From contig CM075990.1 of NCBI GenBank assembly GCA_038087875.1, forward strand, positions 496,001 through 560,000: 64,000 nt of DNA. Direction: 5' to 3'. Under the pieces are notes generated by a model. That model had not been told where the DNA came from. It was given only the letters and a program-made list of their open reading frames with translations, and searched no databases. This document shows positions 1-64,000 of the stretch, piece by piece. This DNA is from Malacoraja senta (lineage: Eukaryota). The position numbers and the translations under genes are program-made. Within the stretch, counting starts at the first letter, position 1; each line of letters begins with the position of its first letter.

Positions 1-35
1 CCACAAACAGGGGGCAGAAAATTCCACCGATAACC

Positions 36-1966
36 ATGTAGGTAGGTGGGTTTGGTTCTTGTCGAATCATATTAAGTGGGAATCACCTACAAGTTGGGGG
101 GAGATTACACTTCATTTTGAAGGAATGGTATGGGATAACATCAGATCCGTTTATACTGCACAGTATACAAGGGTTTCGAATTGAATTCCTTCTCAATTTG
201 CGTCCACCCACACAGCATACACCAAACTGGACATTTGTTTTCTCACAAAAAGAGAATTTGGAGGTACAAGCTGAAATTGAAAATTTATACAAAAAAGGGG
301 TAATTGAGAAGGCGGTTCACCAACCTCACCAATTTGTGTCTAATATTTTTCCTAGGCCAAAGAAGGATGGGAGCTGTCGAATCATCCTTGACTTGATGAG
401 CCTTAACACCTTTGTGCAGTATAAACATTTCAAAATGGAAACCTTTGTTACTGCCAAACAATTGATTTCCAGAGGATGTATGGCATGGATAGATCTTAAA
501 GATGCATATTATTCAGTGCCTGTTCATAGGGATCATCGGAGATATTTGAAGTTTAGCTGGATGAGGCAATTATGGCAATTTAAAGCACTGCCTAATGGGT
601 TAACCTCGGCCCCTAGACTATTTACAAAACTGTTAAAACCATTGCTGGGGCTACTCCGGGCTCAGAGTCATATTGTAATAGCTTATTTGGATGATATTTT
701 AATCATAGGGAAGACTCGGGAAGCAGCTGAATTATCTGTGTCAGCTGTTAAACTCATGTTTGAGAGATTGGGGTTGCTCAACCATCCAGTTAAATCCAAA
801 TTGATACCAGTTAGAGTTATTGATTATTTGGGATTCACTATTAACTCAACTCACATGTCTGTGACTCTGCCCAGGTGCAAGAGATTAGACTTAATTGAAG
901 GCTGTAACAAGCTCATGATGGAGCAGCAACCTTCAATTAGACATGTGACCAGCTTGATTGGCAAATTAGTGGCTGCCTTTCCAGCTGCACAGTTTGGACC
1001 TTTGCACTATCAAAATTTACAACGTGCAAAGGAGCAGGCACTCGGGGTACATGCAGGTCATTTTGACAAGCCTGTGCAATTAACAGCTGAAGCCATTGCT
1101 GAAGTGCAGTGGTGGATAGTGAGCATTTGGAGTTGCTCTGGGAAAGTTCTGATTGAGAAACCTTCAGTTGTCTTACAGACTGATGTTAGTACCCTAGGAT
1201 GGAGTGCTACTGATACCATCTCTAGCTGTGGAGGCAGATGGAATATGCATGAGGCATTTATTCTTCAATCACATGGGATTAGCTATTTAGAACTGTTGGG
1301 AGCATTCTATGGTGTTATGGCTTATTGTACTAGTATGCGTCACTTGCATGTTCAGCTTCAGATTGACAACACTACGGCAGTGGCGTATGTTAATCACATG
1401 GGTGGAATCAAGTCGGAATCTTGTGATAGATTGGCTAACCTTATTTGGCACTGGTGTATTACAAGAAATATTTGGGTTTCAGCTATCTACCTACCAGGTA
1501 GATTAAACATGGTGGCAGACACCAGGTCATGTAAATTCAATGACAACACAGAATGGATGTTGAATCATGATGTATTTAATGATATTGTTGTTCGGTATGG
1601 GATGCCAGATATCGATTTGTTTGCATCCAGACTCAATCACCAGTTACCGAAGTATGTTTCATGGGAACCAGACCCAGGGGCAGTAGCGGTAGATGCATTC
1701 TCGCTACACTGGGGTGGAATGTTTTTATATGCATTTCCCCCATTTTGCCTCATCATTCGGTGCTAGCTCAAGATCAAGCAGGACGACGCCTCAGGAGTTT
1801 TGGTGGTACCCGACTGGCCTACACAGCCATGGTTCCCACTCGTTTTGGGGATAATAACACAGCCTATTATGACTGTCCCGAAACGTAGTGACCTACTGGT
1901 GCACCCTGTAACTGGGGATCAACATCCATTACATGACCGTATTGATCTATTAATTTGCAGATTCTG
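36..1966 (+). pseudogene. DIRS pol: reverse transcriptase, RNase H and adenine-methyltransferase-like domain
   Basis: ORF 117-1766 has DLKDAY, LPNGLTSAP, YLDD, QTDVS..GW, IDNTTAV, DLFASRLN and YAFPPF. The in-frame ATG at 36 is followed directly by TAG, there is a premature TAG at 1764, and the homologous frame continues (VVPDWPTQPW) to TGA at 1966. Confidence 0.9.
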
Positions 1967-2938
1967 AGGAAGCCATACCTGGGGCTTGGATTATCCGATC
2001 GAACCATGGATGTGATCACTGCGGCCTAGAGGGATAGTACCAAAAAACAGTACATCTCTCATGTCAGGAAATGGGAGGTGTTCTGCTTATGAGGGAACAT
2101 AACATATCAAACGGCATGCATCTCAGATGTGCTAGAGTTTCTGTCAATGCTATATTTTGATGAAGGGTTGAGCTATAGTGCCATCAATAGTGCCAGGAGT
2201 GCCCTGTCATCATACTTATGGCTGGGGTCGGAACAACATTCTGTTGGATCTCACCCTTTAATATCCCGGTTTATGAAGGGTATATTTAATTCCAATCCCC
2301 CCAGGCCTAGGTACTCTGAAATCTGGGATGTGAGCATGGTACTCACGCTGCTTCGCCAGTGGGCTCCAGCCACATCCCTGTCTTTCCCCAAAATCACCCT
2401 TAAGGTGGTCTTGCTCATGGCGCTGGTTTCATCGCAACGGGTCCAGACGTTGCAGAAGCTGCGACTGGACAGGATGGTGTTATCTGGAAATAACATGACG
2501 TTTTTCGTTTATGATTTAATTAAGCAGAGCAGACCAGGGGTGTCAGGATTCAAGCTTAATTTTTCGGCATACCCCACGGATTTACGACTGTGTGTAGTTT
2601 TGCACTTGCAACATTATATCACGGTCACCAAGAGCCTCAGAGGCTCGGAATCAGCATTACTTATTAGCCACAAAAAGCCGCATAAGAAAGTGTCGATACA
2701 GACCATTTCAAGATGGCTGAAACAGGTTCTAGTTTGTGCAGGAGTAGACACTGACAATTTTAAATCTCACTCCACCAGGGCGGCATCAACGTCAGCAGCG
2801 AGGGCAATGGATGTCCCTCTCGACCATATCCTCGTGGCCGCAGGATGGTCAAATGAACTGACTTTTCAAAGATTCTATAACAAACCGCTTACTGAACCGG
2901 GGGTATTCGCCCATTCCATTTTAAGTTCTGTTTCATAG
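1961..2938 (+). pseudogene. DIRS tyrosine recombinase
   Basis: ORF 2129-2938 has SAINSARSALS, SSQRVQ (R), LIKQSR (K), HSTR, AGW and FYNK (Y). The N-terminal part from 1961 carries stops. Confidence 0.9.
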
Positions 2939-3113
2939 CTTCCCCCTGGGAGAGAGGGGTCGCTATTGTTTTTCTTTGTTAAATAAACCATTAACATGTT
3001 CAAATCAATGACATGGTTCAATGCATTGTTTATTATTCACTCATCCTGGGTCAATCGATGCAGTGAGATGCCTGGATTCGTATCTATGGCATGAAATCAC
3101 AGAGCTTTGAAAT

Positions 3114-3225
3114 CTTCATGGAATCACTCACGTGACTCCGAAGTAAAATAGTAAGATTAAACGAGAACTTAACAGTTTGAAGTTTGATCTTTATTTTATG
3201 AGGAGTTACGATGAGTGATTACGTG
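3114..3225 (+). repeat. DIRS internal complementary region (ICR)
   Basis: 3149-3225 is the near-exact reverse complement of 3369-3445. 3114-3148 is complementary to the family 5' end TTTTACTTCGGAGTCACGTGAGTGA seen at 36949 and 62542. Confidence 0.92.
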
Positions 3226-3444
3226 CCCACCGCTCCCAACCCTCAAATCACAAAGGTCATCTGGTAGTTCCAGGTTTCTGATCTTGCTATGTTACTTCAA
3301 TTACTGTTACCTGTGATTTCACACCGCTGCTTTGAAGATTGACGCGCATGCGGACTGGCGGGGTTCTTCACGTAATCGCTCATCGTAACTCCTCATAAAA
3401 TAAAGATCAAACTTCAAACTGGTAAGTTCTCATTTAATCTTACT

Positions 3445-3630
3445 ATTAACCTACATACCTCTATGTCTTTGGAGTGTGGGAGGAAACTGAAGATCTCGGA
3501 GAAAACCCACGCTGTCAAGGAGAGAACGTACATCCGTACAGACAGCACCCGTAGTCGGGATTGAACCCAGGTCTCCAGCGCTGCAAGCGCTGTAAGGCAG
3601 CAACTCGACCGCCGCCACCGTGCCGCCCAA
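3445..3630 (-). mobile_element. HE1/V-SINE-like tRNA-derived SINE, 5' half (target of DIRS copy A)
   Basis: Minus strand reads GGGCGGCACGGTGGCGG..GGGTTCAATCCC..GGTGCTGTCTGTACGG..TTCCTCCCACACTCCAAAGAC, like the other copies. Confidence 0.85.
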
Positions 3631-4221
3631 TGGTGTAATACCAACCGTGTCGTTAAGAGGTAGTAGACCTTGTCCTGGAATGAGTTAGCTGATCTTGCAA
3701 ATAGTTAAAAACCTGGAAACGATTCTGGGAAGCACAAATCCATTCAAACCTTCTCATTTTTTGGATGACCTTACAAAATACTAAAATGAATACTCTAATG
3801 TATAATCTGCAAGTAGGCATGTGTGCCAATTTTAAAATTCACAAGCATGGTGTAGAGAATCAATTCACTAATGAAAGTCTTGCTTACAGCAGCATTACAG
3901 GAATACGGATTCAGACAACACACAAATATATTAATTTGCAGGTCAATTCTTATAATTTGTAAATGATAATAAAAAATAAAAAGTCTGTGCAAAAAACAAG
4001 ACTTTAGTGCAAAACATAAAAGTCAAGAGTCTGGAGTGTATAATTTCATGTACAGACAACATGCACAGTACACAAAAGAGTTGCCACAGGTTGATTAATG
4101 CAATAACACAACAATTAAACTTACAATAATCCATAACACAATAAATTAAAATGTAAATTACACAATAGTAATAAGTAACCAGACCATAATTCCTCCCACA
4201 CTCCATTGAAGTACATAGTTT

Positions 4222-4420
4222 GCATTGGAATTCTTTGCCATAGAAGGCCGTGGAGGCCAAGTCAATGGATATTTTTAAGGCAGAGATAGATAGATTTTTG
4301 ATTATTACGGGTTTCAGGGGTTATGGCGAGAAGGCACGAGAATCAGCTATGATTTAATGGTGGAGTGGACTTGATTGGTCGAATGGCGTAATTCTGCTTC
4401 TGACACTAATAAACTTATGA
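4222..4420 (+). mobile_element. CR1 LINE 3' fragment
   Basis: TGGAATTCTTTGCCA..GTGGAGGCCAAGTCAATGGATATTTTTAAGGCAGAGATAGA, matching the 3' end at 48076-48290. Confidence 0.75.
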
Positions 4421-4679
4421 ACAATGCAATCTGTAAATTTTACACAGTAGTTTGGTGTTGCTATAGGGTTAATGTTATGTTTGGGGAGTGTTGTTCCAGA
4501 CTCTGATAGTTAATGGGAAGATACTTGTTTTCAAGTCTCCTGTATCTTCTTCCCAATGGTTGGCCAATGTTCACCACTTTTTGCATCTTCTCCATTCGTG
4601 GGCGTTCCATTTTACGAACCAGGCCTTGATGCAACCAATTAATATGCCCACTATTGTACACCTGAAATAGTTCAAGAGA

Positions 4680-5290
4680 GTGTTTGTCTACAAAATGAAT
4701 CTCACTCTTCAACAAAAATCCTCTACAAAAATCCTCAATACTTTAAAGAAGTAGAGGCGTTGATAGGCTTTCCTTATGATTACATCCATATTCAGGGTCC
4801 AGGATAGATCTTAAGAGATATGCAGGCCCAGGAATTTGAAGTTTCTGACTCTCTCCACCTCTGCCTTGTCGATGAGGACTGGTTTATGGCTCCATGAATT
4901 TCCTTTTTCTGAAGTCAACAATCAGCACCCTGGTCTTGCTAACATTGAGAGCAAGATTGTTCTGACATTATTCGCTCAGATTACCAATCTCCCTCCCATA
5001 CCATGTCTCATCATTATCAGTTATTCGTCCAACAATGGTGGTATCGTCAGGTGAAATTAAAGATGGTTTTGGACTGTGTTTGCCTACACAGTGGGTACAG
5101 AGAAAGTAGAGCAGTGGATTGAGCACACAGCCTTCGGCGGTCGTGTTAATGGTTATCGAGGAGGAAGTGTTGTGAAACAAATTGTAATTAGCCAATGAGA
5201 AAGTCACATTGGGTTGATGAGAGATCCGGTATCTCCATTTGATGATCGGTTTGGAGAGGATGATATTGTTGAATGCCGAGCTGTAGGTCC
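4680..5290 (-). mobile_element. Degenerate Rex1/Babar-like LINE RT fragment
   Basis: Minus-strand translation GCVLNPLLY...DDTTIVGRITDNDETWY. Confidence 0.7.
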
Positions 5291-5414
5291 TTACAAAGGC
5301 AGGAGATGATTCATTAAAAAAAAAACGAAAAGAGACACTTTTGGTATAAACGAAAGGAAGTAATGACTTTTGGCAGCTGAGTTAGGGCTTGCAGGCCATC
5401 ACTTGCTAAAGGAG

Positions 5415-5510
5415 TAGACAGAAAAAGCTGGAGTAACTCAGCAGGTCAAACAGCTTCACTGGAGAAAAAGAATTGGTGACGTTTTGGGTCGAGATACTTC
5501 TTCAGACTAC
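5415..5510 (-). mobile_element. Penelope-like terminal repeat fragment with degenerate hammerhead motif
   Basis: Minus strand AGTCTGAAGAAGTATCTCGACCCAAAACGTCACC followed by CTGAGTTACTCCAGC. Confidence 0.7.
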
Positions 5511-6225
5511 TAAAAGAAACAGCTTAAACACCATATCTCCAGGACCGGACAATGTTTCACCCTCTACTCTCCAGCTCTGTGCCGATCAACTGGCACTGGT
5601 CTACACAGACATTTTCAACCAGTCCCTGCAAACCTGTAATGTCCCTGCCTGCTTCAAAGTCTCCACTATTGCCCCTGTACCCAAAAAGGCAAGGATTACT
5701 GGTCTTAATGACCACAGGACTGTCACACTGACCTCTGTAGTCATAAAGACCCTTGAAATGCTTGTGCTGGCCAAGCTGAAAAATATCACAAACCCCCTGC
5801 TGGACCCTCTGCAGTTTGCATATCGGGCCAATAGATCTGTGGATGACACAGTCAACCTTGGCCTGCACTTCATCCTCCAGCTCCTAGACTGCCAGGGGAC
5901 CTATGCGAGGATTTTGTTTGTTGATTTTAGCTCTGCATTCAACACCATTGTGCCAGAGCTACTACACTCCAAACCTTCCAAGTGGACTGGGCCTGAACCC
6001 CTCTGTCGGTGGATCACCAGCTTCCTGACAGACAGGAAGCAGCGTGTGAGGCTGGGAAAGCACATCTTAGACCCGCAAACCCTCAGCATAGGAGCACCGC
6101 AAGGCTGTGTACTCTCCCCTCTCCTCTACTCTCTCTGCACTAATGACTGCACCTCCACAGAAACCTCTGTCAAGCCCTGATTGGACTGATCCAGGATGGG
6201 GAGGAATCTGCCTACAGACAGGAAG

Positions 6226-6429
6226 TGTAAAGAGTGTATAACGAGGCATCGTTACTTTACTATCTTTATTCATACTGGAGCATTACACATTGCACTAGCT
6301 GTACGTGGTCTGTCACAGGAACTGGAGGGCGATCTGTGGGTGGGGAGGTTGTAGATATACTTGTGATATGGGGAGTGGTTAGTAGGTATGAGGTCACTGT
6401 GTTAAAGGCACATGCATATCTCATCTACA
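6226..6429 (-). repeat. Gypsy 3' LTR
   Basis: Direct repeat of 10765-10968 with 2 substitutions seen. Minus-strand AATAAA at 6265-6270. Confidence 0.97.
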
Positions 6430-6442
6430 TCTTTCCTCTTCG
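6430..6442 (-). promoter_or_regulatory. Polypurine tract
   Basis: Minus strand CGAAGAGGAAAGA directly abuts the 3' LTR. Confidence 0.85.
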
Positions 6443-6498
6443 AAACGACAGGCAAATACAATGGTGACATGGCGACCACGGCTCATGCGCTAGGATAG

Positions 6499-9400
6499 TT
6501 AAACAAAATCGCCATAGCGGTCAGGCGGTTTGACAAGACGTCCCGCCCGGGTTCGTGTCTCGCCATCCACCCTTCCTGCAGGAGGAAGAGGCACCGGCGG
6601 GGACAGACGAACCTGAAAGGGAGAAACGGGAGGAGACGGAGGAGACCGCGGCACCGAACCCGGAGGGGATGCGAGATCGGGACCGGGAAGAGCGCGGGCA
6701 GGCGAGCGAGGACTAGTCGGAGCGGGGTGGAACGGAAGGGGCTGAGGAGGAGCAGAACATTGCATGTCAGGAAGGACGGGCAGAGCAACGCCCTGACGCG
6801 AAACAGGCAGTGGGGGAGCAAAGGGATCCGCGGCAGGAGGACGCGGCTCGTTGACGAGCCGAAGGTGCTGGCGGGACCGTCGGTAAATGGCACCAGCGTG
6901 GTCGACGAGATAGGACCTGGGCGACCCCGCAGAGCCGACGACAGTAGCGAGCTTGGAGTGACCGGGAGCGGTCTGCATACGGACAACTTGGCCGGGGAAG
7001 AGGCGCGGCAGCGGGTGGCAGGACCTGTCATGGGAACGCTGTTGGACGTCGTGCCTGAAGGCAATGCGTTTCTGAACCGCCGCAGGTGGGAGGATGGAGG
7101 GTATGAGGGAGCGCTGGGCCACAGGGAGCGGGAGTCTTGTAGCGCGAGACATGAGCCGCCGAGCAGGTGAACCCATGGCAGAGTCGCGGGAAATGTTCCG
7201 AAGGTTGAGGAGGGCCAGATGGAAGTCGGAGTTAATGCCACCACACTGTTCCAACAGGTGCTTCGCGCTGCGGACTGCGCGCTCGGCCAAACCATTGCTT
7301 TGCGGGTACTCCGGGCTGCTGGTGAAATGGCGGAAGTTCCATCTGGAAGCGAACGCTTTAAACTCGGAGCTCGTGAACTGGCTGCCATTGTCCGACTGCA
7401 GGGTTGCCGGGGGGCCGAAAGTGCCAAAATGAGGGTACAACCTATCGATGACGGCCGAAGAGGTCATGGAATGCAGCCGGTCGACCACAAACCAGCTGGA
7501 GTAGGAGTCAACGAGAACCAGGAAATGTTTGCCCCGCCACTCAAAAATGTCAGCGGCAAGCGCCATCCAGGGCAGTTCGGGCGCGGGCTGCTGTAGAAGT
7601 GGCTGACACTGCTGGTGGGGGGCGAGGCTGTTGCAGGTGGAACACGAGGAGACCCTCTCCCGGATGTATTTGGCCATATCCGGCCAATAGAACTGGCTCC
7701 TGGCGAGAGACACGGTGGCTTCGGCCCCAGGATGACCGCGGTGAGCGACTTGAAAATAGTGGTCGTGCAGCGCCGCGGGCACGACCACCTTGTGACCCTT
7801 CACCAACACGCCGTCGTGCAGTACGAGCTCGTCCCAGACCAGGAAGTAGGGCACGGCACCAGCCGGCAGTGCCGAACGACGGTCAGGCCAGCCCTGCCGG
7901 ATGACGGCAGACAGCTGTTGCAGGGCAGGGTCATTGGCAGTGTGTTCAACCAGGGACTTCATCTGCTGTGAGGGGACGATGTTCAATCGTAGCACCAATA
8001 ACTCAGACATTTCGTATTGGTGGCGAGCGGTGGACGTCAGCGGGGCGCGAGACAACGTGTCGGCCACGAACATGTCTTTGCCCTTACGATAAACCACCGT
8101 GAACGTGAAGCGCTGGAGCTGCAGCATCATGCGCTGCAGGCGTGATGAGGCCACATGGATTGACTTGTTGAGGATGGTGACAAGTGGCTGATGGTCAGTT
8201 TCAACGGTGAAAGTGTTGCCCACGATGTAGTCCCGGAATTTGGAGCAGGCAAACACCACGGCCAGTAGCTCCTTCTCAATCTGCGCGTAGTGCTGTTCGG
8301 TGGCGGTCATGGTGCGGGACGCGAAGGAGACAGGCAGCTGCAGGCCGTCATGGACCTGGAGACAGGCGGCACCGAGTCCGAACTGAGAGGCGTCGCAGGT
8401 GAGGACAATGGGACGCTGCAGGTCAAAGAACTTGAGCGTGGGGGTGCTGATCAGCTTAGACTTAAGAATGTCAAATGCCTTCTGATGGTTGGGTAACCAA
8501 AGCCAGGACGTGTCCTTTTTGATCAGATCCCTCAGGGGAGCGCTGAGCTCGCTGAGGTCGGGGATGAACTTCCCCAGGTAGTTTACCAAGCCTAGGAAGC
8601 GTTGCAGGCCTGCCACATTGGTAGGAGGGGGCATCCCTGAGATGGCAGCCGTTTTCTGCGGGTCTGGCTTTAATCCCTCAGCGGTGAATACATGTCCAAC
8701 ATAGGTTACCTCCGAGACGCGGAATCGGCACTTCTTGGGGTTCAGTTTCAAGTTGATTTGCCGGGCCCGGTCCAGGACCTGGCGGAGGTTGACATCGTGT
8801 TCGGCAACGTCCTTACCGTAAACGAGGATGTCGTCAACAATTATGGTGCAAGGTAGACCTAAAAACAACTGCTCCATTGTCCGCTGAAATACCTCGCTGG
8901 CAGAGTTGATCCCGAATGGCATTCGGAGGAACCGAAACCTTCCGTAGGGGGTGGCGAAAGTTGTCAAAATGGACGACCGCTCGTCCAGTGGTATCTGCCA
9001 GAAGGAGCTTTTGGCATCGAGGACAGAAAAAAACGTTGCTGGACCAACCTGTGCAGCGACATCTTCCACCGTTCTCATAGGGTAGTGAGGGCGTCTAATG
9101 GCCAGGTTGAGGTCTTTGGGGTTGATGCAGATGCGTATCTCGCTCATGTCCTTTTTAGCAGCAACAACCATGGAAGAGACCCAGCTGGTGGGCTCGACGA
9201 CCGCCTTTAGGATGCCCATTTGTACCATACTGTGTAGGGTCGCCTCCACTCTGTCCCTCATGGCGAAGGAGACACGGTGAGGAGCATGGACCACAGGAAC
9301 GATCTTATGGTCCACTACAATCTTGTAGCTGCAGGGTAGTTTGCCTAGCTTATCATCAAAGCGGTCGGGATAATCGGCCAGCGGGTCCATAAGAGTCTGC

Positions 9401-10668
9401 ACCTGGTGGATGTCACGGTGGAAGTACACCAGTCCCATTTCCTGGCATGCCTGGATCCCCAGCAGGGGAATGCATTTTCGATTGAGGAGATAGAAGGTGA
9501 GGGGCCGAGAGGTCTCTAGTATCTTACAGCGTAGCGTGGCCTTGCCCACAGGAGTAAGAATCTCCCCACCGTAGCCATGCAAGGTTGAGCTCTGGGAAAA
9601 TATCTGCTCATTAGTTCTTAGCTGGTTGAAAAGAGATGTTGACATTACGTTGGTCACAGCCCCCGTGTCGAGCTTAGCAGTGAAGGTCGAGTTGTTCACA
9701 GTGACTAGCACAGAAGGGTCCGTTATCATAGCAGGTGCGTCCAACACGGTAAACAAGTTGGTCTCCCCCTGAGAGGAGTCAGATGCAGAAACAGAATGTT
9801 CATCGGAATAGCACTGGGAGCTGAGCTCACTGTCAGCTTGTAGAAGGTTGTTTAAATTTCCCCTTCGAGCAGCGACAGGCTTCCCACGGGAACGACAAGC
9901 CGTAGCAAAATGGTTCAATTTTTTGCAGACATTACACGTTTTCCCCAAAGCAGGGCACACATTGAATTGATGAGTCGTGAAGTTGCAATTAGGGCACCTT
10001 TGCCGGGTACCTCCCCCTGTAGCAGCACCGAACCCCGGGGCGCGTCCCCCTCGAGCAGCGAGCGACCCCGGGGGTCGCGACTGGGGTGTGTTCATGAGAT
10101 GACTGGGAGTGCTGGCAAAGTTGATCGCCTGCTCAACCGGCGACGCCGCCGAGGAAACAGCTTCAGCTAAGCGAGTAGCGTGCATAGCATCGGCTAAAGT
10201 CAGATCCGGCTTGCGCAGAAGTTCGGCCCTGAGCTTCTCATCACGGAGACCGTAAACCAGAAGGTCCCTGAGAATCTCATCGGGGTTCCACGCGTGGAGG
10301 CGGCAGCGCCTGCCGAGGTGCCGCAGCGCAATGACATAGTTCTCAGCAGATTCCCCGGGGAGCTGACGCCGCGCGAACAGTTTAAAACGTTCTAAGATGC
10401 AATTTGTCGGAATGTCACAAATAGCGTCAAACTTAGCCAACAGACATACCGGGTCCCGGGCTGATTCTCCCGCAGCGTAGACGAAGAAGTCGGAGCGAGT
10501 CAGGGCCTCGGGACCAGCCAAGAGAAGCAGAGAGGCTTTGAGTGCGGCGGTGGCGTCAGGATGAGCGATCGTGAAATAGTGTTCAAAGTCGCGTTTGAAT
10601 ACGTCCCATCGAAGGGCGATGTCTAAATCGAAAACGAGCACATCGGGCTTACGGGCAGAAGAGGCCAT
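6499..10668 (-). CDS. Gag-Pol polyprotein (~1389 aa from the first ATG)
   Basis: Uninterrupted ORF: two CCHC knuckles (CPNC..H...C and CNVC..H...C), protease LDTGA, RT (LDAKSSFWQ, MPFG, IVDD), RNase H (CDAS, EKELLA, TDHQPL), integrase (HRGH..CSTC, ADIF, SDNG, AERAV) and a Pro-rich tail ending TRAGRLVKPPDRY. Confidence 0.95.
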   Translation of the reverse strand: MASSARKPDVLVFDLDIALRWDVFKRDFEHYFTIAHPDATAALKASLLLLAGPEALTRSDFFVYAAGESARDPVCLLAKFDAICDIPTNCILERFKLFARRQLPGESAENYVIALRHLGRRCRLHAWNPDEILRDLLVYGLRDEKLRAELLRKPDLTLADAMHATRLAEAVSSAASPVEQAINFASTPSHLMNTPQSRPPGSLAARGGRAPGFGAATGGGTRQRCPNCNFTTHQFNVCPALGKTCNVCKKLNHFATACRSRGKPVAARRGNLNNLLQADSELSSQCYSDEHSVSASDSSQGETNLFTVLDAPAMITDPSVLVTVNNSTFTAKLDTGAVTNVMSTSLFNQLRTNEQIFSQSSTLHGYGGEILTPVGKATLRCKILETSRPLTFYLLNRKCIPLLGIQACQEMGLVYFHRDIHQVQTLMDPLADYPDRFDDKLGKLPCSYKIVVDHKIVPVVHAPHRVSFAMRDRVEATLHSMVQMGILKAVVEPTSWVSSMVVAAKKDMSEIRICINPKDLNLAIRRPHYPMRTVEDVAAQVGPATFFSVLDAKSSFWQIPLDERSSILTTFATPYGRFRFLRMPFGINSASEVFQRTMEQLFLGLPCTIIVDDILVYGKDVAEHDVNLRQVLDRARQINLKLNPKKCRFRVSEVTYVGHVFTAEGLKPDPQKTAAISGMPPPTNVAGLQRFLGLVNYLGKFIPDLSELSAPLRDLIKKDTSWLWLPNHQKAFDILKSKLISTPTLKFFDLQRPIVLTCDASQFGLGAACLQVHDGLQLPVSFASRTMTATEQHYAQIEKELLAVVFACSKFRDYIVGNTFTVETDHQPLVTILNKSIHVASSRLQRMMLQLQRFTFTVVYRKGKDMFVADTLSRAPLTSTARHQYEMSELLVLRLNIVPSQQMKSLVEHTANDPALQQLSAVIRQGWPDRRSALPAGAVPYFLVWDELVLHDGVLVKGHKVVVPAALHDHYFQVAHRGHPGAEATVSLARSQFYWPDMAKYIRERVSSCSTCNSLAPHQQCQPLLQQPAPELPWMALAADIFEWRGKHFLVLVDSYSSWFVVDRLHSMTSSAVIDRLYPHFGTFGPPATLQSDNGSQFTSSEFKAFASRWNFRHFTSSPEYPQSNGLAERAVRSAKHLLEQCGGINSDFHLALLNLRNISRDSAMGSPARRLMSRATRLPLPVAQRSLIPSILPPAAVQKRIAFRHDVQQRSHDRSCHPLPRLFPGQVVRMQTAPGHSKLATVVGSAGSPRSYLVDHAGAIYRRSRQHLRLVNEPRPPAADPFAPPLPVSRQGVALPVLPDMQCSAPPQPLPFHPAPTSPRSPARALPGPDLASPPGSVPRSPPSPPVSPFQVRLSPPVPLPPAGRVDGETRTRAGRLVKPPDRYGDFV

Positions 10669-10750
10669 GACAAAGAAATAGGAGGGCGGGGGAAACAAAA
10701 AACTGGGACAAACTTAAATGATAAACCGATAAACAGGAGGCGCAAGGTAA

Positions 10751-10764
10751 GTTATTTGACACCA
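10751..10764 (-). promoter_or_regulatory. Primer binding site (tRNA-Leu-like TGGTGTCA)
   Basis: Minus strand TGGTGTCAAATAAC immediately follows the 5' LTR. Confidence 0.75.
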
Positions 10765-10968
10765 TGTAAAGAGTGTATAACGAGGCATCGTTACTTTACT
10801 ATCTTTATTCATACTGGAGCATTACACATTGCACTAGCTGTACGTGGTCTGTCACAGGAACTAGAGGGCGATCTGTGGGTGGGGAGGTTGTAGATATACT
10901 TGTGATATGGGGAGTGGTTAGTAGGTATGAGGTCACTATGTTAAAGGCACATGCATATCTCATCTACA
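10765..10968 (-). repeat. Gypsy 5' LTR
   Basis: TGTA..TACA ends; direct repeat of 6226-6429. Confidence 0.97.
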
Positions 10969-11764
10969 GGAAGTGACACAGCTGGTGTCCTGGTTGCATC
11001 GCAACAACCTGGAGCTCAATGCTCTTAAGACTGTGGAATTGATTGTAGGCTTTAGGAGAGCTCCCCCTCCCCTCACCCCACTCATCGTCAACAACTCCAC
11101 AGTCACATCTGTGGACTCTTTTAAGTTCCTGGGAACCATCATCTCCAAGGACCTTAAATGGGGGGCTACCATCGACTGCACAGTCAAAAAGGCACAACAG
11201 AGGATTACTGAGGAAGAACAATCTGCCACAGGCAATGATGGTCCAATTCTACACGGCCATCGTAGAGTCTGTCCTCACCTTCTCCATCATGGTCTGGTTT
11301 GGCTCAGCCACCAAGCACGACACCTGGGAGGCTGCAGCGAATCGTCCGATCAGCAGAGAAGATTATTGGCTGCAACCTTCCCTCCATTGACGAACTGTAC
11401 ACTGCAAGGGCCAGGAAGCGAGCGGGTTAGATCATCTCTGACCCCTCTCACCCTGGCCACAAACTCTTTGAATCACTTTCCCCTGAAAGGCAACTGTCAA
11501 AGCTGCCACACCCAGACATAAAAACAGCTTTTATCCACGAGTAGTAGCTTTATTTAAAAACCAAAAATCTGTAGCCTCCTTTTGCTCTGGTATTTTATTT
11601 AATTCACATGTTTAAACAATAATGTTTTATTATTAATGTTTAAAGTTTTATGTGTCATTCTTAGCTGTCACTGTATGTCATGTTGTCACTTGTGGGTGGA
11701 GCACCAAGGCAAATTCCTTGTGTGTGAATACTTGGCCAATAAACGTATTCATTCATTCATTCAC

Positions 11765-12215
11765 AGTCATAGAGTCATAGAGTGATACAGTGTGGAAACA
11801 GGCCCTTCATCCCAATATGTGCACACCAGCCAACATGTCCAGGCTGCACTAGTCCCACCTAACTGCATTTGATCCATATCCCTCCAAACCTGTCCTATCC
11901 GTGTACCTGTCTAACTGCTTCTCCCCGCTTTACCGTAAGCTTTAAAGTTCCTCCATGTCTGCCTTCCGCAAAGACCGCTCCCTCCGTACAGAACTTCCTA
12001 AGCCTTCTGAGGATGTAGTGGTGTTGGTGTGCTTTGTTGGCCATTGCTTCAATGTGGCTGGTCCATGACAAATTGATGGTGATATTTATTCCTAAGTACT
12101 TGAAGCTTTCAACCACCTCTACTTCAGCAACATCATTGTTTATGGGAGTGTGCGTACTGCTTCTCAATCACAATTTCCTATGTCTTACTGACATTGAGGG
12201 AGGAGTTGGTGCCTT
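11765..12215 (-). mobile_element. Adjacent CR1 3' end and Rex1/Babar-like fragment
   Basis: (AGTCATAG)n tail plus GTGGAAACAGGCCC; minus translation VEVVESFKYLGINITINLSW. Confidence 0.65.
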
Positions 12216-12235
12216 GGCATAGGTTAGAATGGAAA

Positions 12236-13052
12236 TAGACAATAGACAATAGGTGCAGGAGTAGGCCATTTGACCCTTTGAGCCAGCACCACCATTCAAT
12301 GTGATCATGGCTGATCATCCCCAATCAGTACCCCGTTCCTGCCTTCTCCCTATATCCCCTGACTCCGCTATCTTTGAGTCCTATCTTGCTCTCTCTTGAA
12401 AGTATCCAGAGAACCTGTCTCCACCGCCCTCTGAGGCAGAGAATTCCACAGACTCCCAACTCTCTGTGAGTTTCCTCATTTCCTCATCTCCTTTCTAAAT
12501 GGCTTACCCCTTATTCTTAAATTGTGGCCCCTGGTTCTGGATTCCCCCAACATCGGGAACATATTTCCTCCTGATGAACAAGGACCCCCAGATCCCGTTG
12601 TACTTCCCCTTTTCCTAACTTGATGCCATTTAGATAGTAATCTGCCTTCCTGTTTTTGATACAAAAGTGGATAACCTCACATTTATCCACATTAAACTTC
12701 ATCTGCCATGCATCTGCCCACTCCCCCAACCTGTCCAAGTCACCCTGCATTCTCATAGCATCCTCCTCACAGTTCACACTGCCACCCAGCTTTGTGTAAT
12801 CTGCAAATTTGCTAATGTTACTTTGAATCTCTTCATCCAAATCATTGATGTATATTGTAAATAGCTGCGGTCCCAGCACCGAGCCTTGCGGTACCCCACT
12901 GGTCACTGCCTACCATTCTGAAAGGGACCCGTTAATCCCTACTCTTTGTATCCTGTCTGCCAACCAATTGTCTATCCTTGTCAGTACTCTACCCCCAATA
13001 CCATGTGCCCTAATTTTACCCACTAATCTCCTATGTGGGACCTTATCAAATG
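12236..13052 (-). mobile_element. CR1 LINE 3' fragment with internal deletion
   Basis: AFDKVPH, SGVPQGSVLGP, SKFADYTKL and WQMKFNVDKC. It jumps from DLGVLVH to the 3' end at ~12570 and has a (TCTATTG)n tail. Confidence 0.9.
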
Positions 13053-13414
13053 CCACTGAAAGTCCAGGTATACTGCCCACTGTGCCAAGATATGCCTCCA
13101 GCAATGGTAACTCCATGGTCTCTTCATATAAAATCAATTTTCATGCACATATTTTGTATCCTTATGTTGCATTATTAAAGGATTCTGCATTCTTCAGTAG
13201 ACAATATCTGATAGGATATTTTAATTATCAAGCAAACTTGAGGAGCTCCAGAACAGTTCCAAGCATTTGTCATGATCAAAATGCAACTCATTTGAAGAAC
13301 TGATAAAAAAAAAAAAGATAGGAGGTATGAATAAGACAGGGGAAAGTTGTGGAGTTAAAGGTGATGGTTGGTTGGTTGGTTGGTTGGTTGGTTAGTTTTG
13401 ACACAGAGGTTGTT

Positions 13415-13730
13415 TAGTTTGGTTTACTTTATTGTCAAGTGTATCGAGGTACATTAAAAAGCTTTTGTTGCGTGCTATCCAGTCAGCAGAAAGACAATAC
13501 ATGATTACAATCGAGTCATTTACTGTGTATAGGTCCATGATAAAGGAATGTAACGTTTAGTGCAAGGCAAAACCAGCAAAGTCCAATCAAGGAAAGTCCG
13601 AGGTTCACTAATGAGGTCGATCGTAGTTCAAAGCTGCTCGCTAGTTGTGGCAAGTTGATTCAGTTGCCTGATAACAGCTGGGAAGAAACTGTTCCTGAAT
13701 CTGGAGGAGTGCATTTCACTCTTCTATACT
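13415..13730 (-). mobile_element. Rex1/Babar-like 3' UTR fragment
   Basis: Same 3' end as 21502-22305 and 23806-24438 (TTCTTCCCAGCTGTTATCAGGCAACTGAA..GACAATAAA). Confidence 0.75.
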
Positions 13731-13734
13731 GTAT

Positions 13735-16700
13735 AATAGCAAGATTAAACAAGAACTTACCAGTTTGAAGTTTGATCTTTATTTTATGAGGAGTTACGTT
13801 GGTGATTACGTGAAGAAGTCCCGCCTGTGCGCATGCGCGTCAATCTTCAAAGCAGCGGTATGAAATCGCAGATAACAAAATATTTGAAGTAACATAGTAA
13901 GATCAGCAATATGAGAACTACCATATGACCTTTATGAGAGAGCGGGTTGGGCATGGTGGGCACGTAATCACCAACGTAACTCCTCATAAAATAAAGATCA
14001 AACTTCAAACTGGTAAGTTCTCGTTTAATCTTACTATTTTACTTCGGAGTCACGTGAGTGATTCCGTGAAGAGTTCAAAGCTCTGTGATTTCATGCCGTA
14101 GATTCAAATCCCGGCGTCTCACTTCATCCATTGACTCAGGATGAGTGAATAATCAACAATGGATTAACCATGACATTGATTTAAACGTATTAATGGTTTA
14201 TGTGAATAAATAAATCAATAGCAACCCGTCTATCTCAGGGGACGCTAAGATTTGAATGCAAAACAGAATGGGCAACTAGCCCTGGGTCGGCAATCAACCT
14301 ATGAAAAAACATTTTTTCGAAAACTAATTTACGTGACCATCCTGCGGCCGCGAGGAGATGGTCGATGGGAATATCCATTGCCCTGGCCGCTGATGTTGAT
14401 GCCGCCCTGGTGGAATGAGATGTAAATTAGTAGTTAATACCCGCATAAACCAGAACCTTCTTCAGCCACCTTGAAATAGTCTGAACAGACCTTTTCTTGT
14501 GTGGTTGTTTGTGGCTAATAAACAATGCTGCCTCTTAGGGTTCTGGTGGCCTTGTTAAAATATAGCAAACGTACTCATAGACACGCGAGTCCTTGGGGTA
14601 TGCCGAAATATGACTTAGGATGTAGCTGGAGCCCCCTGGTGAAGTATTGTTAACAAACTGTACATATCCTATACTGTCTATACTTGTACTGAGAACTTAT
14701 GTTAAAGATATCTCTTACAAACTCGAAATCCGGGGTTGAAAACCTGACAGAGTGGGTCCCGTTTGCTGCAGCCAATATGATGGGAAAGTACGTTGGGCAC
14801 AGTTAATGGCCCTATAACTGAAATATTGTCAAAACCCAAATGTAACATTAACATTAAACAAACCGCTTCCAAACTACTCAATAGGAAATGTACTGCTTTT
14901 TCGGTGCTATCCCCGCACTCTGCAATGAGCACATCCATGGATTGATGTAACAATCCGACCCGTAAGGCAGTCCATTCAGAATGTGTAAGCCAATAATTGT
15001 TTTATTATGCAGAGGCTGGCTTCCTGAACCACAGTTTGAACCAGCAAAGTTTTCGTTTTTAGAATAACCGTATATGGTTGTATTATTATGCCTGACGGAA
15101 GCGGGAAGCATGGCTGCATAGCCAGTCCGACTGTACGAAAACTAAAGCGAGATCTTGCTGACTTTATTTCAAGACCCGACTGATGAGGCAAAATGGAGAA
15201 AGGCATAAAAGAACATTCCTCCTTCTTGTGGCGAAAACATATCTCTCACCACTGTTATAGCACATATTTTTGCAATCAGTAAAAAAGCATGAACCATATT
15301 TTCCTAAATACTTTGTGATTCAACACTTATTCCGTGTTGTCCTGAATCTGAACTTGATGATAAACCAGTGGCAAGAAATTAGGCAAATATTACAGGATAC
15401 TACTTGATTGCCATGTGACTAACATCTGCCACCACCGTATTGTATCAACTTGAAGCTGGGCTTGTAGATTATGTATTCGCTCACTAGCCCTTTATCCATG
15501 GGATGCGTCTAGCGTCTATAGCTAGTTGATACCAACAACTGAAGAATTGGCAACTCATGCAAATCTCCACCTCCAACTAGAGATGACATTCGCAATTTTC
15601 CCTCTTAGAGCACTTAGCTGGAGCAATGCTGAATACTGTTTGTTCATCATTGTGACTTAGGTAGCTTCAGCTGGTGATAGCATAAGCCAGTTAACAATCA
15701 CCCACATGTCATTTGAGAGATTGCTACTTTGCACGATGTCAGTTCCCCGACTTGCACAGCTGACTCACAGCTACTATATTGCCAATACTCTACATTAATA
15801 GAATTCAGCTTTATAACAGGTTTCTATTAACTCCAATCTCGTGCCCCAAGGCGGAGTCATAACTAATCAATAGTTAAAGGTAAATTCCAATGACCAACAA
15901 GTCTATTTGGTAACAACTTAAGTTAGCTGGATGGATGAGCCCTATATCTCAAATATAGTTTGAGACTGAACCGGTGATTTTAACAAAATACAGCATTTGA
16001 AATATCATACAGACCAGATATAACAAGTGTTTTCGAACTCTGAGTCCAAACACCGATTTTATCATTAGTTGAATACCCTGGGAATATAGTTGAACCCATT
16101 TTGCAATATTTTACTGTTATCAGTTAAATTTTTCATAATGAACAGGCCACTCCTGCCATCATTCCATGGGCGCTTTGCACAATTTTCGAGCCTGTCTTGA
16201 AAACGACAATTCTGGCCCTAATTCCAAACTTGCTTGGAATGCTAGTATTGTGCCCTCTAAGCAGATGACAATGCTTTTATCCTTTGTATGCTATACAAAC
16301 AAGTGTAAATATTACCTACTTGAGAGTGGTCCACTTACCCATGTTTCGGAAGTGCCGGACCCAGCTTGTTGAGTAGGACTGGTAGGGTACGTGGAACCTG
16401 TGCCCAGCTGTCATGCTGCCACCAGCTTCAGTGAACTGCCCACTGCCGATGAAGGCATAGGGTGCATTGCCGTTCATCCGTGGAGCTGCAGAGCACCAGC
16501 TGCGCATCTGAGTCGACGGCCGGCTTGTTCCTGGTCCAACCCCGGAATCTGCACCCCTCTTGTAGGGATACCTCCTTTTTTCAGATTAGCCGACCACCGG
16601 TGGCTTAACCTTGCTGCATCTCGGACAGCTGCCCTCCATCGATTGTTCTAGCGAACGCAGTGATTCCTGAGCCCAGCAGCTTCAGGATTCTTGCAGCTCA

Positions 16701-18220
16701 CCTGAACCCATATCACCTGGTTCACTGCCGGCACCTTAAGCAACACGCAGTTCCCCGGGGTCTCGTGCTTCTTTGCGGTCTCATCCATCCTGAGCTCCTG
16801 TAGCTGATGGGAGACTAAGTAATTTATCGTGGAGGCCAACTCATCTCCCAGTGGCTCTCCTGACTCTGACGGGACAGCGAATTGTACTGCCAGGAATGGG
16901 ACATCTGGCAGCTGCCGTCTTCGCCTGGATTGAACTCATCGTCATAGTCGGGGTCAGAACTCAGCTGACCCATTGTACGCGCCTCATCAATGAGGGTGCT
17001 ATCGAGCAGCCCTCTACTAGGTGGTGCTGGCGCGGCCTCTTCTCCAGCCTGCCGCCAACACTACTCCTGCTCCTGGAGTGTGCCCTGGGGGAACAACCTA
17101 TGCAAAAGGTGCTCCATTTGGGATAACGGTTGAAAAATGGTATCCAGCCCCGGAGAGGAATTCGCCGCTCCTGACACTGCCGAGTCAGTGGGCCTAACAG
17201 ACTTGCTCGTGGCCTTACGCCCGACTGGCGCTGGCTCTGTGCTTTGCAGCACCAAGTCTGCAGTCGCCCCGCTCCCGGCCGGCGACTGTGCAGGGGTATA
17301 AGGCAGCCGTTCACAGACCGCACTCCCGCGGCTGTCTACCAATTTTCTTGCGGCTTGCCTCTTTCCCTTGGTCGTCTTGTCCATGGCGTTGTCCTGGAAG
17401 AAATACACAGCACGCCACCACAGCAAAACAACCCGAACTCCAGCTAAGTTTGTGGCACTTACCTGGAGATTTAAATCCTCACAGCCTCCGTGCGCCAATG
17501 TGGCTAGCGCGTTCACACACTAAGCAGCCCTGCCCCAGGTGCTGCTGGCGTGGCCTGTACCATAGGCCTGCGCTCATACACTAAGCAGCCCTGTCCTAGG
17601 TGCTGCTGGCGTGGCCTGTACCATAGGCCCACGCTGGTGCCTGTGAAGGGTTAAAAAATAACAACAGAATGCATACAAATTCATACTTATTTCCGGAACG
17701 GAAACCCTCTCAGCCCGACTCCTCCGAGTTCAATAGGGCTGTTTGATTTAATCTGTGCTCTCATCCCATGCCTGGGGCCCACAGAACGACGATTCTGTGA
17801 GCCACTGACCGCACTGTCAGCGACTCTGGCGGTAACCCCGCCTCCCTGCCCCCGTGTTCTACCCGACCCCGGGAACCACAGCAGGTTTGAAACCACTGAC
17901 CGCTTTGTCAGTGGATCTAAACGCGAACCCGACAACCCGACTGTCCGCTTCCGCGGTCGGAACTGGGGTCTCCCCACAGCCCATAGTCGGTCCACTCACC
18001 GGACTTCGCCAAATCCTGCAGGATACCTCTGTGAAGAGAGGTTCCTGCACGAACATTAAACCTGGCAAGTAATAAAAAACTTACCTGTAGGTTTCAACTT
18101 ACCGCCGGCAGGAGCGATGCCCTGCCAGTCCGGTGCTTCGCCATGCGACCGACGATATGACGCGCATGCGCACAGGTGGGACTTCTTCACTGAATCACTC
18201 ACGTGACTCCGAAGTAAAAT
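13735..18220 (-). mobile_element. DIRS1-like element, copy B: complete termini, heavily deleted coding region
   Basis: 5' end ATTTTACTTCGGAGTCACGTG at 18220. ITR core 18158-18190 pairs with 13810-13842. ICR at 13961-14072. YR remnant (HSTRAAS-like) at ~14330-14520 and gag start ATG at 17384. Confidence 0.92.
17518..17635. repeat. Two-copy 61-bp tandem repeat in DIRS copy B leader
   Basis: CACTAAGCAGCCCTG..GGTGCTGCTGGCGTGGCCTGTACCATAGGCC occurs twice. Confidence 0.9.
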
Positions 18221-18437
18221 GTAGTTTGTGTAGAACAGGTTAAAGCGGAGACCGAGGAACTTTAAAGCTTACGGTAAAGCAGGGGAGAAGCTGTTTTTTA
18301 AATAAGACCTAAAACTGTGGGAAGTATGTGAATCACAGTGGTGACTCTCATCATACTAGACTGAATGAGGTACTATGAGCAAACAAAGACAAGAAGGTAA
18401 TTTATAATTAGTGACGATCCTTGAGCATAAACTGGAT

Positions 18438-18750
18438 ATTTAGTTTAGTTTAGTTTAGTGATACAGCATAAAAACAGGCCCTTCGGCTCACTGAGTCCAC
18501 GCTGACAAGCAATCACCCGTACATTAACACCATCCTACATGCACCAGGGACAATTTACATTTATACCATGCCAATTAACCTACAAACCTGTACGTATTTG
18601 GATTGTGGGAGGAAACAAGAGATCTCAGGGAAAACCCACGCAGGTCACAGGGAGAACATACAAATTGCTTACGGACAGCACCCGTAGTCTGGATCGAACC
18701 CGGGTCTCTGGTGCTGTAAGGCAGCAACTCTACCGCTGCTCCACCATGCA
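18438..18750 (-). mobile_element. HE1/V-SINE-like SINE
   Basis: tRNA-like head with B box GGTTCGATCC, central domain and (CTAAA)n tail. Confidence 0.88.
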
Positions 18751-19604
18751 ACCCAGCCTGCGTCACTATGCCGCTGAACGATATGCCTTGTTTAATGATC
18801 AGTACTGGGGACATGGCTGAAAATTGTCTAATAGAAGAGAAAGGGCTGCTTCTGTTTTATTTTCATGTAATTACACTATGCTCCTAACACAAAAGACATC
18901 AGATTAAAGAGTTAATGTGAAGATAATTCAGTTTTTAATTTGGACATAATGTTCATTCATTAGTGAATATTCACTCTTGCAATCTCATTACTTCTTAAGT
19001 GGTTATAATACTGTGCCCGAGGCTTTCTCGAACATTTGTCTGCACAACATCCAGCATCTAAAAATATAAATACTAGTCATTAAATGTGAGCAACACAATA
19101 TGTCAAAATAGATTTTAAGAATCAATCAATATTAATAAAGCCCAAAATTAATTCAGCATTAGACAATTCAGATATGGTACTGATACAGGGTACCTTAGAC
19201 TCACTAATTAGATCTTGCAGTAGTTTATGCAATGCCCAGTGGCTAATTTACTGCATTAGCCAGTATCTGTGAAGATGGATCTCACACATAGATGCTGGGG
19301 TTAATGGTCACCAACAAACCATTCTCTGTGACAAATGAAACAAACAAACAGAAATCAATAGCCTAGATTATTGTACCACTGCAAGCAGACAACCAAAAAA
19401 TGAGTCATTCATGGCCACACTAATGTGTTACTAGAGTGTGGCCTCAAGCTGTCGATGAGTACATCACAGCACAAGAAAATCCAGAAATGGTTGCAATTAA
19501 AATATAAAGCTCAAAATCGATGTACTGTAAGTAAACATCTTCACTAAAAAAAAATAAGTCAGGATAAATAGAACTGTTGCCAATACTATAGTATGGACGA
19601 TCAA

Positions 19605-19955
19605 TTATTTTTTTTATGGAGGCGTAATTCAGTGGGACTGGAACAAGGAGAAACAATGGGTCTGCCAGGGCAGTTCTGCTTATGGATTTTGAGGAGAAGA
19701 TAAAACCGAGGCTGGGGAACAATAAGGTTGAAGGCTTTGGAGGACAGACAGCTGGAAGTGATGAAATCAGAAATGGTGTATGAGATTATGGCCTGGTACT
19801 CATCTATGGGGTCACGGTCCAAGGACAGGTAGGAGGAGGTGTCTGAGAGTTGCATTCTGAAGAAGGGTCTCAACCCAAAACGTCATCTGTACCTTTTCTC
19901 CAGAGATGCTGTCTGACCCGCTGAGTTACTCCAGCTTTTTGTGTCTGTCTTCGTC
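19605..19955 (-). mobile_element. Penelope-like element RT fragment with adjacent inverted terminal repeat
   Basis: Minus translation FYLLLKIHKQNCPGRPIVS..SSPTEL. A plus-strand CTGAAGAAGGGTCTCAACCC.. terminal unit lies at 19857-19955. Confidence 0.8.
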
Positions 19956-20244
19956 TTTCATTTTTTATGGAAAAAACTTGGCAGAGAGACGGATTTGTGT
20001 GCAGCTGCTGCAGGAATGACCAATATTGATTACTGATCATTCATAATGCTGTTAAAGTTCCTGAAATGACCTGTTTTTTTGCTCGTCACTGCTTATGTGA
20101 GCTTGTGTGTACATTGGCGACTATTTCAATACCGGAGGGATGCTCTACACTTTATCTACCAGGCTGTAATATTCTGAGGTTGCAAAAGTCACTATGTAAA
20201 TGAAAAATATTCTGTGCCTTTTTCTAAACTGTATAGCAGAGATG

Positions 20245-20567
20245 CTCAGCCCAGCATGTGGAGTCTGTTCCAGTGGATTGGGCAGAGGGAATCCACTGGA
20301 GGGTTCACGGGTCATGAAGGCGTCTCAGCAGCGCACTGTGGTGCAAGGGACACGTCAAAGCACGACAGAAGACATGGCCATCCAGTGCAGCCGAGGGAGT
20401 TTCCAGCCATGGCATCTAACTGTGCCTCTGGAACCCAGCTCCTGTGGCCCAGAGGGTGGGGTTGCTCGTGTGCAACAGCCTCTCCACCTTCATCTCTCCC
20501 ACGCACAGGTTATTGTGCGTCTAGTCTGCGATACCATGCTATCGTCGTCTAGGACGTGCCGCCAACG
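20245..20567. mobile_element. Short non-coding insertion with 11-bp TSD, possibly RTE 5'UTR-derived
   Basis: TAGCAGAGATG at 20234-20244 and 20568-20578; internal 10-bp stem 20270-20279 / 20290-20299. Confidence 0.6.
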
Positions 20568-20629
20568 TAGCAGAGATGTGACTACTTACTTTGATCAGGC
20601 AGCAGAATCTCACATTTCAACCTATCCGT

Positions 20630-21082
20630 AAGCCCTCTTTGCCTCAATGTAAATTGGAGGAACAGCATCTCACATTTCACTTTGGCAGCTTACACCCCAG
20701 TGGTCTGAATATTAATTTCTCTAACTTTAAGTAACTGCTGCATTTCCTCCCTCTCCATCCCTCCCCCACCCAAGTCGTACCAGCTTCAAAGTTGTCTTGT
20801 TGAGTCTCATTGTCTGTACTCATTCTCACATAGCGCACAGCTAACTATGGCCTGTTTTATTTATCATTGTTACTTTTTTGTACATCTTTCGTTCATTTGT
20901 TCTGTATCTCTCTACATCACTGTCGATATCTCTCGTTTCCCTTTCCCCTGACTCTCAGTCTGAAGAAGGTTCTCGACCCAAAAAGTCACCTATTCCTTTT
21001 CTCCAGCCGACCCGGTGAGTTACTCCAGCTTTTTGTGTCTATCTTCGGGTTAAGCCAGCATCTGCAGATCCTTCCTACACAA
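20630..21082 (+). mobile_element. Penelope-like element 3' end (GIY-YIG C-terminus and terminal repeat)
   Basis: CKLEEQHL.F..GSLHPSGLNINFSNF-like remnant, then a pyrimidine-rich UTR and CTGAAGAAGGTTCTCGACCC. Confidence 0.8.
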
Positions 21083-21501
21083 GAGACAGGGGAAACTGGA
21101 CAGGGGAAATTGGCAATACTTATGGAGAGGCACACCTCATGTTCTACCTGATGAGTGCACACCACACTCTGTCATTACTCTCCCACTGCTACACACTCTC
21201 AGTTTATGGGATGTGCATGCCCAGGGATCATAATAATCCATATGGGCAGTTTACCAAAAGCTAAAAAACAATTTTCTCCTCTTGTATTATATGAAAGAAA
21301 TCACTGCTGTTCCGAATTGATATCTTGGGTTAGCTCGTCTGCAATGCTCACAGTTGAGAAGAGGTAAAGCCCCCAGAGAGTCTTTGCTATCTGTATAACC
21401 CTGTCTGCACTGCATTTCCAAAGAATGTAGTGATTAAATCCTGACTGCAGATTCAGCAGCAAGTTCGCTAAAACAGAAAGCAGAGTTGAATTTTTGAGAG
21501 C

Positions 21502-22305
21502 TTTAGTTTCAGTTTAGTTTATTGTCATGTGTACCGAGGTACAGCGAAAAGCTTTCGTTGCGTGCTAACCAGCCAGCGGGAAAGACAATATATGATTATA
21601 ATCAAGCCATTCACAGATACGTGAAAAGGGAATAATGTTTAGTGCAATGTAAAGCCAGTAAAGACCAAATATAGGTAGTCCGAGGGTCCCCGATGAGGTA
21701 GATAATGGTTGAGGACTGCTCTCGGGTTGCAGTAGGATGGTTCAGTTGCCTGATAACAGCTGGGAAGAAACTGGCCCTGAATCTGGAGGTGTGCGTTTCA
21801 CACTTCTATACCTTTTGCCCGATGGGAGAGAGGAGAAGAGGGAATGGCCAGGGTGCGACTCGTCCTTGATTATGTTGCTGGCCTTGCCGAGGCAGCGTGA
21901 GGTACAAATGGAGTTAACAGAAGGGAGGTTGGTTTGTGTTATGGTTTGGGCTGCAATTTGCTGCAATTTCTTGCGGTCTTAGATGGAGCTGTTCCCAAAC
22001 CAAGCTGTAATGCATTCCGATAAAATACTTTCTATGGTGCATCTGTAGAAGTTGGTGAGAGTTGTTGGGGACATGCCGAACTTCCCAAGCCCTCTAAGGA
22101 AGTAGAAGTTGGTGTGCTTTCTTGCTCATTGCTTCAATATGGGTGGTCCAGGAGAAGTTGTTGATGATATTTACTCCTAGGAATTTGAAGTTTTCAACCA
22201 TCTCTACTTCAGTGCTGTCAATGCAAACATGGTATGTGTCCCACTTCACTTCCTGAAGTCGATCACTATCTCCTTTGTCTTGCTGACATTGAGAGAAAGG
22301 TTGTT
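21502..22305 (-). mobile_element. Rex1/Babar-like LINE 3' fragment
   Basis: VENFKFLGVNI, KKAHQ and IIKDESHPGHSLFS.LPSGKRYRS; GTGACAATAAA tail. Confidence 0.85.
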
Positions 22306-22617
22306 GGCTCATCATGATTAAACACTGAATCTGTTTTGACCAACCTTGCTACAAGAAATGTATTTGATTGTGCTACATTAATTGGAGGATATAAGCTCTG
22401 CATAAATTCTCAGCCATGGGCTAATTTTGCAGGCTGCACCATTCTCAATACAGCAGTATCTCCCGTGCAGCAATAGCAATCAGTATTGGATACAAAACCA
22501 TGACAGAAGAAATTGTCATAGAGTTGACTAAACGCTTGGTCAGAGAGCAAGCTTTTAGGCAGCTTCAATTTAGGAAAGTGAGGGGAGATTTCAGGAAAGA
22601 ATTGCAGAACCAAGAGC

Positions 22618-23400
22618 TTTAGTTTAGGGATATAGCGTGGAAACAGGCCATTCACCCCACCAATTCCACACAGACCAGGGATCCCCACACATTAACACTA
22701 TCCTACACACACTCTTCCAGTCCGTAGTCCTCCCTACAGCTCTCTAGACCAGTGAGACATGGAAAATCAATGTGAAGATGAAAAAGACATTGGATGCATT
22801 CCAACAATGCTGCTTGAGGAGGATCCTGAAGACTAGCTACAGAGACCACATCACAAACGAGGAGATCTACCGGGAAACTGCAACAAAGCCTCTCAGCCAG
22901 GACATAGAGGTACGCAGGATGAAATTTGCAGGACATGTACTCAGAATGTCATCAGAACATGCACCTAAGATAGCAATGACATGGCAACCTGACGGAAGAA
23001 GGAAACGAAGCCGACCAAAACTCACATGGAGGCGAACATTCCAGAAGGATTTGGAAGCCCGGGATAAAAACCTATCGAGGGTGGAAGACGTCGCACATAA
23101 CCGAACAGAATGGCGAAAGCTTACTGCCCAATGTACTCAACAGTGTGGGAGGAACTAAGTCTAAGTAAAGTAACACACACACAGGAACAATTTTTACTTT
23201 TACCAAGCCAATTAACCTACAAACCTGTACGTCTTTAGAGTGTGGGAAGAAACCCGAAGATCTCGGCGAAAACCCACGCAGATCACGGGGAGAATGTACA
23301 AACACCGTACAGACAGCAGCCGTGGTCAGGAATCGAACCCGGGTCTCCGGCGCTGCATTCGCTGTAAGGCAGCAACTCTGCCGTTGCGCCCACCGTGACC
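22618..23400 (-). mobile_element. HE1/V-SINE-like SINE split by an RTE insertion
   Basis: Tail at 22618-22712 and head at 23175-23400; ACACACAC is duplicated around the insert. Confidence 0.82.
22713..23174 (+). mobile_element. RTE-clade LINE 3' fragment
   Basis: ORF 22772-23158 LDAFQQCCLRRIL..DHITNEE..RRMKFAGHVLRM..GRRKRSRPKLTW; TAAGTCTAAGTAAAGTAA tail. Confidence 0.85.
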
Positions 23401-23407
23401 GCTCTGT

Positions 23408-23615
23408 CCTATACTAGGGACAATTTACATTTATACCAAGTCAATGTACCTAGAAACCTATAGGTCTTTGCAGTGTGGGAGGAAACCGAAGATCTCGGGG
23501 AAAAACCCCCACACAGGCCACAGGGAGAATGTACAAATTCCATACAGATAGCACGTGAACCCGAGTCTCTGGCGCTGTAAGGCAGAAACTCTACCGCTGA
23601 GCCTCCGTGCCGCCC
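23408..23615 (-). mobile_element. HE1/V-SINE-like SINE, partial
   Basis: Same head and body motifs as the neighbouring copy. Confidence 0.8.
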
Positions 23616-23805
23616 ATTCCTTAATATCAGCTGTGGTATCTGAAGCTACATCCTCCAATTCCAGGATTAACGAATGAAGATTGATGAGTGTTGTATGAGA
23701 GGAGATTACAGAGATGAAAGGTGGAGGTTGTTAGGGTAAGGAGTTAATATGAAGGTATTTGACAACACGGAAAAGAACACACATGGAAAAGAATACATGA
23801 AAATT

Positions 23806-24438
23806 GCACACCAATGCCTCTACTTCCTTTGAAGGCTTAGAAAGTTTGGCATGCCCCCTACAACTCTCACCAACTTCTAAAGATGCACCATAGAAAGCAT
23901 TTTATCAGGATGCATCACAGCTTGGTTTGGGAACAGCTCCATCCAAGACCGCCAGAAATTGCAATAAATTGTGCGTGTGGCCCAAACCATCATACAAACC
24001 AACCTCCCTTCTATTGACTCCATTTATACCTCACGCTGCCTCAGCAAGACCAGCAGCATAATCAAGGACAAGTCACACCCTGGCTACTCCCTCTTCTCCC
24101 CTCTCCCATCGGGCAAAAGGTATAGAAGTGTGAATACGCACACCTCCAGATTCAGGGACTGTTTCTTCCCAGCTGTTATCAGGCAACTGAATCATCCTAC
24201 CACAACCAGAGAGCAGTGTTGAACTACTATCTACCTCTTTGGCGACCCTTGGACTGCCCTTGATCAGACTTTGCTGGCTTTACCTTGCGCTAAATGTTAT
24301 TCCCTTATCATGTATATATCCATTGTAAATGGATCGAATGTAATCATGTCTTGTCTTTCTGCTGACTGGTTAGCAGGCAACTAAAAGCTTTTCACTGTAC
24401 CTCGGTTGACGTGACAATAAACTAAACTGAAACTAAAC
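23806..24438 (+). mobile_element. Rex1/Babar-like LINE 3' fragment
   Basis: LPSIDSIYTSRC..SHPGYSLFSPLPSGKRYRS; GTGACAATAAACTAAAC tail. Confidence 0.85.
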
Positions 24439-26209
24439 AATTTTAAATCTGTGGCATTTTTTAAACTGGGAGATATGTAGTCAGCCCACACAGGAATTAT
24501 AAGTGAGATAGTTAAGGTTCTCTTCTCTGTTCAAGTTGAAAGTTAAATTCACACACTGCCCAAGTGAAAAAGTAATTTCTAACTCTGAACGTATTCCTCT
24601 GAAAAACTTGGCTGTAGTGCAGAAGGATCAATTTGTGCTGGAGGACTCTGCACAATGGTCTTATCAGCAACAGCAATCCCTGTTGATCCTGCAAATAAAT
24701 ATTTGATACATTGACAAAAATGTTCCACAGAGGTTGCATGAAGCAATATTATGATAGGATCATTTGTGAAGAGAAATATGTGTAATTGCTGGATTACTTC
24801 TCAGCAGTAACTCCAAATACGTACAGGTATGTAGGTTAATTGGCTTGGTAAATGTAAAAATTATCCCTAGTGTGTGTAGGATGGTGTTAATATGCGGGGT
24901 TCGTTGGTTTGGTGTTAAGTCAATGGAAAAGCAATAGGGAACAAGATGCTAATTTCCGAGTATGAAAATGTCCATAACTTTTTTAATACTGAAGATATGA
25001 AAGTGAATTAGATATCAAATTAAACTTCTTTTTATGCTTTATCTGATGGGATAAATTGCAGACTTGATTTTTTAAATCTCAAAATCTCAAAATGTTGTAA
25101 CGTTCCTACTTTGTGTGAAAAACTAACCTCTCAGGTTCCTATTAAATCTCTCTCCCCCCCCCCCACCCCCCTCAGCTAAAACCTATGTCCTCTGGTTCTC
25201 GATTCCCCTACTCTGGACAAGAGACTCTGTGCGTCAACCAGATCTATTCCTCTCATGACGTTTGTGCACTTCTTTGTTTCACCATGTCTTCACTGCTCAT
25301 ACCACATGTCTTCACTGCTCATACCACATCCAAGCATTGGACTTCCCAACTTCAAATCCTTCAAAACATTATGTTTTCACCAAGTTTTGGGCACATGTAG
25401 GTGAGAGCACCTCTGCAGATGGCCTACTTAGTACTGATAAAAATGCAAATTCTTGAAGTTCTCCTTTCATCATTATTCATAGGATGGACCACATAATGGT
25501 TGCCGAGGAAAGTGGTGAGGGAGGCATTCAAATAATTTGAACTAAGAGGGCAGCGTCATTGTAGAAATCTTAAGAGAAGCTTATGAGCAGTTTGGTATTC
25601 AATGGCATTGCAGACACCATTGTGTATAATTAGAAAACTGGCAAAGCAAACTTGTCTATTGATCCTTGGTCAAAGATTCTTGTTCAAAGAGAGTGAGCGG
25701 ATGAGAGGAAGAGCAACATGGGAGATCTAAAACACTGCTGTTCACATGAACCAAGGTTAGTTTCAGCAGTGAGTGAGAATCTGAGAGGCGGAGCAGCACG
25801 GGAGATTTCAAAAGCATCCGTTGAGTCTGTTTGAAACTATTCCGACCAGTGTATAAAAGGAAGGCTAGCACTGGCAGAGTGGCTAACTGAGAGCGGCTGT
25901 GTTGGGAGGAGGTGTGTTGAGGTGAAGGGGCCGTGTTTGAGGATAAATATGGAGTCTTTAACATGAGGCTTTGGCAAGGAAGCTGGGCGATGGCAGAATA
26001 AGGTAAGGCCAGTTTTATTTCCCTTTTGCAAGTTTTGCTTGGTCTTAATCCAGTTCGGAAGTTAGGGAAGGCAGGGAAACTTCCAATATCCCTAACTACA
26101 CCGGCGAGAATTGTGTCCAGTTGCTGCTCCTGACCGACTGAGTCACGGAACTGGAGCTCTGGGTTGATGAACTTAAGACCATCTGGGAGAATGAGAGAGG
26201 AGTCATAGA

Positions 26210-26515
26210 TAGTTTAGTTTAGTTTAGAGATACAGTGCGGAACCAGCCCCTTTGGCCCACCAGTCCGCACCGACCAGCAATCCCCACACTATCCTACACA
26301 TACTACGGAATATTTACATTTATACCAAGCCAATTAACCTACAATCCTGTATGTCTTTGGAGTGTGGGAGGAAACTGACGTTCTCAGAGGAAACCAACGC
26401 AGGTCACGGGGGGAACGTACAAACTCCGTACAGACAAACACCCGTAGTGGTGATCGAACCCTAATCTCTGGTGCTGTAAGGCAGTGGCTCTACTGCTATG
26501 CCACAGTGCCGTGCC
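26210..26515 (-). mobile_element. HE1/V-SINE-like SINE
   Basis: (TTTAG)n tail, body and tRNA-like head. Confidence 0.85.
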
Positions 26516-27380
26516 TGAGGAAACTTCTCTGAACCCACTTGACTAATTCCATCCCATCTAAGCCCGTGGCACAATGCCAGTCGCAGTATGCACTGGGAAA
26601 GTGAAAATCCCCAACTATGACCACCATATTGGTCTTACAGCTGTCTGCAATTTCTCCTGGCATATTTGTTCTCCTAATGCCCATTGACTCGTTGGGGGAC
26701 TAAAGTACCATCTCAACATGGTGATTACTGTAACTGTCTGAGATTTTTTATTTCTCAGCTCCACCCATATAACCTCATTGGACAATCCTTCATTTTACTA
26801 TCATCTCAGACTATTGCCATGATGTTCTCCTTAGTCAGTACAGCAACTCTCCTTCCACTTTTACCTCTGGCTCTATCACACCTGAAGCACCTGTATCCTG
26901 GATCATTAAGCTGCCAGTCCTGTCCCTCCCTCAGCCAGATTTCTATAATGGCTATAATGTCCCAGTCGCCTGTATCTATCCATGCCATCCATGCCATCTA
27001 TCCAAGTCCATCCCCCCCATGCCAGGTCCTCCTTTGTTCCTTCCCCCGGCAGCGACATCCTTACTTCATGTGTCCGTCCTCGTCTGTCGATCATCGGCTG
27101 CTGCAACGACCTCTCCACTATCGCAGTCGGGTCCTCTCCGGACACCTCCGTGGCGCCAGCCCAGGTCCCAGCCGTGGGTGCCATCGGCTCGCAGAGTGCA
27201 GGCTCTGACCTCGCCTGTGTGCTCCACCAACCCAGGCTCTCACCAAACCCCAATATTATCCAAAAGGTTATACTTGTTTAGGAGGGGAATGATCACAGGG
27301 GGTTCCAGCACTCTCTGCCTACTTCCTTCCTGATGGTCTCTCATCTACTCTCTGCCTACACATTAGGTGTTTACATCTCA
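26516..27380 (-). mobile_element. Degenerate CR1 endonuclease/ORF1 fragments with an unrelated internal insert (~26990-27260)
   Basis: Minus translations WDIIAIIEIWL..GYRCFRCDR and VIVGDF. Confidence 0.65.
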
Positions 27381-27394
27381 CTAGAACCCTCCCT

Positions 27395-30045
27395 AGAGGC
27401 GGCAGGAGTGAGTTTGGTGATTGGCTGAAAGGTAAACTCTTGGGAGTTTCTTTGTGTTCCCTCTGAGGAGCGGTTAGTTTAAAACCGGGCGCGACCAGCT
27501 TAGACTACATTCCTTCAAGTTCGGGAGCGGTAGGAGTGAGTTCGGTGATTGGCTGAGGAATTCAATTCGCAAAATGTATTAATTGGTTAAGTGGCAAATT
27601 GGAAAGGTTTGCTGTCAGGGAGCGACCAGTCGGGGAGCGCCTTGTCGAGGGAAGTACCTTGTGAGAAAAGTACGAGCCTTTGGCTCGAGAGTCTTCGGCG
27701 AGGAGGCAGAGGAGAGGGGACTGCGCAAAAAGCTGGAGAGGACGGGACGTGGTGAACACATGATGGGTAAGATGAGTCAGTGTAATGCTTGCAGGAGGTG
27801 GGAGGCCAGGGACACCGATGGAGCCTCTGGCTGCTACAACTGTGGTAAGTGGGTCCAGGTTCAGCTCCTGAAGGACCATGTTGGGGCACTGGAGAAGCAG
27901 CTGGATGACCTCAGGGCCATCCAGGATAACGAGTGTTTCCTGGACAGGACCTACAGTGAGGTAGTCACGCCGAGGATACGGGAAGAACCAAGATGTGTGA
28001 CGGAGAGAAAGGGTGAAAATCGTGGAGTGCAGAAGACGCAGGTGGCTGTGCCTAATGAAAACAGGTACGCCCTCTTGGGAACTGTCCGGGGAGACGATGT
28101 TTCCAGACTGAGCGGCGGACAGGTCGGTGGCTCCAATCCTAGGGATGAGACTCGACCGGCGAGACCGACGTCGGGCAGAGCCATAGTGGTGGGTGACTCC
28201 ATTGTCCGAGGTGCAGGCTGGAGATTCTGTGGCGGCAGGCGAGACTCGAGGATAGTCTGTTGCCTCCCTGGTGCCAGGGTTCAAGATATCACAAACCAAA
28301 TTCAGAACATCCTCGAGAGGGAAGGTGAACAGCCGGCAGTAGTTGTGCACGTAGGCACATATGACATCGGGAAGAAGAGGAAGAAGATTCTGCAAAGCGA
28401 ATTTAGAGTTAGGAAGAAGACTGAAAAGCAGGACTTCTAGGATTGCTTCCTGTACCTCGTGCTGGTGAGGACAGGAACAGGGAGATAGGGGATCTGAATG
28501 TGTGGCTGAGGGGCTGGTGCAGGGAGCAAGCATTTAGATTTATAGACCACTGGGATCTCTTCTGGGGTAGGGGTGACCTGTACAAAAGGGACGGGTTACA
28601 CCTTAACTGGAGGGGGACCAACATTCTGGCAGGCAGGTTTGCTTGGGCTACACGTGTGGGTTTAAACTAAATAGAGGGGGGAGGAATTGACAAATTGGGA
28701 GTATAAAGATGGAGTTAAAGGGGAAGTGAGTACAGGAAAAGTTACAAAAGACTCCCGAATTAATGGGAAGGAAAGTTCGAGAAGGGATAAGAGAGTAAGG
28801 TCAGGGCCAATTGAGAGCGGTGTGAGAGGGGAGGTGAATACCAAAGTCAATGTGTTGTTATATGAATGCGCGAAGTATAAGAAATAAAGTGGACGAGCTT
28901 GAGGCTCCGTTAGAAATTGGCAAGTATGATGTTGTGGAAATTACAAAGGCATGACTGCAAGAGGGCCAGGGCTTGGAACTGAATATTCAAGGGTATACAT
29001 CCTATCGAAAAGACAGACAAGTGGGCAGAGGGGGTGGGGTAGCTCTGTTGGTGAGGAATGAAATTCAGTCCCTTGCAAGGGGTGATATTGAAACAGAAGA
29101 TGTGGAGTCAGTATGGATAGAACTAAGGAATTGTAAGGGTAAAAATAACCTAAAGGGACTTATCTACAGGCCCCCAAACAGTAGCCTAGACATAGGGTGC
29201 AAGTTGAATCAAGAGTTAAAATTGGCATGTCGTAAAAGTAACGCTACAGTTGTTATGGGAGATTTCAACATGCAGGTAGACGGGAAATCAGATTGGTACT
29301 GGACCCCAAGAAAGGGAGTTTATGGAGTGCCTCCGTGATGGAATCTTCGAGCAGCTTGTATTGGAGCATACCAGGGAGAAGGCAATTCTGGATGTAGTGT
29401 TGTGTAATGAACCAGATTTCATAAGGCAACTTGAGGTTAAGAGGCTATTAGGACGTAGTGACCATAATATGGTAAGTTTTAATCTACAATTGGAGAGGGA
29501 GAAGGGAAAATCGGAGGTGTCAGTGTTACAGTTGAACAAAGGGGACTATGGAGCCATGAGGGAGGAGCTGGCCAATGTTGACTGGAAAGATACCCTAGCA
29601 GGGATGACAGTGGAACAACAATGGGAGGTATTTCTGGGAATTATACAGAAGGTGCAGGATCAGTTTATTCCAAAGAGGAAGAAAGATTCCAAGGGGAGTA
29701 CGGGGCGACTGTGGCTGACAAGGGAAATCAGGGACAGTATAAAATAAAAGAGAAGAAGTACAACGTAGCAAAGATGGGCGGGAAGCAAGAGGATTGGGTA
29801 ATGTTTAAAGAGCAATAGAAGATAACTAAAAAGGCAATACGGGGAGAAAAGATGAGGTATGAAGGTAAGCTAGCCAAGAATATAAAGGAGGATAGTAAAA
29901 GGTTCTTTAGGTATGTGAAGAGGACAAAATTAGTTAAGACCAAAGTTGGACCCTTGAAGACTGAAAAAGGTGACTTTATTATGGGGAGCAAGGAAATGGC
30001 AGATGAGTTGAACAGGTACTTTGGATCTGTTTTCACTAAGTAGGA
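27395..30045 (+). mobile_element. CR1 LINE 5' portion: 5' UTR, ORF1 and APE endonuclease; 3'-truncated
   Basis: Repeated GGAGTGAGTT.GGTGATTGGCTGA in the UTR; ORF2 motifs YRKDR, GGGVAL, IYRPP, MGDFN and SDHN. Confidence 0.9.
27760..28670 (+). pseudogene. CR1 ORF1p: zinc finger, coiled coil and SGNH esterase-like domain
   Basis: CNAC..YNCGKW, VVGDSIVRG, CLPGARVQD, VHVGTYD and DGLHLN; frameshift or deletion near 28405-28445. Confidence 0.85.
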
Positions 30046-30309
30046 CACAAGTACATGGGGAATCTTGGTCGGCAAGGGGAAGTTGGCCATAAGTTCCTAA
30101 TTCTATGCTGTATGACACTATCACAGTCCCAACAGGTCAGGTAGCAGCTGAAGAGAGATGAGCTTGCTGCTGCAAGTTAATATTTAATGCAATTTTTTGC
30201 TGTATTTTCGAGTTCCCAGTAACCACAGTAGTTTATTTCCAGGCTGATTCAACATTTGATCTTGCACCAGGAGTGGTGAATGCATTACGTACAGTTAAAA
30301 ACATGTTCT

Positions 30310-30450
30310 GGAGGCACACTGGACTGCAGATCCTGAAATCTGGAGCAAAAGGCAAACTACAGGAGGAACTCAATGGGCCAGGCAACAGCTGTGGAGTCAG
30401 AAGGATTGTCCATGTTTCGGGCTGAGACCCTGCATCAGGACTGAGAGTGT
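30310..30450 (-). mobile_element. Second Penelope-like terminal repeat family with hammerhead-like motif
   Basis: Minus strand GTCCTGATGCAGGGTCTCAGCCCGAAACATGGAC; a related plus copy lies at 30597-30621. Confidence 0.6.
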
Positions 30451-31274
30451 GGAACTAAGATAGGTAGTATATTCATTCTCCCACCTGTTTCCATCTGCCC
30501 ACCATCCCTGATTCCACATATCACCATCCAGCCTCTGTCTCACACCTTTCCATCTCACCTTTATCGACCAGATATCCTCACTCTGCACTCTCAGACCTGA
30601 TGCAGGATCTTGACAAGAAACTCTCTGAATAAAGAAAATTCTCCTCATCTCCTTCCTAAAAGAATGTCCTTTAATTCTGAGGTTATGACCTTTAGTCCTA
30701 GACTCTCCCTTCTACTGTCTCTTTGCCTCATATCAGCTTTTGTGAGGAGTTTGGTCTCCTCTTCTTGTAGAGGAAGAAGGCAGACAAAAGGAGTTTGGGC
30801 CTTGCCTTGAAGGTTCCTTCAGAATACTGAAGGGGTAATAGAAGAGAAGCTCTGAATATTAGTGGCATCCCGCTCGGGAGAATTCCGCCAGGACACTCCC
30901 AGTGAGCAGGTCCGTGAGACCCTCCATGGTTGGTCAGGCTCCAAAGGGATATGAGCAAATCAGGCCATTCGGCCTATCAAATCTACCCCCCCCCCATTCA
31001 ATCATGGCTGCTCCATCTCTCCCTCCCAACCCCATTCTCCTGCCTTCTCCCCTTAACCCCTGACACCTGAACTAATCGAGAATCTATATATCTCTGCCTT
31101 ATAAAAAAATATCCATTGACTTGGCCTCCACAGCCTTCTGTGGTGATGAATTCCACAGATTGACCATGAAGGGGTAGGACTGGCCCCTTGGACCTGCGGA
31201 GAGGCGGATACGGAGCGATTGGTCGAAGGCCCGGTGGTCGGGTTGGTGCACGAAGGTTGAGTTGGTCCGAGGAT

Positions 31275-32110
31275 GAGATACAAGATACAAGATACATTTA
31301 TTTATTTGTCACATGTACCAATTGGTACAGTGAAATGTGTGGTCGCCATACAGCCATACGAATAATAAAGATCACAGAATATGATAGTCTTAACACAGAC
31401 ATCCCCACACAGTGGGATCAAAGTTTCCCACTGTGAGGGAAGGCTCCAAAATTCAGTCATCCTCCTCTGTTGTTCTCCCGTGGTCGGGGGGCTCCCGAAC
31501 CCCCTATTGTCATCGCTACGAGCGGCCCAATGTTCAGGCCCGCGCGCCGGGGTGATGGAAGTCCAACATCGGCACTGGAGGACATCCTCAGCGGCTTGGA
31601 CATCTGAATCGGCCACCTCCTACCGGAGTCCGCAGCTCCCAAAGTCCACAGGCCGTGCTGGGCGGAGATTCAACGCTGGCGGTCCTCGGCAAAGGGCCCC
31701 GGGACTCCGCGATGTTGAAGTCAGCTCTATGAACCACAGCTCCGATGTTGAAGCAGCAGGTCCAACACTCCGGAGCTTCAACGGCGATCCAGGTAAGCAA
31801 TCGCCCGCTCTGCGATGTATCCAGCGCTTCGCCGCCGCTGCTGAAGCTCTGTCCTGGGTCCCCAGCAGGAAAGGCCATTCCAATCCAGGTCGCGAGGAGG
31901 GGGGCCAGGGCGCGACTCGGAGAATAGTCGCGTCCTCACCAGAAAGTGACTGGGAAACGGTTTCTCCCTTACCCTACCCCCCTCCCCCACATAGAAAAGC
32001 GAAATAAATCTCCAAAACAAACCTTTAAAAAATGACTAATTTTTTTTTTAAAGGCAGAAAAACAGACTGTAGGCAGAGGCTGCCATCAATGCGGCGCTCC
32101 TAGTGGCCTA
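31275..32110 (-). mobile_element. GC-rich non-autonomous retroposon
   Basis: No LINE ORF. 3' end ATTTCACTGTACC..GGTACATGTGACAAATAAA plus (ATCTTGT)n tail; layout like 41022-41797. Confidence 0.7.
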
Positions 32111-33235
32111 GTCGAAGCCTCAAGGCCAGGTCAGGCCAAGGTCGGAGCCTCGAGGACGAGGTTGAGCCGAGATGGACGAGCCACGTCCACGAGAACACAG
32201 TGGATCCTGGTCTGGAGGATGAAGAAGGGACGAGTACTCTTTGTAACCTTGTCTGCCTCTTTGTGGTGACTCTTTTGTGTACTTTGTACGCAAAAACTAC
32301 AAGATAGACGGAAAAAGCTGGAGCAACTCGGCGGGTCAGACAACATCTCTGGAGAAAAGGAATAGGTGACGTTTCGGCTCCAGATGGTTCTTCAATGTAT
32401 TTTGAGTCTAACTAATGATCCTAAAGATATGAACATATAAACAATAGGAGCACATGGTAACAGAATGGAATGCAAAGGAATACCTTATTGTCAAATGTGC
32501 TGAGTCACAGTGAAATTCTTTGCTTGCAAACCCAAAGTATGCAAATAGTCGCCACATATGACGCTGACAAAGATACAAAGTACCCCCCACCGGCTCCTCC
32601 TTTTTTCCACCCGCTCTGGGTACTCCATTGTTCTCCCCCCTCATGGTGGTTCCCCCGCACCCTCAGGTTGACCCGCGAGGCTCCATCAGACACGAGACCC
32701 CACCACAGCCGCCGAGGCCCCACCGCCACAAGGCTCAATTGGTCTAGGCAGGCTTCACAGCCCGGCCTCTCCACAGCCTCCTGGGAGGCGTGTGGGGGCG
32801 AGCCGACATTTCTGAAAGTTGCGGTGGCCAAGTCAATGGACGTTTTTTAAGGCAGAGATGCACTGTGGATAGGTTCTTGATTAGTAGGGGTGTCAGGGGT
32901 TATGGGGAGGAGGCAGGAGAATGGGGTTAGGAGGGAGCGATAGATCAGCCATGATTGAAATGACCCTATGAATGTTGAAACAGTTTTGCTGTAGTAATTC
33001 CACCACCAGACAAAATAATTCACATGGATGGTCGAGAAACATCTGAGGACACGCACTTAAAATCAGTAGGAACATGTAGGAAGGAACTGCAGAGGCTGGT
33101 TTAAACCCAAGATAGACACAAAATTCTGGAGTAACTCAGCGGGACAAAATAAGTTGTGTGGGTTGACTCCCTGAGTACACAAATATCAAAATCATTGATA
33201 GAACAACAAATACTGTATGCTTATGACAGTGTATG

Positions 33236-33603
33236 ATAATAATAATAATAATGGATGGGATTTATATAGCGCCTTTCTAATACTCAAGGCGCTTTACATC
33301 GCATTATTCATTCACTCCTCAGTCACACTCGGTGGTGGTGAGCTACTTCTGTAGCCACAGCTGCCCTGGGGCAGACTGACGGAAGCGTGGCTGCTAATCT
33401 GCGCCTACGGCCCCTCCGACCACCACCAATCACTCACACACATTCACACACACTCACACACATTCACACACATTCACACGCAGGCAAAGGTGGGTGAAGT
33501 GTCTTGCCCAAGGACACAACGACAGTATGCACTCCGCGGGATTCGAACCGGCTACCTTCCGGTTGCCAGCCGAACACTTAGCCCATTGCGCCATTTGTCG
33601 TCC
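33236..33603 (-). mobile_element. tRNA-derived CORE-type SINE with L2-like tail
   Basis: A box TGGCGCAATGG, B box GGTTCGAATCC, GTGTCCTTGGGCAAGACACTT, 3' TGTAAAGCGCCTTGAG..GAAAGGCGCTATATAAA and (ATT)n. Confidence 0.8.
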
Positions 33604-33954
33604 CGAATGATGTGCTAATTGACAAAATAAATCTAGTCTGGAAGCTTCCTTGATCATATTGGTGGAAAATAACTTTGCTGCAGTTGTCGGCTAGCTTGTT
33701 TTATGGCCAATTGTCTTATTTTAAGGCCAATTGTCAATTGTCAATATGTCCCATTGTCTTATGTTTGGCTGATGCTGATGAGAATGGCTCATGGCCATGT
33801 TATTTTACAAAACATATCACTCAAATGACCTTGTGCAGTGGGCCAGGAGACTGCACTCTGTACACAACACTGTTTGTTTGCAAAGCTGTCCTTTTAATTT
33901 CAAACTGATTGCTGATTGTACTTTACATTTGAGCAGGTTAAGAAAATTGATTCT

Positions 33955-34635
33955 ATAGAGTCACAGATTCATACAGCATGGAAACTGGCCCTTCGGCCCA
34001 ACGTGCTCATGCCGACCAACATGCCGCAAAACTGATCATAATACTCTAACTGTGGTCTCACCTGTGCCTTGTACAGCTGTATCATAACATCCCGACCTCT
34101 ATACTCAAAACCCTGACAAATGAAAGCCAATGAGTTGAAAGCTTTCTTGACCACCTTATCTACCTGTGACACCACTTTCAAGAAACTATGTTCCTGTACT
34201 CCGAGATCATCTGTTCTACAACATTTCCCAGAGCCTTGCCATAAACTGAAGGTCCTGCCCTAGTTAGACAATCCAACATTCAACACCTCACATTTATCTG
34301 CTTAGTTCACTTGCCCAACTGATCAAGATCCTGCTGCGACCTTTTCATAACCATTTTCACTATTTACAATACCATGCACTTTAGTGTTATCTGCTAACTT
34401 CCTAATCATGCCTTGCATGTCCTTATCCAAAACTTTGATATAAATCACAAACGCCAATGGGCTCAGCACCGATCCTTGAGACACACCACTAGTCACAGGT
34501 CTCCAGTCTGATAAACAACCCTCTACCATCACCCTCTGCATCTTTCCATGAACCTAATTCTCTATCTTGTCAACCATCTCTCCTTGATCCCATGTGATCT
34601 AACCTTCCAGAGCAGCCTACCATGTGGAACCTTGA
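33955..34635 (-). mobile_element. CR1 LINE RT/3' fragment
   Basis: WRPVTSGVSQGSVL and LYKAQVRPQLEY. Confidence 0.8.
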
Positions 34636-34934
34636 AGTCATTGATATTAGAATGCTTTGTTTTCGTTCCAACCCAAAATGAAACTGATTTTTCTCAAACT
34701 TGTGTTTTATTATGACGTAGACCCAACATTTATTTAATTGTTGTTGCTGAATGATCAACAAATCCCCAAGACCATCCCTCGACTGCACGATTGATTTTCA
34801 TAAGTTCTAGGAGAAGAATGAGGCCATTCAATCCATCAAGTCTACTCCACCAATTCATTATGGCTGATCTATCTTTCCCTCTGTTCCCCTTTCTCCTGCC
34901 TTCGCCATATAACCTTTGACACCCACACATCGGG

Positions 34935-35918
34935 GGAGGAGTCATCTTGGGGAACGGCTGCTAATCAGCAGCCGTCCGTTTAATTCACTTTTTTTTTGTA
35001 GTTCTAGTGAGTCCTGTGTTCTGTTTGTGGGAGAAATAGACTTTTTAATGTAGGGGGAAGGGGGTAACTATATTTCTAGGTCCCTACCTGGTCGGTGAGG
35101 CAGCTTTTTCTCCGGGCTGCCCCGTCGACCCGTCCTCGTGGCCTACCAGCGGGCGTGGAGCGGCGTTTCCTGGCGGGGACCGCCCAGTACCTCGGCTTCG
35201 GTGGCAGCATAGCGCTGGAGCGCTATCGCGGAGCGGAGCGGGCGATGCCTTGCCTGGGTCGCCGCGCTGGATCGACGCGCTGGAGCTCCGGTGAGCTGTG
35301 ACCGCCGAGCTCAACACCTCCGGGCTTCGGGGCTGCGGAGCGGAGCGGGCGGCGCCGACTTCAACATCGGGAGCCTTGGAGCTCCAAACCGGCGCGGCCT
35401 TGTCGGCTTCGGAAGCCGCGGACTCCAGTAAGGAAGCGGCCGTTCCAGGTGGCCCAGCCGCTGAGAGGACTCTCCCGACGCCGGGGCAACAGCACCCGGC
35501 GAGAACGGCCAGGAACATCGGGCCTCCGTAGAGGCAATAGCGGAGGCCTCAATAGGCCTGATTTTGGGAGAACTGGGGATGGGGCTGGACATTGTGCCTT
35601 CCCCCACAGTGGTAACCATCCAGTGGGGCGATGATTTTTGTGTGTTAGTGATTATTTTAGTCTGTGTCCAAGATGGCTGCCGGAAGGGAGAGTGTACGCT
35701 GGCGCGGTTTAGCTGCCGCTGCCGCTGCTCTCTCTCTTCACATTGTGTTTCTGATTTTTTTTGTTTTTGGATCGAATTCTGTCTTTAATTTGTGTATTGG
35801 TGATGTCTTTACTATTTATTTTACTCCGATTATATGTTTTTTTACTTGTTAAATTCTGTAAGGTGTCCTTGAGACTCTTGAAAGGCGCCCATAAATAAAA
35901 TTTATTATTATTATTATT
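34935..35918 (+). mobile_element. GC-rich non-autonomous retroposon with L2-like tail, inserted in a CR1 3' end (34795-36190, minus)
   Basis: Body homologous to 41022-41797. 3' end TGTAAGGTGTCCTTGAG..GAAAGGCGCCCATAAATAAA plus (ATT)n. Confidence 0.7.
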
Positions 35919-38900
35919 AATCTAAAATCTGTCAATCCCCGTCCTAAAAATACCTATTGATGGCCTCCACAGCCATCTGGGGCAATGAATTCCACAGATT
36001 CACCACCCTCTGACTAAAGAAGTTCGTCCTCATCTCCATTCTAAAGGTATGTCCTTTTATTCTGAGCCTATGGCCTCTGGTCCTAGACTCTCTCACTGGT
36101 GGAAACATCTTTTCCACATCCACTCTTACCAGGCCTTTCTCTATTCGATGTTTCAATGAGGTGTCCCCTCATTCTTCTGAACTCTAGAAGATGCTCCACA
36201 GTTTGAGGAGCTTCCTCCCCTGCGAGACCATCTCCGGTGTATTCAATTCCACCCCCTGGACGGAGCCAGCCTTCCTGATCAGCTTGTTACAGAGATATGT
36301 GCGCAGTCAATTGATTGTTGTGCACGCTATCCATCAAATCAGACCATAGATGAGAACAATAGAACAATCCTCTTCTGGAACTGCATGCAGGGTCTGGCAC
36401 CATTTTGCAACTTCCAAGTCTGTGAAATGTCCGATCTAGGCCGAAGTAGATGTGCAATTCTTATATTTCTCTCTTCATGGCCCAGTGTCCAGGCACAACT
36501 GGACTGAAGAAATAGTCAGCCTGGCCCAGTTTAATGTCATCGACCTTCCCTTGCTGTCCCTTGCGGCTGACACAGGCTGATTCTGATCACAGAACCTTTA
36601 AGTGCTTTTCAAGAGTACGAGAGATGAGTTCATGAATTGTTCACAGCTGCTGACTTCATCCTTCACCTTCTGGTCAATTTTATGTGACCTGGTAAACTTG
36701 CCAAAATCCCAATTACAGGGGATAAAGTATTAGAGACACTCAAGGATGAGGGGAGGGTAGGGGAGTAATTTAAAGTTGGACAAGTTGAACTAACTGGCCC
36801 GATAGACTGCATGATAGGGTTTTATAGATGTTAAAGAAAACTTTGAAACACAACATAAAGATCGGGTTAGGCAATCAAGACTTTATTTAAGAGCGCCAAA
36901 TACAGTGATCACTGGGAGCGATCTAGAAGATTGCTAAACGAACAAAGATTTTACTTCGGAGTCACGTGAGTGACTACGTGAAGAAGACCCCGTCCAGCCG
37001 CACACGATCAGACACATAGCGTTCATGACCGTGTGTGGAGGAGCAGGAGCTCCTCCAGGCAGTGAGTAAAGTAAAGTTAAAATAAAAAGTCGGGAAGGTA
37101 AGTGCTTTCATTTTCACTTACAGGGTGCTTTTCTTCCCGCTCAGACGTGTTGGTAGAGGCGTAGGGGAAGGAGAGAAGGGATGCACCGCAGGTAAAACCC
37201 CAAAATTCTAAGGGTAGCGGGCGTCAGGCAGAGGAGTCAGTGGCATCAAAGCCATTAACTCGTTGCGGTCGAATGTGCTGTCAAACCGCCGGCGGCGGGG
37301 CGCAAGGCTGGACAAAAGTCGGCCCGACCTGTAGACTCGGATGAGTCAGACCCGGAGGTATACCCTCCTGAAGCAGAAAATGTTATGGCTGCAAGGGTCG
37401 CTAGCTTAAAGCTCCTGAAGGGAAAAAATTTACAAAGAACTCCCACAGGAGGATTTAGGTCGGTGTTGGCCAATAAAGGATAGCACAGCGTGTGCCTTGG
37501 ATGAGACAGGCACAAGGGTGGCCTACAGGAGAGCCATCAGAAATGCCTGTGCAAAGCTATTACAGTGGTTGGCCTACAGGAGAGCCAGTGCCAGAAATGC
37601 CCGTAAAAAGGCAATATATGTGCTGGCCTACTGGAGAGCCAGCACCAGAAATGTCTGAGCAAAGACAGTACAAACGTACATATGTGCCAGCACCGACAAT
37701 TTCAAAAGAAAAAATTATGAAGCGTTGGCCTAGAGTTGAGCCAGCGCCAGCAGCACCTGAAACAGGCTGCCTATCCGTGGGCCTATAAGAGAGCCCGCGC
37801 AGGGGGAATCTGGCATAGACTTACCTGAAACAGGGGAGCCAGAATTTACCCAACCTGAAGAGGAACATCTAGATTCAGAAGATGATTTCTATGAGGATGA
37901 GAGCCCATTATCAGAGCTGAAAGTTCCTGGACTAGCACAAAAGTTTGCTGTTCCCAGAGAAGAAAAAAAAGGGGAACCTTTGAGAGAGGAAATAGCAATG
38001 ACTATAAATTATCTACTCTCCCATCAGCTCCAGGAAGTAACTATGGATGAGACTATTAAACAGTATAAGCCCTGGCGAATTGTGATTTGCTAACAGTTCC
38101 AGCAGTGAATAACTTGACATGGGGTTATTTGAGCATTGGTTTAAGCTCACAAGAATTGAAATTACAACGAGTGTTGCAATTACTGAGGTCAGGCATTACG
38201 GCATTTGCCAGGGGATTGGATGATGATTTCATATCAGATTCACAAGTAGATGCCTTAGCACTCATGTGTAGTGTGCACTTTGAAATAAATTGTATTCGTA
38301 AAAATGCAATAAGACCAAATATTCATCCTAAGTATGCAGGGCTCTGCAAACCATCCAACATACAAATGCCTAAAATGCTGTTTGGAGAAAATCTAGCAAA
38401 GAAACTAAAGGACTTGAATGAGAGTAAAAAACCATGAGTGGTATGGTGATGAAACCACCGATGCTGAGCAGAGCGGTGCGAAGGCAGTATCCCTACAGGC
38501 GGAATGCTGGTGCTGGAGAAGGAACAAGCCGATCATTCTCGTATACACATTGGCGTGCTGCACCGGGGATACGTAGGGGTTCCAATATGCCTACCAGAAG
38601 CGGACAACAATTGCCGGTGGCAAACCCCGAGGTAGGGGGTCCTGGTCTGGTAAGAAATACAACAAATATTTTCCATTTACAAATAGGGGGAAGGTTACGA
38701 TTCTTCCTAAAAGAATGGCAGTTAATAACAAACGATTCATTCATTCTAAGTAGCATTGTAGGATTCAAAATTGAGTTCTCTCCACACTTGGATCCTCCAA
38801 TTCAGCAAAATTCAAGCTGGTCATGGATTTTCTCAAAGGAAGAGAATAAATTGATCAAAGGGATCTGACAAATCTTAACCTTTATGTACAATATAAACAT

Positions 38901-39556
38901 TTCAAAATGGAAACATTTACTAATGCCATTCAGCTGATCACAAAAAAACAAAAACAAAAAACAAAAATTGCTATATGGCAAGCATAGATCTGCAAGATGC
39001 ATATTCTGTGGCAATGCATGGTAATGATCAAAGATATTTGAAATTTAGATGGATGAGTCAGTTATGGCAATTTAAAGCATTGCCCAATGGCCTGACTTCA
39101 GCACCAAGATTATTCACTAAATTACTGAAACCAATTTTAGCTCTGCTAAGAGCTGAGGGCCACGTACTAATGGCCTATTTAGACGATATTCTGATTGTAG
39201 GGTACACTTTCGCTACTGCAAAATTGTCAGTATCTAAGCGTCAAGTACAATTTTGAGAAAATGGGTTTCATTATTCACCTACAAAAATCTAAATTGTTAC
39301 CAAGCAAAAAGATTGATTACCTAGGGTTCACAATTTACTCTGAACACATGGTAATCATTTTGCCAAAAGAGAAAAGGCTGCAGTTAATTGAAGGTTGCAT
39401 CAAACTCATAAACGAGGACACACCTTCAATTAGAGAAGTGGCAAGCTTGCTGGGCAAATTAATCGCTGGGTTTCCAGCTGTCAGGTTTGGACCATTGCAT
39501 TATCAATGTTTGCAGAGGGCTAAGGTACAAGCATTAAAAATGAATACAGGGCCATT

Positions 39557-39756
39557 NNNNNNNNNNNNNNNNNNNNNNNNNNNNNNNNNNNNNNNNNNNN
39601 NNNNNNNNNNNNNNNNNNNNNNNNNNNNNNNNNNNNNNNNNNNNNNNNNNNNNNNNNNNNNNNNNNNNNNNNNNNNNNNNNNNNNNNNNNNNNNNNNNNN
39701 NNNNNNNNNNNNNNNNNNNNNNNNNNNNNNNNNNNNNNNNNNNNNNNNNNNNNNNN
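39557..39756. other. Assembly gap (200 N)
   Basis: Run of N bases. Confidence 1.
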
Positions 39757-41021
39757 GCATTTTATGGCCTTAAAGCTTATTGCACTAATATGCGAAATGT
39801 GCATGTTCAGGTACAGGTTGACAATACTACAGCTGTAGCATACATAAATCACATGGGTGGTATTAAATCAGAATCATGTGATAGATTGGCAAATGAAATT
39901 TGGACCCGGGGTATTGCCAGGAAAATTGGCTGTCAGCAATATATTTACCAGTAAAATTTAATATAATTGCAGACCAAAGATCATGTAAATTTAATAATAA
40001 TACAGAATGGATGATAAATCAGGATATATTTACACAAATTATAACACAATTTGGAATGCCAGAGATTGATTTGTTTGCATCAAGACTGAACCACCAATTG
40101 CCTAAGTATGTGTCGTGGGAACCTGATCCTGGTGCAGTAGCGGTGGATGCTTTCTCGCTACATTGGGGTGGTATATTTCTGTATGCATTTCCACCATTTT
40201 GTTTAATCAACAGATGCATACAGAAAATTAAACAAGACTCAGCCTCAGGGATTTTGGCAGTACCAGATTGGCCTACACAGCTATGGTACCCACTGGTGTT
40301 AAAAATGATCCCCAAAAAAACCCTTATGATTATTCCAAAGCAGATAAAACTGCTTGTACACCCTGTAACTGATGAACCACATCCTTTACATGATCGTATT
40401 GGTTTGTTGATTTGCAGATTCTAAGAAGGCCATATCTTGGAAAAGGATTATCAGATCATACGGTGGATGTTATGACAGCAGCCTGGAGGAATAGTACCCA
40501 GAAGCAGTACATTTCCTATATAAAGAAATGGGAGGTGTTTTGTTCAGGAAAGAATATTGCATATAACACAGCAGAAATTTCAGATGTAATAGAGTTTTTT
40601 TTAAACTCTATACTTCAAATTAAAATTAAGTTATAGTGCAATCAATACTGCATGAAGTGCACTCTCTGCATATTTAAGCAGTGAATCAGAACAAAATCCA
40701 ATAGGATCACTTCCTTGGGTCTGTAGGTTTATGAAAGGAATTTTCAACTCCAATCCTCCTAGACCTAGGTATACAGAAATCTGGAATGTAAAAGATGTAC
40801 TGATGCTGCTGATGGATTGGAATCCTATTGAAACTCTGTCATTAGCCAAAATCACCATGAAATTGGTTATGCTCATGACATTAGTTTCAGCTCAGAGAGT
40901 TCAAACATTACAGAAACTAAGAATTGACATAATGAAGGTAGGGGCAAATGCCGTTACATTCTATGTCTATGATTTACTGAAGCAAAGTAGACCTGGGTTC
41001 ACGGGATGTAAGTTGGAGTTT

Positions 41022-41797
41022 AAGGACAAAGGACAAAGGACAAAGGACATTTATTGTCACATACACCAAATGGTGCAGTGAAATTTGTTCTTGCCATGCA
41101 GCACAAATAGACACAACATTAAAGAAATTTAACATAAAACATAAAAACACCCCCCCACAATGGATCCCACTGTGGGGGAAGGCACAAAGTCCAGTCCATA
41201 TCCCCTTGTCCACCCATAGTCTGGCCTATATAGGCCTCCATAGTCGCCACTACGGGGGCCGATGTTACAGGCCCTTCTTCGCCGGATGATGGTGCTCCGG
41301 CGTCGGGAGAACCCTCTCAGCAGCTTGGGACACCTGGAACGGCCGTCTCCCTACCGGAGTCCGCGGTTTCCGAAGTCGATGGAGCTCCACCACTGGCTCC
41401 CGATGTAAAGTTCTGCGCTGCCGCCCGCAGCTGGTCGCTCCACAGTCCCGCAGCTCCGCGATGTTCACCGGCGGTCCCAGCTCACCGGAGTTCCAGCGCG
41501 GCGACCCGGGCAAGGCATCGCCCGCTCCGCTCCGCGATAGTGCTCCAGCGCTGTGCCGCCGCCGAAGCCGAGGTTCTGGGCGGTCCCCTCAGGAAACGCC
41601 GGTCCATGCCCGCTGGTAGGCCGCGAGGCCGGGTCGAAAGTGCAGCCCAGAGAAAAGCTGCCTCTCCGACCAGGTATGGACCCTAGAAAGTAGTTTCCCC
41701 CTCCCCCCCCCACCCCACATAAGAAAGAATAGAACTCCTGAAAAACAAAACTAACTAACTAAAAATTAAAAAAAGATGAAAACGGACAGCTGCAGGC
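41022..41797 (-). mobile_element. GC-rich non-autonomous retroposon inserted in the YR gene of DIRS copy C
   Basis: YR stops at GCKLEF (41021) and resumes STYPTDPRLCVV (41800). Insert tail GTGACAATAAA plus (TGTCCTT)n. Confidence 0.85.
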
Positions 41798-43142
41798 TTT
41801 CAACATATCCTACGGATCCACGGCTATGTGTAGTAACATATGTTACATGGAAACAACCAGAATCTTAAGAGGCACAGAATTGGCATTTTTTATTAGTCAT
41901 AAAAAGCCTCATAAGAAAGTATCAACACAGACAATTTCAAGATTGTTGAAACAGGTGTTGATTTATTCAGGTATTGATACTGATAAATTTAGATCTCATT
42001 CCACCAGGGCGGCATCAACATCGGCGGCCAGGGATTCAGATGTGCCAATAGACCTTATCCTCGCTGGCCGCAGGATGGGCAAGTGAACAGATGTTTCATA
42101 AGTATTACCATAAGGAGATTAAAGATCTCAGGGTGGTTAGTGATGCCGTGCTGGATTCAGTATTAAATCCCCCATTATAATAAATGGGCCTAATTTGTTA
42201 CTTTTGTTAAAATAAATAGAACCATTAACTGATTACATTTAATGTTGTGGTTATGCATTGTTGATTGTGCTTACTCAAATAGAGTCAATCAGTGCAGTGA
42301 GCACCTGGATTTTAATCCACGGTGTGAAATCACAGAGCTTTGAAATCTCAACGTAGTCACTCACGTGACTCCGAAGTAAAATATTAAGATTAAACGAGAA
42401 CTTACCAGTTTGAAGTTTGATCTTTATTTTATGAGGAGTAACGTTGAGGGATTATGTGCCCTCCGCTCCCACCCTCATAAAAGGATCAAGCTGGTAGTTC
42501 TAAGTCTTTATGCATCTTACTATCATACTTCAGTAATTATCGTCTGTGATTGTCACTCCGCTGCTTTGAAAGATTGACGCTTGTGCGGCTGGACGGGGTC
42601 TTCTTCAACGAACAAGTAATGTTCTTCAATCCCTCAACATTACTCCTCATAAAATAAAGATAAAACTTCAAACTGGTAAGTTCTCGTTTAATCTTACTAT
42701 TCATCTACTTGCATACAGAATTTCCCTTTGATGTTGTTTACTGTAGCAGGCACTTTAGCACTTTTCCTTCTTCAAAATGGTCTTATAACAGATATAAATC
42801 ATGCACATCTGAAAGACACTGCAGAGTAAAGACAGCCCAATTCCACCCCATTACAGATAAGCAAATGTTTTGTTACCCTTTCGACCTTATTTTATTGTTT
42901 TAGATTGCCATTTGTCCTTTGACAACAGAGAACAGAATCTGGCTAAGGTAAACTGCAGTGTCAGTTGCACATGCTCAGTTTCAACCTGCTTTTAAGCACT
43001 GAATTATTATAACACATGAATAGTGTTTTAGGCATGCTACCTATTCCTATCCCTTGCTGTCTTCTTGAAGTTTTGCAATTTATTTTTGACAGAGGTGGCT
43101 GCAGATGTAGCGGAACCATTCGGTCGATCCATTAGGTAAAAT

Positions 43143-45016
43143 GGATCAGGGAAGCGAAGAGGCTGTATGGACAAAAACTTAATAGCCACTTCGCAAATGA
43201 CAAAGACACACGTCGCTTGTGGCAGGGATTTCATACCATCACTGACTACAAGCCTCCCCCCCGCTGCGGATATGCCAAAACGACCCCTCTCTACCAGATG
43301 AACTGAACGAGTTCTACGCACGGTTTGAGGTTGGAAACAGCACCCAGACACGTGCACTACTGCCATCTCCCAGTGACCAGTCGCTCAGGCTGTCCGCAGC
43401 CAGAGTTAAAAAGGCCTTTGCCAGCATCAACCCACGCAAAGCTGCAGGGCCGGACAACATTCCTGGATGCGTTTTAAGAGACTGCGCCGAGCAACTGAAA
43501 GATGTCTTCACAGACATTTTTAACATCTCACTCAGCCAGGCAGTAGTGCCCAACTGTCTTAAGAGTGCCACCATCGACCCTGTCCCGAAGAAACCAAACC
43601 CAGCCTGCCATAATGACTTTCGACCAGTGGCTCTAACACCCATAGTAATGAAGTGTTTTGAGCGACTGGTTATGCAGCATATCAAAAATAGTCTACCTGC
43701 CAACCTAGACCCACTGCAGTTCGCCTACAGAGCCAACCGATCCACAGAGGACGCAGTCTCAACAACACTGAACCTCGTACTGTCACACCTTGATCGGAAA
43801 AATACTTATGCCAGGATCCTCTTCATAGACTTCAGCTCTGCTTTTAATACAATCATTCCGCAGCAGCTGGTGGAGAAGTTGGAGCAATTGGGGGTTGATG
43901 CTGTCACATGTAACTGGGTCCTGAACTTCCTATCGCAACGGCAGCAGACAGTCAGGGTGGGCAGTAGGGCATCAAAAACCATAGCCGTGAGCACTGGCTC
44001 GCCCCAAGGCTGTGTCCTAAGCCCCCTGCTGTTTAGTCTGCTAACACACGACTGTACTGCTAGACTCAACAACAACTTCATCAACAAGTTCGCTGATGAC
44101 ACAACAGTGGTGGGTCTCATCAGCGACAATGATGAGTCGGCGTACAGGATGGAGGTGGAGCTGCTCACAGGATGGTGCAAATCCCACAACCTCATTCTCA
44201 ACGTGGGAAAAACTAAGGAGATGGTGGTTGACTTCAGGAGGGCGGGAAAACAACACCATACACCTCTGCACATCGATGGAGCTGATGTGGAAAGGGTCAA
44301 CAGCGTGAAGTTCCTAGGACTCCACCTGTCTGATGACCTGACGTCCACGACCAACACCACAGCACTGGTCAAGAGAGACACCCTCTCCGAAGACTACGTA
44401 AAGCAGGTCTCCCCACTACACACCTACGAACTTTTTATAGGGGGACAATCGAGAGCTCATTAACCTACGGCATCACTTCCTGGTTCGGGAGCTGCAAGGC
44501 GTACGAACGGCACCAACTAGACAGGATTGTGAAGACCGCCAGCAGGATTATTGGTGCTCCACTCCCTTTCCTGCTGGACATATACAGGAAGAGATGTATC
44601 AGCAGAGCCATCTCTATCATCAAAGACCCCTACCACCCATCGCATCACATATTCTCCATCCTGCCAACCGGAGCATTAGGTGCAAAACCAGCAGGATGCT
44701 CCTCAGCTTCTTCCCGCAGGTTATAAGACTGATAAACGGACTTTGTCCCCTGCCAAAGTATCGTGCACCAACCACCAACCTGGACACACTGCAGCAGAGC
44801 CACTGTCGTGCCGCTGCCGATCGGAACGCCTGTTGATGTTTAGTAGAGTAGAGTGTTAATTTGTTCATGATATATGTATTTTTACTTCTATTTATTTTTT
44901 ACTGCACACTGGAATGGACACTGGTTGAGGAACGTTTTTTTGTTTCCTCTGGGTATGCGAATACTCAGGAAATGACAATAAAGATATACAATACAATACA
45001 ATACAATACAATACAA
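43143..45016 (+). mobile_element. Rex1/Babar-like LINE, 5'-truncated
   Basis: KAAGPD; ORF 43546-44463 with [26 protein letters not shown] and FADD; AATAAA plus (CAATA)n tail. Confidence 0.92.
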
Positions 45017-45059
45017 AATTGTTCATAACTTGTGGAACATCAGGAAGATACTAAACGAT

Positions 45060-46625
45060 TTGGAAACAGCCATTGTGACTCCCTTGTTCAAAAAATGAGA
45101 GAAGGAACCAGCAGGCCATTTAGTTTAACAGTTATAATTGGCAATATGCTGGATTCAATAATCAAAGACAAATAATAATCAATATTTAGTCTGAATATAA
45201 TCAAAAGCCTAGTCAACATGGTTTTATGAGAGGTTAATCATGTTTGACAAATCTGCTCCAATTCTTTGAGTCGGAAGAAGGGTCTCGACCTGAAACTTCA
45301 CACATTCCTTCTCTCCAGCGATGTTGCCTGTCTCGCTGAGTTACTCCAGCATTTTGTGTCTATCTTCGGTGTAGACCAGCATCTGTAGTTCCTTCCCACC
45401 CAATCCTTTGAGGATGTAATAGGGATTGTTGATAAGAGGGGAATGTGTAGCTGTAGCATATTTACATTTCCAGAGTGGCATTTGCCAAGGTACCACATAA
45501 GAGACTTGTGCATAAATCAAAAGTGCATAGCATTGGAGGAAGGGTGTTAAAAAAGGATTGAAGACTGGCTGTCACAAAGGAAACATTGATGGACCAAATG
45601 CGTCATTTTCATACTGGAATTATGTAACTAGTGGAGTACTGCTGAGATCAGGCTTAGAGATACAGCATGGAAACTGATCCTTCGGCCCACCGAGTCCACA
45701 CCAATCATTGATCGCCCATTCGCACTAGTTCTCTGTTATCCCACTTTCACATCCATCCCGACACATATGGGGCAAATTTACAGAAGCCAATTAACCTACA
45801 AGCCTACAAGTCTCTGGGGTATGGGATGATACTAGAGCACCCGGAGTGGACCCATGTGGACCCGGAGAAGAACGAACAAGCTCCACACAGACAACACCAG
45901 AGGTCTGGATCAAACCTGGGACTGTGGCGCTGTTAGGCAGCAGCAGTACCATCTGTGCCGCTGAAATCGTCCTCGGCTTGGATTTATTCATTATTTACAT
46001 CAATGACTTGGAGGAAGGAGCGGTGGGTATGGTTTCCATATTTGTTGGTGACAGACAAAAAAAAGGGAAGGGCATATTGGAAACAGAATATGACTATGAC
46101 TCCATGTCAGAATCTCTAGTAAAAAAAAGGACAGCAGCTGGAAGAACACAGGGCGTCATTCAACACCTATGGAGGAAAATGGACACTGAATGATTTGAGT
46201 TGATACCCTTTATTTAGACATTTTTTGCAAATATTCGACGCAGTTCAAAGGAGATTCAGCAGGTTGCTGGGATGAGAAAGTTGTCTTACCCAGAGACAAA
46301 GTATTGCAGGCCTGTACTCCTTGGGGTGAGAAGAAAGAGGGGTGACCTTATTCAAACATATAAGATCCTAAGGGAGCTTGACAAGGGAGATGTTGGGATA
46401 TTTTCACTGGTGGGGGAATCTCGAACAAGGGGACATAACTAAAAAAAAGCGATACTTTAAACCTGAATCATAAACCTGAATCATAGAAATTTCTCCTTCC
46501 AGGTAGTATTAAATCTGTGAAATTCCGTGCCCCATAATGTGGTGGAAACTGGATCATTCGAAGTATTTAAAGTGGTTGTGAATAAATATTTAGCCCATAG
46601 TAGAGGGATGCAGAGAATAGTAGAG
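45060..46625 (+). mobile_element. Old degenerate CR1 RT region interrupted by Penelope termini and an HE1-like SINE (45655-45963, minus)
   Basis: Remnants QHGFM, CLTNL, KVPH, VTSG and FIIYINDLE. Confidence 0.6.
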
Positions 46626-46642
46626 GCCATTATAGATCATAT

Positions 46643-46820
46643 GTGTAGGAAGGAACTGCAGATGCTGGTTAAAAGCAGCGGGACAAGCAGCATCCCTGGC
46701 GAAAAGGCATGGGTGACATTTCGGGTCTGAAGAAGGGACTTGACCCAAATCATGATCCATTCCTTTTCTCCAGAGATGCTGCCTATCCCGCTGAGTTACT
46801 CGAACATTTTCTGTCTAGCC
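46643..46820. mobile_element. Palindromic Penelope-terminus unit (two inverted termini)
   Basis: GCGGGACAAGCAGCATC..GGGTGACATTTCGGGT, then CTGAAGAAGG, then GATGCTGCCTATCCCGC. Confidence 0.7.
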
Positions 46821-46954
46821 ACGATCATATTATGTAATGGGTGAGGCTTATGCGGCCAAGTGGTCTTCTGCTGCCCCTCTGTTCTTGCATTTTTGTGTTT
46901 TGTTCCCTCTGTAATGGGATAAATCAAAAGGATGTGTAATTGCCTAATTTCTCA

Positions 46955-47342
46955 TTGAAACGTATACGATTGTTAAGGGTTTGGACACGCTAGAGGCAGG
47001 AAACATGTTCCCGATGTTGGGGGAGTCCAGAACCAGGGGCTACAGTTTAAGAATAAGGAGTAAGCCATTTAGAACAGAGATGAGGAAACACTTTTTCTCA
47101 CAGAGAGTGGTGCGTCTGTGGAAATCTCTGCCTCAGAGGGCGGTGGAGGCAGGTTCTCTAGATGCTTTCAAGAGAGACCTAGATAGGGCTCTTAAAAATA
47201 GCGGAGTCAGGGGATATGCGGAGAAGGCAGGAACGGGGTACTGATTGGGGATGATCAGCCATGATCACATTGAATGGCGGTGCTGGCTCGAAGGGCCAAA
47301 TGGCCTGCTCCTGCACCTATTGTCTATTGTTTATTGTCTATT
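46955..47342 (+). mobile_element. CR1 3' fragment
   Basis: MFPMLGESRTRG..FFSQRVVRLW; (TATTGTC)n tail. Confidence 0.88.
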
Positions 47343-47659
47343 GAAATCCCTTCACCTAACAAACTGGCTTAAGGATGCTGTCAAGCTCTCCAGTGTAACT
47401 AAACATGCAGCTAATGGTAATCGCTGCTGTAACTGTGCCCACTTAATTGATGCTGGTTACTGAGCAGTTCAAAGCTACTGAAGTAACCTCACTGGGCACT
47501 CAGTTAACCTCAGTCATTGAGCCTTTTCAACTGGGACTGTGTGAATCAAAGCAGCTGTAGGGGAGCTGCTTCAGTTAACAATCACTGAGCAGTCTTGTCA
47601 AATGAGCTCTCAAGGGACTTTACAGTTTCAAGCATTGGAAGGAAATGGAAGGCAAGCGC

Positions 47660-48292
47660 ATTTATTTCCTGAGGGCCAGAATACAAAAACAGGGATGTAA
47701 TGCTGAGGCTTTATAAGGCGCTGGTCAGGCTGCATTTGGAATATTGTGAGCAATTGTGGGCCCCATATCTGAAGAAGGGTGTGCTGGCTCTGGAAAGGGT
47801 CCAGAGGAGGTTTACAAGAATGATCCTAGCAATGCGAGGGTTAACATATGAGGAGCATTTGACGGCACTGGGCCGATATTCGCTGGAGTTTAGAAGGATG
47901 AGGGGGCACCTCATTGAAACGTACCAAATAGTGAAAGGCTTGGATAGAGTGAATGTGGAGAGGATGTTTCGACTAGTGGGAAAGTCTACGACTTGAGCTC
48001 ATAGCCTCAGAATTAAAGGACGTTCCTTTCGGAATGAGATAAGGAGGAACTTCTTTCGACAGAGGGTGGTGAATCTGTGGAATTATTTGCCACACAAGAC
48101 TGTGGAGGCCATCAGTGGATATTTTTAAGGCAGAGAGATAGATTCTTGATTAGTACAGGTGTCAGGGGTTATGGGGAGAAGGCAGGAGAATGGGGTTAGG
48201 AGGGAGAGATAGATCAGCCATGATTGAATGGCGGAATAAACTTGATGGGCTGAATGGCCTAATTCTGCTCCTATCACTTGTGACCTTATGAT
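47660..48292 (+). mobile_element. CR1 3' fragment
   Basis: LYKALVRLHLEYC..LERVQRRFTRMI. Confidence 0.88.
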
Positions 48293-48669
48293 TGTTGAAG
48301 TCTATTCTTTCTTGAGCAACCAGCTTGTAAAATGTTGCAATAATTCAGAGATGTTCATCAAGGATTTGTTATCATTCTGTTACAAAAGAATTTTGATTTG
48401 AATAAAGGGCCTGTCCCACTAACGCGACTTTTCAGCAACTGTCTTCGAACTTCAAGCTCGAGGGCCCTCGCCTGAAAAACCTTGAGCTGGATCGACCGTC
48501 AGCGATGAAACCGCGAGCTGGATCGAGTGTCAGCACACACCCAAACACATCGCAAAGGCGGGGGCCAGGGAAAGCAGGGGAGTGCTGTCTGAAATTCACC
48601 CCAGTGATGAACAGGAAGGTAAAAGATGGCTGGCACAGTTACGGTAAATCCTTTAGAGAGCGCAAAGGT

Positions 48670-48850
48670 GGGGGGGGGGGGGAGAGAGGGGGAGAGAGAG
48701 GGGGAGAGAGGGGGAGAGAAGGGGAGAGAAGGGGAGAGAAGGGGAGAGAAGGGGAGAGAAGGGGAGAGAAGGGGAGAGAAGGGGAGAGAAGGGGAGAGAA
48801 GGGGAGAGAAGGGGAGAGAAGGGGAGAGAAGGGGAGAGAAGGGGGAGAAG
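48670..48850. repeat. (GGGGAGAGAA)n purine minisatellite
   Basis: 10-bp unit; about 13 perfect copies plus degenerate ones. Confidence 0.95.
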
Positions 48851-49123
48851 TGGGGAAGAAGAGGAGGAGACACTTTTAAGAAGCCAGACAACTTTTAATA
48901 AAGTTTAGCAGGCATTTAACATTACCGGTTGGTTTTCCTTGGTTCTGAAAACTCCAATGAGCCAATTAAAATGCCCGGTCAGCAAAGGAGATTGCCTACG
49001 GCTGCCCTCGACTGCCTATAACTACATAGCGACCCCACTCCACTGCACTACGAGTTCAAAAGAACCGTTTACCTTCATCTTCATAGCGCAGACGACGCTA
49101 CTCCGCTCTCCCTGGCCCCCACC

Positions 49124-49124
<1 letters not shown>

Positions 49125-49192
<68 letters not shown>

Positions 49193-49204
49193 TGCGTGCG
49201 TGCG
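49125..49204. repeat. (TG)n microsatellite
   Basis: Direct reading. Confidence 0.97.
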
Positions 49205-49685
49205 TCCCCCCCCCCCCCCCGCCCCCCCGGTAGATGCAGCTCGCGGTCGGTCAATCCAGCTGGCGGTTTCAATGCGACCGGTCGAACCAGCTCGAGGCTT
49301 TCCAGGAGAGTGCCCTCGAGCTTGAAGGTCGAAGGCACTCTTCTGGACTCACGGATTAGGTCGCCCAAATGGGACAGGCCCTTTACAGTGACCTCCTAGG
49401 GCCTCCCAGGACCACGTGTCGACCATACTGCGAGTTTGAGTCCAGCGCAAACTCTTCTAAACTCGCAAATTAGGTATCTGCAGTGGGACAGGCCCTTTAT
49501 GGAACAGCAATAACGTGGATGGGTTGGAGTAACTGGAAAAGCTTGATTGTTCTTGTCAGAGCAACCAAGGTTCTGGAGGGATTGGCGGAATGTAGTGGAG
49601 GTGTTCACAGTTTTGGAATGTGATAGAGTAGATAAGTTGGTGCTTCTTCTGGAAAAGACCCTGCTGGGAGATGTGAGGTTTACAT

Positions 49686-49975
49686 TAGTTTAGATATACA
49701 GCTTGGAAACAGGCCCTTCGGCCCACCAGGACCACGCCGACCAGCGATCCCCGCATATTAACACGACCCTACACGCACTGGGGACAATCTTACATTCATA
49801 GCAAGCCAAGTAACTCTCAAACCTGTATGTTTTTGAAGTGTGGGAGGAAACCGAAGATCTTGGAGTAAACCCATGGGGAGAACGTGAAAACTCGGTACAG
49901 ACAGCACCCGTAGTCACGATCGAATCCGGGACTCTGGCGCTGTAAGGCAGATAATCTCCCACTGCATCACCAAGC
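49686..49975 (-). mobile_element. HE1/V-SINE-like SINE
   Basis: Family motifs. GACCCTGCTGGGAGAT..GTGAGG is repeated on both flanks (49657 and 50025). Confidence 0.85.
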
Positions 49976-50329
49976 CACCTTGCGATCATGTAGATAAGTC
50001 GACGCTTCTCTGGCACCTGCAAAAGACCCTGCTGGGAGATAGATGTGAGGCGATGCGGATTTAAGAATAATGTTCAAAAGACAAAAGGTTATCTCTTTGA
50101 AAGCAACATTTTTTAATTAATTGAAGAGAACTGGGAAATAAGCCTAATTGGACCATTGAAATTATAAGTAAAGATCATATAGGCGGAAACAGTTAAACCT
50201 GAAACGGAGGAAGCTGAGGAAAGACTTGGAAAGATTTATAAAATTAAGAGAGGCATGGAGAGGGTCGATAGTCACAGTCTTTTTCCTAGGATGGATGGGG
50301 AAGTCTAAAGAAAATAGATTTAAATTTGT

Positions 50330-50624
50330 TTTTAGTTTAAAGTTACAGCGTGGAAACAGGCCCTTTGATCCACCGAGTCTGCACCGACCAGTGATCCCCG
50401 CACATTAATAGTATCCCCAGGGACAATTTACATTTCTACCAATCCAATTAAACTACAAACCTGCATGTCTTTGGAGTGTGGGAGGAAACTGAAGATCTAG
50501 GAGGTCCTGGGGAGAACGTACAAATTTTGTATAGACAGCACCCGTAGTCGGGATCGAACCCGGGTCTCCGGCGCTGCAAGCGCTGTAAGACAGCAACTCT
50601 ACCACTGCGCCACCATGCCGCCCA
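50330..50624 (-). mobile_element. HE1/V-SINE-like SINE
   Basis: Family head, body and tail motifs. Confidence 0.85.
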
Positions 50625-51064
50625 GTGAGGGGAATGGAAAGTGGAAGGCGAAAAAATTAAATGGATCAGAAAAGCAGGTTTTTTCCACACAGAGGTTGTT
50701 GGGTATGTGGAACGAGCTGCAAGATCTGATTGAAGCTGGCACATTATAATTACAACATTTAAAATGTATTTGGACAAGTTATGGGTAAAAATGTTTTAAA
50801 GAGATATGGGACAAATGCAGGTAAATAGAAGTAATCTAGAGAGGCACCTTGGTCACTATAGACGAGTTGAAGGGCCTGTTTCTGTGCTGATTAACTCCAT
50901 AAATCTATGATGAGGAACCAACAATATATTTCTAAGTCAGGATGGTGTGTACCTTGGAGACGATTCTGCAGGTGGTAGCATTCCCCTCCACCTACCACCA
51001 TTGGCCTCCTTATTGGGAAGGGTTTGGGAGGTGCAGTTGCTCTCTCAGAGAGAGCTTTTGCACT

Positions 51065-51285
51065 TTTAGATAGACACAAAATGCTGGAGTAACTCAGCGG
51101 GACAGGCAGCATCTCTGGACAGAAGGAATGGGTGACGTTTAGGGTCGAGACCCTCTATCAGACTGAGAGTCAGGGGAGAGGGAGACATAGAGCTGCGGAA
51201 GGGTAAGGTGTGAAAACGAGACATCAAAGGGGACGAAGTTCAAGGAGAATGTAGAATAGATCATTGTTGGCTATGGGATGGTGCA
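51065..51285 (-). mobile_element. Penelope-like 3' UTR and terminal repeat
   Basis: Minus strand CCCTGACTCTCAGTCTGATAGAGGGTCTCGACCCTAAACGTCACCC. Confidence 0.75.
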
Positions 51286-51859
51286 CTTTTACTTCAATTA
51301 ATGGTATCCAAAAAATTACTGCATTAATTTCATGGCTTTCACCACTGTCACAGCGTATAAAATAATGGCCTGGCGGCCTGGCAATGCTCTGATTAATGAA
51401 TGTAAAGGATCTATCAGGAATTCAATTTATTATTCTGCGAGTAAAACTGCAGGCAATGACTGGGAGATTTATAGGCATTTTGTTACCTCCGTAAATTATA
51501 TACTGTTTCTTAATATCGTGTTATGATTTAATGGATGCTTTTAAAATTGGTGTGTGAGTGTTTCAAATCTGTAGCTCGGACAAGACTGTTTTGCAACTGA
51601 AGGGCTAATCTGCTGATTGAAACATTATATCTTGCTTTAGAAACCGAAATGGCAAAAAAAAATTCAGCATGTCTGACAGTACCTGTGAAGCGGAGTTAAT
51701 GTTTCACATCCATGACCAGTGAGTGGAATAGCTTTTTACTTTCTCAGATATTATTGGCTTCTTATTATTCAGTGAGCCAGATAACTGATTGAGACCCAAC
51801 AACAATGTTGTTCACCTTCTGTACATTTCCAGGTCAGGTTTTACTGTACGAGGATGTTG

Positions 51860-52310
51860 CCAGGGCTAGAGGGTCTGAGCTATAGGGAGAAGTTGGGACT
51901 CTATTCTTTGGAGAGCAGGAAGATGAGGGGGGATCTTAATGAGGTGTGTAAAATCATGAAGAATAGATCGGGTAGATGCACAGAGTCTCTTGGCCAGAGT
52001 AGGTGAATCAAGGACCAGAGGACATAGATATATGGTGAAGGAGAAAAGATTTAATAGGAATCCGAGGGGTAACTTTTTCACACAAAGAGTGGTGAGTGCA
52101 TGGAACAAGCTGCCTGAGGCAGCAGTTAAGGCAGGGACTATCCCAACATTTAAGAAACAGTGAGACAGGTACATGGATCGGACAGGTTTGGATGGATATG
52201 GACCAAACGCAGGCAGGTGGGACTAGTGCAGCTGGGACATGGTGGCCGGTGTGGGCAAGTTGGGCCAAAGAGTTTCCATGCTGTATCACTCTATGAATCT
52301 ATGACTCTAT
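51860..52310 (+). mobile_element. CR1 3' fragment
   Basis: FFTQRVVSAWNKLP; (CTATGACT)n tail. Confidence 0.82.
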
Positions 52311-52529
52311 AACTGAGGGGAACCTAGACGTGGTTGTGTCCAGTTGCACGTGCTGCCCTTCTCCTTGGCAGTGGGGATGGCGAGGTGATAAGTAGATGCA
52401 GTGCCTTTATAGTTGGAGCGTACTGCAGCCATGGAGCACTGGTGGCACAGGGGCAGAGTATATAAGGTGGTGAGTGTTATGCCAATCAGAGAGGTTTACT
52501 GTATCTCCGGAGAGTTGTTGGTGCGGCAC

Positions 52530-53393
52530 TTATCCAACTAAACGAGATTAAGTCTGAGGTCATCCTTCTCGGCCCCTCGGACTCAATCAAAATGATAGCA
52601 GGCAGCCTTGGAAGCCTTACCCCACTACTCAAATCACATGTCAAAAACCTTGGCGTGATATTTGACTCAGCACTGAAATTTGACAAACAAGTCAATGCCG
52701 TGGTAAAAGCTAGCTTCTTTCAGCTTCGGACGATAGCTAAAATAAAACAATTCCTCCAGTTTGATGACCTCGAAAAGATCATCCACACATTCATCTCCTC
52801 CCGCCTAGATTACTGCAACCCTTTACACTGACATCAGCCAATCTTCCCTGTCCTGCCTACAACTGGTCCAAAACGCCGCAGCGAGACTCCTGACGGGCAC
52901 CTGAAAAAGGAACCACATCACCCCGATCCTGGCCTCTCTCCACTGGCTCCCTGTGCGGTTCCGTATAAACTTCAAGATCCTCCTCCATGTCTACAAAGCC
53001 CTCAATGGGCTTGCCCCCACCTACATAAAAAGTCTTCTCACCCACCACTCCACCTCCAGGCCCCTCAAATCGGCCGACTTGGATTTGCTGAATATCCCAC
53101 GGTCTAGGCATAAGCCCAGGGGCGACAGCGCCTTTGCGGTTGCAGCCCCTAGACTGTGGAACAGCATCCCCTTTCCCATCAGAACTGCCCCCTCCATCGA
53201 CTCTTTTAAGTCAAGACTAAAAACTTATCTATAATCCCAAGCCTTTCCTGATGTCCTCTGAGTGAGGGCTACGTGTATATATGTATGTAGTTTGTTTTGT
53301 TTATGCTATTCTTATAACAAATGTAAAGAACTTTGGCCAACGAGAGTTGTTTTTTAAATGTGCTATATAAATAAATGTGACTTGACTTGACTT
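52530..53393 (+). mobile_element. L2 LINE 3' fragment
   Basis: VKNLGVIFD, FISSRLDYCN, HITPILASLHWLPV and AFAVAAPRLWN; (GACTT)n tail. Confidence 0.9.
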
Positions 53394-53556
53394 ATCCAGG
53401 GATGTGGAAAGTATTCCATCAGGCTCCTGACATTTGCTTTGTGTAGTGTGGATAAGCCTTGGGGTGTTAGCGAGACATACCTGCTACAGGACATTCAGGT
53501 GCTGCCCTGGTCTTGTAACACTGCTGCATGTCGAGGGTTGGAGTTCTATGACCACA

Positions 53557-54379
53557 TCTATATTACTAAATGTAAGATCTTGACCGCTTTTGACTCGCTG
53601 TGCTGTGATTTCCGAGAGAACGTCGAGACCTACGGTCATCATTTTTGGCCAGCTCGCTCAGAGCCCCCCTCTGCCAGACTGGACTGGAGGATTTTTCCCA
53701 TCGATGAAAAATCAGAGAGATAGTAATGTTTTTATAAAATTCGCCATTCTCTCTGCTGCCCCCGCTGGTGTTGTGCGTCACTCTGCTGCATTCGGAAGTG
53801 TTGTGCCTCACTCAGTCTCTGCCAGATGGAGGAAGCAAGAGGGTCACGGCCCTCTGAGCTGCGAATAACACTGAACGCACGTCTACTCGACGGTGAGTCC
53901 CCTCGATGTGGCTGTAAAGTGGCTGCTGCCAAATTGTTTGCCTTGCCTTTTTAAAAGTTTGTTCCCAAAATGGATTGGTTGTAAAGTGGCTGCTGCCAAA
54001 TTGTTTGCCTTGCCTTTTCAAAAGTTTATGTTCCCAAAATGGATTGGTTGTAATGTGGCTGCTGCCAAATTGTTTGCCTTGCCTTGGTTTTTAAAAAGTT
54101 TGTGTTCACAAAATGGATTGGTTGTAAAGTGGCTGCTGCCAAATTGTTTGCCTTGCCTTTTAAAACGTTTGTTTTCACAAAATTGATTGGTTGTAATGTG
54201 GCCCACAATGTCCATACTAGCCCTCTTGAAACCAGACCCTTTGGCCCACAACACCCATACTAGCACAACAGAAAGCCCCCCCACTGGCCAGCAATATTAT
54301 AATTGGTGGAGAGGTGGAATATTGCATTGGGTGACCAGCCCGTGTGATGCTGGGACCCAACGGGTCCCACTTTGACTAG
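53557..54379 (+). mobile_element. Non-autonomous Helitron
   Basis: A|TCTATATTACTAAA 5' end, subterminal hairpin TGGGACCC-AAC-GGGTCCCA (54351-54369), CTAG|T 3' end and no TSD. Confidence 0.85.
53912..54201. repeat. ~70-bp minisatellite inside the Helitron
   Basis: TGTAAAGTGGCTGCTGCCAAATTGTTTGCCTTGCC..AAAATGGATTGGT, about 4 copies. Confidence 0.92.
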
Positions 54380-54509
54380 TATATACATATATTTAAAGTA
54401 GACACAAAATGCTGGAGTAACTCAGCGGGTGAAGCAGCATCTCTGCAGAGAAGGAATAGGCAACATTTTGGGTCGAGACCCTTCTAAATATATATATATG
54501 TTTGTATAT

Positions 54510-54525
54510 ATATTTATTTTTCTAT

Positions 54526-54556
<31 letters not shown>

Positions 54557-54662
54557 TTTGTTCATTCATTCGTTCATTCGTTTGTTTATTTATTTGTTTG
54601 TTTGTCTGTTTATTTGGCTGTTTATTTATCTAGGCATTTATTTATTTATTCATTTGTTTATC
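54510..54662. repeat. (TTTA)n-type low-complexity repeat
   Basis: Direct reading. Confidence 0.9.
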
Positions 54663-54679
54663 TGTTGAAAGTGTAGGGA

Positions 54680-55445
54680 ACTGACAGATGGAGTTGTAAC
54701 TGAGCAAGTGCGATGTGTTGCTCTGTGGGAGGGCAAATGTAAGTGGAAAGTATAATGTTAATGGCAAGACCCTTCACAGCATTGAGGTACTGTGGGATCT
54801 CCTAGGTCCAAGTCCTTACATAGATCCCTGAAAGTGGTAATACAATTAGATAGAGTGGTATGGAAGGTGTATGGCATGCTTGGCATATGGCAAGTAGTCA
54901 TGTCACAGCTTTAGAGGTCTTTGGTGAGACTGCATTTGGAATAGTGTGCAGTTCTGATTACATTACAAGAAGGATGTGGTGACTTTTGAGAGCATGCAGA
55001 AGAAGTTTATTAGAATGCTGCCTTGATTAGTGAGTATTGGACAAACTGGGATTGTTTTCTCTGGAGCATCAGAGACTGAGAGAAGTCATGATAAAATTCT
55101 ATTAAATTATATGAGCCAAAGAAAGGGTAAATTGTCAGAACATTTGTCCCAGGGTGGAAAGGTCAAAGTCTAGAGGGCTTGGCTTTAAGGTGAGAGGGCA
55201 AAGTTTAAATAGAAGTTTGGGCACATTTTTTACACATAGTACGGTGAGTGCCTGGACTGTGCTGCCAGAGCTGGTATTGGAGGCAGATCTGATGATGGTA
55301 TTCACAATGCATTTGGATAGGCACATGGCTATGCAAGTAATGGAGGTATATGGATCATGTGCAGGTGAAGGTCACTCGTTTAATGGCATCATGCTTGGCA
55401 CAGATATTGTGGGCTAAGGGGTGTTTTGTGATGTACTGCTCTATC
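54680..55445 (+). mobile_element. Degenerate CR1 3' fragment
   Basis: LVRLHLE and FFTHSTVSAWTVLP remnants. Confidence 0.7.
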
Positions 55446-57394
55446 TTCTGAGATGGTGAGGGACTTGGTGATGGTAATGCCACTGAAAGTCAAGGATAGG
55501 TGGTTTTTGTTTTTCTTGTCAGAATTGGTATTTGCTGGGACTTCTGGCAGTATTGGTATTTGCTGGCAGTTCCCCACAAGGGATGGACTAATCAGCTTTG
55601 TCGTGTATCAGGCTAAGGGTGAATGTTACCTTGGTCTTGCTGCACCAAGACAAGGTTGCTGAGGAATTGTAAATGGAATGGAATATTTTATTGTCACATG
55701 TGACAAGTCACAGTGAATTTTTTTGCTTGCCGCCAACTTGAGAAGGAAGAACCTATCAGCTCTCTGTCAAGGATTGAAGCAGTTTTCCTGAAATCCCCCA
55801 GGACTTTATCTTTCTGACCCGGCTCTGCACCTGGCAATGGATACAGCACTACATTTGTTGTACTTCTGATCCACTGCACTACATTCAGTGCTCACTGTGG
55901 GGTGGAAGATTGCAACCTTCACGTGGTCCGCCCTGTTTCAACGAATGCAATCAACCTGGCGTGCACAATCCAATAAGATCAAATACAACAAGTTGTCCTA
56001 CAACTTTAGGCTGTGCACGCCCTACGCAAGAAGACGTAGATGTGCTCAGTGTGTGTGCACTGCTCCACACTGGAGAAACAAAACACAGACTGGATGATCG
56101 ATTTTCAAAGTGGTTGGGATTATTCAGGGATTATAAAACTATGTAGTAGTAGCAGCAATTAATTCAAAGCAGTTTATCTGTTCTCATTTGCTTCAATTGA
56201 AGGCAGCATCTCTGCAGGACATGAACCGGCAATGTTTCAAATCGAGACCCTTCTTAAGAATGATTGAAATTTTGGGTACGAGTTCCTTGTCCTCAGAGGT
56301 TTATTCAATACACATAGGAATAATTTTGAACCAGCAGAGGTGCTTGGACATTCAGAGGTGTTTTGTCAGCTACGGTGATCTCACATTGTAAATGTGTCGG
56401 AAATGTCAGATAATGATGTGTTGGATGCGGCGACTGGTGGGGTGAAATATAAGGAACCAGAAGAACTTTATCCTTGCTTAAGAAGGGTCTCGACCCGACA
56501 TGTCACCCCTTCCTTCTCTCCAGAGGTGCTGCCTGTCCCACTGAGTAACTCCAGCATTTTGTGTCTATCTCTGCTCAGTGGTCGACGGGACTAGGAACCC
56601 ATCCGAAGGCCCATTTGGAGCCCACTCGACGGCTCGGCGGTATTGGGGACCCCCCTGAATGCTCATCGGAGTCTGCTTGAAGGCTCAGCGGTCGAAGGGA
56701 CCAGGAACCCGCTGGAAGGCTCATTGGTTGGTGGGACCGGGATCCCATCCAAGGGCTCATCGGACGGCGTAACCATCCAGGAGGAGTCGGACATGAGGAG
56801 CAAGGACCGGGTTGGAGGGTGAACCGGGGTAATGCCTCCAGCGCCTTCAGGTAGGCTGCAGAAGGCGCCCCGTAACACAAAGATGGCCGGGCGAGGAGAG
56901 GAGAGGGACGTTGGTTCAATGTAACCGCTCCAGTACATCAAGCAAGCGGGCCGACCAGAATTTGAACTTTGAATAATGGCACCGAAAATGGCGGTTCCCA
57001 CATGTGTGATCAATGCCAAAATGAATTTCACAGTGGCGTTTCATACGTGAGAAATAAATCTCTATTGAGCTATTGTTCAATCTGTCGTGAAAGGGGGAGA
57101 GCAGAATTATGTGACATAGAGAAGTAATGGGTGAGGGATCCACCCACGACAGCAAAGGGGAAAGCCACATTTACTAAAGAAAGTGGAGGTTGAATGCGCT
57201 AGATTGAAAAGCCTGATTTTGGGAGCAGATGTGGCAGAGATGCTCTACACATTTAATTCTTCTGGATCACATGTGAGATAATTAATAAGTTAGAGGCCCA
57301 CTTGGTGGGGACTCCAACAGCAGGCCAGGATATTGGCACCCAACACACCCGGCCTGCACTACCCATACATCCAGCAGTATTCAGTATTTCTTTA

Positions 57395-60300
57395 ATATCA
57401 TTTCACTGAGTACTCACATACACAGAGGAAACAAAAAAAACGTTGCTCAATCGGTTTCCATTCAGTGTAAAAAACAAAAGGATAATACATTGAGCTTTAA
57501 AAACAAATTAAAATTACCATTCTTAAAAAGAAAGTAGGCCTAAAAATTAACAACATAATAAAAACAGTCATTCTGATCGACAGTGGCTTTACTTTGACAG
57601 GTGCCTACCTATCAAAGTATGGGCGCGGTTAGATGTGTGGATGAGCGATGTTTTGGGAGGGGACAAATTCCGCTAATCAGTCTTATTGCCTGTGGGAAGA
57701 AGCTGAGGAGCATCCTGCTGGTTTTGCAGCTGATGCTCCTGTACCTCTTCCCAGATGGCAGAATGGAAAAGATGTGATGTGATGGGTGGTAGGGGTCCTG
57801 GATGATGGAGATGGCTCTACTGATGCTCCTCTTCTTGTATATCTCCAGCAGGAAAGGGAGTAGGGCACCGATAATCCTGCTGGCGGTCTTCACTATCCTG
57901 TTTAGTTGATATTGTTCGTAAGCCTTGCAGCTCCCGAACCAGGAAGTGATGCCGTAGGTTATTATGCTTTCTATTGTGCCCCTATAGAAGGTTCTTAGAT
58001 GGGCAGTGGGGAGACCTGCTTTCCGAAGTCTCCGGAGAGGGTGGAGTCGCTGTTGGGCTCTTTTGACCACTGCTGTGGTGTTGGTCATAGAGGTCAGGTC
58101 ATCCGACAGGTGGAGTCCTAGGAACTTCACACTGCTGACCCTCTCCACAGCAGTTCCATCAATATACAGCGGTGTATGGTGTTGTTTTCCCGCCCTCCTG
58201 AAGTCGACCACCATCTCCTTAGTTTTCCCACATTAAGAGTGAGGTTGTGGGATCTGCACCATCCTGTGAGCAGCTCCACCTCCATCCTGTACGCCGACTC
58301 ATTATTGTCGCTGATGAGACCCACCACGATTGTGTCATCAGGGAACTTGTTGATATAGTTGTTATTGAGTCTAGCAGTACAATCATGTGTAAGCAGACTA
58401 AACATTTGGGGGCTTAGGACACAGCCTTGGGGTGAGCCAGTGCTCACGGCGATGGTTTTTGAGGTCCGACTGCCCACCCTGACTGTCTGCTGCCGTTGTG
58501 ATAAGAAGTTAAGGACCCAGTTACAAGTGCCAGTATCCACCCCTAACAGCCTCAGCTTCTCCACCAGCTGCTGTGGAATGATTGTATTAAAAGCAGAGCT
58601 GAAGTCTAAAAAGAGGATCCTGGCATAAGTATTTTTCCGGTCGAGATGTGACAGTACGAGGTTCAGTGTAGTGGAGACTGCATCCTCTGTGGACCGGTTG
58701 GCTCTGTAGGCGAACTGCAGTGGGTCTAGGTCGGCAGGGAGACAGTTTTTAATATGCTGCATAACCAGCCGTTCAAAACACTTCATTAGTATGGGCGTAA
58801 GAGCCACTGGGCGGAAGTCATTGTGACAGGCTGGGTTTGGTTTCTTCGGGACAGGAACGATAGTGGCACTTTTAAGACAGTTGGGCACTACTGCCAGGCT
58901 GAGTGAGATGTTAAAAATGTCTGTGAAGACATCTTTTAGTTGATCAGCACAGTCCCTTAAAACGCATCCAGGGATCTTATCCGGCCCTGCAGCTTTGCGT
59001 GGATTGATGCTGGCAAAGGCCTTTTTAACTCCGGCTGTGGACAGCCTGAGTGACTGGTCGCTGGGTGATGGCAGGACTGCTGCGTAGAACTCGTTCAGTT
59101 CATCTGGTAGTGAGGGGTCATTTTGGCATATCCGCAGCGGGGGGGGGGGGGGGGGGGCTTGTAGTCAGTGATGGTATGAAATCACTGCCACAAGCGACGT
59201 GTGTCTTTGTCGTTTGTGAAGTGGCTATTAAGTTTTTGTACATACCGCCTCTTCGCTTCCCTGATCCCCTGGGATAGGTTACTCCGTGCCAGTTTGTATG
59301 CTGCGTTGTCCCCAGATTTAAATGCGGCATTCCGGACTCTCAGTAGAGAACAAACTTCCCCAGTTAGCCAAGGTTTCTGATTGGCACGCCTCTTGACGGT
59401 TTTAACCACCGTCACATCATCAATGCATGTATTGATGTATCCGATGACGGATTCTGTGTATTCTTGGAGGTCAATGCCACTGTCACCTGTTGCTGCCTCT
59501 CTGAAAATGGCCCACTGTGTGATTTCAAAACAGTCTTGCAGTGCTGCGGTAGCTCCCTGTGGCCATATTCTGACTTCTTTGACCATTGGCCTGTCCTGTT
59601 TCACCCTGGGTCTGTATGCAGGTGTGAGCATAACCGCCAGGTGGTCAGAATTGCCGATATGGGGGAGGGGGGCTGCTTTATATGCATCTTTAATGTTTGT
59701 GTACACCAGGTATAGTTTGTTCTTTCCCCTGGTTGCAATGTTCACATGCTGGTAGAATTTAGGCAGAACAGATGCAAGACTTGCCTGGTTAAAATCCCCA
59801 GCTGCTATGAAGAAAGCATCGGGATATTCCCTCTGCTGCTCACAAATGTTGTTGTAGAGTTCTGTCATAGCGTCCTTCACGTCCGCGCTCGGTGGTACAT
59901 AGACGGCCGTTATGAAGACTGCCGTTAGCTCCCTCGGTAAGTAGAAGGGTTGGCATTTCACAGTCATTAACTCTACGTGGGGTGAGCAGTAAGTGGAAAC
60001 CACCACGGCATCCCGACACCACGATCTATTAACATACACAGCCAGGCCACCTCCCCTTGACTTACCAGCTAGCGAAGCTACTCTGTCATCTCTGTGTAGC
60101 ATTAGTCCCTCCAGCTGGATCGCAGCGTCCGTGATGTTCTGATTCAGCCAGGTCTCCGTAAGGACGTAGACACAGCAGTTCTTCACACTACGTTGAGTAG
60201 CTCTCCACGCTCTGATGTAGTCCATCTTCTTGTCGAAGGAGCGGATATTTGCCAACATGAGTGTAGGCACTGCTGGTTTGTGTGGGTTAGCGACTAGCCT

Positions 60301-60640
60301 AGCGTAGACTCCTGCACGCTTCCCCTGCTTCCGCATCCTGCTACACCGCTTGTGGTGAATCCTCACCAATGTTGTTCCAGGTGCAGCCGCGGCTTTCCGT
60401 GGGCCTACGCGGCGCAGAAGTCCCAGCTCGCCCAGAACGCTCCGTAAGTCTTTGTTACAACAAGAAGCTTTGTTATGGGTGTCCAACAGAAACTGTCGCT
60501 CATACTGCCACACATACATACACTCTCTCAACACACATACTCCAGTCACACCACTCGCTCCACTAACACGCGAAAACACTGAATTTCCACTGAGAGAGGC
60601 CGCTGCAAACACCGGTCATGCAGCCATTTTCTTCGGGCAT
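57395..60640 (-). mobile_element. Near full-length Rex1/Babar-like LINE (APE and RT, frameshifted)
   Basis: APE ORF 59182-60612 (ANIRS, LTETWL, GGGLAVYVN, VYVPP, AGDFN, SDH) and RT pieces 58127-58888 and 57612-58214. Same family as 43143-45016. Confidence 0.92.
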
Positions 60641-60962
60641 GCTCTGTCTTCTCCTCGGTTCCCAAAGCTTGGGAGTCTCTATTTCCCACAAATTCCTTAA
60701 ACATAGGGTGCTCCATTCTCCTGCAATAACACCAGAGCCTTGGGACACCTGTCCTACGCTGACCCTAATCGCATATGGCCACTGTATCCCATAATCTTTG
60801 CCAAGTCCATGGTTCTGCTCCACACTCTCCCTGAACCCACTGTGCCTAAATCCATGTGGCATTAGCCTCTTGATTTCCCTTGCAAGATGTTGTCTCATGG
60901 TGGACAACCTTGTCTCCCACATAGTCTCTATCTCTTCTATCAACCTAACAGTAAATTTGCCA

Positions 60963-61092
60963 TGTGTAGGAAGGAACTGCAGATGTTGGTTTAAACCGAA
61001 GATAGAAACAAAAAGCTGGAGTAGCTCAGCGGGTCAGACATACTGGAGAAAAGGAATAGGTGATGTTTCAGGTCGAGACCCTTCTTCAGACT
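60963..61092 (-). mobile_element. Penelope-like terminal repeat with the best-preserved minimal hammerhead core
   Basis: Minus strand AGTCTGAAGAAGGGTCTCGACCTGAAACATCACC. Confidence 0.75.
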
Positions 61093-61446
61093 GTGCCAGG
61101 TTCTGACAGCACAAACTGCCAGGTTTAAGGCCTGCCTGGGGCAATTTTCTGGACGTTCAGTGGTTTTGTTTGGAAATTCTTGAAGATTTTCCTTTTGCAA
61201 GCATAGGGTCAAGAGGCCAAAACCATTGTGTTCATTTATTGCTAGGTTGACAGAACTATTAAATTTGTTTTTAGTAATTGAAGTTTACATTAATTTATAA
61301 TGCAGTGACCATTTTAAAGTAACAATGGGTTTTTATGATATAGACCCATATTAATGCTGAAATTCGGGAATTGACCAAGGCTGACATTTTTCAACCAAAG
61401 CACATTGAGAAATGCACAAAATCATCAATCTCTGTCTTTTAATAAA

Positions 61447-61660
61447 GGGCGGCACAGTGCCGCAGTGATAGAGTTGCTGCCTTGCAGCGCGAGAGACCCA
61501 GGTTCGATCCTGACATAGGTGCAGTCTGTGCGGAGTTTGTACATTCTTCCTGCGATCACTTGGGTTTTCTCCAGGTGCTTCAGTTTCCTCCCAAACTTCA
61601 AAGACATGTAGATTTGTAGGCTAAATGGCTTCAGTAAATTGGCCCGAGTGTGCAAGATTG
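61447..61660 (+). mobile_element. HE1/V-SINE-like SINE, 3'-truncated
   Basis: GGGCGGCACAGTG..GGTTCGATCC. Confidence 0.82.
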
Positions 61661-61664
61661 AACT

Positions 61665-62432
61665 AGTCAGCAAGACAAAGGAGATAGTGATTGACTTCAG
61701 GAAGTGAAGCAGTACACATACCCCAGTTTGCATTGACGGTGCTGAAGTAGAGATGGTTGAAAACTTCAAATTCTTAGGAGTAGGTATCACCAAATCCTGG
61801 ACCATCCATATTAAAGCACACCAACACTTCTACTTCCTTAGAAGGCTTAGGAAGTTTAGCATGCCCCCAACAACTCTCACCAACTTCTACAGGTGCACCA
61901 TAGAAAGCATTTTATCAGGATGCATCACAGCTTGGTTTGGGAACAGCTCCATACAAGACCGGTAGAAATTGCAGAGAATTGTGGACGCAGCCCAGACCAT
62001 CACACCAACCTCCCTTCTATTGACTCCATTTATACCTCACGCTGCCTCAGCAAAGCCAGCAGCATAATCAAGGACGAGTCGCACCGTGGCCACTCCCTCT
62101 TCTCCCCTCTCCCATCGGGCAAAAGGTACATAAGTGTGAAAACGCACATCTCGAGAATCAGGGGCAGTTTCTTTGCAGCTGTTATCAGACAACTGAACCA
62201 TCCTTCCACAACCAGAGAGCAATCCTGAACAACTATCTACCTCATTTGGAAACCCTCGGAGTATCTTTGATCGGACTTTGCTGGCTTTACCTTGCACTAA
62301 ATGTTATTCCCTTATCATGTATCTATACACTGTAAATGACTCGATTGTAATCATGTATTGTCTTTCCGCTGATTGGTTAGCATGCAACAAAAGTTTTTCA
62401 CTGTACCTTGGTACACGTTACAATAAAATAAA
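61665..62432 (+). mobile_element. Rex1/Babar-like 3' fragment
   Basis: KTKEIVIDFRK, FLRRLRKF and FYRCTIESILSGCITAWFG. Confidence 0.85.
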
Positions 62433-62540
62433 ATAAACTTGTGTGTGGGTGATAATTGATCAGCCCAGATTCAATTGGTCGTAGGGCCTATTTCCACACT
62501 TCCACCATTTACTTTCATCTCTGAACTAAACTAAACTCTG

Positions 62541-64000
62541 ATTTTACTTCGGAGTCACGTGAGTGACTACGTGAAGAAGACCCGTCAGGGCGCATCATTA
62601 AGTCAGTCGCATTGGCGCAGACTGGCTGGGAGGAACAAAGTTCTCCAGCGGTAAGTTTGAAAAATCCTACAGGTAAGTTTAAACTTACTTTTCAGGTTGT
62701 CCGTTACAGGAATCTTTTCTCGCAGGTTCCTGCTGGACATGAAATTCAGCAAAACCCGGTGGATCGCGGGGAAATTGTGGACCGCGGGGATGCCGGCTTT
62801 GTACCGCAGGAGTGCGGTAGCAGGTGGCCGGTGGGTTTTACTGGTTGAGTCGCGGACAGAACGGTCCGCGACTCCCGAGGTTTAATTCGGGCAGCGGGTT
62901 TTTTGTAGACTGCGGGTTAAGCAAGCTGCGATCACGATAGAGGTGGCTGTTGGGCTTGTTATTTCGAGTCACTGACAGGCAGGTCAGCGACTCCAGAGAA
63001 ATGTTTTAAATAGGGGCTGCGGGGTTTCTCTAGACCGCGGGTATACCGGCTACGGTCCGCGGTAAAGTGAGGAGCCGGTGGCCGTCGGACTTCTTGTTAG
63101 AGTCGCTGACAGTAAGGTCAGCGACTCCCAAGGGTATTCGGGGTGCAGACTGAGCGTGGTCATCGGGTTAGTACCCGGCTCATTGAGGCAAGGACCCCGA
63201 CTTTGGCAGCCCATATGAGTTTGAACTGTGTGGAGCCTGGCCAGGAGGGTCCCCTCTGTTATATATGTATGTCCTCAGTGGAGAGGAGTAAGGTCTCAGG
63301 GCTGCTTACCAATTCCTCAGTGGAGAGGAGTACAAGGGGTCAGTGTTTGGCTGACCCCAACCCCAACTCAGGAAGTGAGATTAGTGGTTTATCACCCTTA
63401 TATGTCTATGGCAGTAGCATTTTCTGCTAATTCTGTGGAGGTTTCAGGTCTAGGCCAAGCTGGCCTTCAAGGAGAATTTACAATTCACGCATGCCCTCCA
63501 AATTAAGGACGAACGCAATTTTGGGAAGCGTTCAAAAGGGTAGACATTATAGTTACCACTTGGTCACATTGTGACTATTATACCGAGACAGATGATTATC
63601 ATTTACTCAATTAAGGAAATGGGAAGACTTGTTGAGCTGTCTTATCAGTCACCTGTGGGAGTTACACCAGATGGCGTCATAGTAATTCTGCTCATTAAAA
63701 GGGACTGTGCACGGTTTCTTCCCCAAGACGCCGGATTACTCATATTAAAAGTAAATAAATCCCAGGTTTAACTGGGATGGGCGTCTTTATTCTCATAAAT
63801 GTCTTTGCCTATGACAAATAACTGTTAAGTTTTGTTCCAGCATTTACCACTATGTCTGATGTACGGGGGCCAGAGGCGCTCCAATTCTTCCCTATAGACG
63901 GCGTTGGCATCGGGAAGGAGCACGATTTGGAGTCGCTAGCACGTGCAGCCTGTTTGGGGAAGGAGGATACCAACAGAGTATCGATTTGCATGGCTAGTCG
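62541..64000 (+). mobile_element. DIRS1-like element, copy D: 5' end, probably degenerate; runs off the window
   Basis: ATTTTACTTCGGAGTCACGTGAGTGACTACGTGAAGAAGACCC is identical to the start of copy C. Leader splice motifs as in copy B. No intact ORF. Confidence 0.8.

Follow-up and report, generated by a model that had tools for sequence, protein, structure and literature searches.

The minus strand of positions 13735-18220 of the window (the whole 64,000-nucleotide stretch of DNA that was analysed) carries a DIRS1-like element, whose parts are listed in Table 1. Both ends carry the trinucleotide ATT, with which copies A, C and D also begin and end and which is the commonest DIRS1-like end according to Table 3 of PMC3266345. 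The inverted terminal repeats are non-identical outside a conserved core, the ICR is complementary to both the 5' start and the 3' end, the circular junction reads AAT, there is no TSD, and gag, RT/RH/MT and YR follow one another as fossils collinear with copies A and C. In the available part of PMC3266345, DIRS1-like elements show the same order of gag, RT/RH/MT and YR and the same layout of ITR, ICR and right extension, with ATT at start and end, an AAT junction and HSTR; the ITR core of 33 nt and the ICR of 37+76 nt found here compare with 31-36 and 39-45 + 86-88 nt in its molluscan entries. Unlike the elements described there, this one has three dead ORFs, and it is in this dead form that it was amplified; that part of the paper yielded no passage on 'autonomous' elements. 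The split direct repeats of PAT, Ngaro and VIPER elements were not found, as the self-matches of the ends are inverted and the sole direct repeat in the self-match of the element is the 61-nt tandem of the leader, with a 34-nt echo. Nor does the element fit LARD and TRIM, which are defined by direct LTRs, PBS/PPT, a TSD and an interior lacking coding remnants, as its ends are inverted with an ICR and its interior aligns to pol and YR throughout.

Table 1. Parts of the DIRS1-like element, listed from its 5' to its 3' end in positions of the window.
Feature	Positions	Strand	Remarks
5' ATT trinucleotide	18218..18220	-	recombination core; AAT on + strand
Left terminus	18158..18220	-	37 nt complementary to ICR + conserved ITR core (18158-18190)
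5' leader	17385..18157	-	GT(A/G)AGT donor-like motifs; 61-nt tandem duplication (17509-17635)
gag-like ORF1, broken	16499..17384	-	stop near 17061, frameshifts
RT/RNase H/MT (pol), fossil	14995..16500	-	YLDD, DLKDAY, DLFAS motifs lost
5' half of tyrosine recombinase, fossil	14617..15003	-	decayed as much as pol
~170-nt deletion	14612..14617	-	first catalytic-Arg box of YR gone
3' half of YR, broken	14247..14611	-	small deletions, stops, Tyr motif lost; HSTR kept
ICR	13961..14072	-	two arms overlapping at circular-junction trinucleotide 14036-14038
Right terminus	13735..13842	-	ITR core (13810-13842) + ICR-complementary extension; final ATT 13735-13737

The left terminus, ICR, right terminus and ATT core are intact and mutually matched. 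The first-pass annotation had counted 2 differences in 76 nt between an ICR arm and its terminus and 1 in 33 nt between the ITR cores, and both counts were reproduced on realignment: the ICR arm 13961-14036 is identical to the terminus 13737-13812 at 74/76 positions, and the cores 13810-13842 and 18158-18190 differ by 1 mismatch, their outer parts being divergent. A third pair, which that annotation had left uncounted, consists of ICR 14036-14072 and 18184-18220 and also shows 1 mismatch (36/37), so that 4 of 146 nt differ in the three pairs pooled. The ICR is 97% identical to that of copy A and bears no lineage-specific change in 93 positions, and the right terminus is 92% identical to that of copy A. 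The 3' ICR arm and the terminus, which lie ~150 nt apart, are predicted to form a hairpin of -102 kcal/mol.

Between these ends, none of gag, pol and YR is still functional. From end to end the interior aligns collinearly with copy A (pairwise score 1802, against 263-446 for 5 shuffles), a stronger relationship than the patchy alignability first reported, and its coding part is 65-76% identical to copy A. The coding span of ~3.1 kb proposed earlier, against ~4.2 kb in copy C, was borne out: it measures ~3.14 kb from the gag ATG (~17384) to the end of YR (~14247), and that of copy C is ~4.2 kb after subtraction of a ~770-nt insert. The small deletions that were said to riddle RT/RH/MT and YR are real, and a three-way MAFFT alignment with copies A and C placed 36 of them, removing 328 nt, in 14612-16400. 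The ~170-nt deletion sits between alignment blocks, outside this count; for pol alone, pairwise counts range from 45 to 68 depending on the gap penalty, and indel counts between A and C were left out as distorted by the N gap of C. Copy C has letters at 34 of the 36 deletions (3 of these in its N gap), and among the 34 thus polarised, 25 are not multiples of 3, 16 are at least 5 nt long and 11 are of 1 nt. Projected on the frame of copy A, on which Pfam RVT_1 was found, pol contains 22 stops. With YLDD and the Tyr motif lost and the first Arg box deleted, this is no autonomous DIRS1-like element. In RT/RH/MT and the 5' half of YR, codon-neutral change affects 37% of otherwise conserved columns; the changes in pol are spread evenly over codon positions (99/111/81, p=0.12), and those of copy A (20/15/47, p=1.5e-5) and copy C (44/22/88, p=1.6e-10) are not. 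The 5' half of YR keeps 10/31 conserved residues, versus 33/35 in A and 28/35 in C. Relative to copy C, gag has lost ~29 nt (16692-16695) and ~200 nt (16610-16613), and its remaining blocks show 38-63% amino acid identity; gag was read from tblastx blocks, a forced global alignment being uninformative beyond 16640. For the 3' part of gag, the possibility that the family retains an intact gag (TR-GAG-like) was discarded, as a gag deletion is shared at high depth.

The first-pass annotation had proposed looking for several loci with the same deletions. The self-BLAST of the window gave no second copy of the decayed interior, and public sequencing contigs from four runs of four organisms (X2, X3, X4 and X16) were used, out of 20 runs with matching sequence; the small shares of the other 16 do not enter the evidence. 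No RNA run with matching sequence appeared among the 21 listed, which has no bearing on expression. All 17 bins of 14550-17864 were covered in all four runs, and the 5' leader 17385-18157 was at multi-copy depth in 4/4. In three runs single interior contigs reached 7-27 times the depth of the single-copy flanks: 533-636 against 23.7 in X2, 336 and 690 against 43-48 in X3, and 442 against 27 in X4. Summed depth does not equal copy number, and these ratios are lower-bound estimates; with a likeness of 85%, depth could in places be inflated by an autonomous family that is closer but was not seen. In the small run X16, every interior bin was covered and neither single-copy flank bin was. The disabling deletions are common to several copies, and contigs of the other organisms match them with 0-3 gap letters. 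For example, X4 record 27 (15629-15965) crosses 8 deletions totalling 48 nt and restores at most 1 letter, X2 record 12 crosses the ~29-nt gag deletion with 0 gaps at depth 568, and X16 records 2 and 3 have the 7-, 5- and 3-nt deletions of the element. A 52-nt skip (15348 to 15401) that the element lacks was found in X3 (depth 249), X4 (137) and X16 (19), which indicates that further deleted subfamilies have been amplified too. The interior is thus multi-copy, with deletions in common, in four organisms; the decay therefore predates the insertion, as had been proposed, and the decayed form was then amplified.

These data also bear on other readings of the locus. That the lesions are consensus errors of a low-coverage assembly, a concern raised at the outset, could draw on the 11/34 polarised deletions of 1 nt and on an N gap elsewhere in the window; however, 16/34 are of at least 5 nt, the differences of X2 from the element are transition-rich (149/263 places), the ORF of 1404 aa in a Gypsy element 3 kb away is intact and the LTRs of that element agree at 202/204 positions, and the same deletions in independent short-read contigs of other organisms exclude assembly error, so that this explanation keeps a negligible probability. 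It is very improbable, too, that one very old insertion decayed in place while its ends were kept alike or renewed by hairpin correction or by gene conversion from young autonomous copies. The hairpin of the 3' arm, the closeness of termini across families and the better-kept 3' half of YR, which could be a conversion tract, would suit this history, but it predicts a single-copy interior with private deletions, and it does not account for the 5' arm and ITR core, which match equally well 4 kb apart, or for a site that seems empty in two organisms. The latter point comes from right-flank contigs of X3 and X4 that align only from 18218 and 18220; their overhangs, of 48 and at least 31 letters, do not match the 5' end of the element, which suggests a probable empty ATT site in both. 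The left flank in X2 shows 0 substitutions in 418 nt, and most of the listed private alleles of the element are absent from this run; the best word share does not exceed 0.34 (about 96.6% identity), and positions 18255-18440 are uncovered in X2, which proves nothing with 88% of the run read. Direct repeats at 13413-13729 and 21502-21811 lie in the flanks.

Passive amplification of the interior, by segmental duplication, in a satellite-like array or by transport within another transposon, is unlikely as well. No contig spans the element, so that the records show no second full-length copy bounded by ATT junctions of its own and the layout of other copies stays out of sight, as this reading would allow. 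Against it, depth is raised over the whole element but remains at the single-copy level in the adjoining bins 13185-13379 and 18255-18440, the ATT junctions are exact and the flank contigs of X3 and X4 cease to align at that very trinucleotide, and termini and ICR are co-matched.

The ends offer a second line of dating. In the Cappello model, DIRS termini are reportedly rebuilt from the ICR and the other ITR. The 4/146 differences correspond to 1.4% per arm (CI 0.4-3.5%), and this clock permits at most 39 lineage-specific substitutions in 1106 pol columns, where 291 were observed. Copy A, as an internal control, shows 3/79 differences in the same arm with 3 premature stops and 0 frameshifts in 2.9 kb. 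By itself, the terminal clock is weak, since it counts only 4 differences with a wide interval and the 3' arm hairpin could be homogenised; the conclusion that decay came before insertion rests on the contig data and not on the clock alone.

Taken together, the element very probably belongs to a multi-copy DIRS1-like family that is non-autonomous, inserted here at a moderately recent date and descended from a master lineage that had lost all its coding capacity long before. Its decayed interior was most likely amplified in trans, and the other copies presumably have intact ends. Under the DIRS model, the element would be transcribed from its left ITR, and an autonomous DIRS family whose ends are almost identical would supply the Gag and RT/RNase H that package and reverse-transcribe it; its termini would be rebuilt on the ICR, followed by circularisation at AAT, and the tyrosine recombinase of the helper would insert the circle into a genomic ATT. 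Every such cycle would match termini and ICR anew, so that the ends would be under selection while the interior drifts. Copy A is a possible partner with its ICR 97% alike, yet it has 3 stops itself. In the part of PMC7192593 available to us, the ICR is shown to be indispensable and the RT of DIRS to work in trans, and a truncated construct yielded cDNA only.

The decay is not uniform. In the 3' half of YR only 29/198 columns are changed, far fewer in proportion than in the pol core, and 34/50 conserved residues are kept, versus 49/51 in copy A; the gag blocks, which were chosen as tblastx matches and are thereby biased toward conservation, are likewise much less decayed than the core. Changes in the 3' half of YR fall on 3/74 second codon positions versus 26/124 first and third positions (p=8e-4), a protein-level signature, and the boundary between the old, decayed core and the better-preserved segment coincides with the ~170-nt deletion at 14612-14617. 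This half cannot function alone. From the mosaic it may be inferred that the 3' end was recombined in from a helper; that the segment from the deletion onward was later re-acquired from a coding-competent helper by template switching we consider an evenly balanced proposition. The same non-autonomous family could have become mosaic without recombination, through staged gene loss or through constraint at the RNA level, with signals for packaging or priming located in gag and in the 3' half of YR, a reading that we find rather doubtful but well worth weighing. It would fit a segment that adjoins the cis-acting ICR and bears lesions of its own, the selection bias of the gag blocks, and the absence of any YR relative, as donor, closer than copy A among the best 10 of 120 matches listed. 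It fits poorly with conservation that tracks codon position, with a half-ORF that lacks the first catalytic Arg box while the 5' half has decayed like pol, and with a boundary at the deletion. The fullest version of the recombination account, to which we give a little less than even weight, is that a long-lived, nearly full-length parasite has survived the death of its genes by about 0.4-0.5 substitutions per site, as several deleted subfamilies in at least four related species, and has remained compatible with each DIRS family active at the time, the 3' end of the helper (3' half of YR, ICR and right terminus) being swapped in by template switching.

The comparison with LARD and TRIM elements made in the first-pass annotation holds for function only, as the ends of the element are inverted with an ICR and a collinear fossil of gag, pol and YR is kept. 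Morgane of wheat is closer for its recognisable pol-fossil interior and, in the mouse ETn/MusD pair, ETn for its recombined end. TOC1, of the PAT type, carries split direct repeats and lacks any fossil of pol or YR, whereas our element belongs to the ITR/ICR type and its fossils are collinear. Zebrafish DIRS-N1, compared by name only, is presumably a non-autonomous vertebrate DIRS, to judge by repeat-library naming. That name is mentioned once, without more, in the available part of PMC5400779. According to the accessible text of PMC6696364, LARD and TRIM elements parasitise the machinery of autonomous partners, and they differ from our element, which at 4.5 kb is LARD-sized, in their direct LTRs, PBS/PPT, integrase, TSDs and non-coding interiors. 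TOC1 of Chlamydomonas reinhardtii is described as an active nonautonomous DIRS retrotransposon (bioRxiv 2022.06.16.496473, in part); like our element it belongs to the DIRS order without being autonomous, and it is mobilised in trans, as our element most likely was. SIRE of Trypanosoma cruzi, a non-coding VIPER derivative of ~430 bp with split direct repeats, resembles it as a non-coding derivative of a YR retrotransposon, and its mobility in trans is left open in the part of PMC6681497 available. Non-autonomous YR elements are therefore already known (TOC1, SIRE and, by name, DIRS-N1), and no new mechanism is involved. A search that lay largely outside subscription journals, Repbase and supplements brought up no account of a non-autonomous DIRS family that is of the ITR/ICR type and has fossil ORFs, and the element is a clear case of a parasite of a kind that has been little described.

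Tests of how DIRS elements replicate are known only from Dictyostelium (PMC7192593), and a natural family amplified with dead genes provides genomic evidence that in an animal, too, Gag, RT and YR all work in trans; the cis signals are marked by what is retained and what is lost in a family of this sort. The shredded interior of a DIRS element is usually taken as an ancient relic and dated by its distance to an autonomous consensus, which would here overstate the age of the insertion roughly tenfold or more. Among the DIRS-like consensus sequences of X. tropicalis, 36/75 are degenerate in repeats or ORFs (bioRxiv 2021.08.05.455354, in part), so that similar lineages may hide in existing libraries. 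If the exchange of ends did take place, this parasite would document, in nature, recombination between families in the course of DIRS replication, and its deletions would map the cis sequences that DIRS elements need.

The DIRS1-like element under study, B, shares every tested structural feature with DIRS1-like elements and lacks autonomy by the tests applied. It lies in repeat-rich animal DNA containing SINE-like repeats of elasmobranch appearance, LINE fragments, an intact Gypsy and four DIRS-type pieces. AAT is the point at which the two arms of its internal complementary region (ICR) overlap, and the ATT/AAT pattern matches the ends of the other DIRS-type pieces (A, C and D) and most elements of Table 3 in PMC3266345. 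The repeat pairs of B differ at 2/76, 1/37 and 1/33 positions (4/146 in total), a terminal divergence of 1.4% per arm (Poisson CI 0.4-3.5%). From RT through the tyrosine recombinase (YR), the interior of B aligns collinearly with A. Of its 36 deletions in 14612-16400, 34 fall where C has letters too, with 3 of the 34 inside the N gap of C. A further deletion of about 170 nt lies in YR, and gag is short by about 29 and about 200 nt relative to C. Of the motifs, HSTR is still present; YLDD, the Tyr motif and the first Arg box of YR have been lost. The near-matched ends around a shredded coding region described in the first-pass annotation are a real feature.

Features of the window around element B
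Feature	Position	Strand	Remark
DIRS B	18220 to 13735	-	ATT at start and end
DIRS A	1-3448	+	3' part, truncated by window start
DIRS C	36948-42702	+	full length
DIRS D	62541-64000	+	5' end, begins at ATT
3' YR half of B	14250-14611		
Tandem duplication, B leader	17509-17635		61 nt; similar motif repeat in gag region of C
Echo of the tandem duplication	17005-17038		34 nt
N gap in C	39557-39756		
Insert in YR of C	41027-41797		~770 nt
Inverted homologue of insert	35053-35647		
GT(A/G)AGT pair, B	18070-18105	-	splice-donor-like
GT(A/G)AGT pair, C	37060-37105	+	splice-donor-like
GT(A/G)AGT pair, D	62650-62680	+	splice-donor-like
Young Gypsy	6226-10968		minus-strand 1404-aa ORF with RT, RNase H, integrase; 204-nt LTRs differ at 2 positions
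High-copy repeat	13410-13729, 21502-21811, 24120-24440, 62126-62439		B insertion point at its end
LINE fragment	43143-44994		inverted relative to next, 83% identical over 1.9 kb
LINE fragment	57377-59267		preceded by endonuclease ORF

The decayed interior of B is multi-copy. Words of 14600-17500 are present in 20 of the 21 listed runs (8 studies; 6 coded organisms and unlabelled ones), the best share among them being 0.34. Contig sets of four runs, one per organism (X2, X3, X4 and X16), were aligned to 12600-18440 at 85% likeness, and all 17 bins of 14550-17864 were covered in all four. Because summed depth is not copy number, single-contig depths were used, with ratios that presuppose flank contigs at full single-copy depth: 533-636 for X2 interior contigs with 2-4 other letters against a flank of 23.7 (22-27 times), 336 and 690 for X3 against 43-48 (7-15 times), and 442 for X4 against 27 (16 times), and X2 contigs carrying the variant at core sites 15886, 16317 and 16323 have mean depths 67-109 times the flank. 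The small run X16 covered all interior bins and left both single-copy flank bins empty, as would be expected of a low-coverage run assembling repeats only.

Nine contig pieces were checked for the deletions of B, one of which (X16 record 4) spans none. X4 record 27 crosses 8 deletions (48 nt); against B its length falls short by 16 nt and its alignment contains 18 gap letters, so that it can restore at most one deleted letter. The ~29-nt gag deletion is crossed gap-free by X2 record 12; X3 record 19 (172 nt, 2 other letters, gap-free) runs across a 1-nt deletion and has another three closer to its ends; and 7-, 5- and 3-nt deletions are common to B and X16 records 2 and 3. The BLASTN-type search for shared deletions, as first proposed, was borne out with run contigs from four organisms. 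Among the best-supported 12 of 70 indels and 15 of 368 joints, small insertions relative to B were found at 15400 and 15564, as was a 52-nt skip at 15348-15401, absent from B, in X3, X4 and X16 (depth 249, 137 and 19). Together with 135 unaligned letters at one end of X16 record 2, these unshared features point to several deleted subfamilies.

In X3 and X4, the contigs of the right flank are about 5% diverged from the window, and their alignment starts only at 18218 and 18220, that of X3 exactly at the shared AAT; the 48 (X3) and at least 31 (X4) further letters are unlike the strongly conserved 5' end of B. From these unaligned overhangs, both look to lack B at the orthologous site, an empty-site pattern, and since both organisms carry the decayed family, the decay would predate the insertion of B. 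The X2 data fit this simple picture poorly: there are 0 substitutions in 418 nt of the left flank, B's private alleles are absent at most listed sites and the right flank is uncovered, and the B locus there may be deleted or polymorphic. Copies of the high-copy repeat at 13413 and 21502 flank B in direct orientation and may offer a route to its loss by deletion in a relative.

The decay of B is far older than its ends. In a three-way comparison with A and C, B has 291 private substitutions in 1106 pol columns, against at most 39 expected from the terminal clock (repeat-pair divergence), and they are uniform over codon positions (99/111/81, p=0.12); in the same columns, A (20/15/47) and C (44/22/88) show third-position bias. 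Away from gaps, and at columns where A = C, B is changed at 0/93 in the ICR and at 268/733 in the core (pol and the 5' YR half), the latter partly reflecting ordinary family divergence and residual misalignment; core second codon positions alone are changed at 95/293. As an internal control, A has 3/79 differences in the same ICR arm, and over 2.9 kb its pol and YR frames are free of frameshifts and contain 3 premature stops. With a multi-copy interior and common deletions, the original proposal that the decay preceded insertion and that the lineage was replicated in trans very probably holds.

In the 3' YR half, only 29/198 conserved columns are changed, a lower share than in the core (p=1e-9); the changes amount to 3/74 at second codon positions and 26/124 at the other two (p=8e-4). 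Scored against 40 of 120 listed external recombinases, conserved residues are kept at 10/31 (B), 33/35 (A) and 28/35 (C) in the YR N-part and at 34/50, 49/51 and 40/51 in the C-part. The gag blocks, selected as tblastx hits, are codon-biased relative to C (28/13/49 of 80 each). Because the 3' YR half is non-functional without the deleted Arg box, the best account of its conservation at the protein level is that it was acquired later from an element still able to code, and was joined at the ~170-nt deletion; this account has roughly an even chance of being right. No contig bridging 14612 occurs among those listed for the four runs, and no donor was found.

Among the neighbours, the recombinase of A has a single match with a named source in its 120 listed relatives, from the skate Leucoraja erinacea at 58% identity; with the look of the SINEs, this makes a cartilaginous fish the likely host. 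The 3' ATT end of A adjoins a SINE-like repeat. The ends of C match each other but for about 3 differences over about 130 nt; C also has several frameshifts and a ~130-nt RT deletion, and may show B-type decay at an earlier stage. The first ~200 nt of D are 73% like those of B, with neither a long ORF nor a clear gag match in the downstream 1.4 kb, and D may be another non-coding derivative. The GT(A/G)AGT pair, at leader +111 to +151 in B, C and D, is kept despite otherwise divergent leaders and possibly serves spliced mRNAs.

In the Cappello model, as given in PMC7192593, the outer termini are absent from the transcript, the right inverted terminal repeat (ITR) templates the left and the ICR templates the extremities, and the resulting circle is inserted at a target trinucleotide by YR recombination; the same paper shows the ICR to be essential and RT to work in trans, and infers likewise for the other proteins. 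The cis parts that this model requires are exactly those B retains, and B has intact ends, dead genes and lesions shared by multi-copy contigs. Since the ICRs of B and A are 97% identical despite coding parts of 65-76% identity, the genome probably has, or once had, a helper whose ends are compatible. B would be transcribed and its transcript packaged with proteins from such a putative helper, and the family may capture helper 3' ends.

The comparison with LARD and TRIM elements goes no further than functional analogy. Non-autonomous YR elements are already known: TOC1 and SIRE are on record, as is, by name, a zebrafish DIRS-N1. B is a variation on these, a family of ITR/ICR type that was amplified although its ORFs are fossils, and the literature searched, which leaves aside Repbase and most subscription reviews, gives no account of one.
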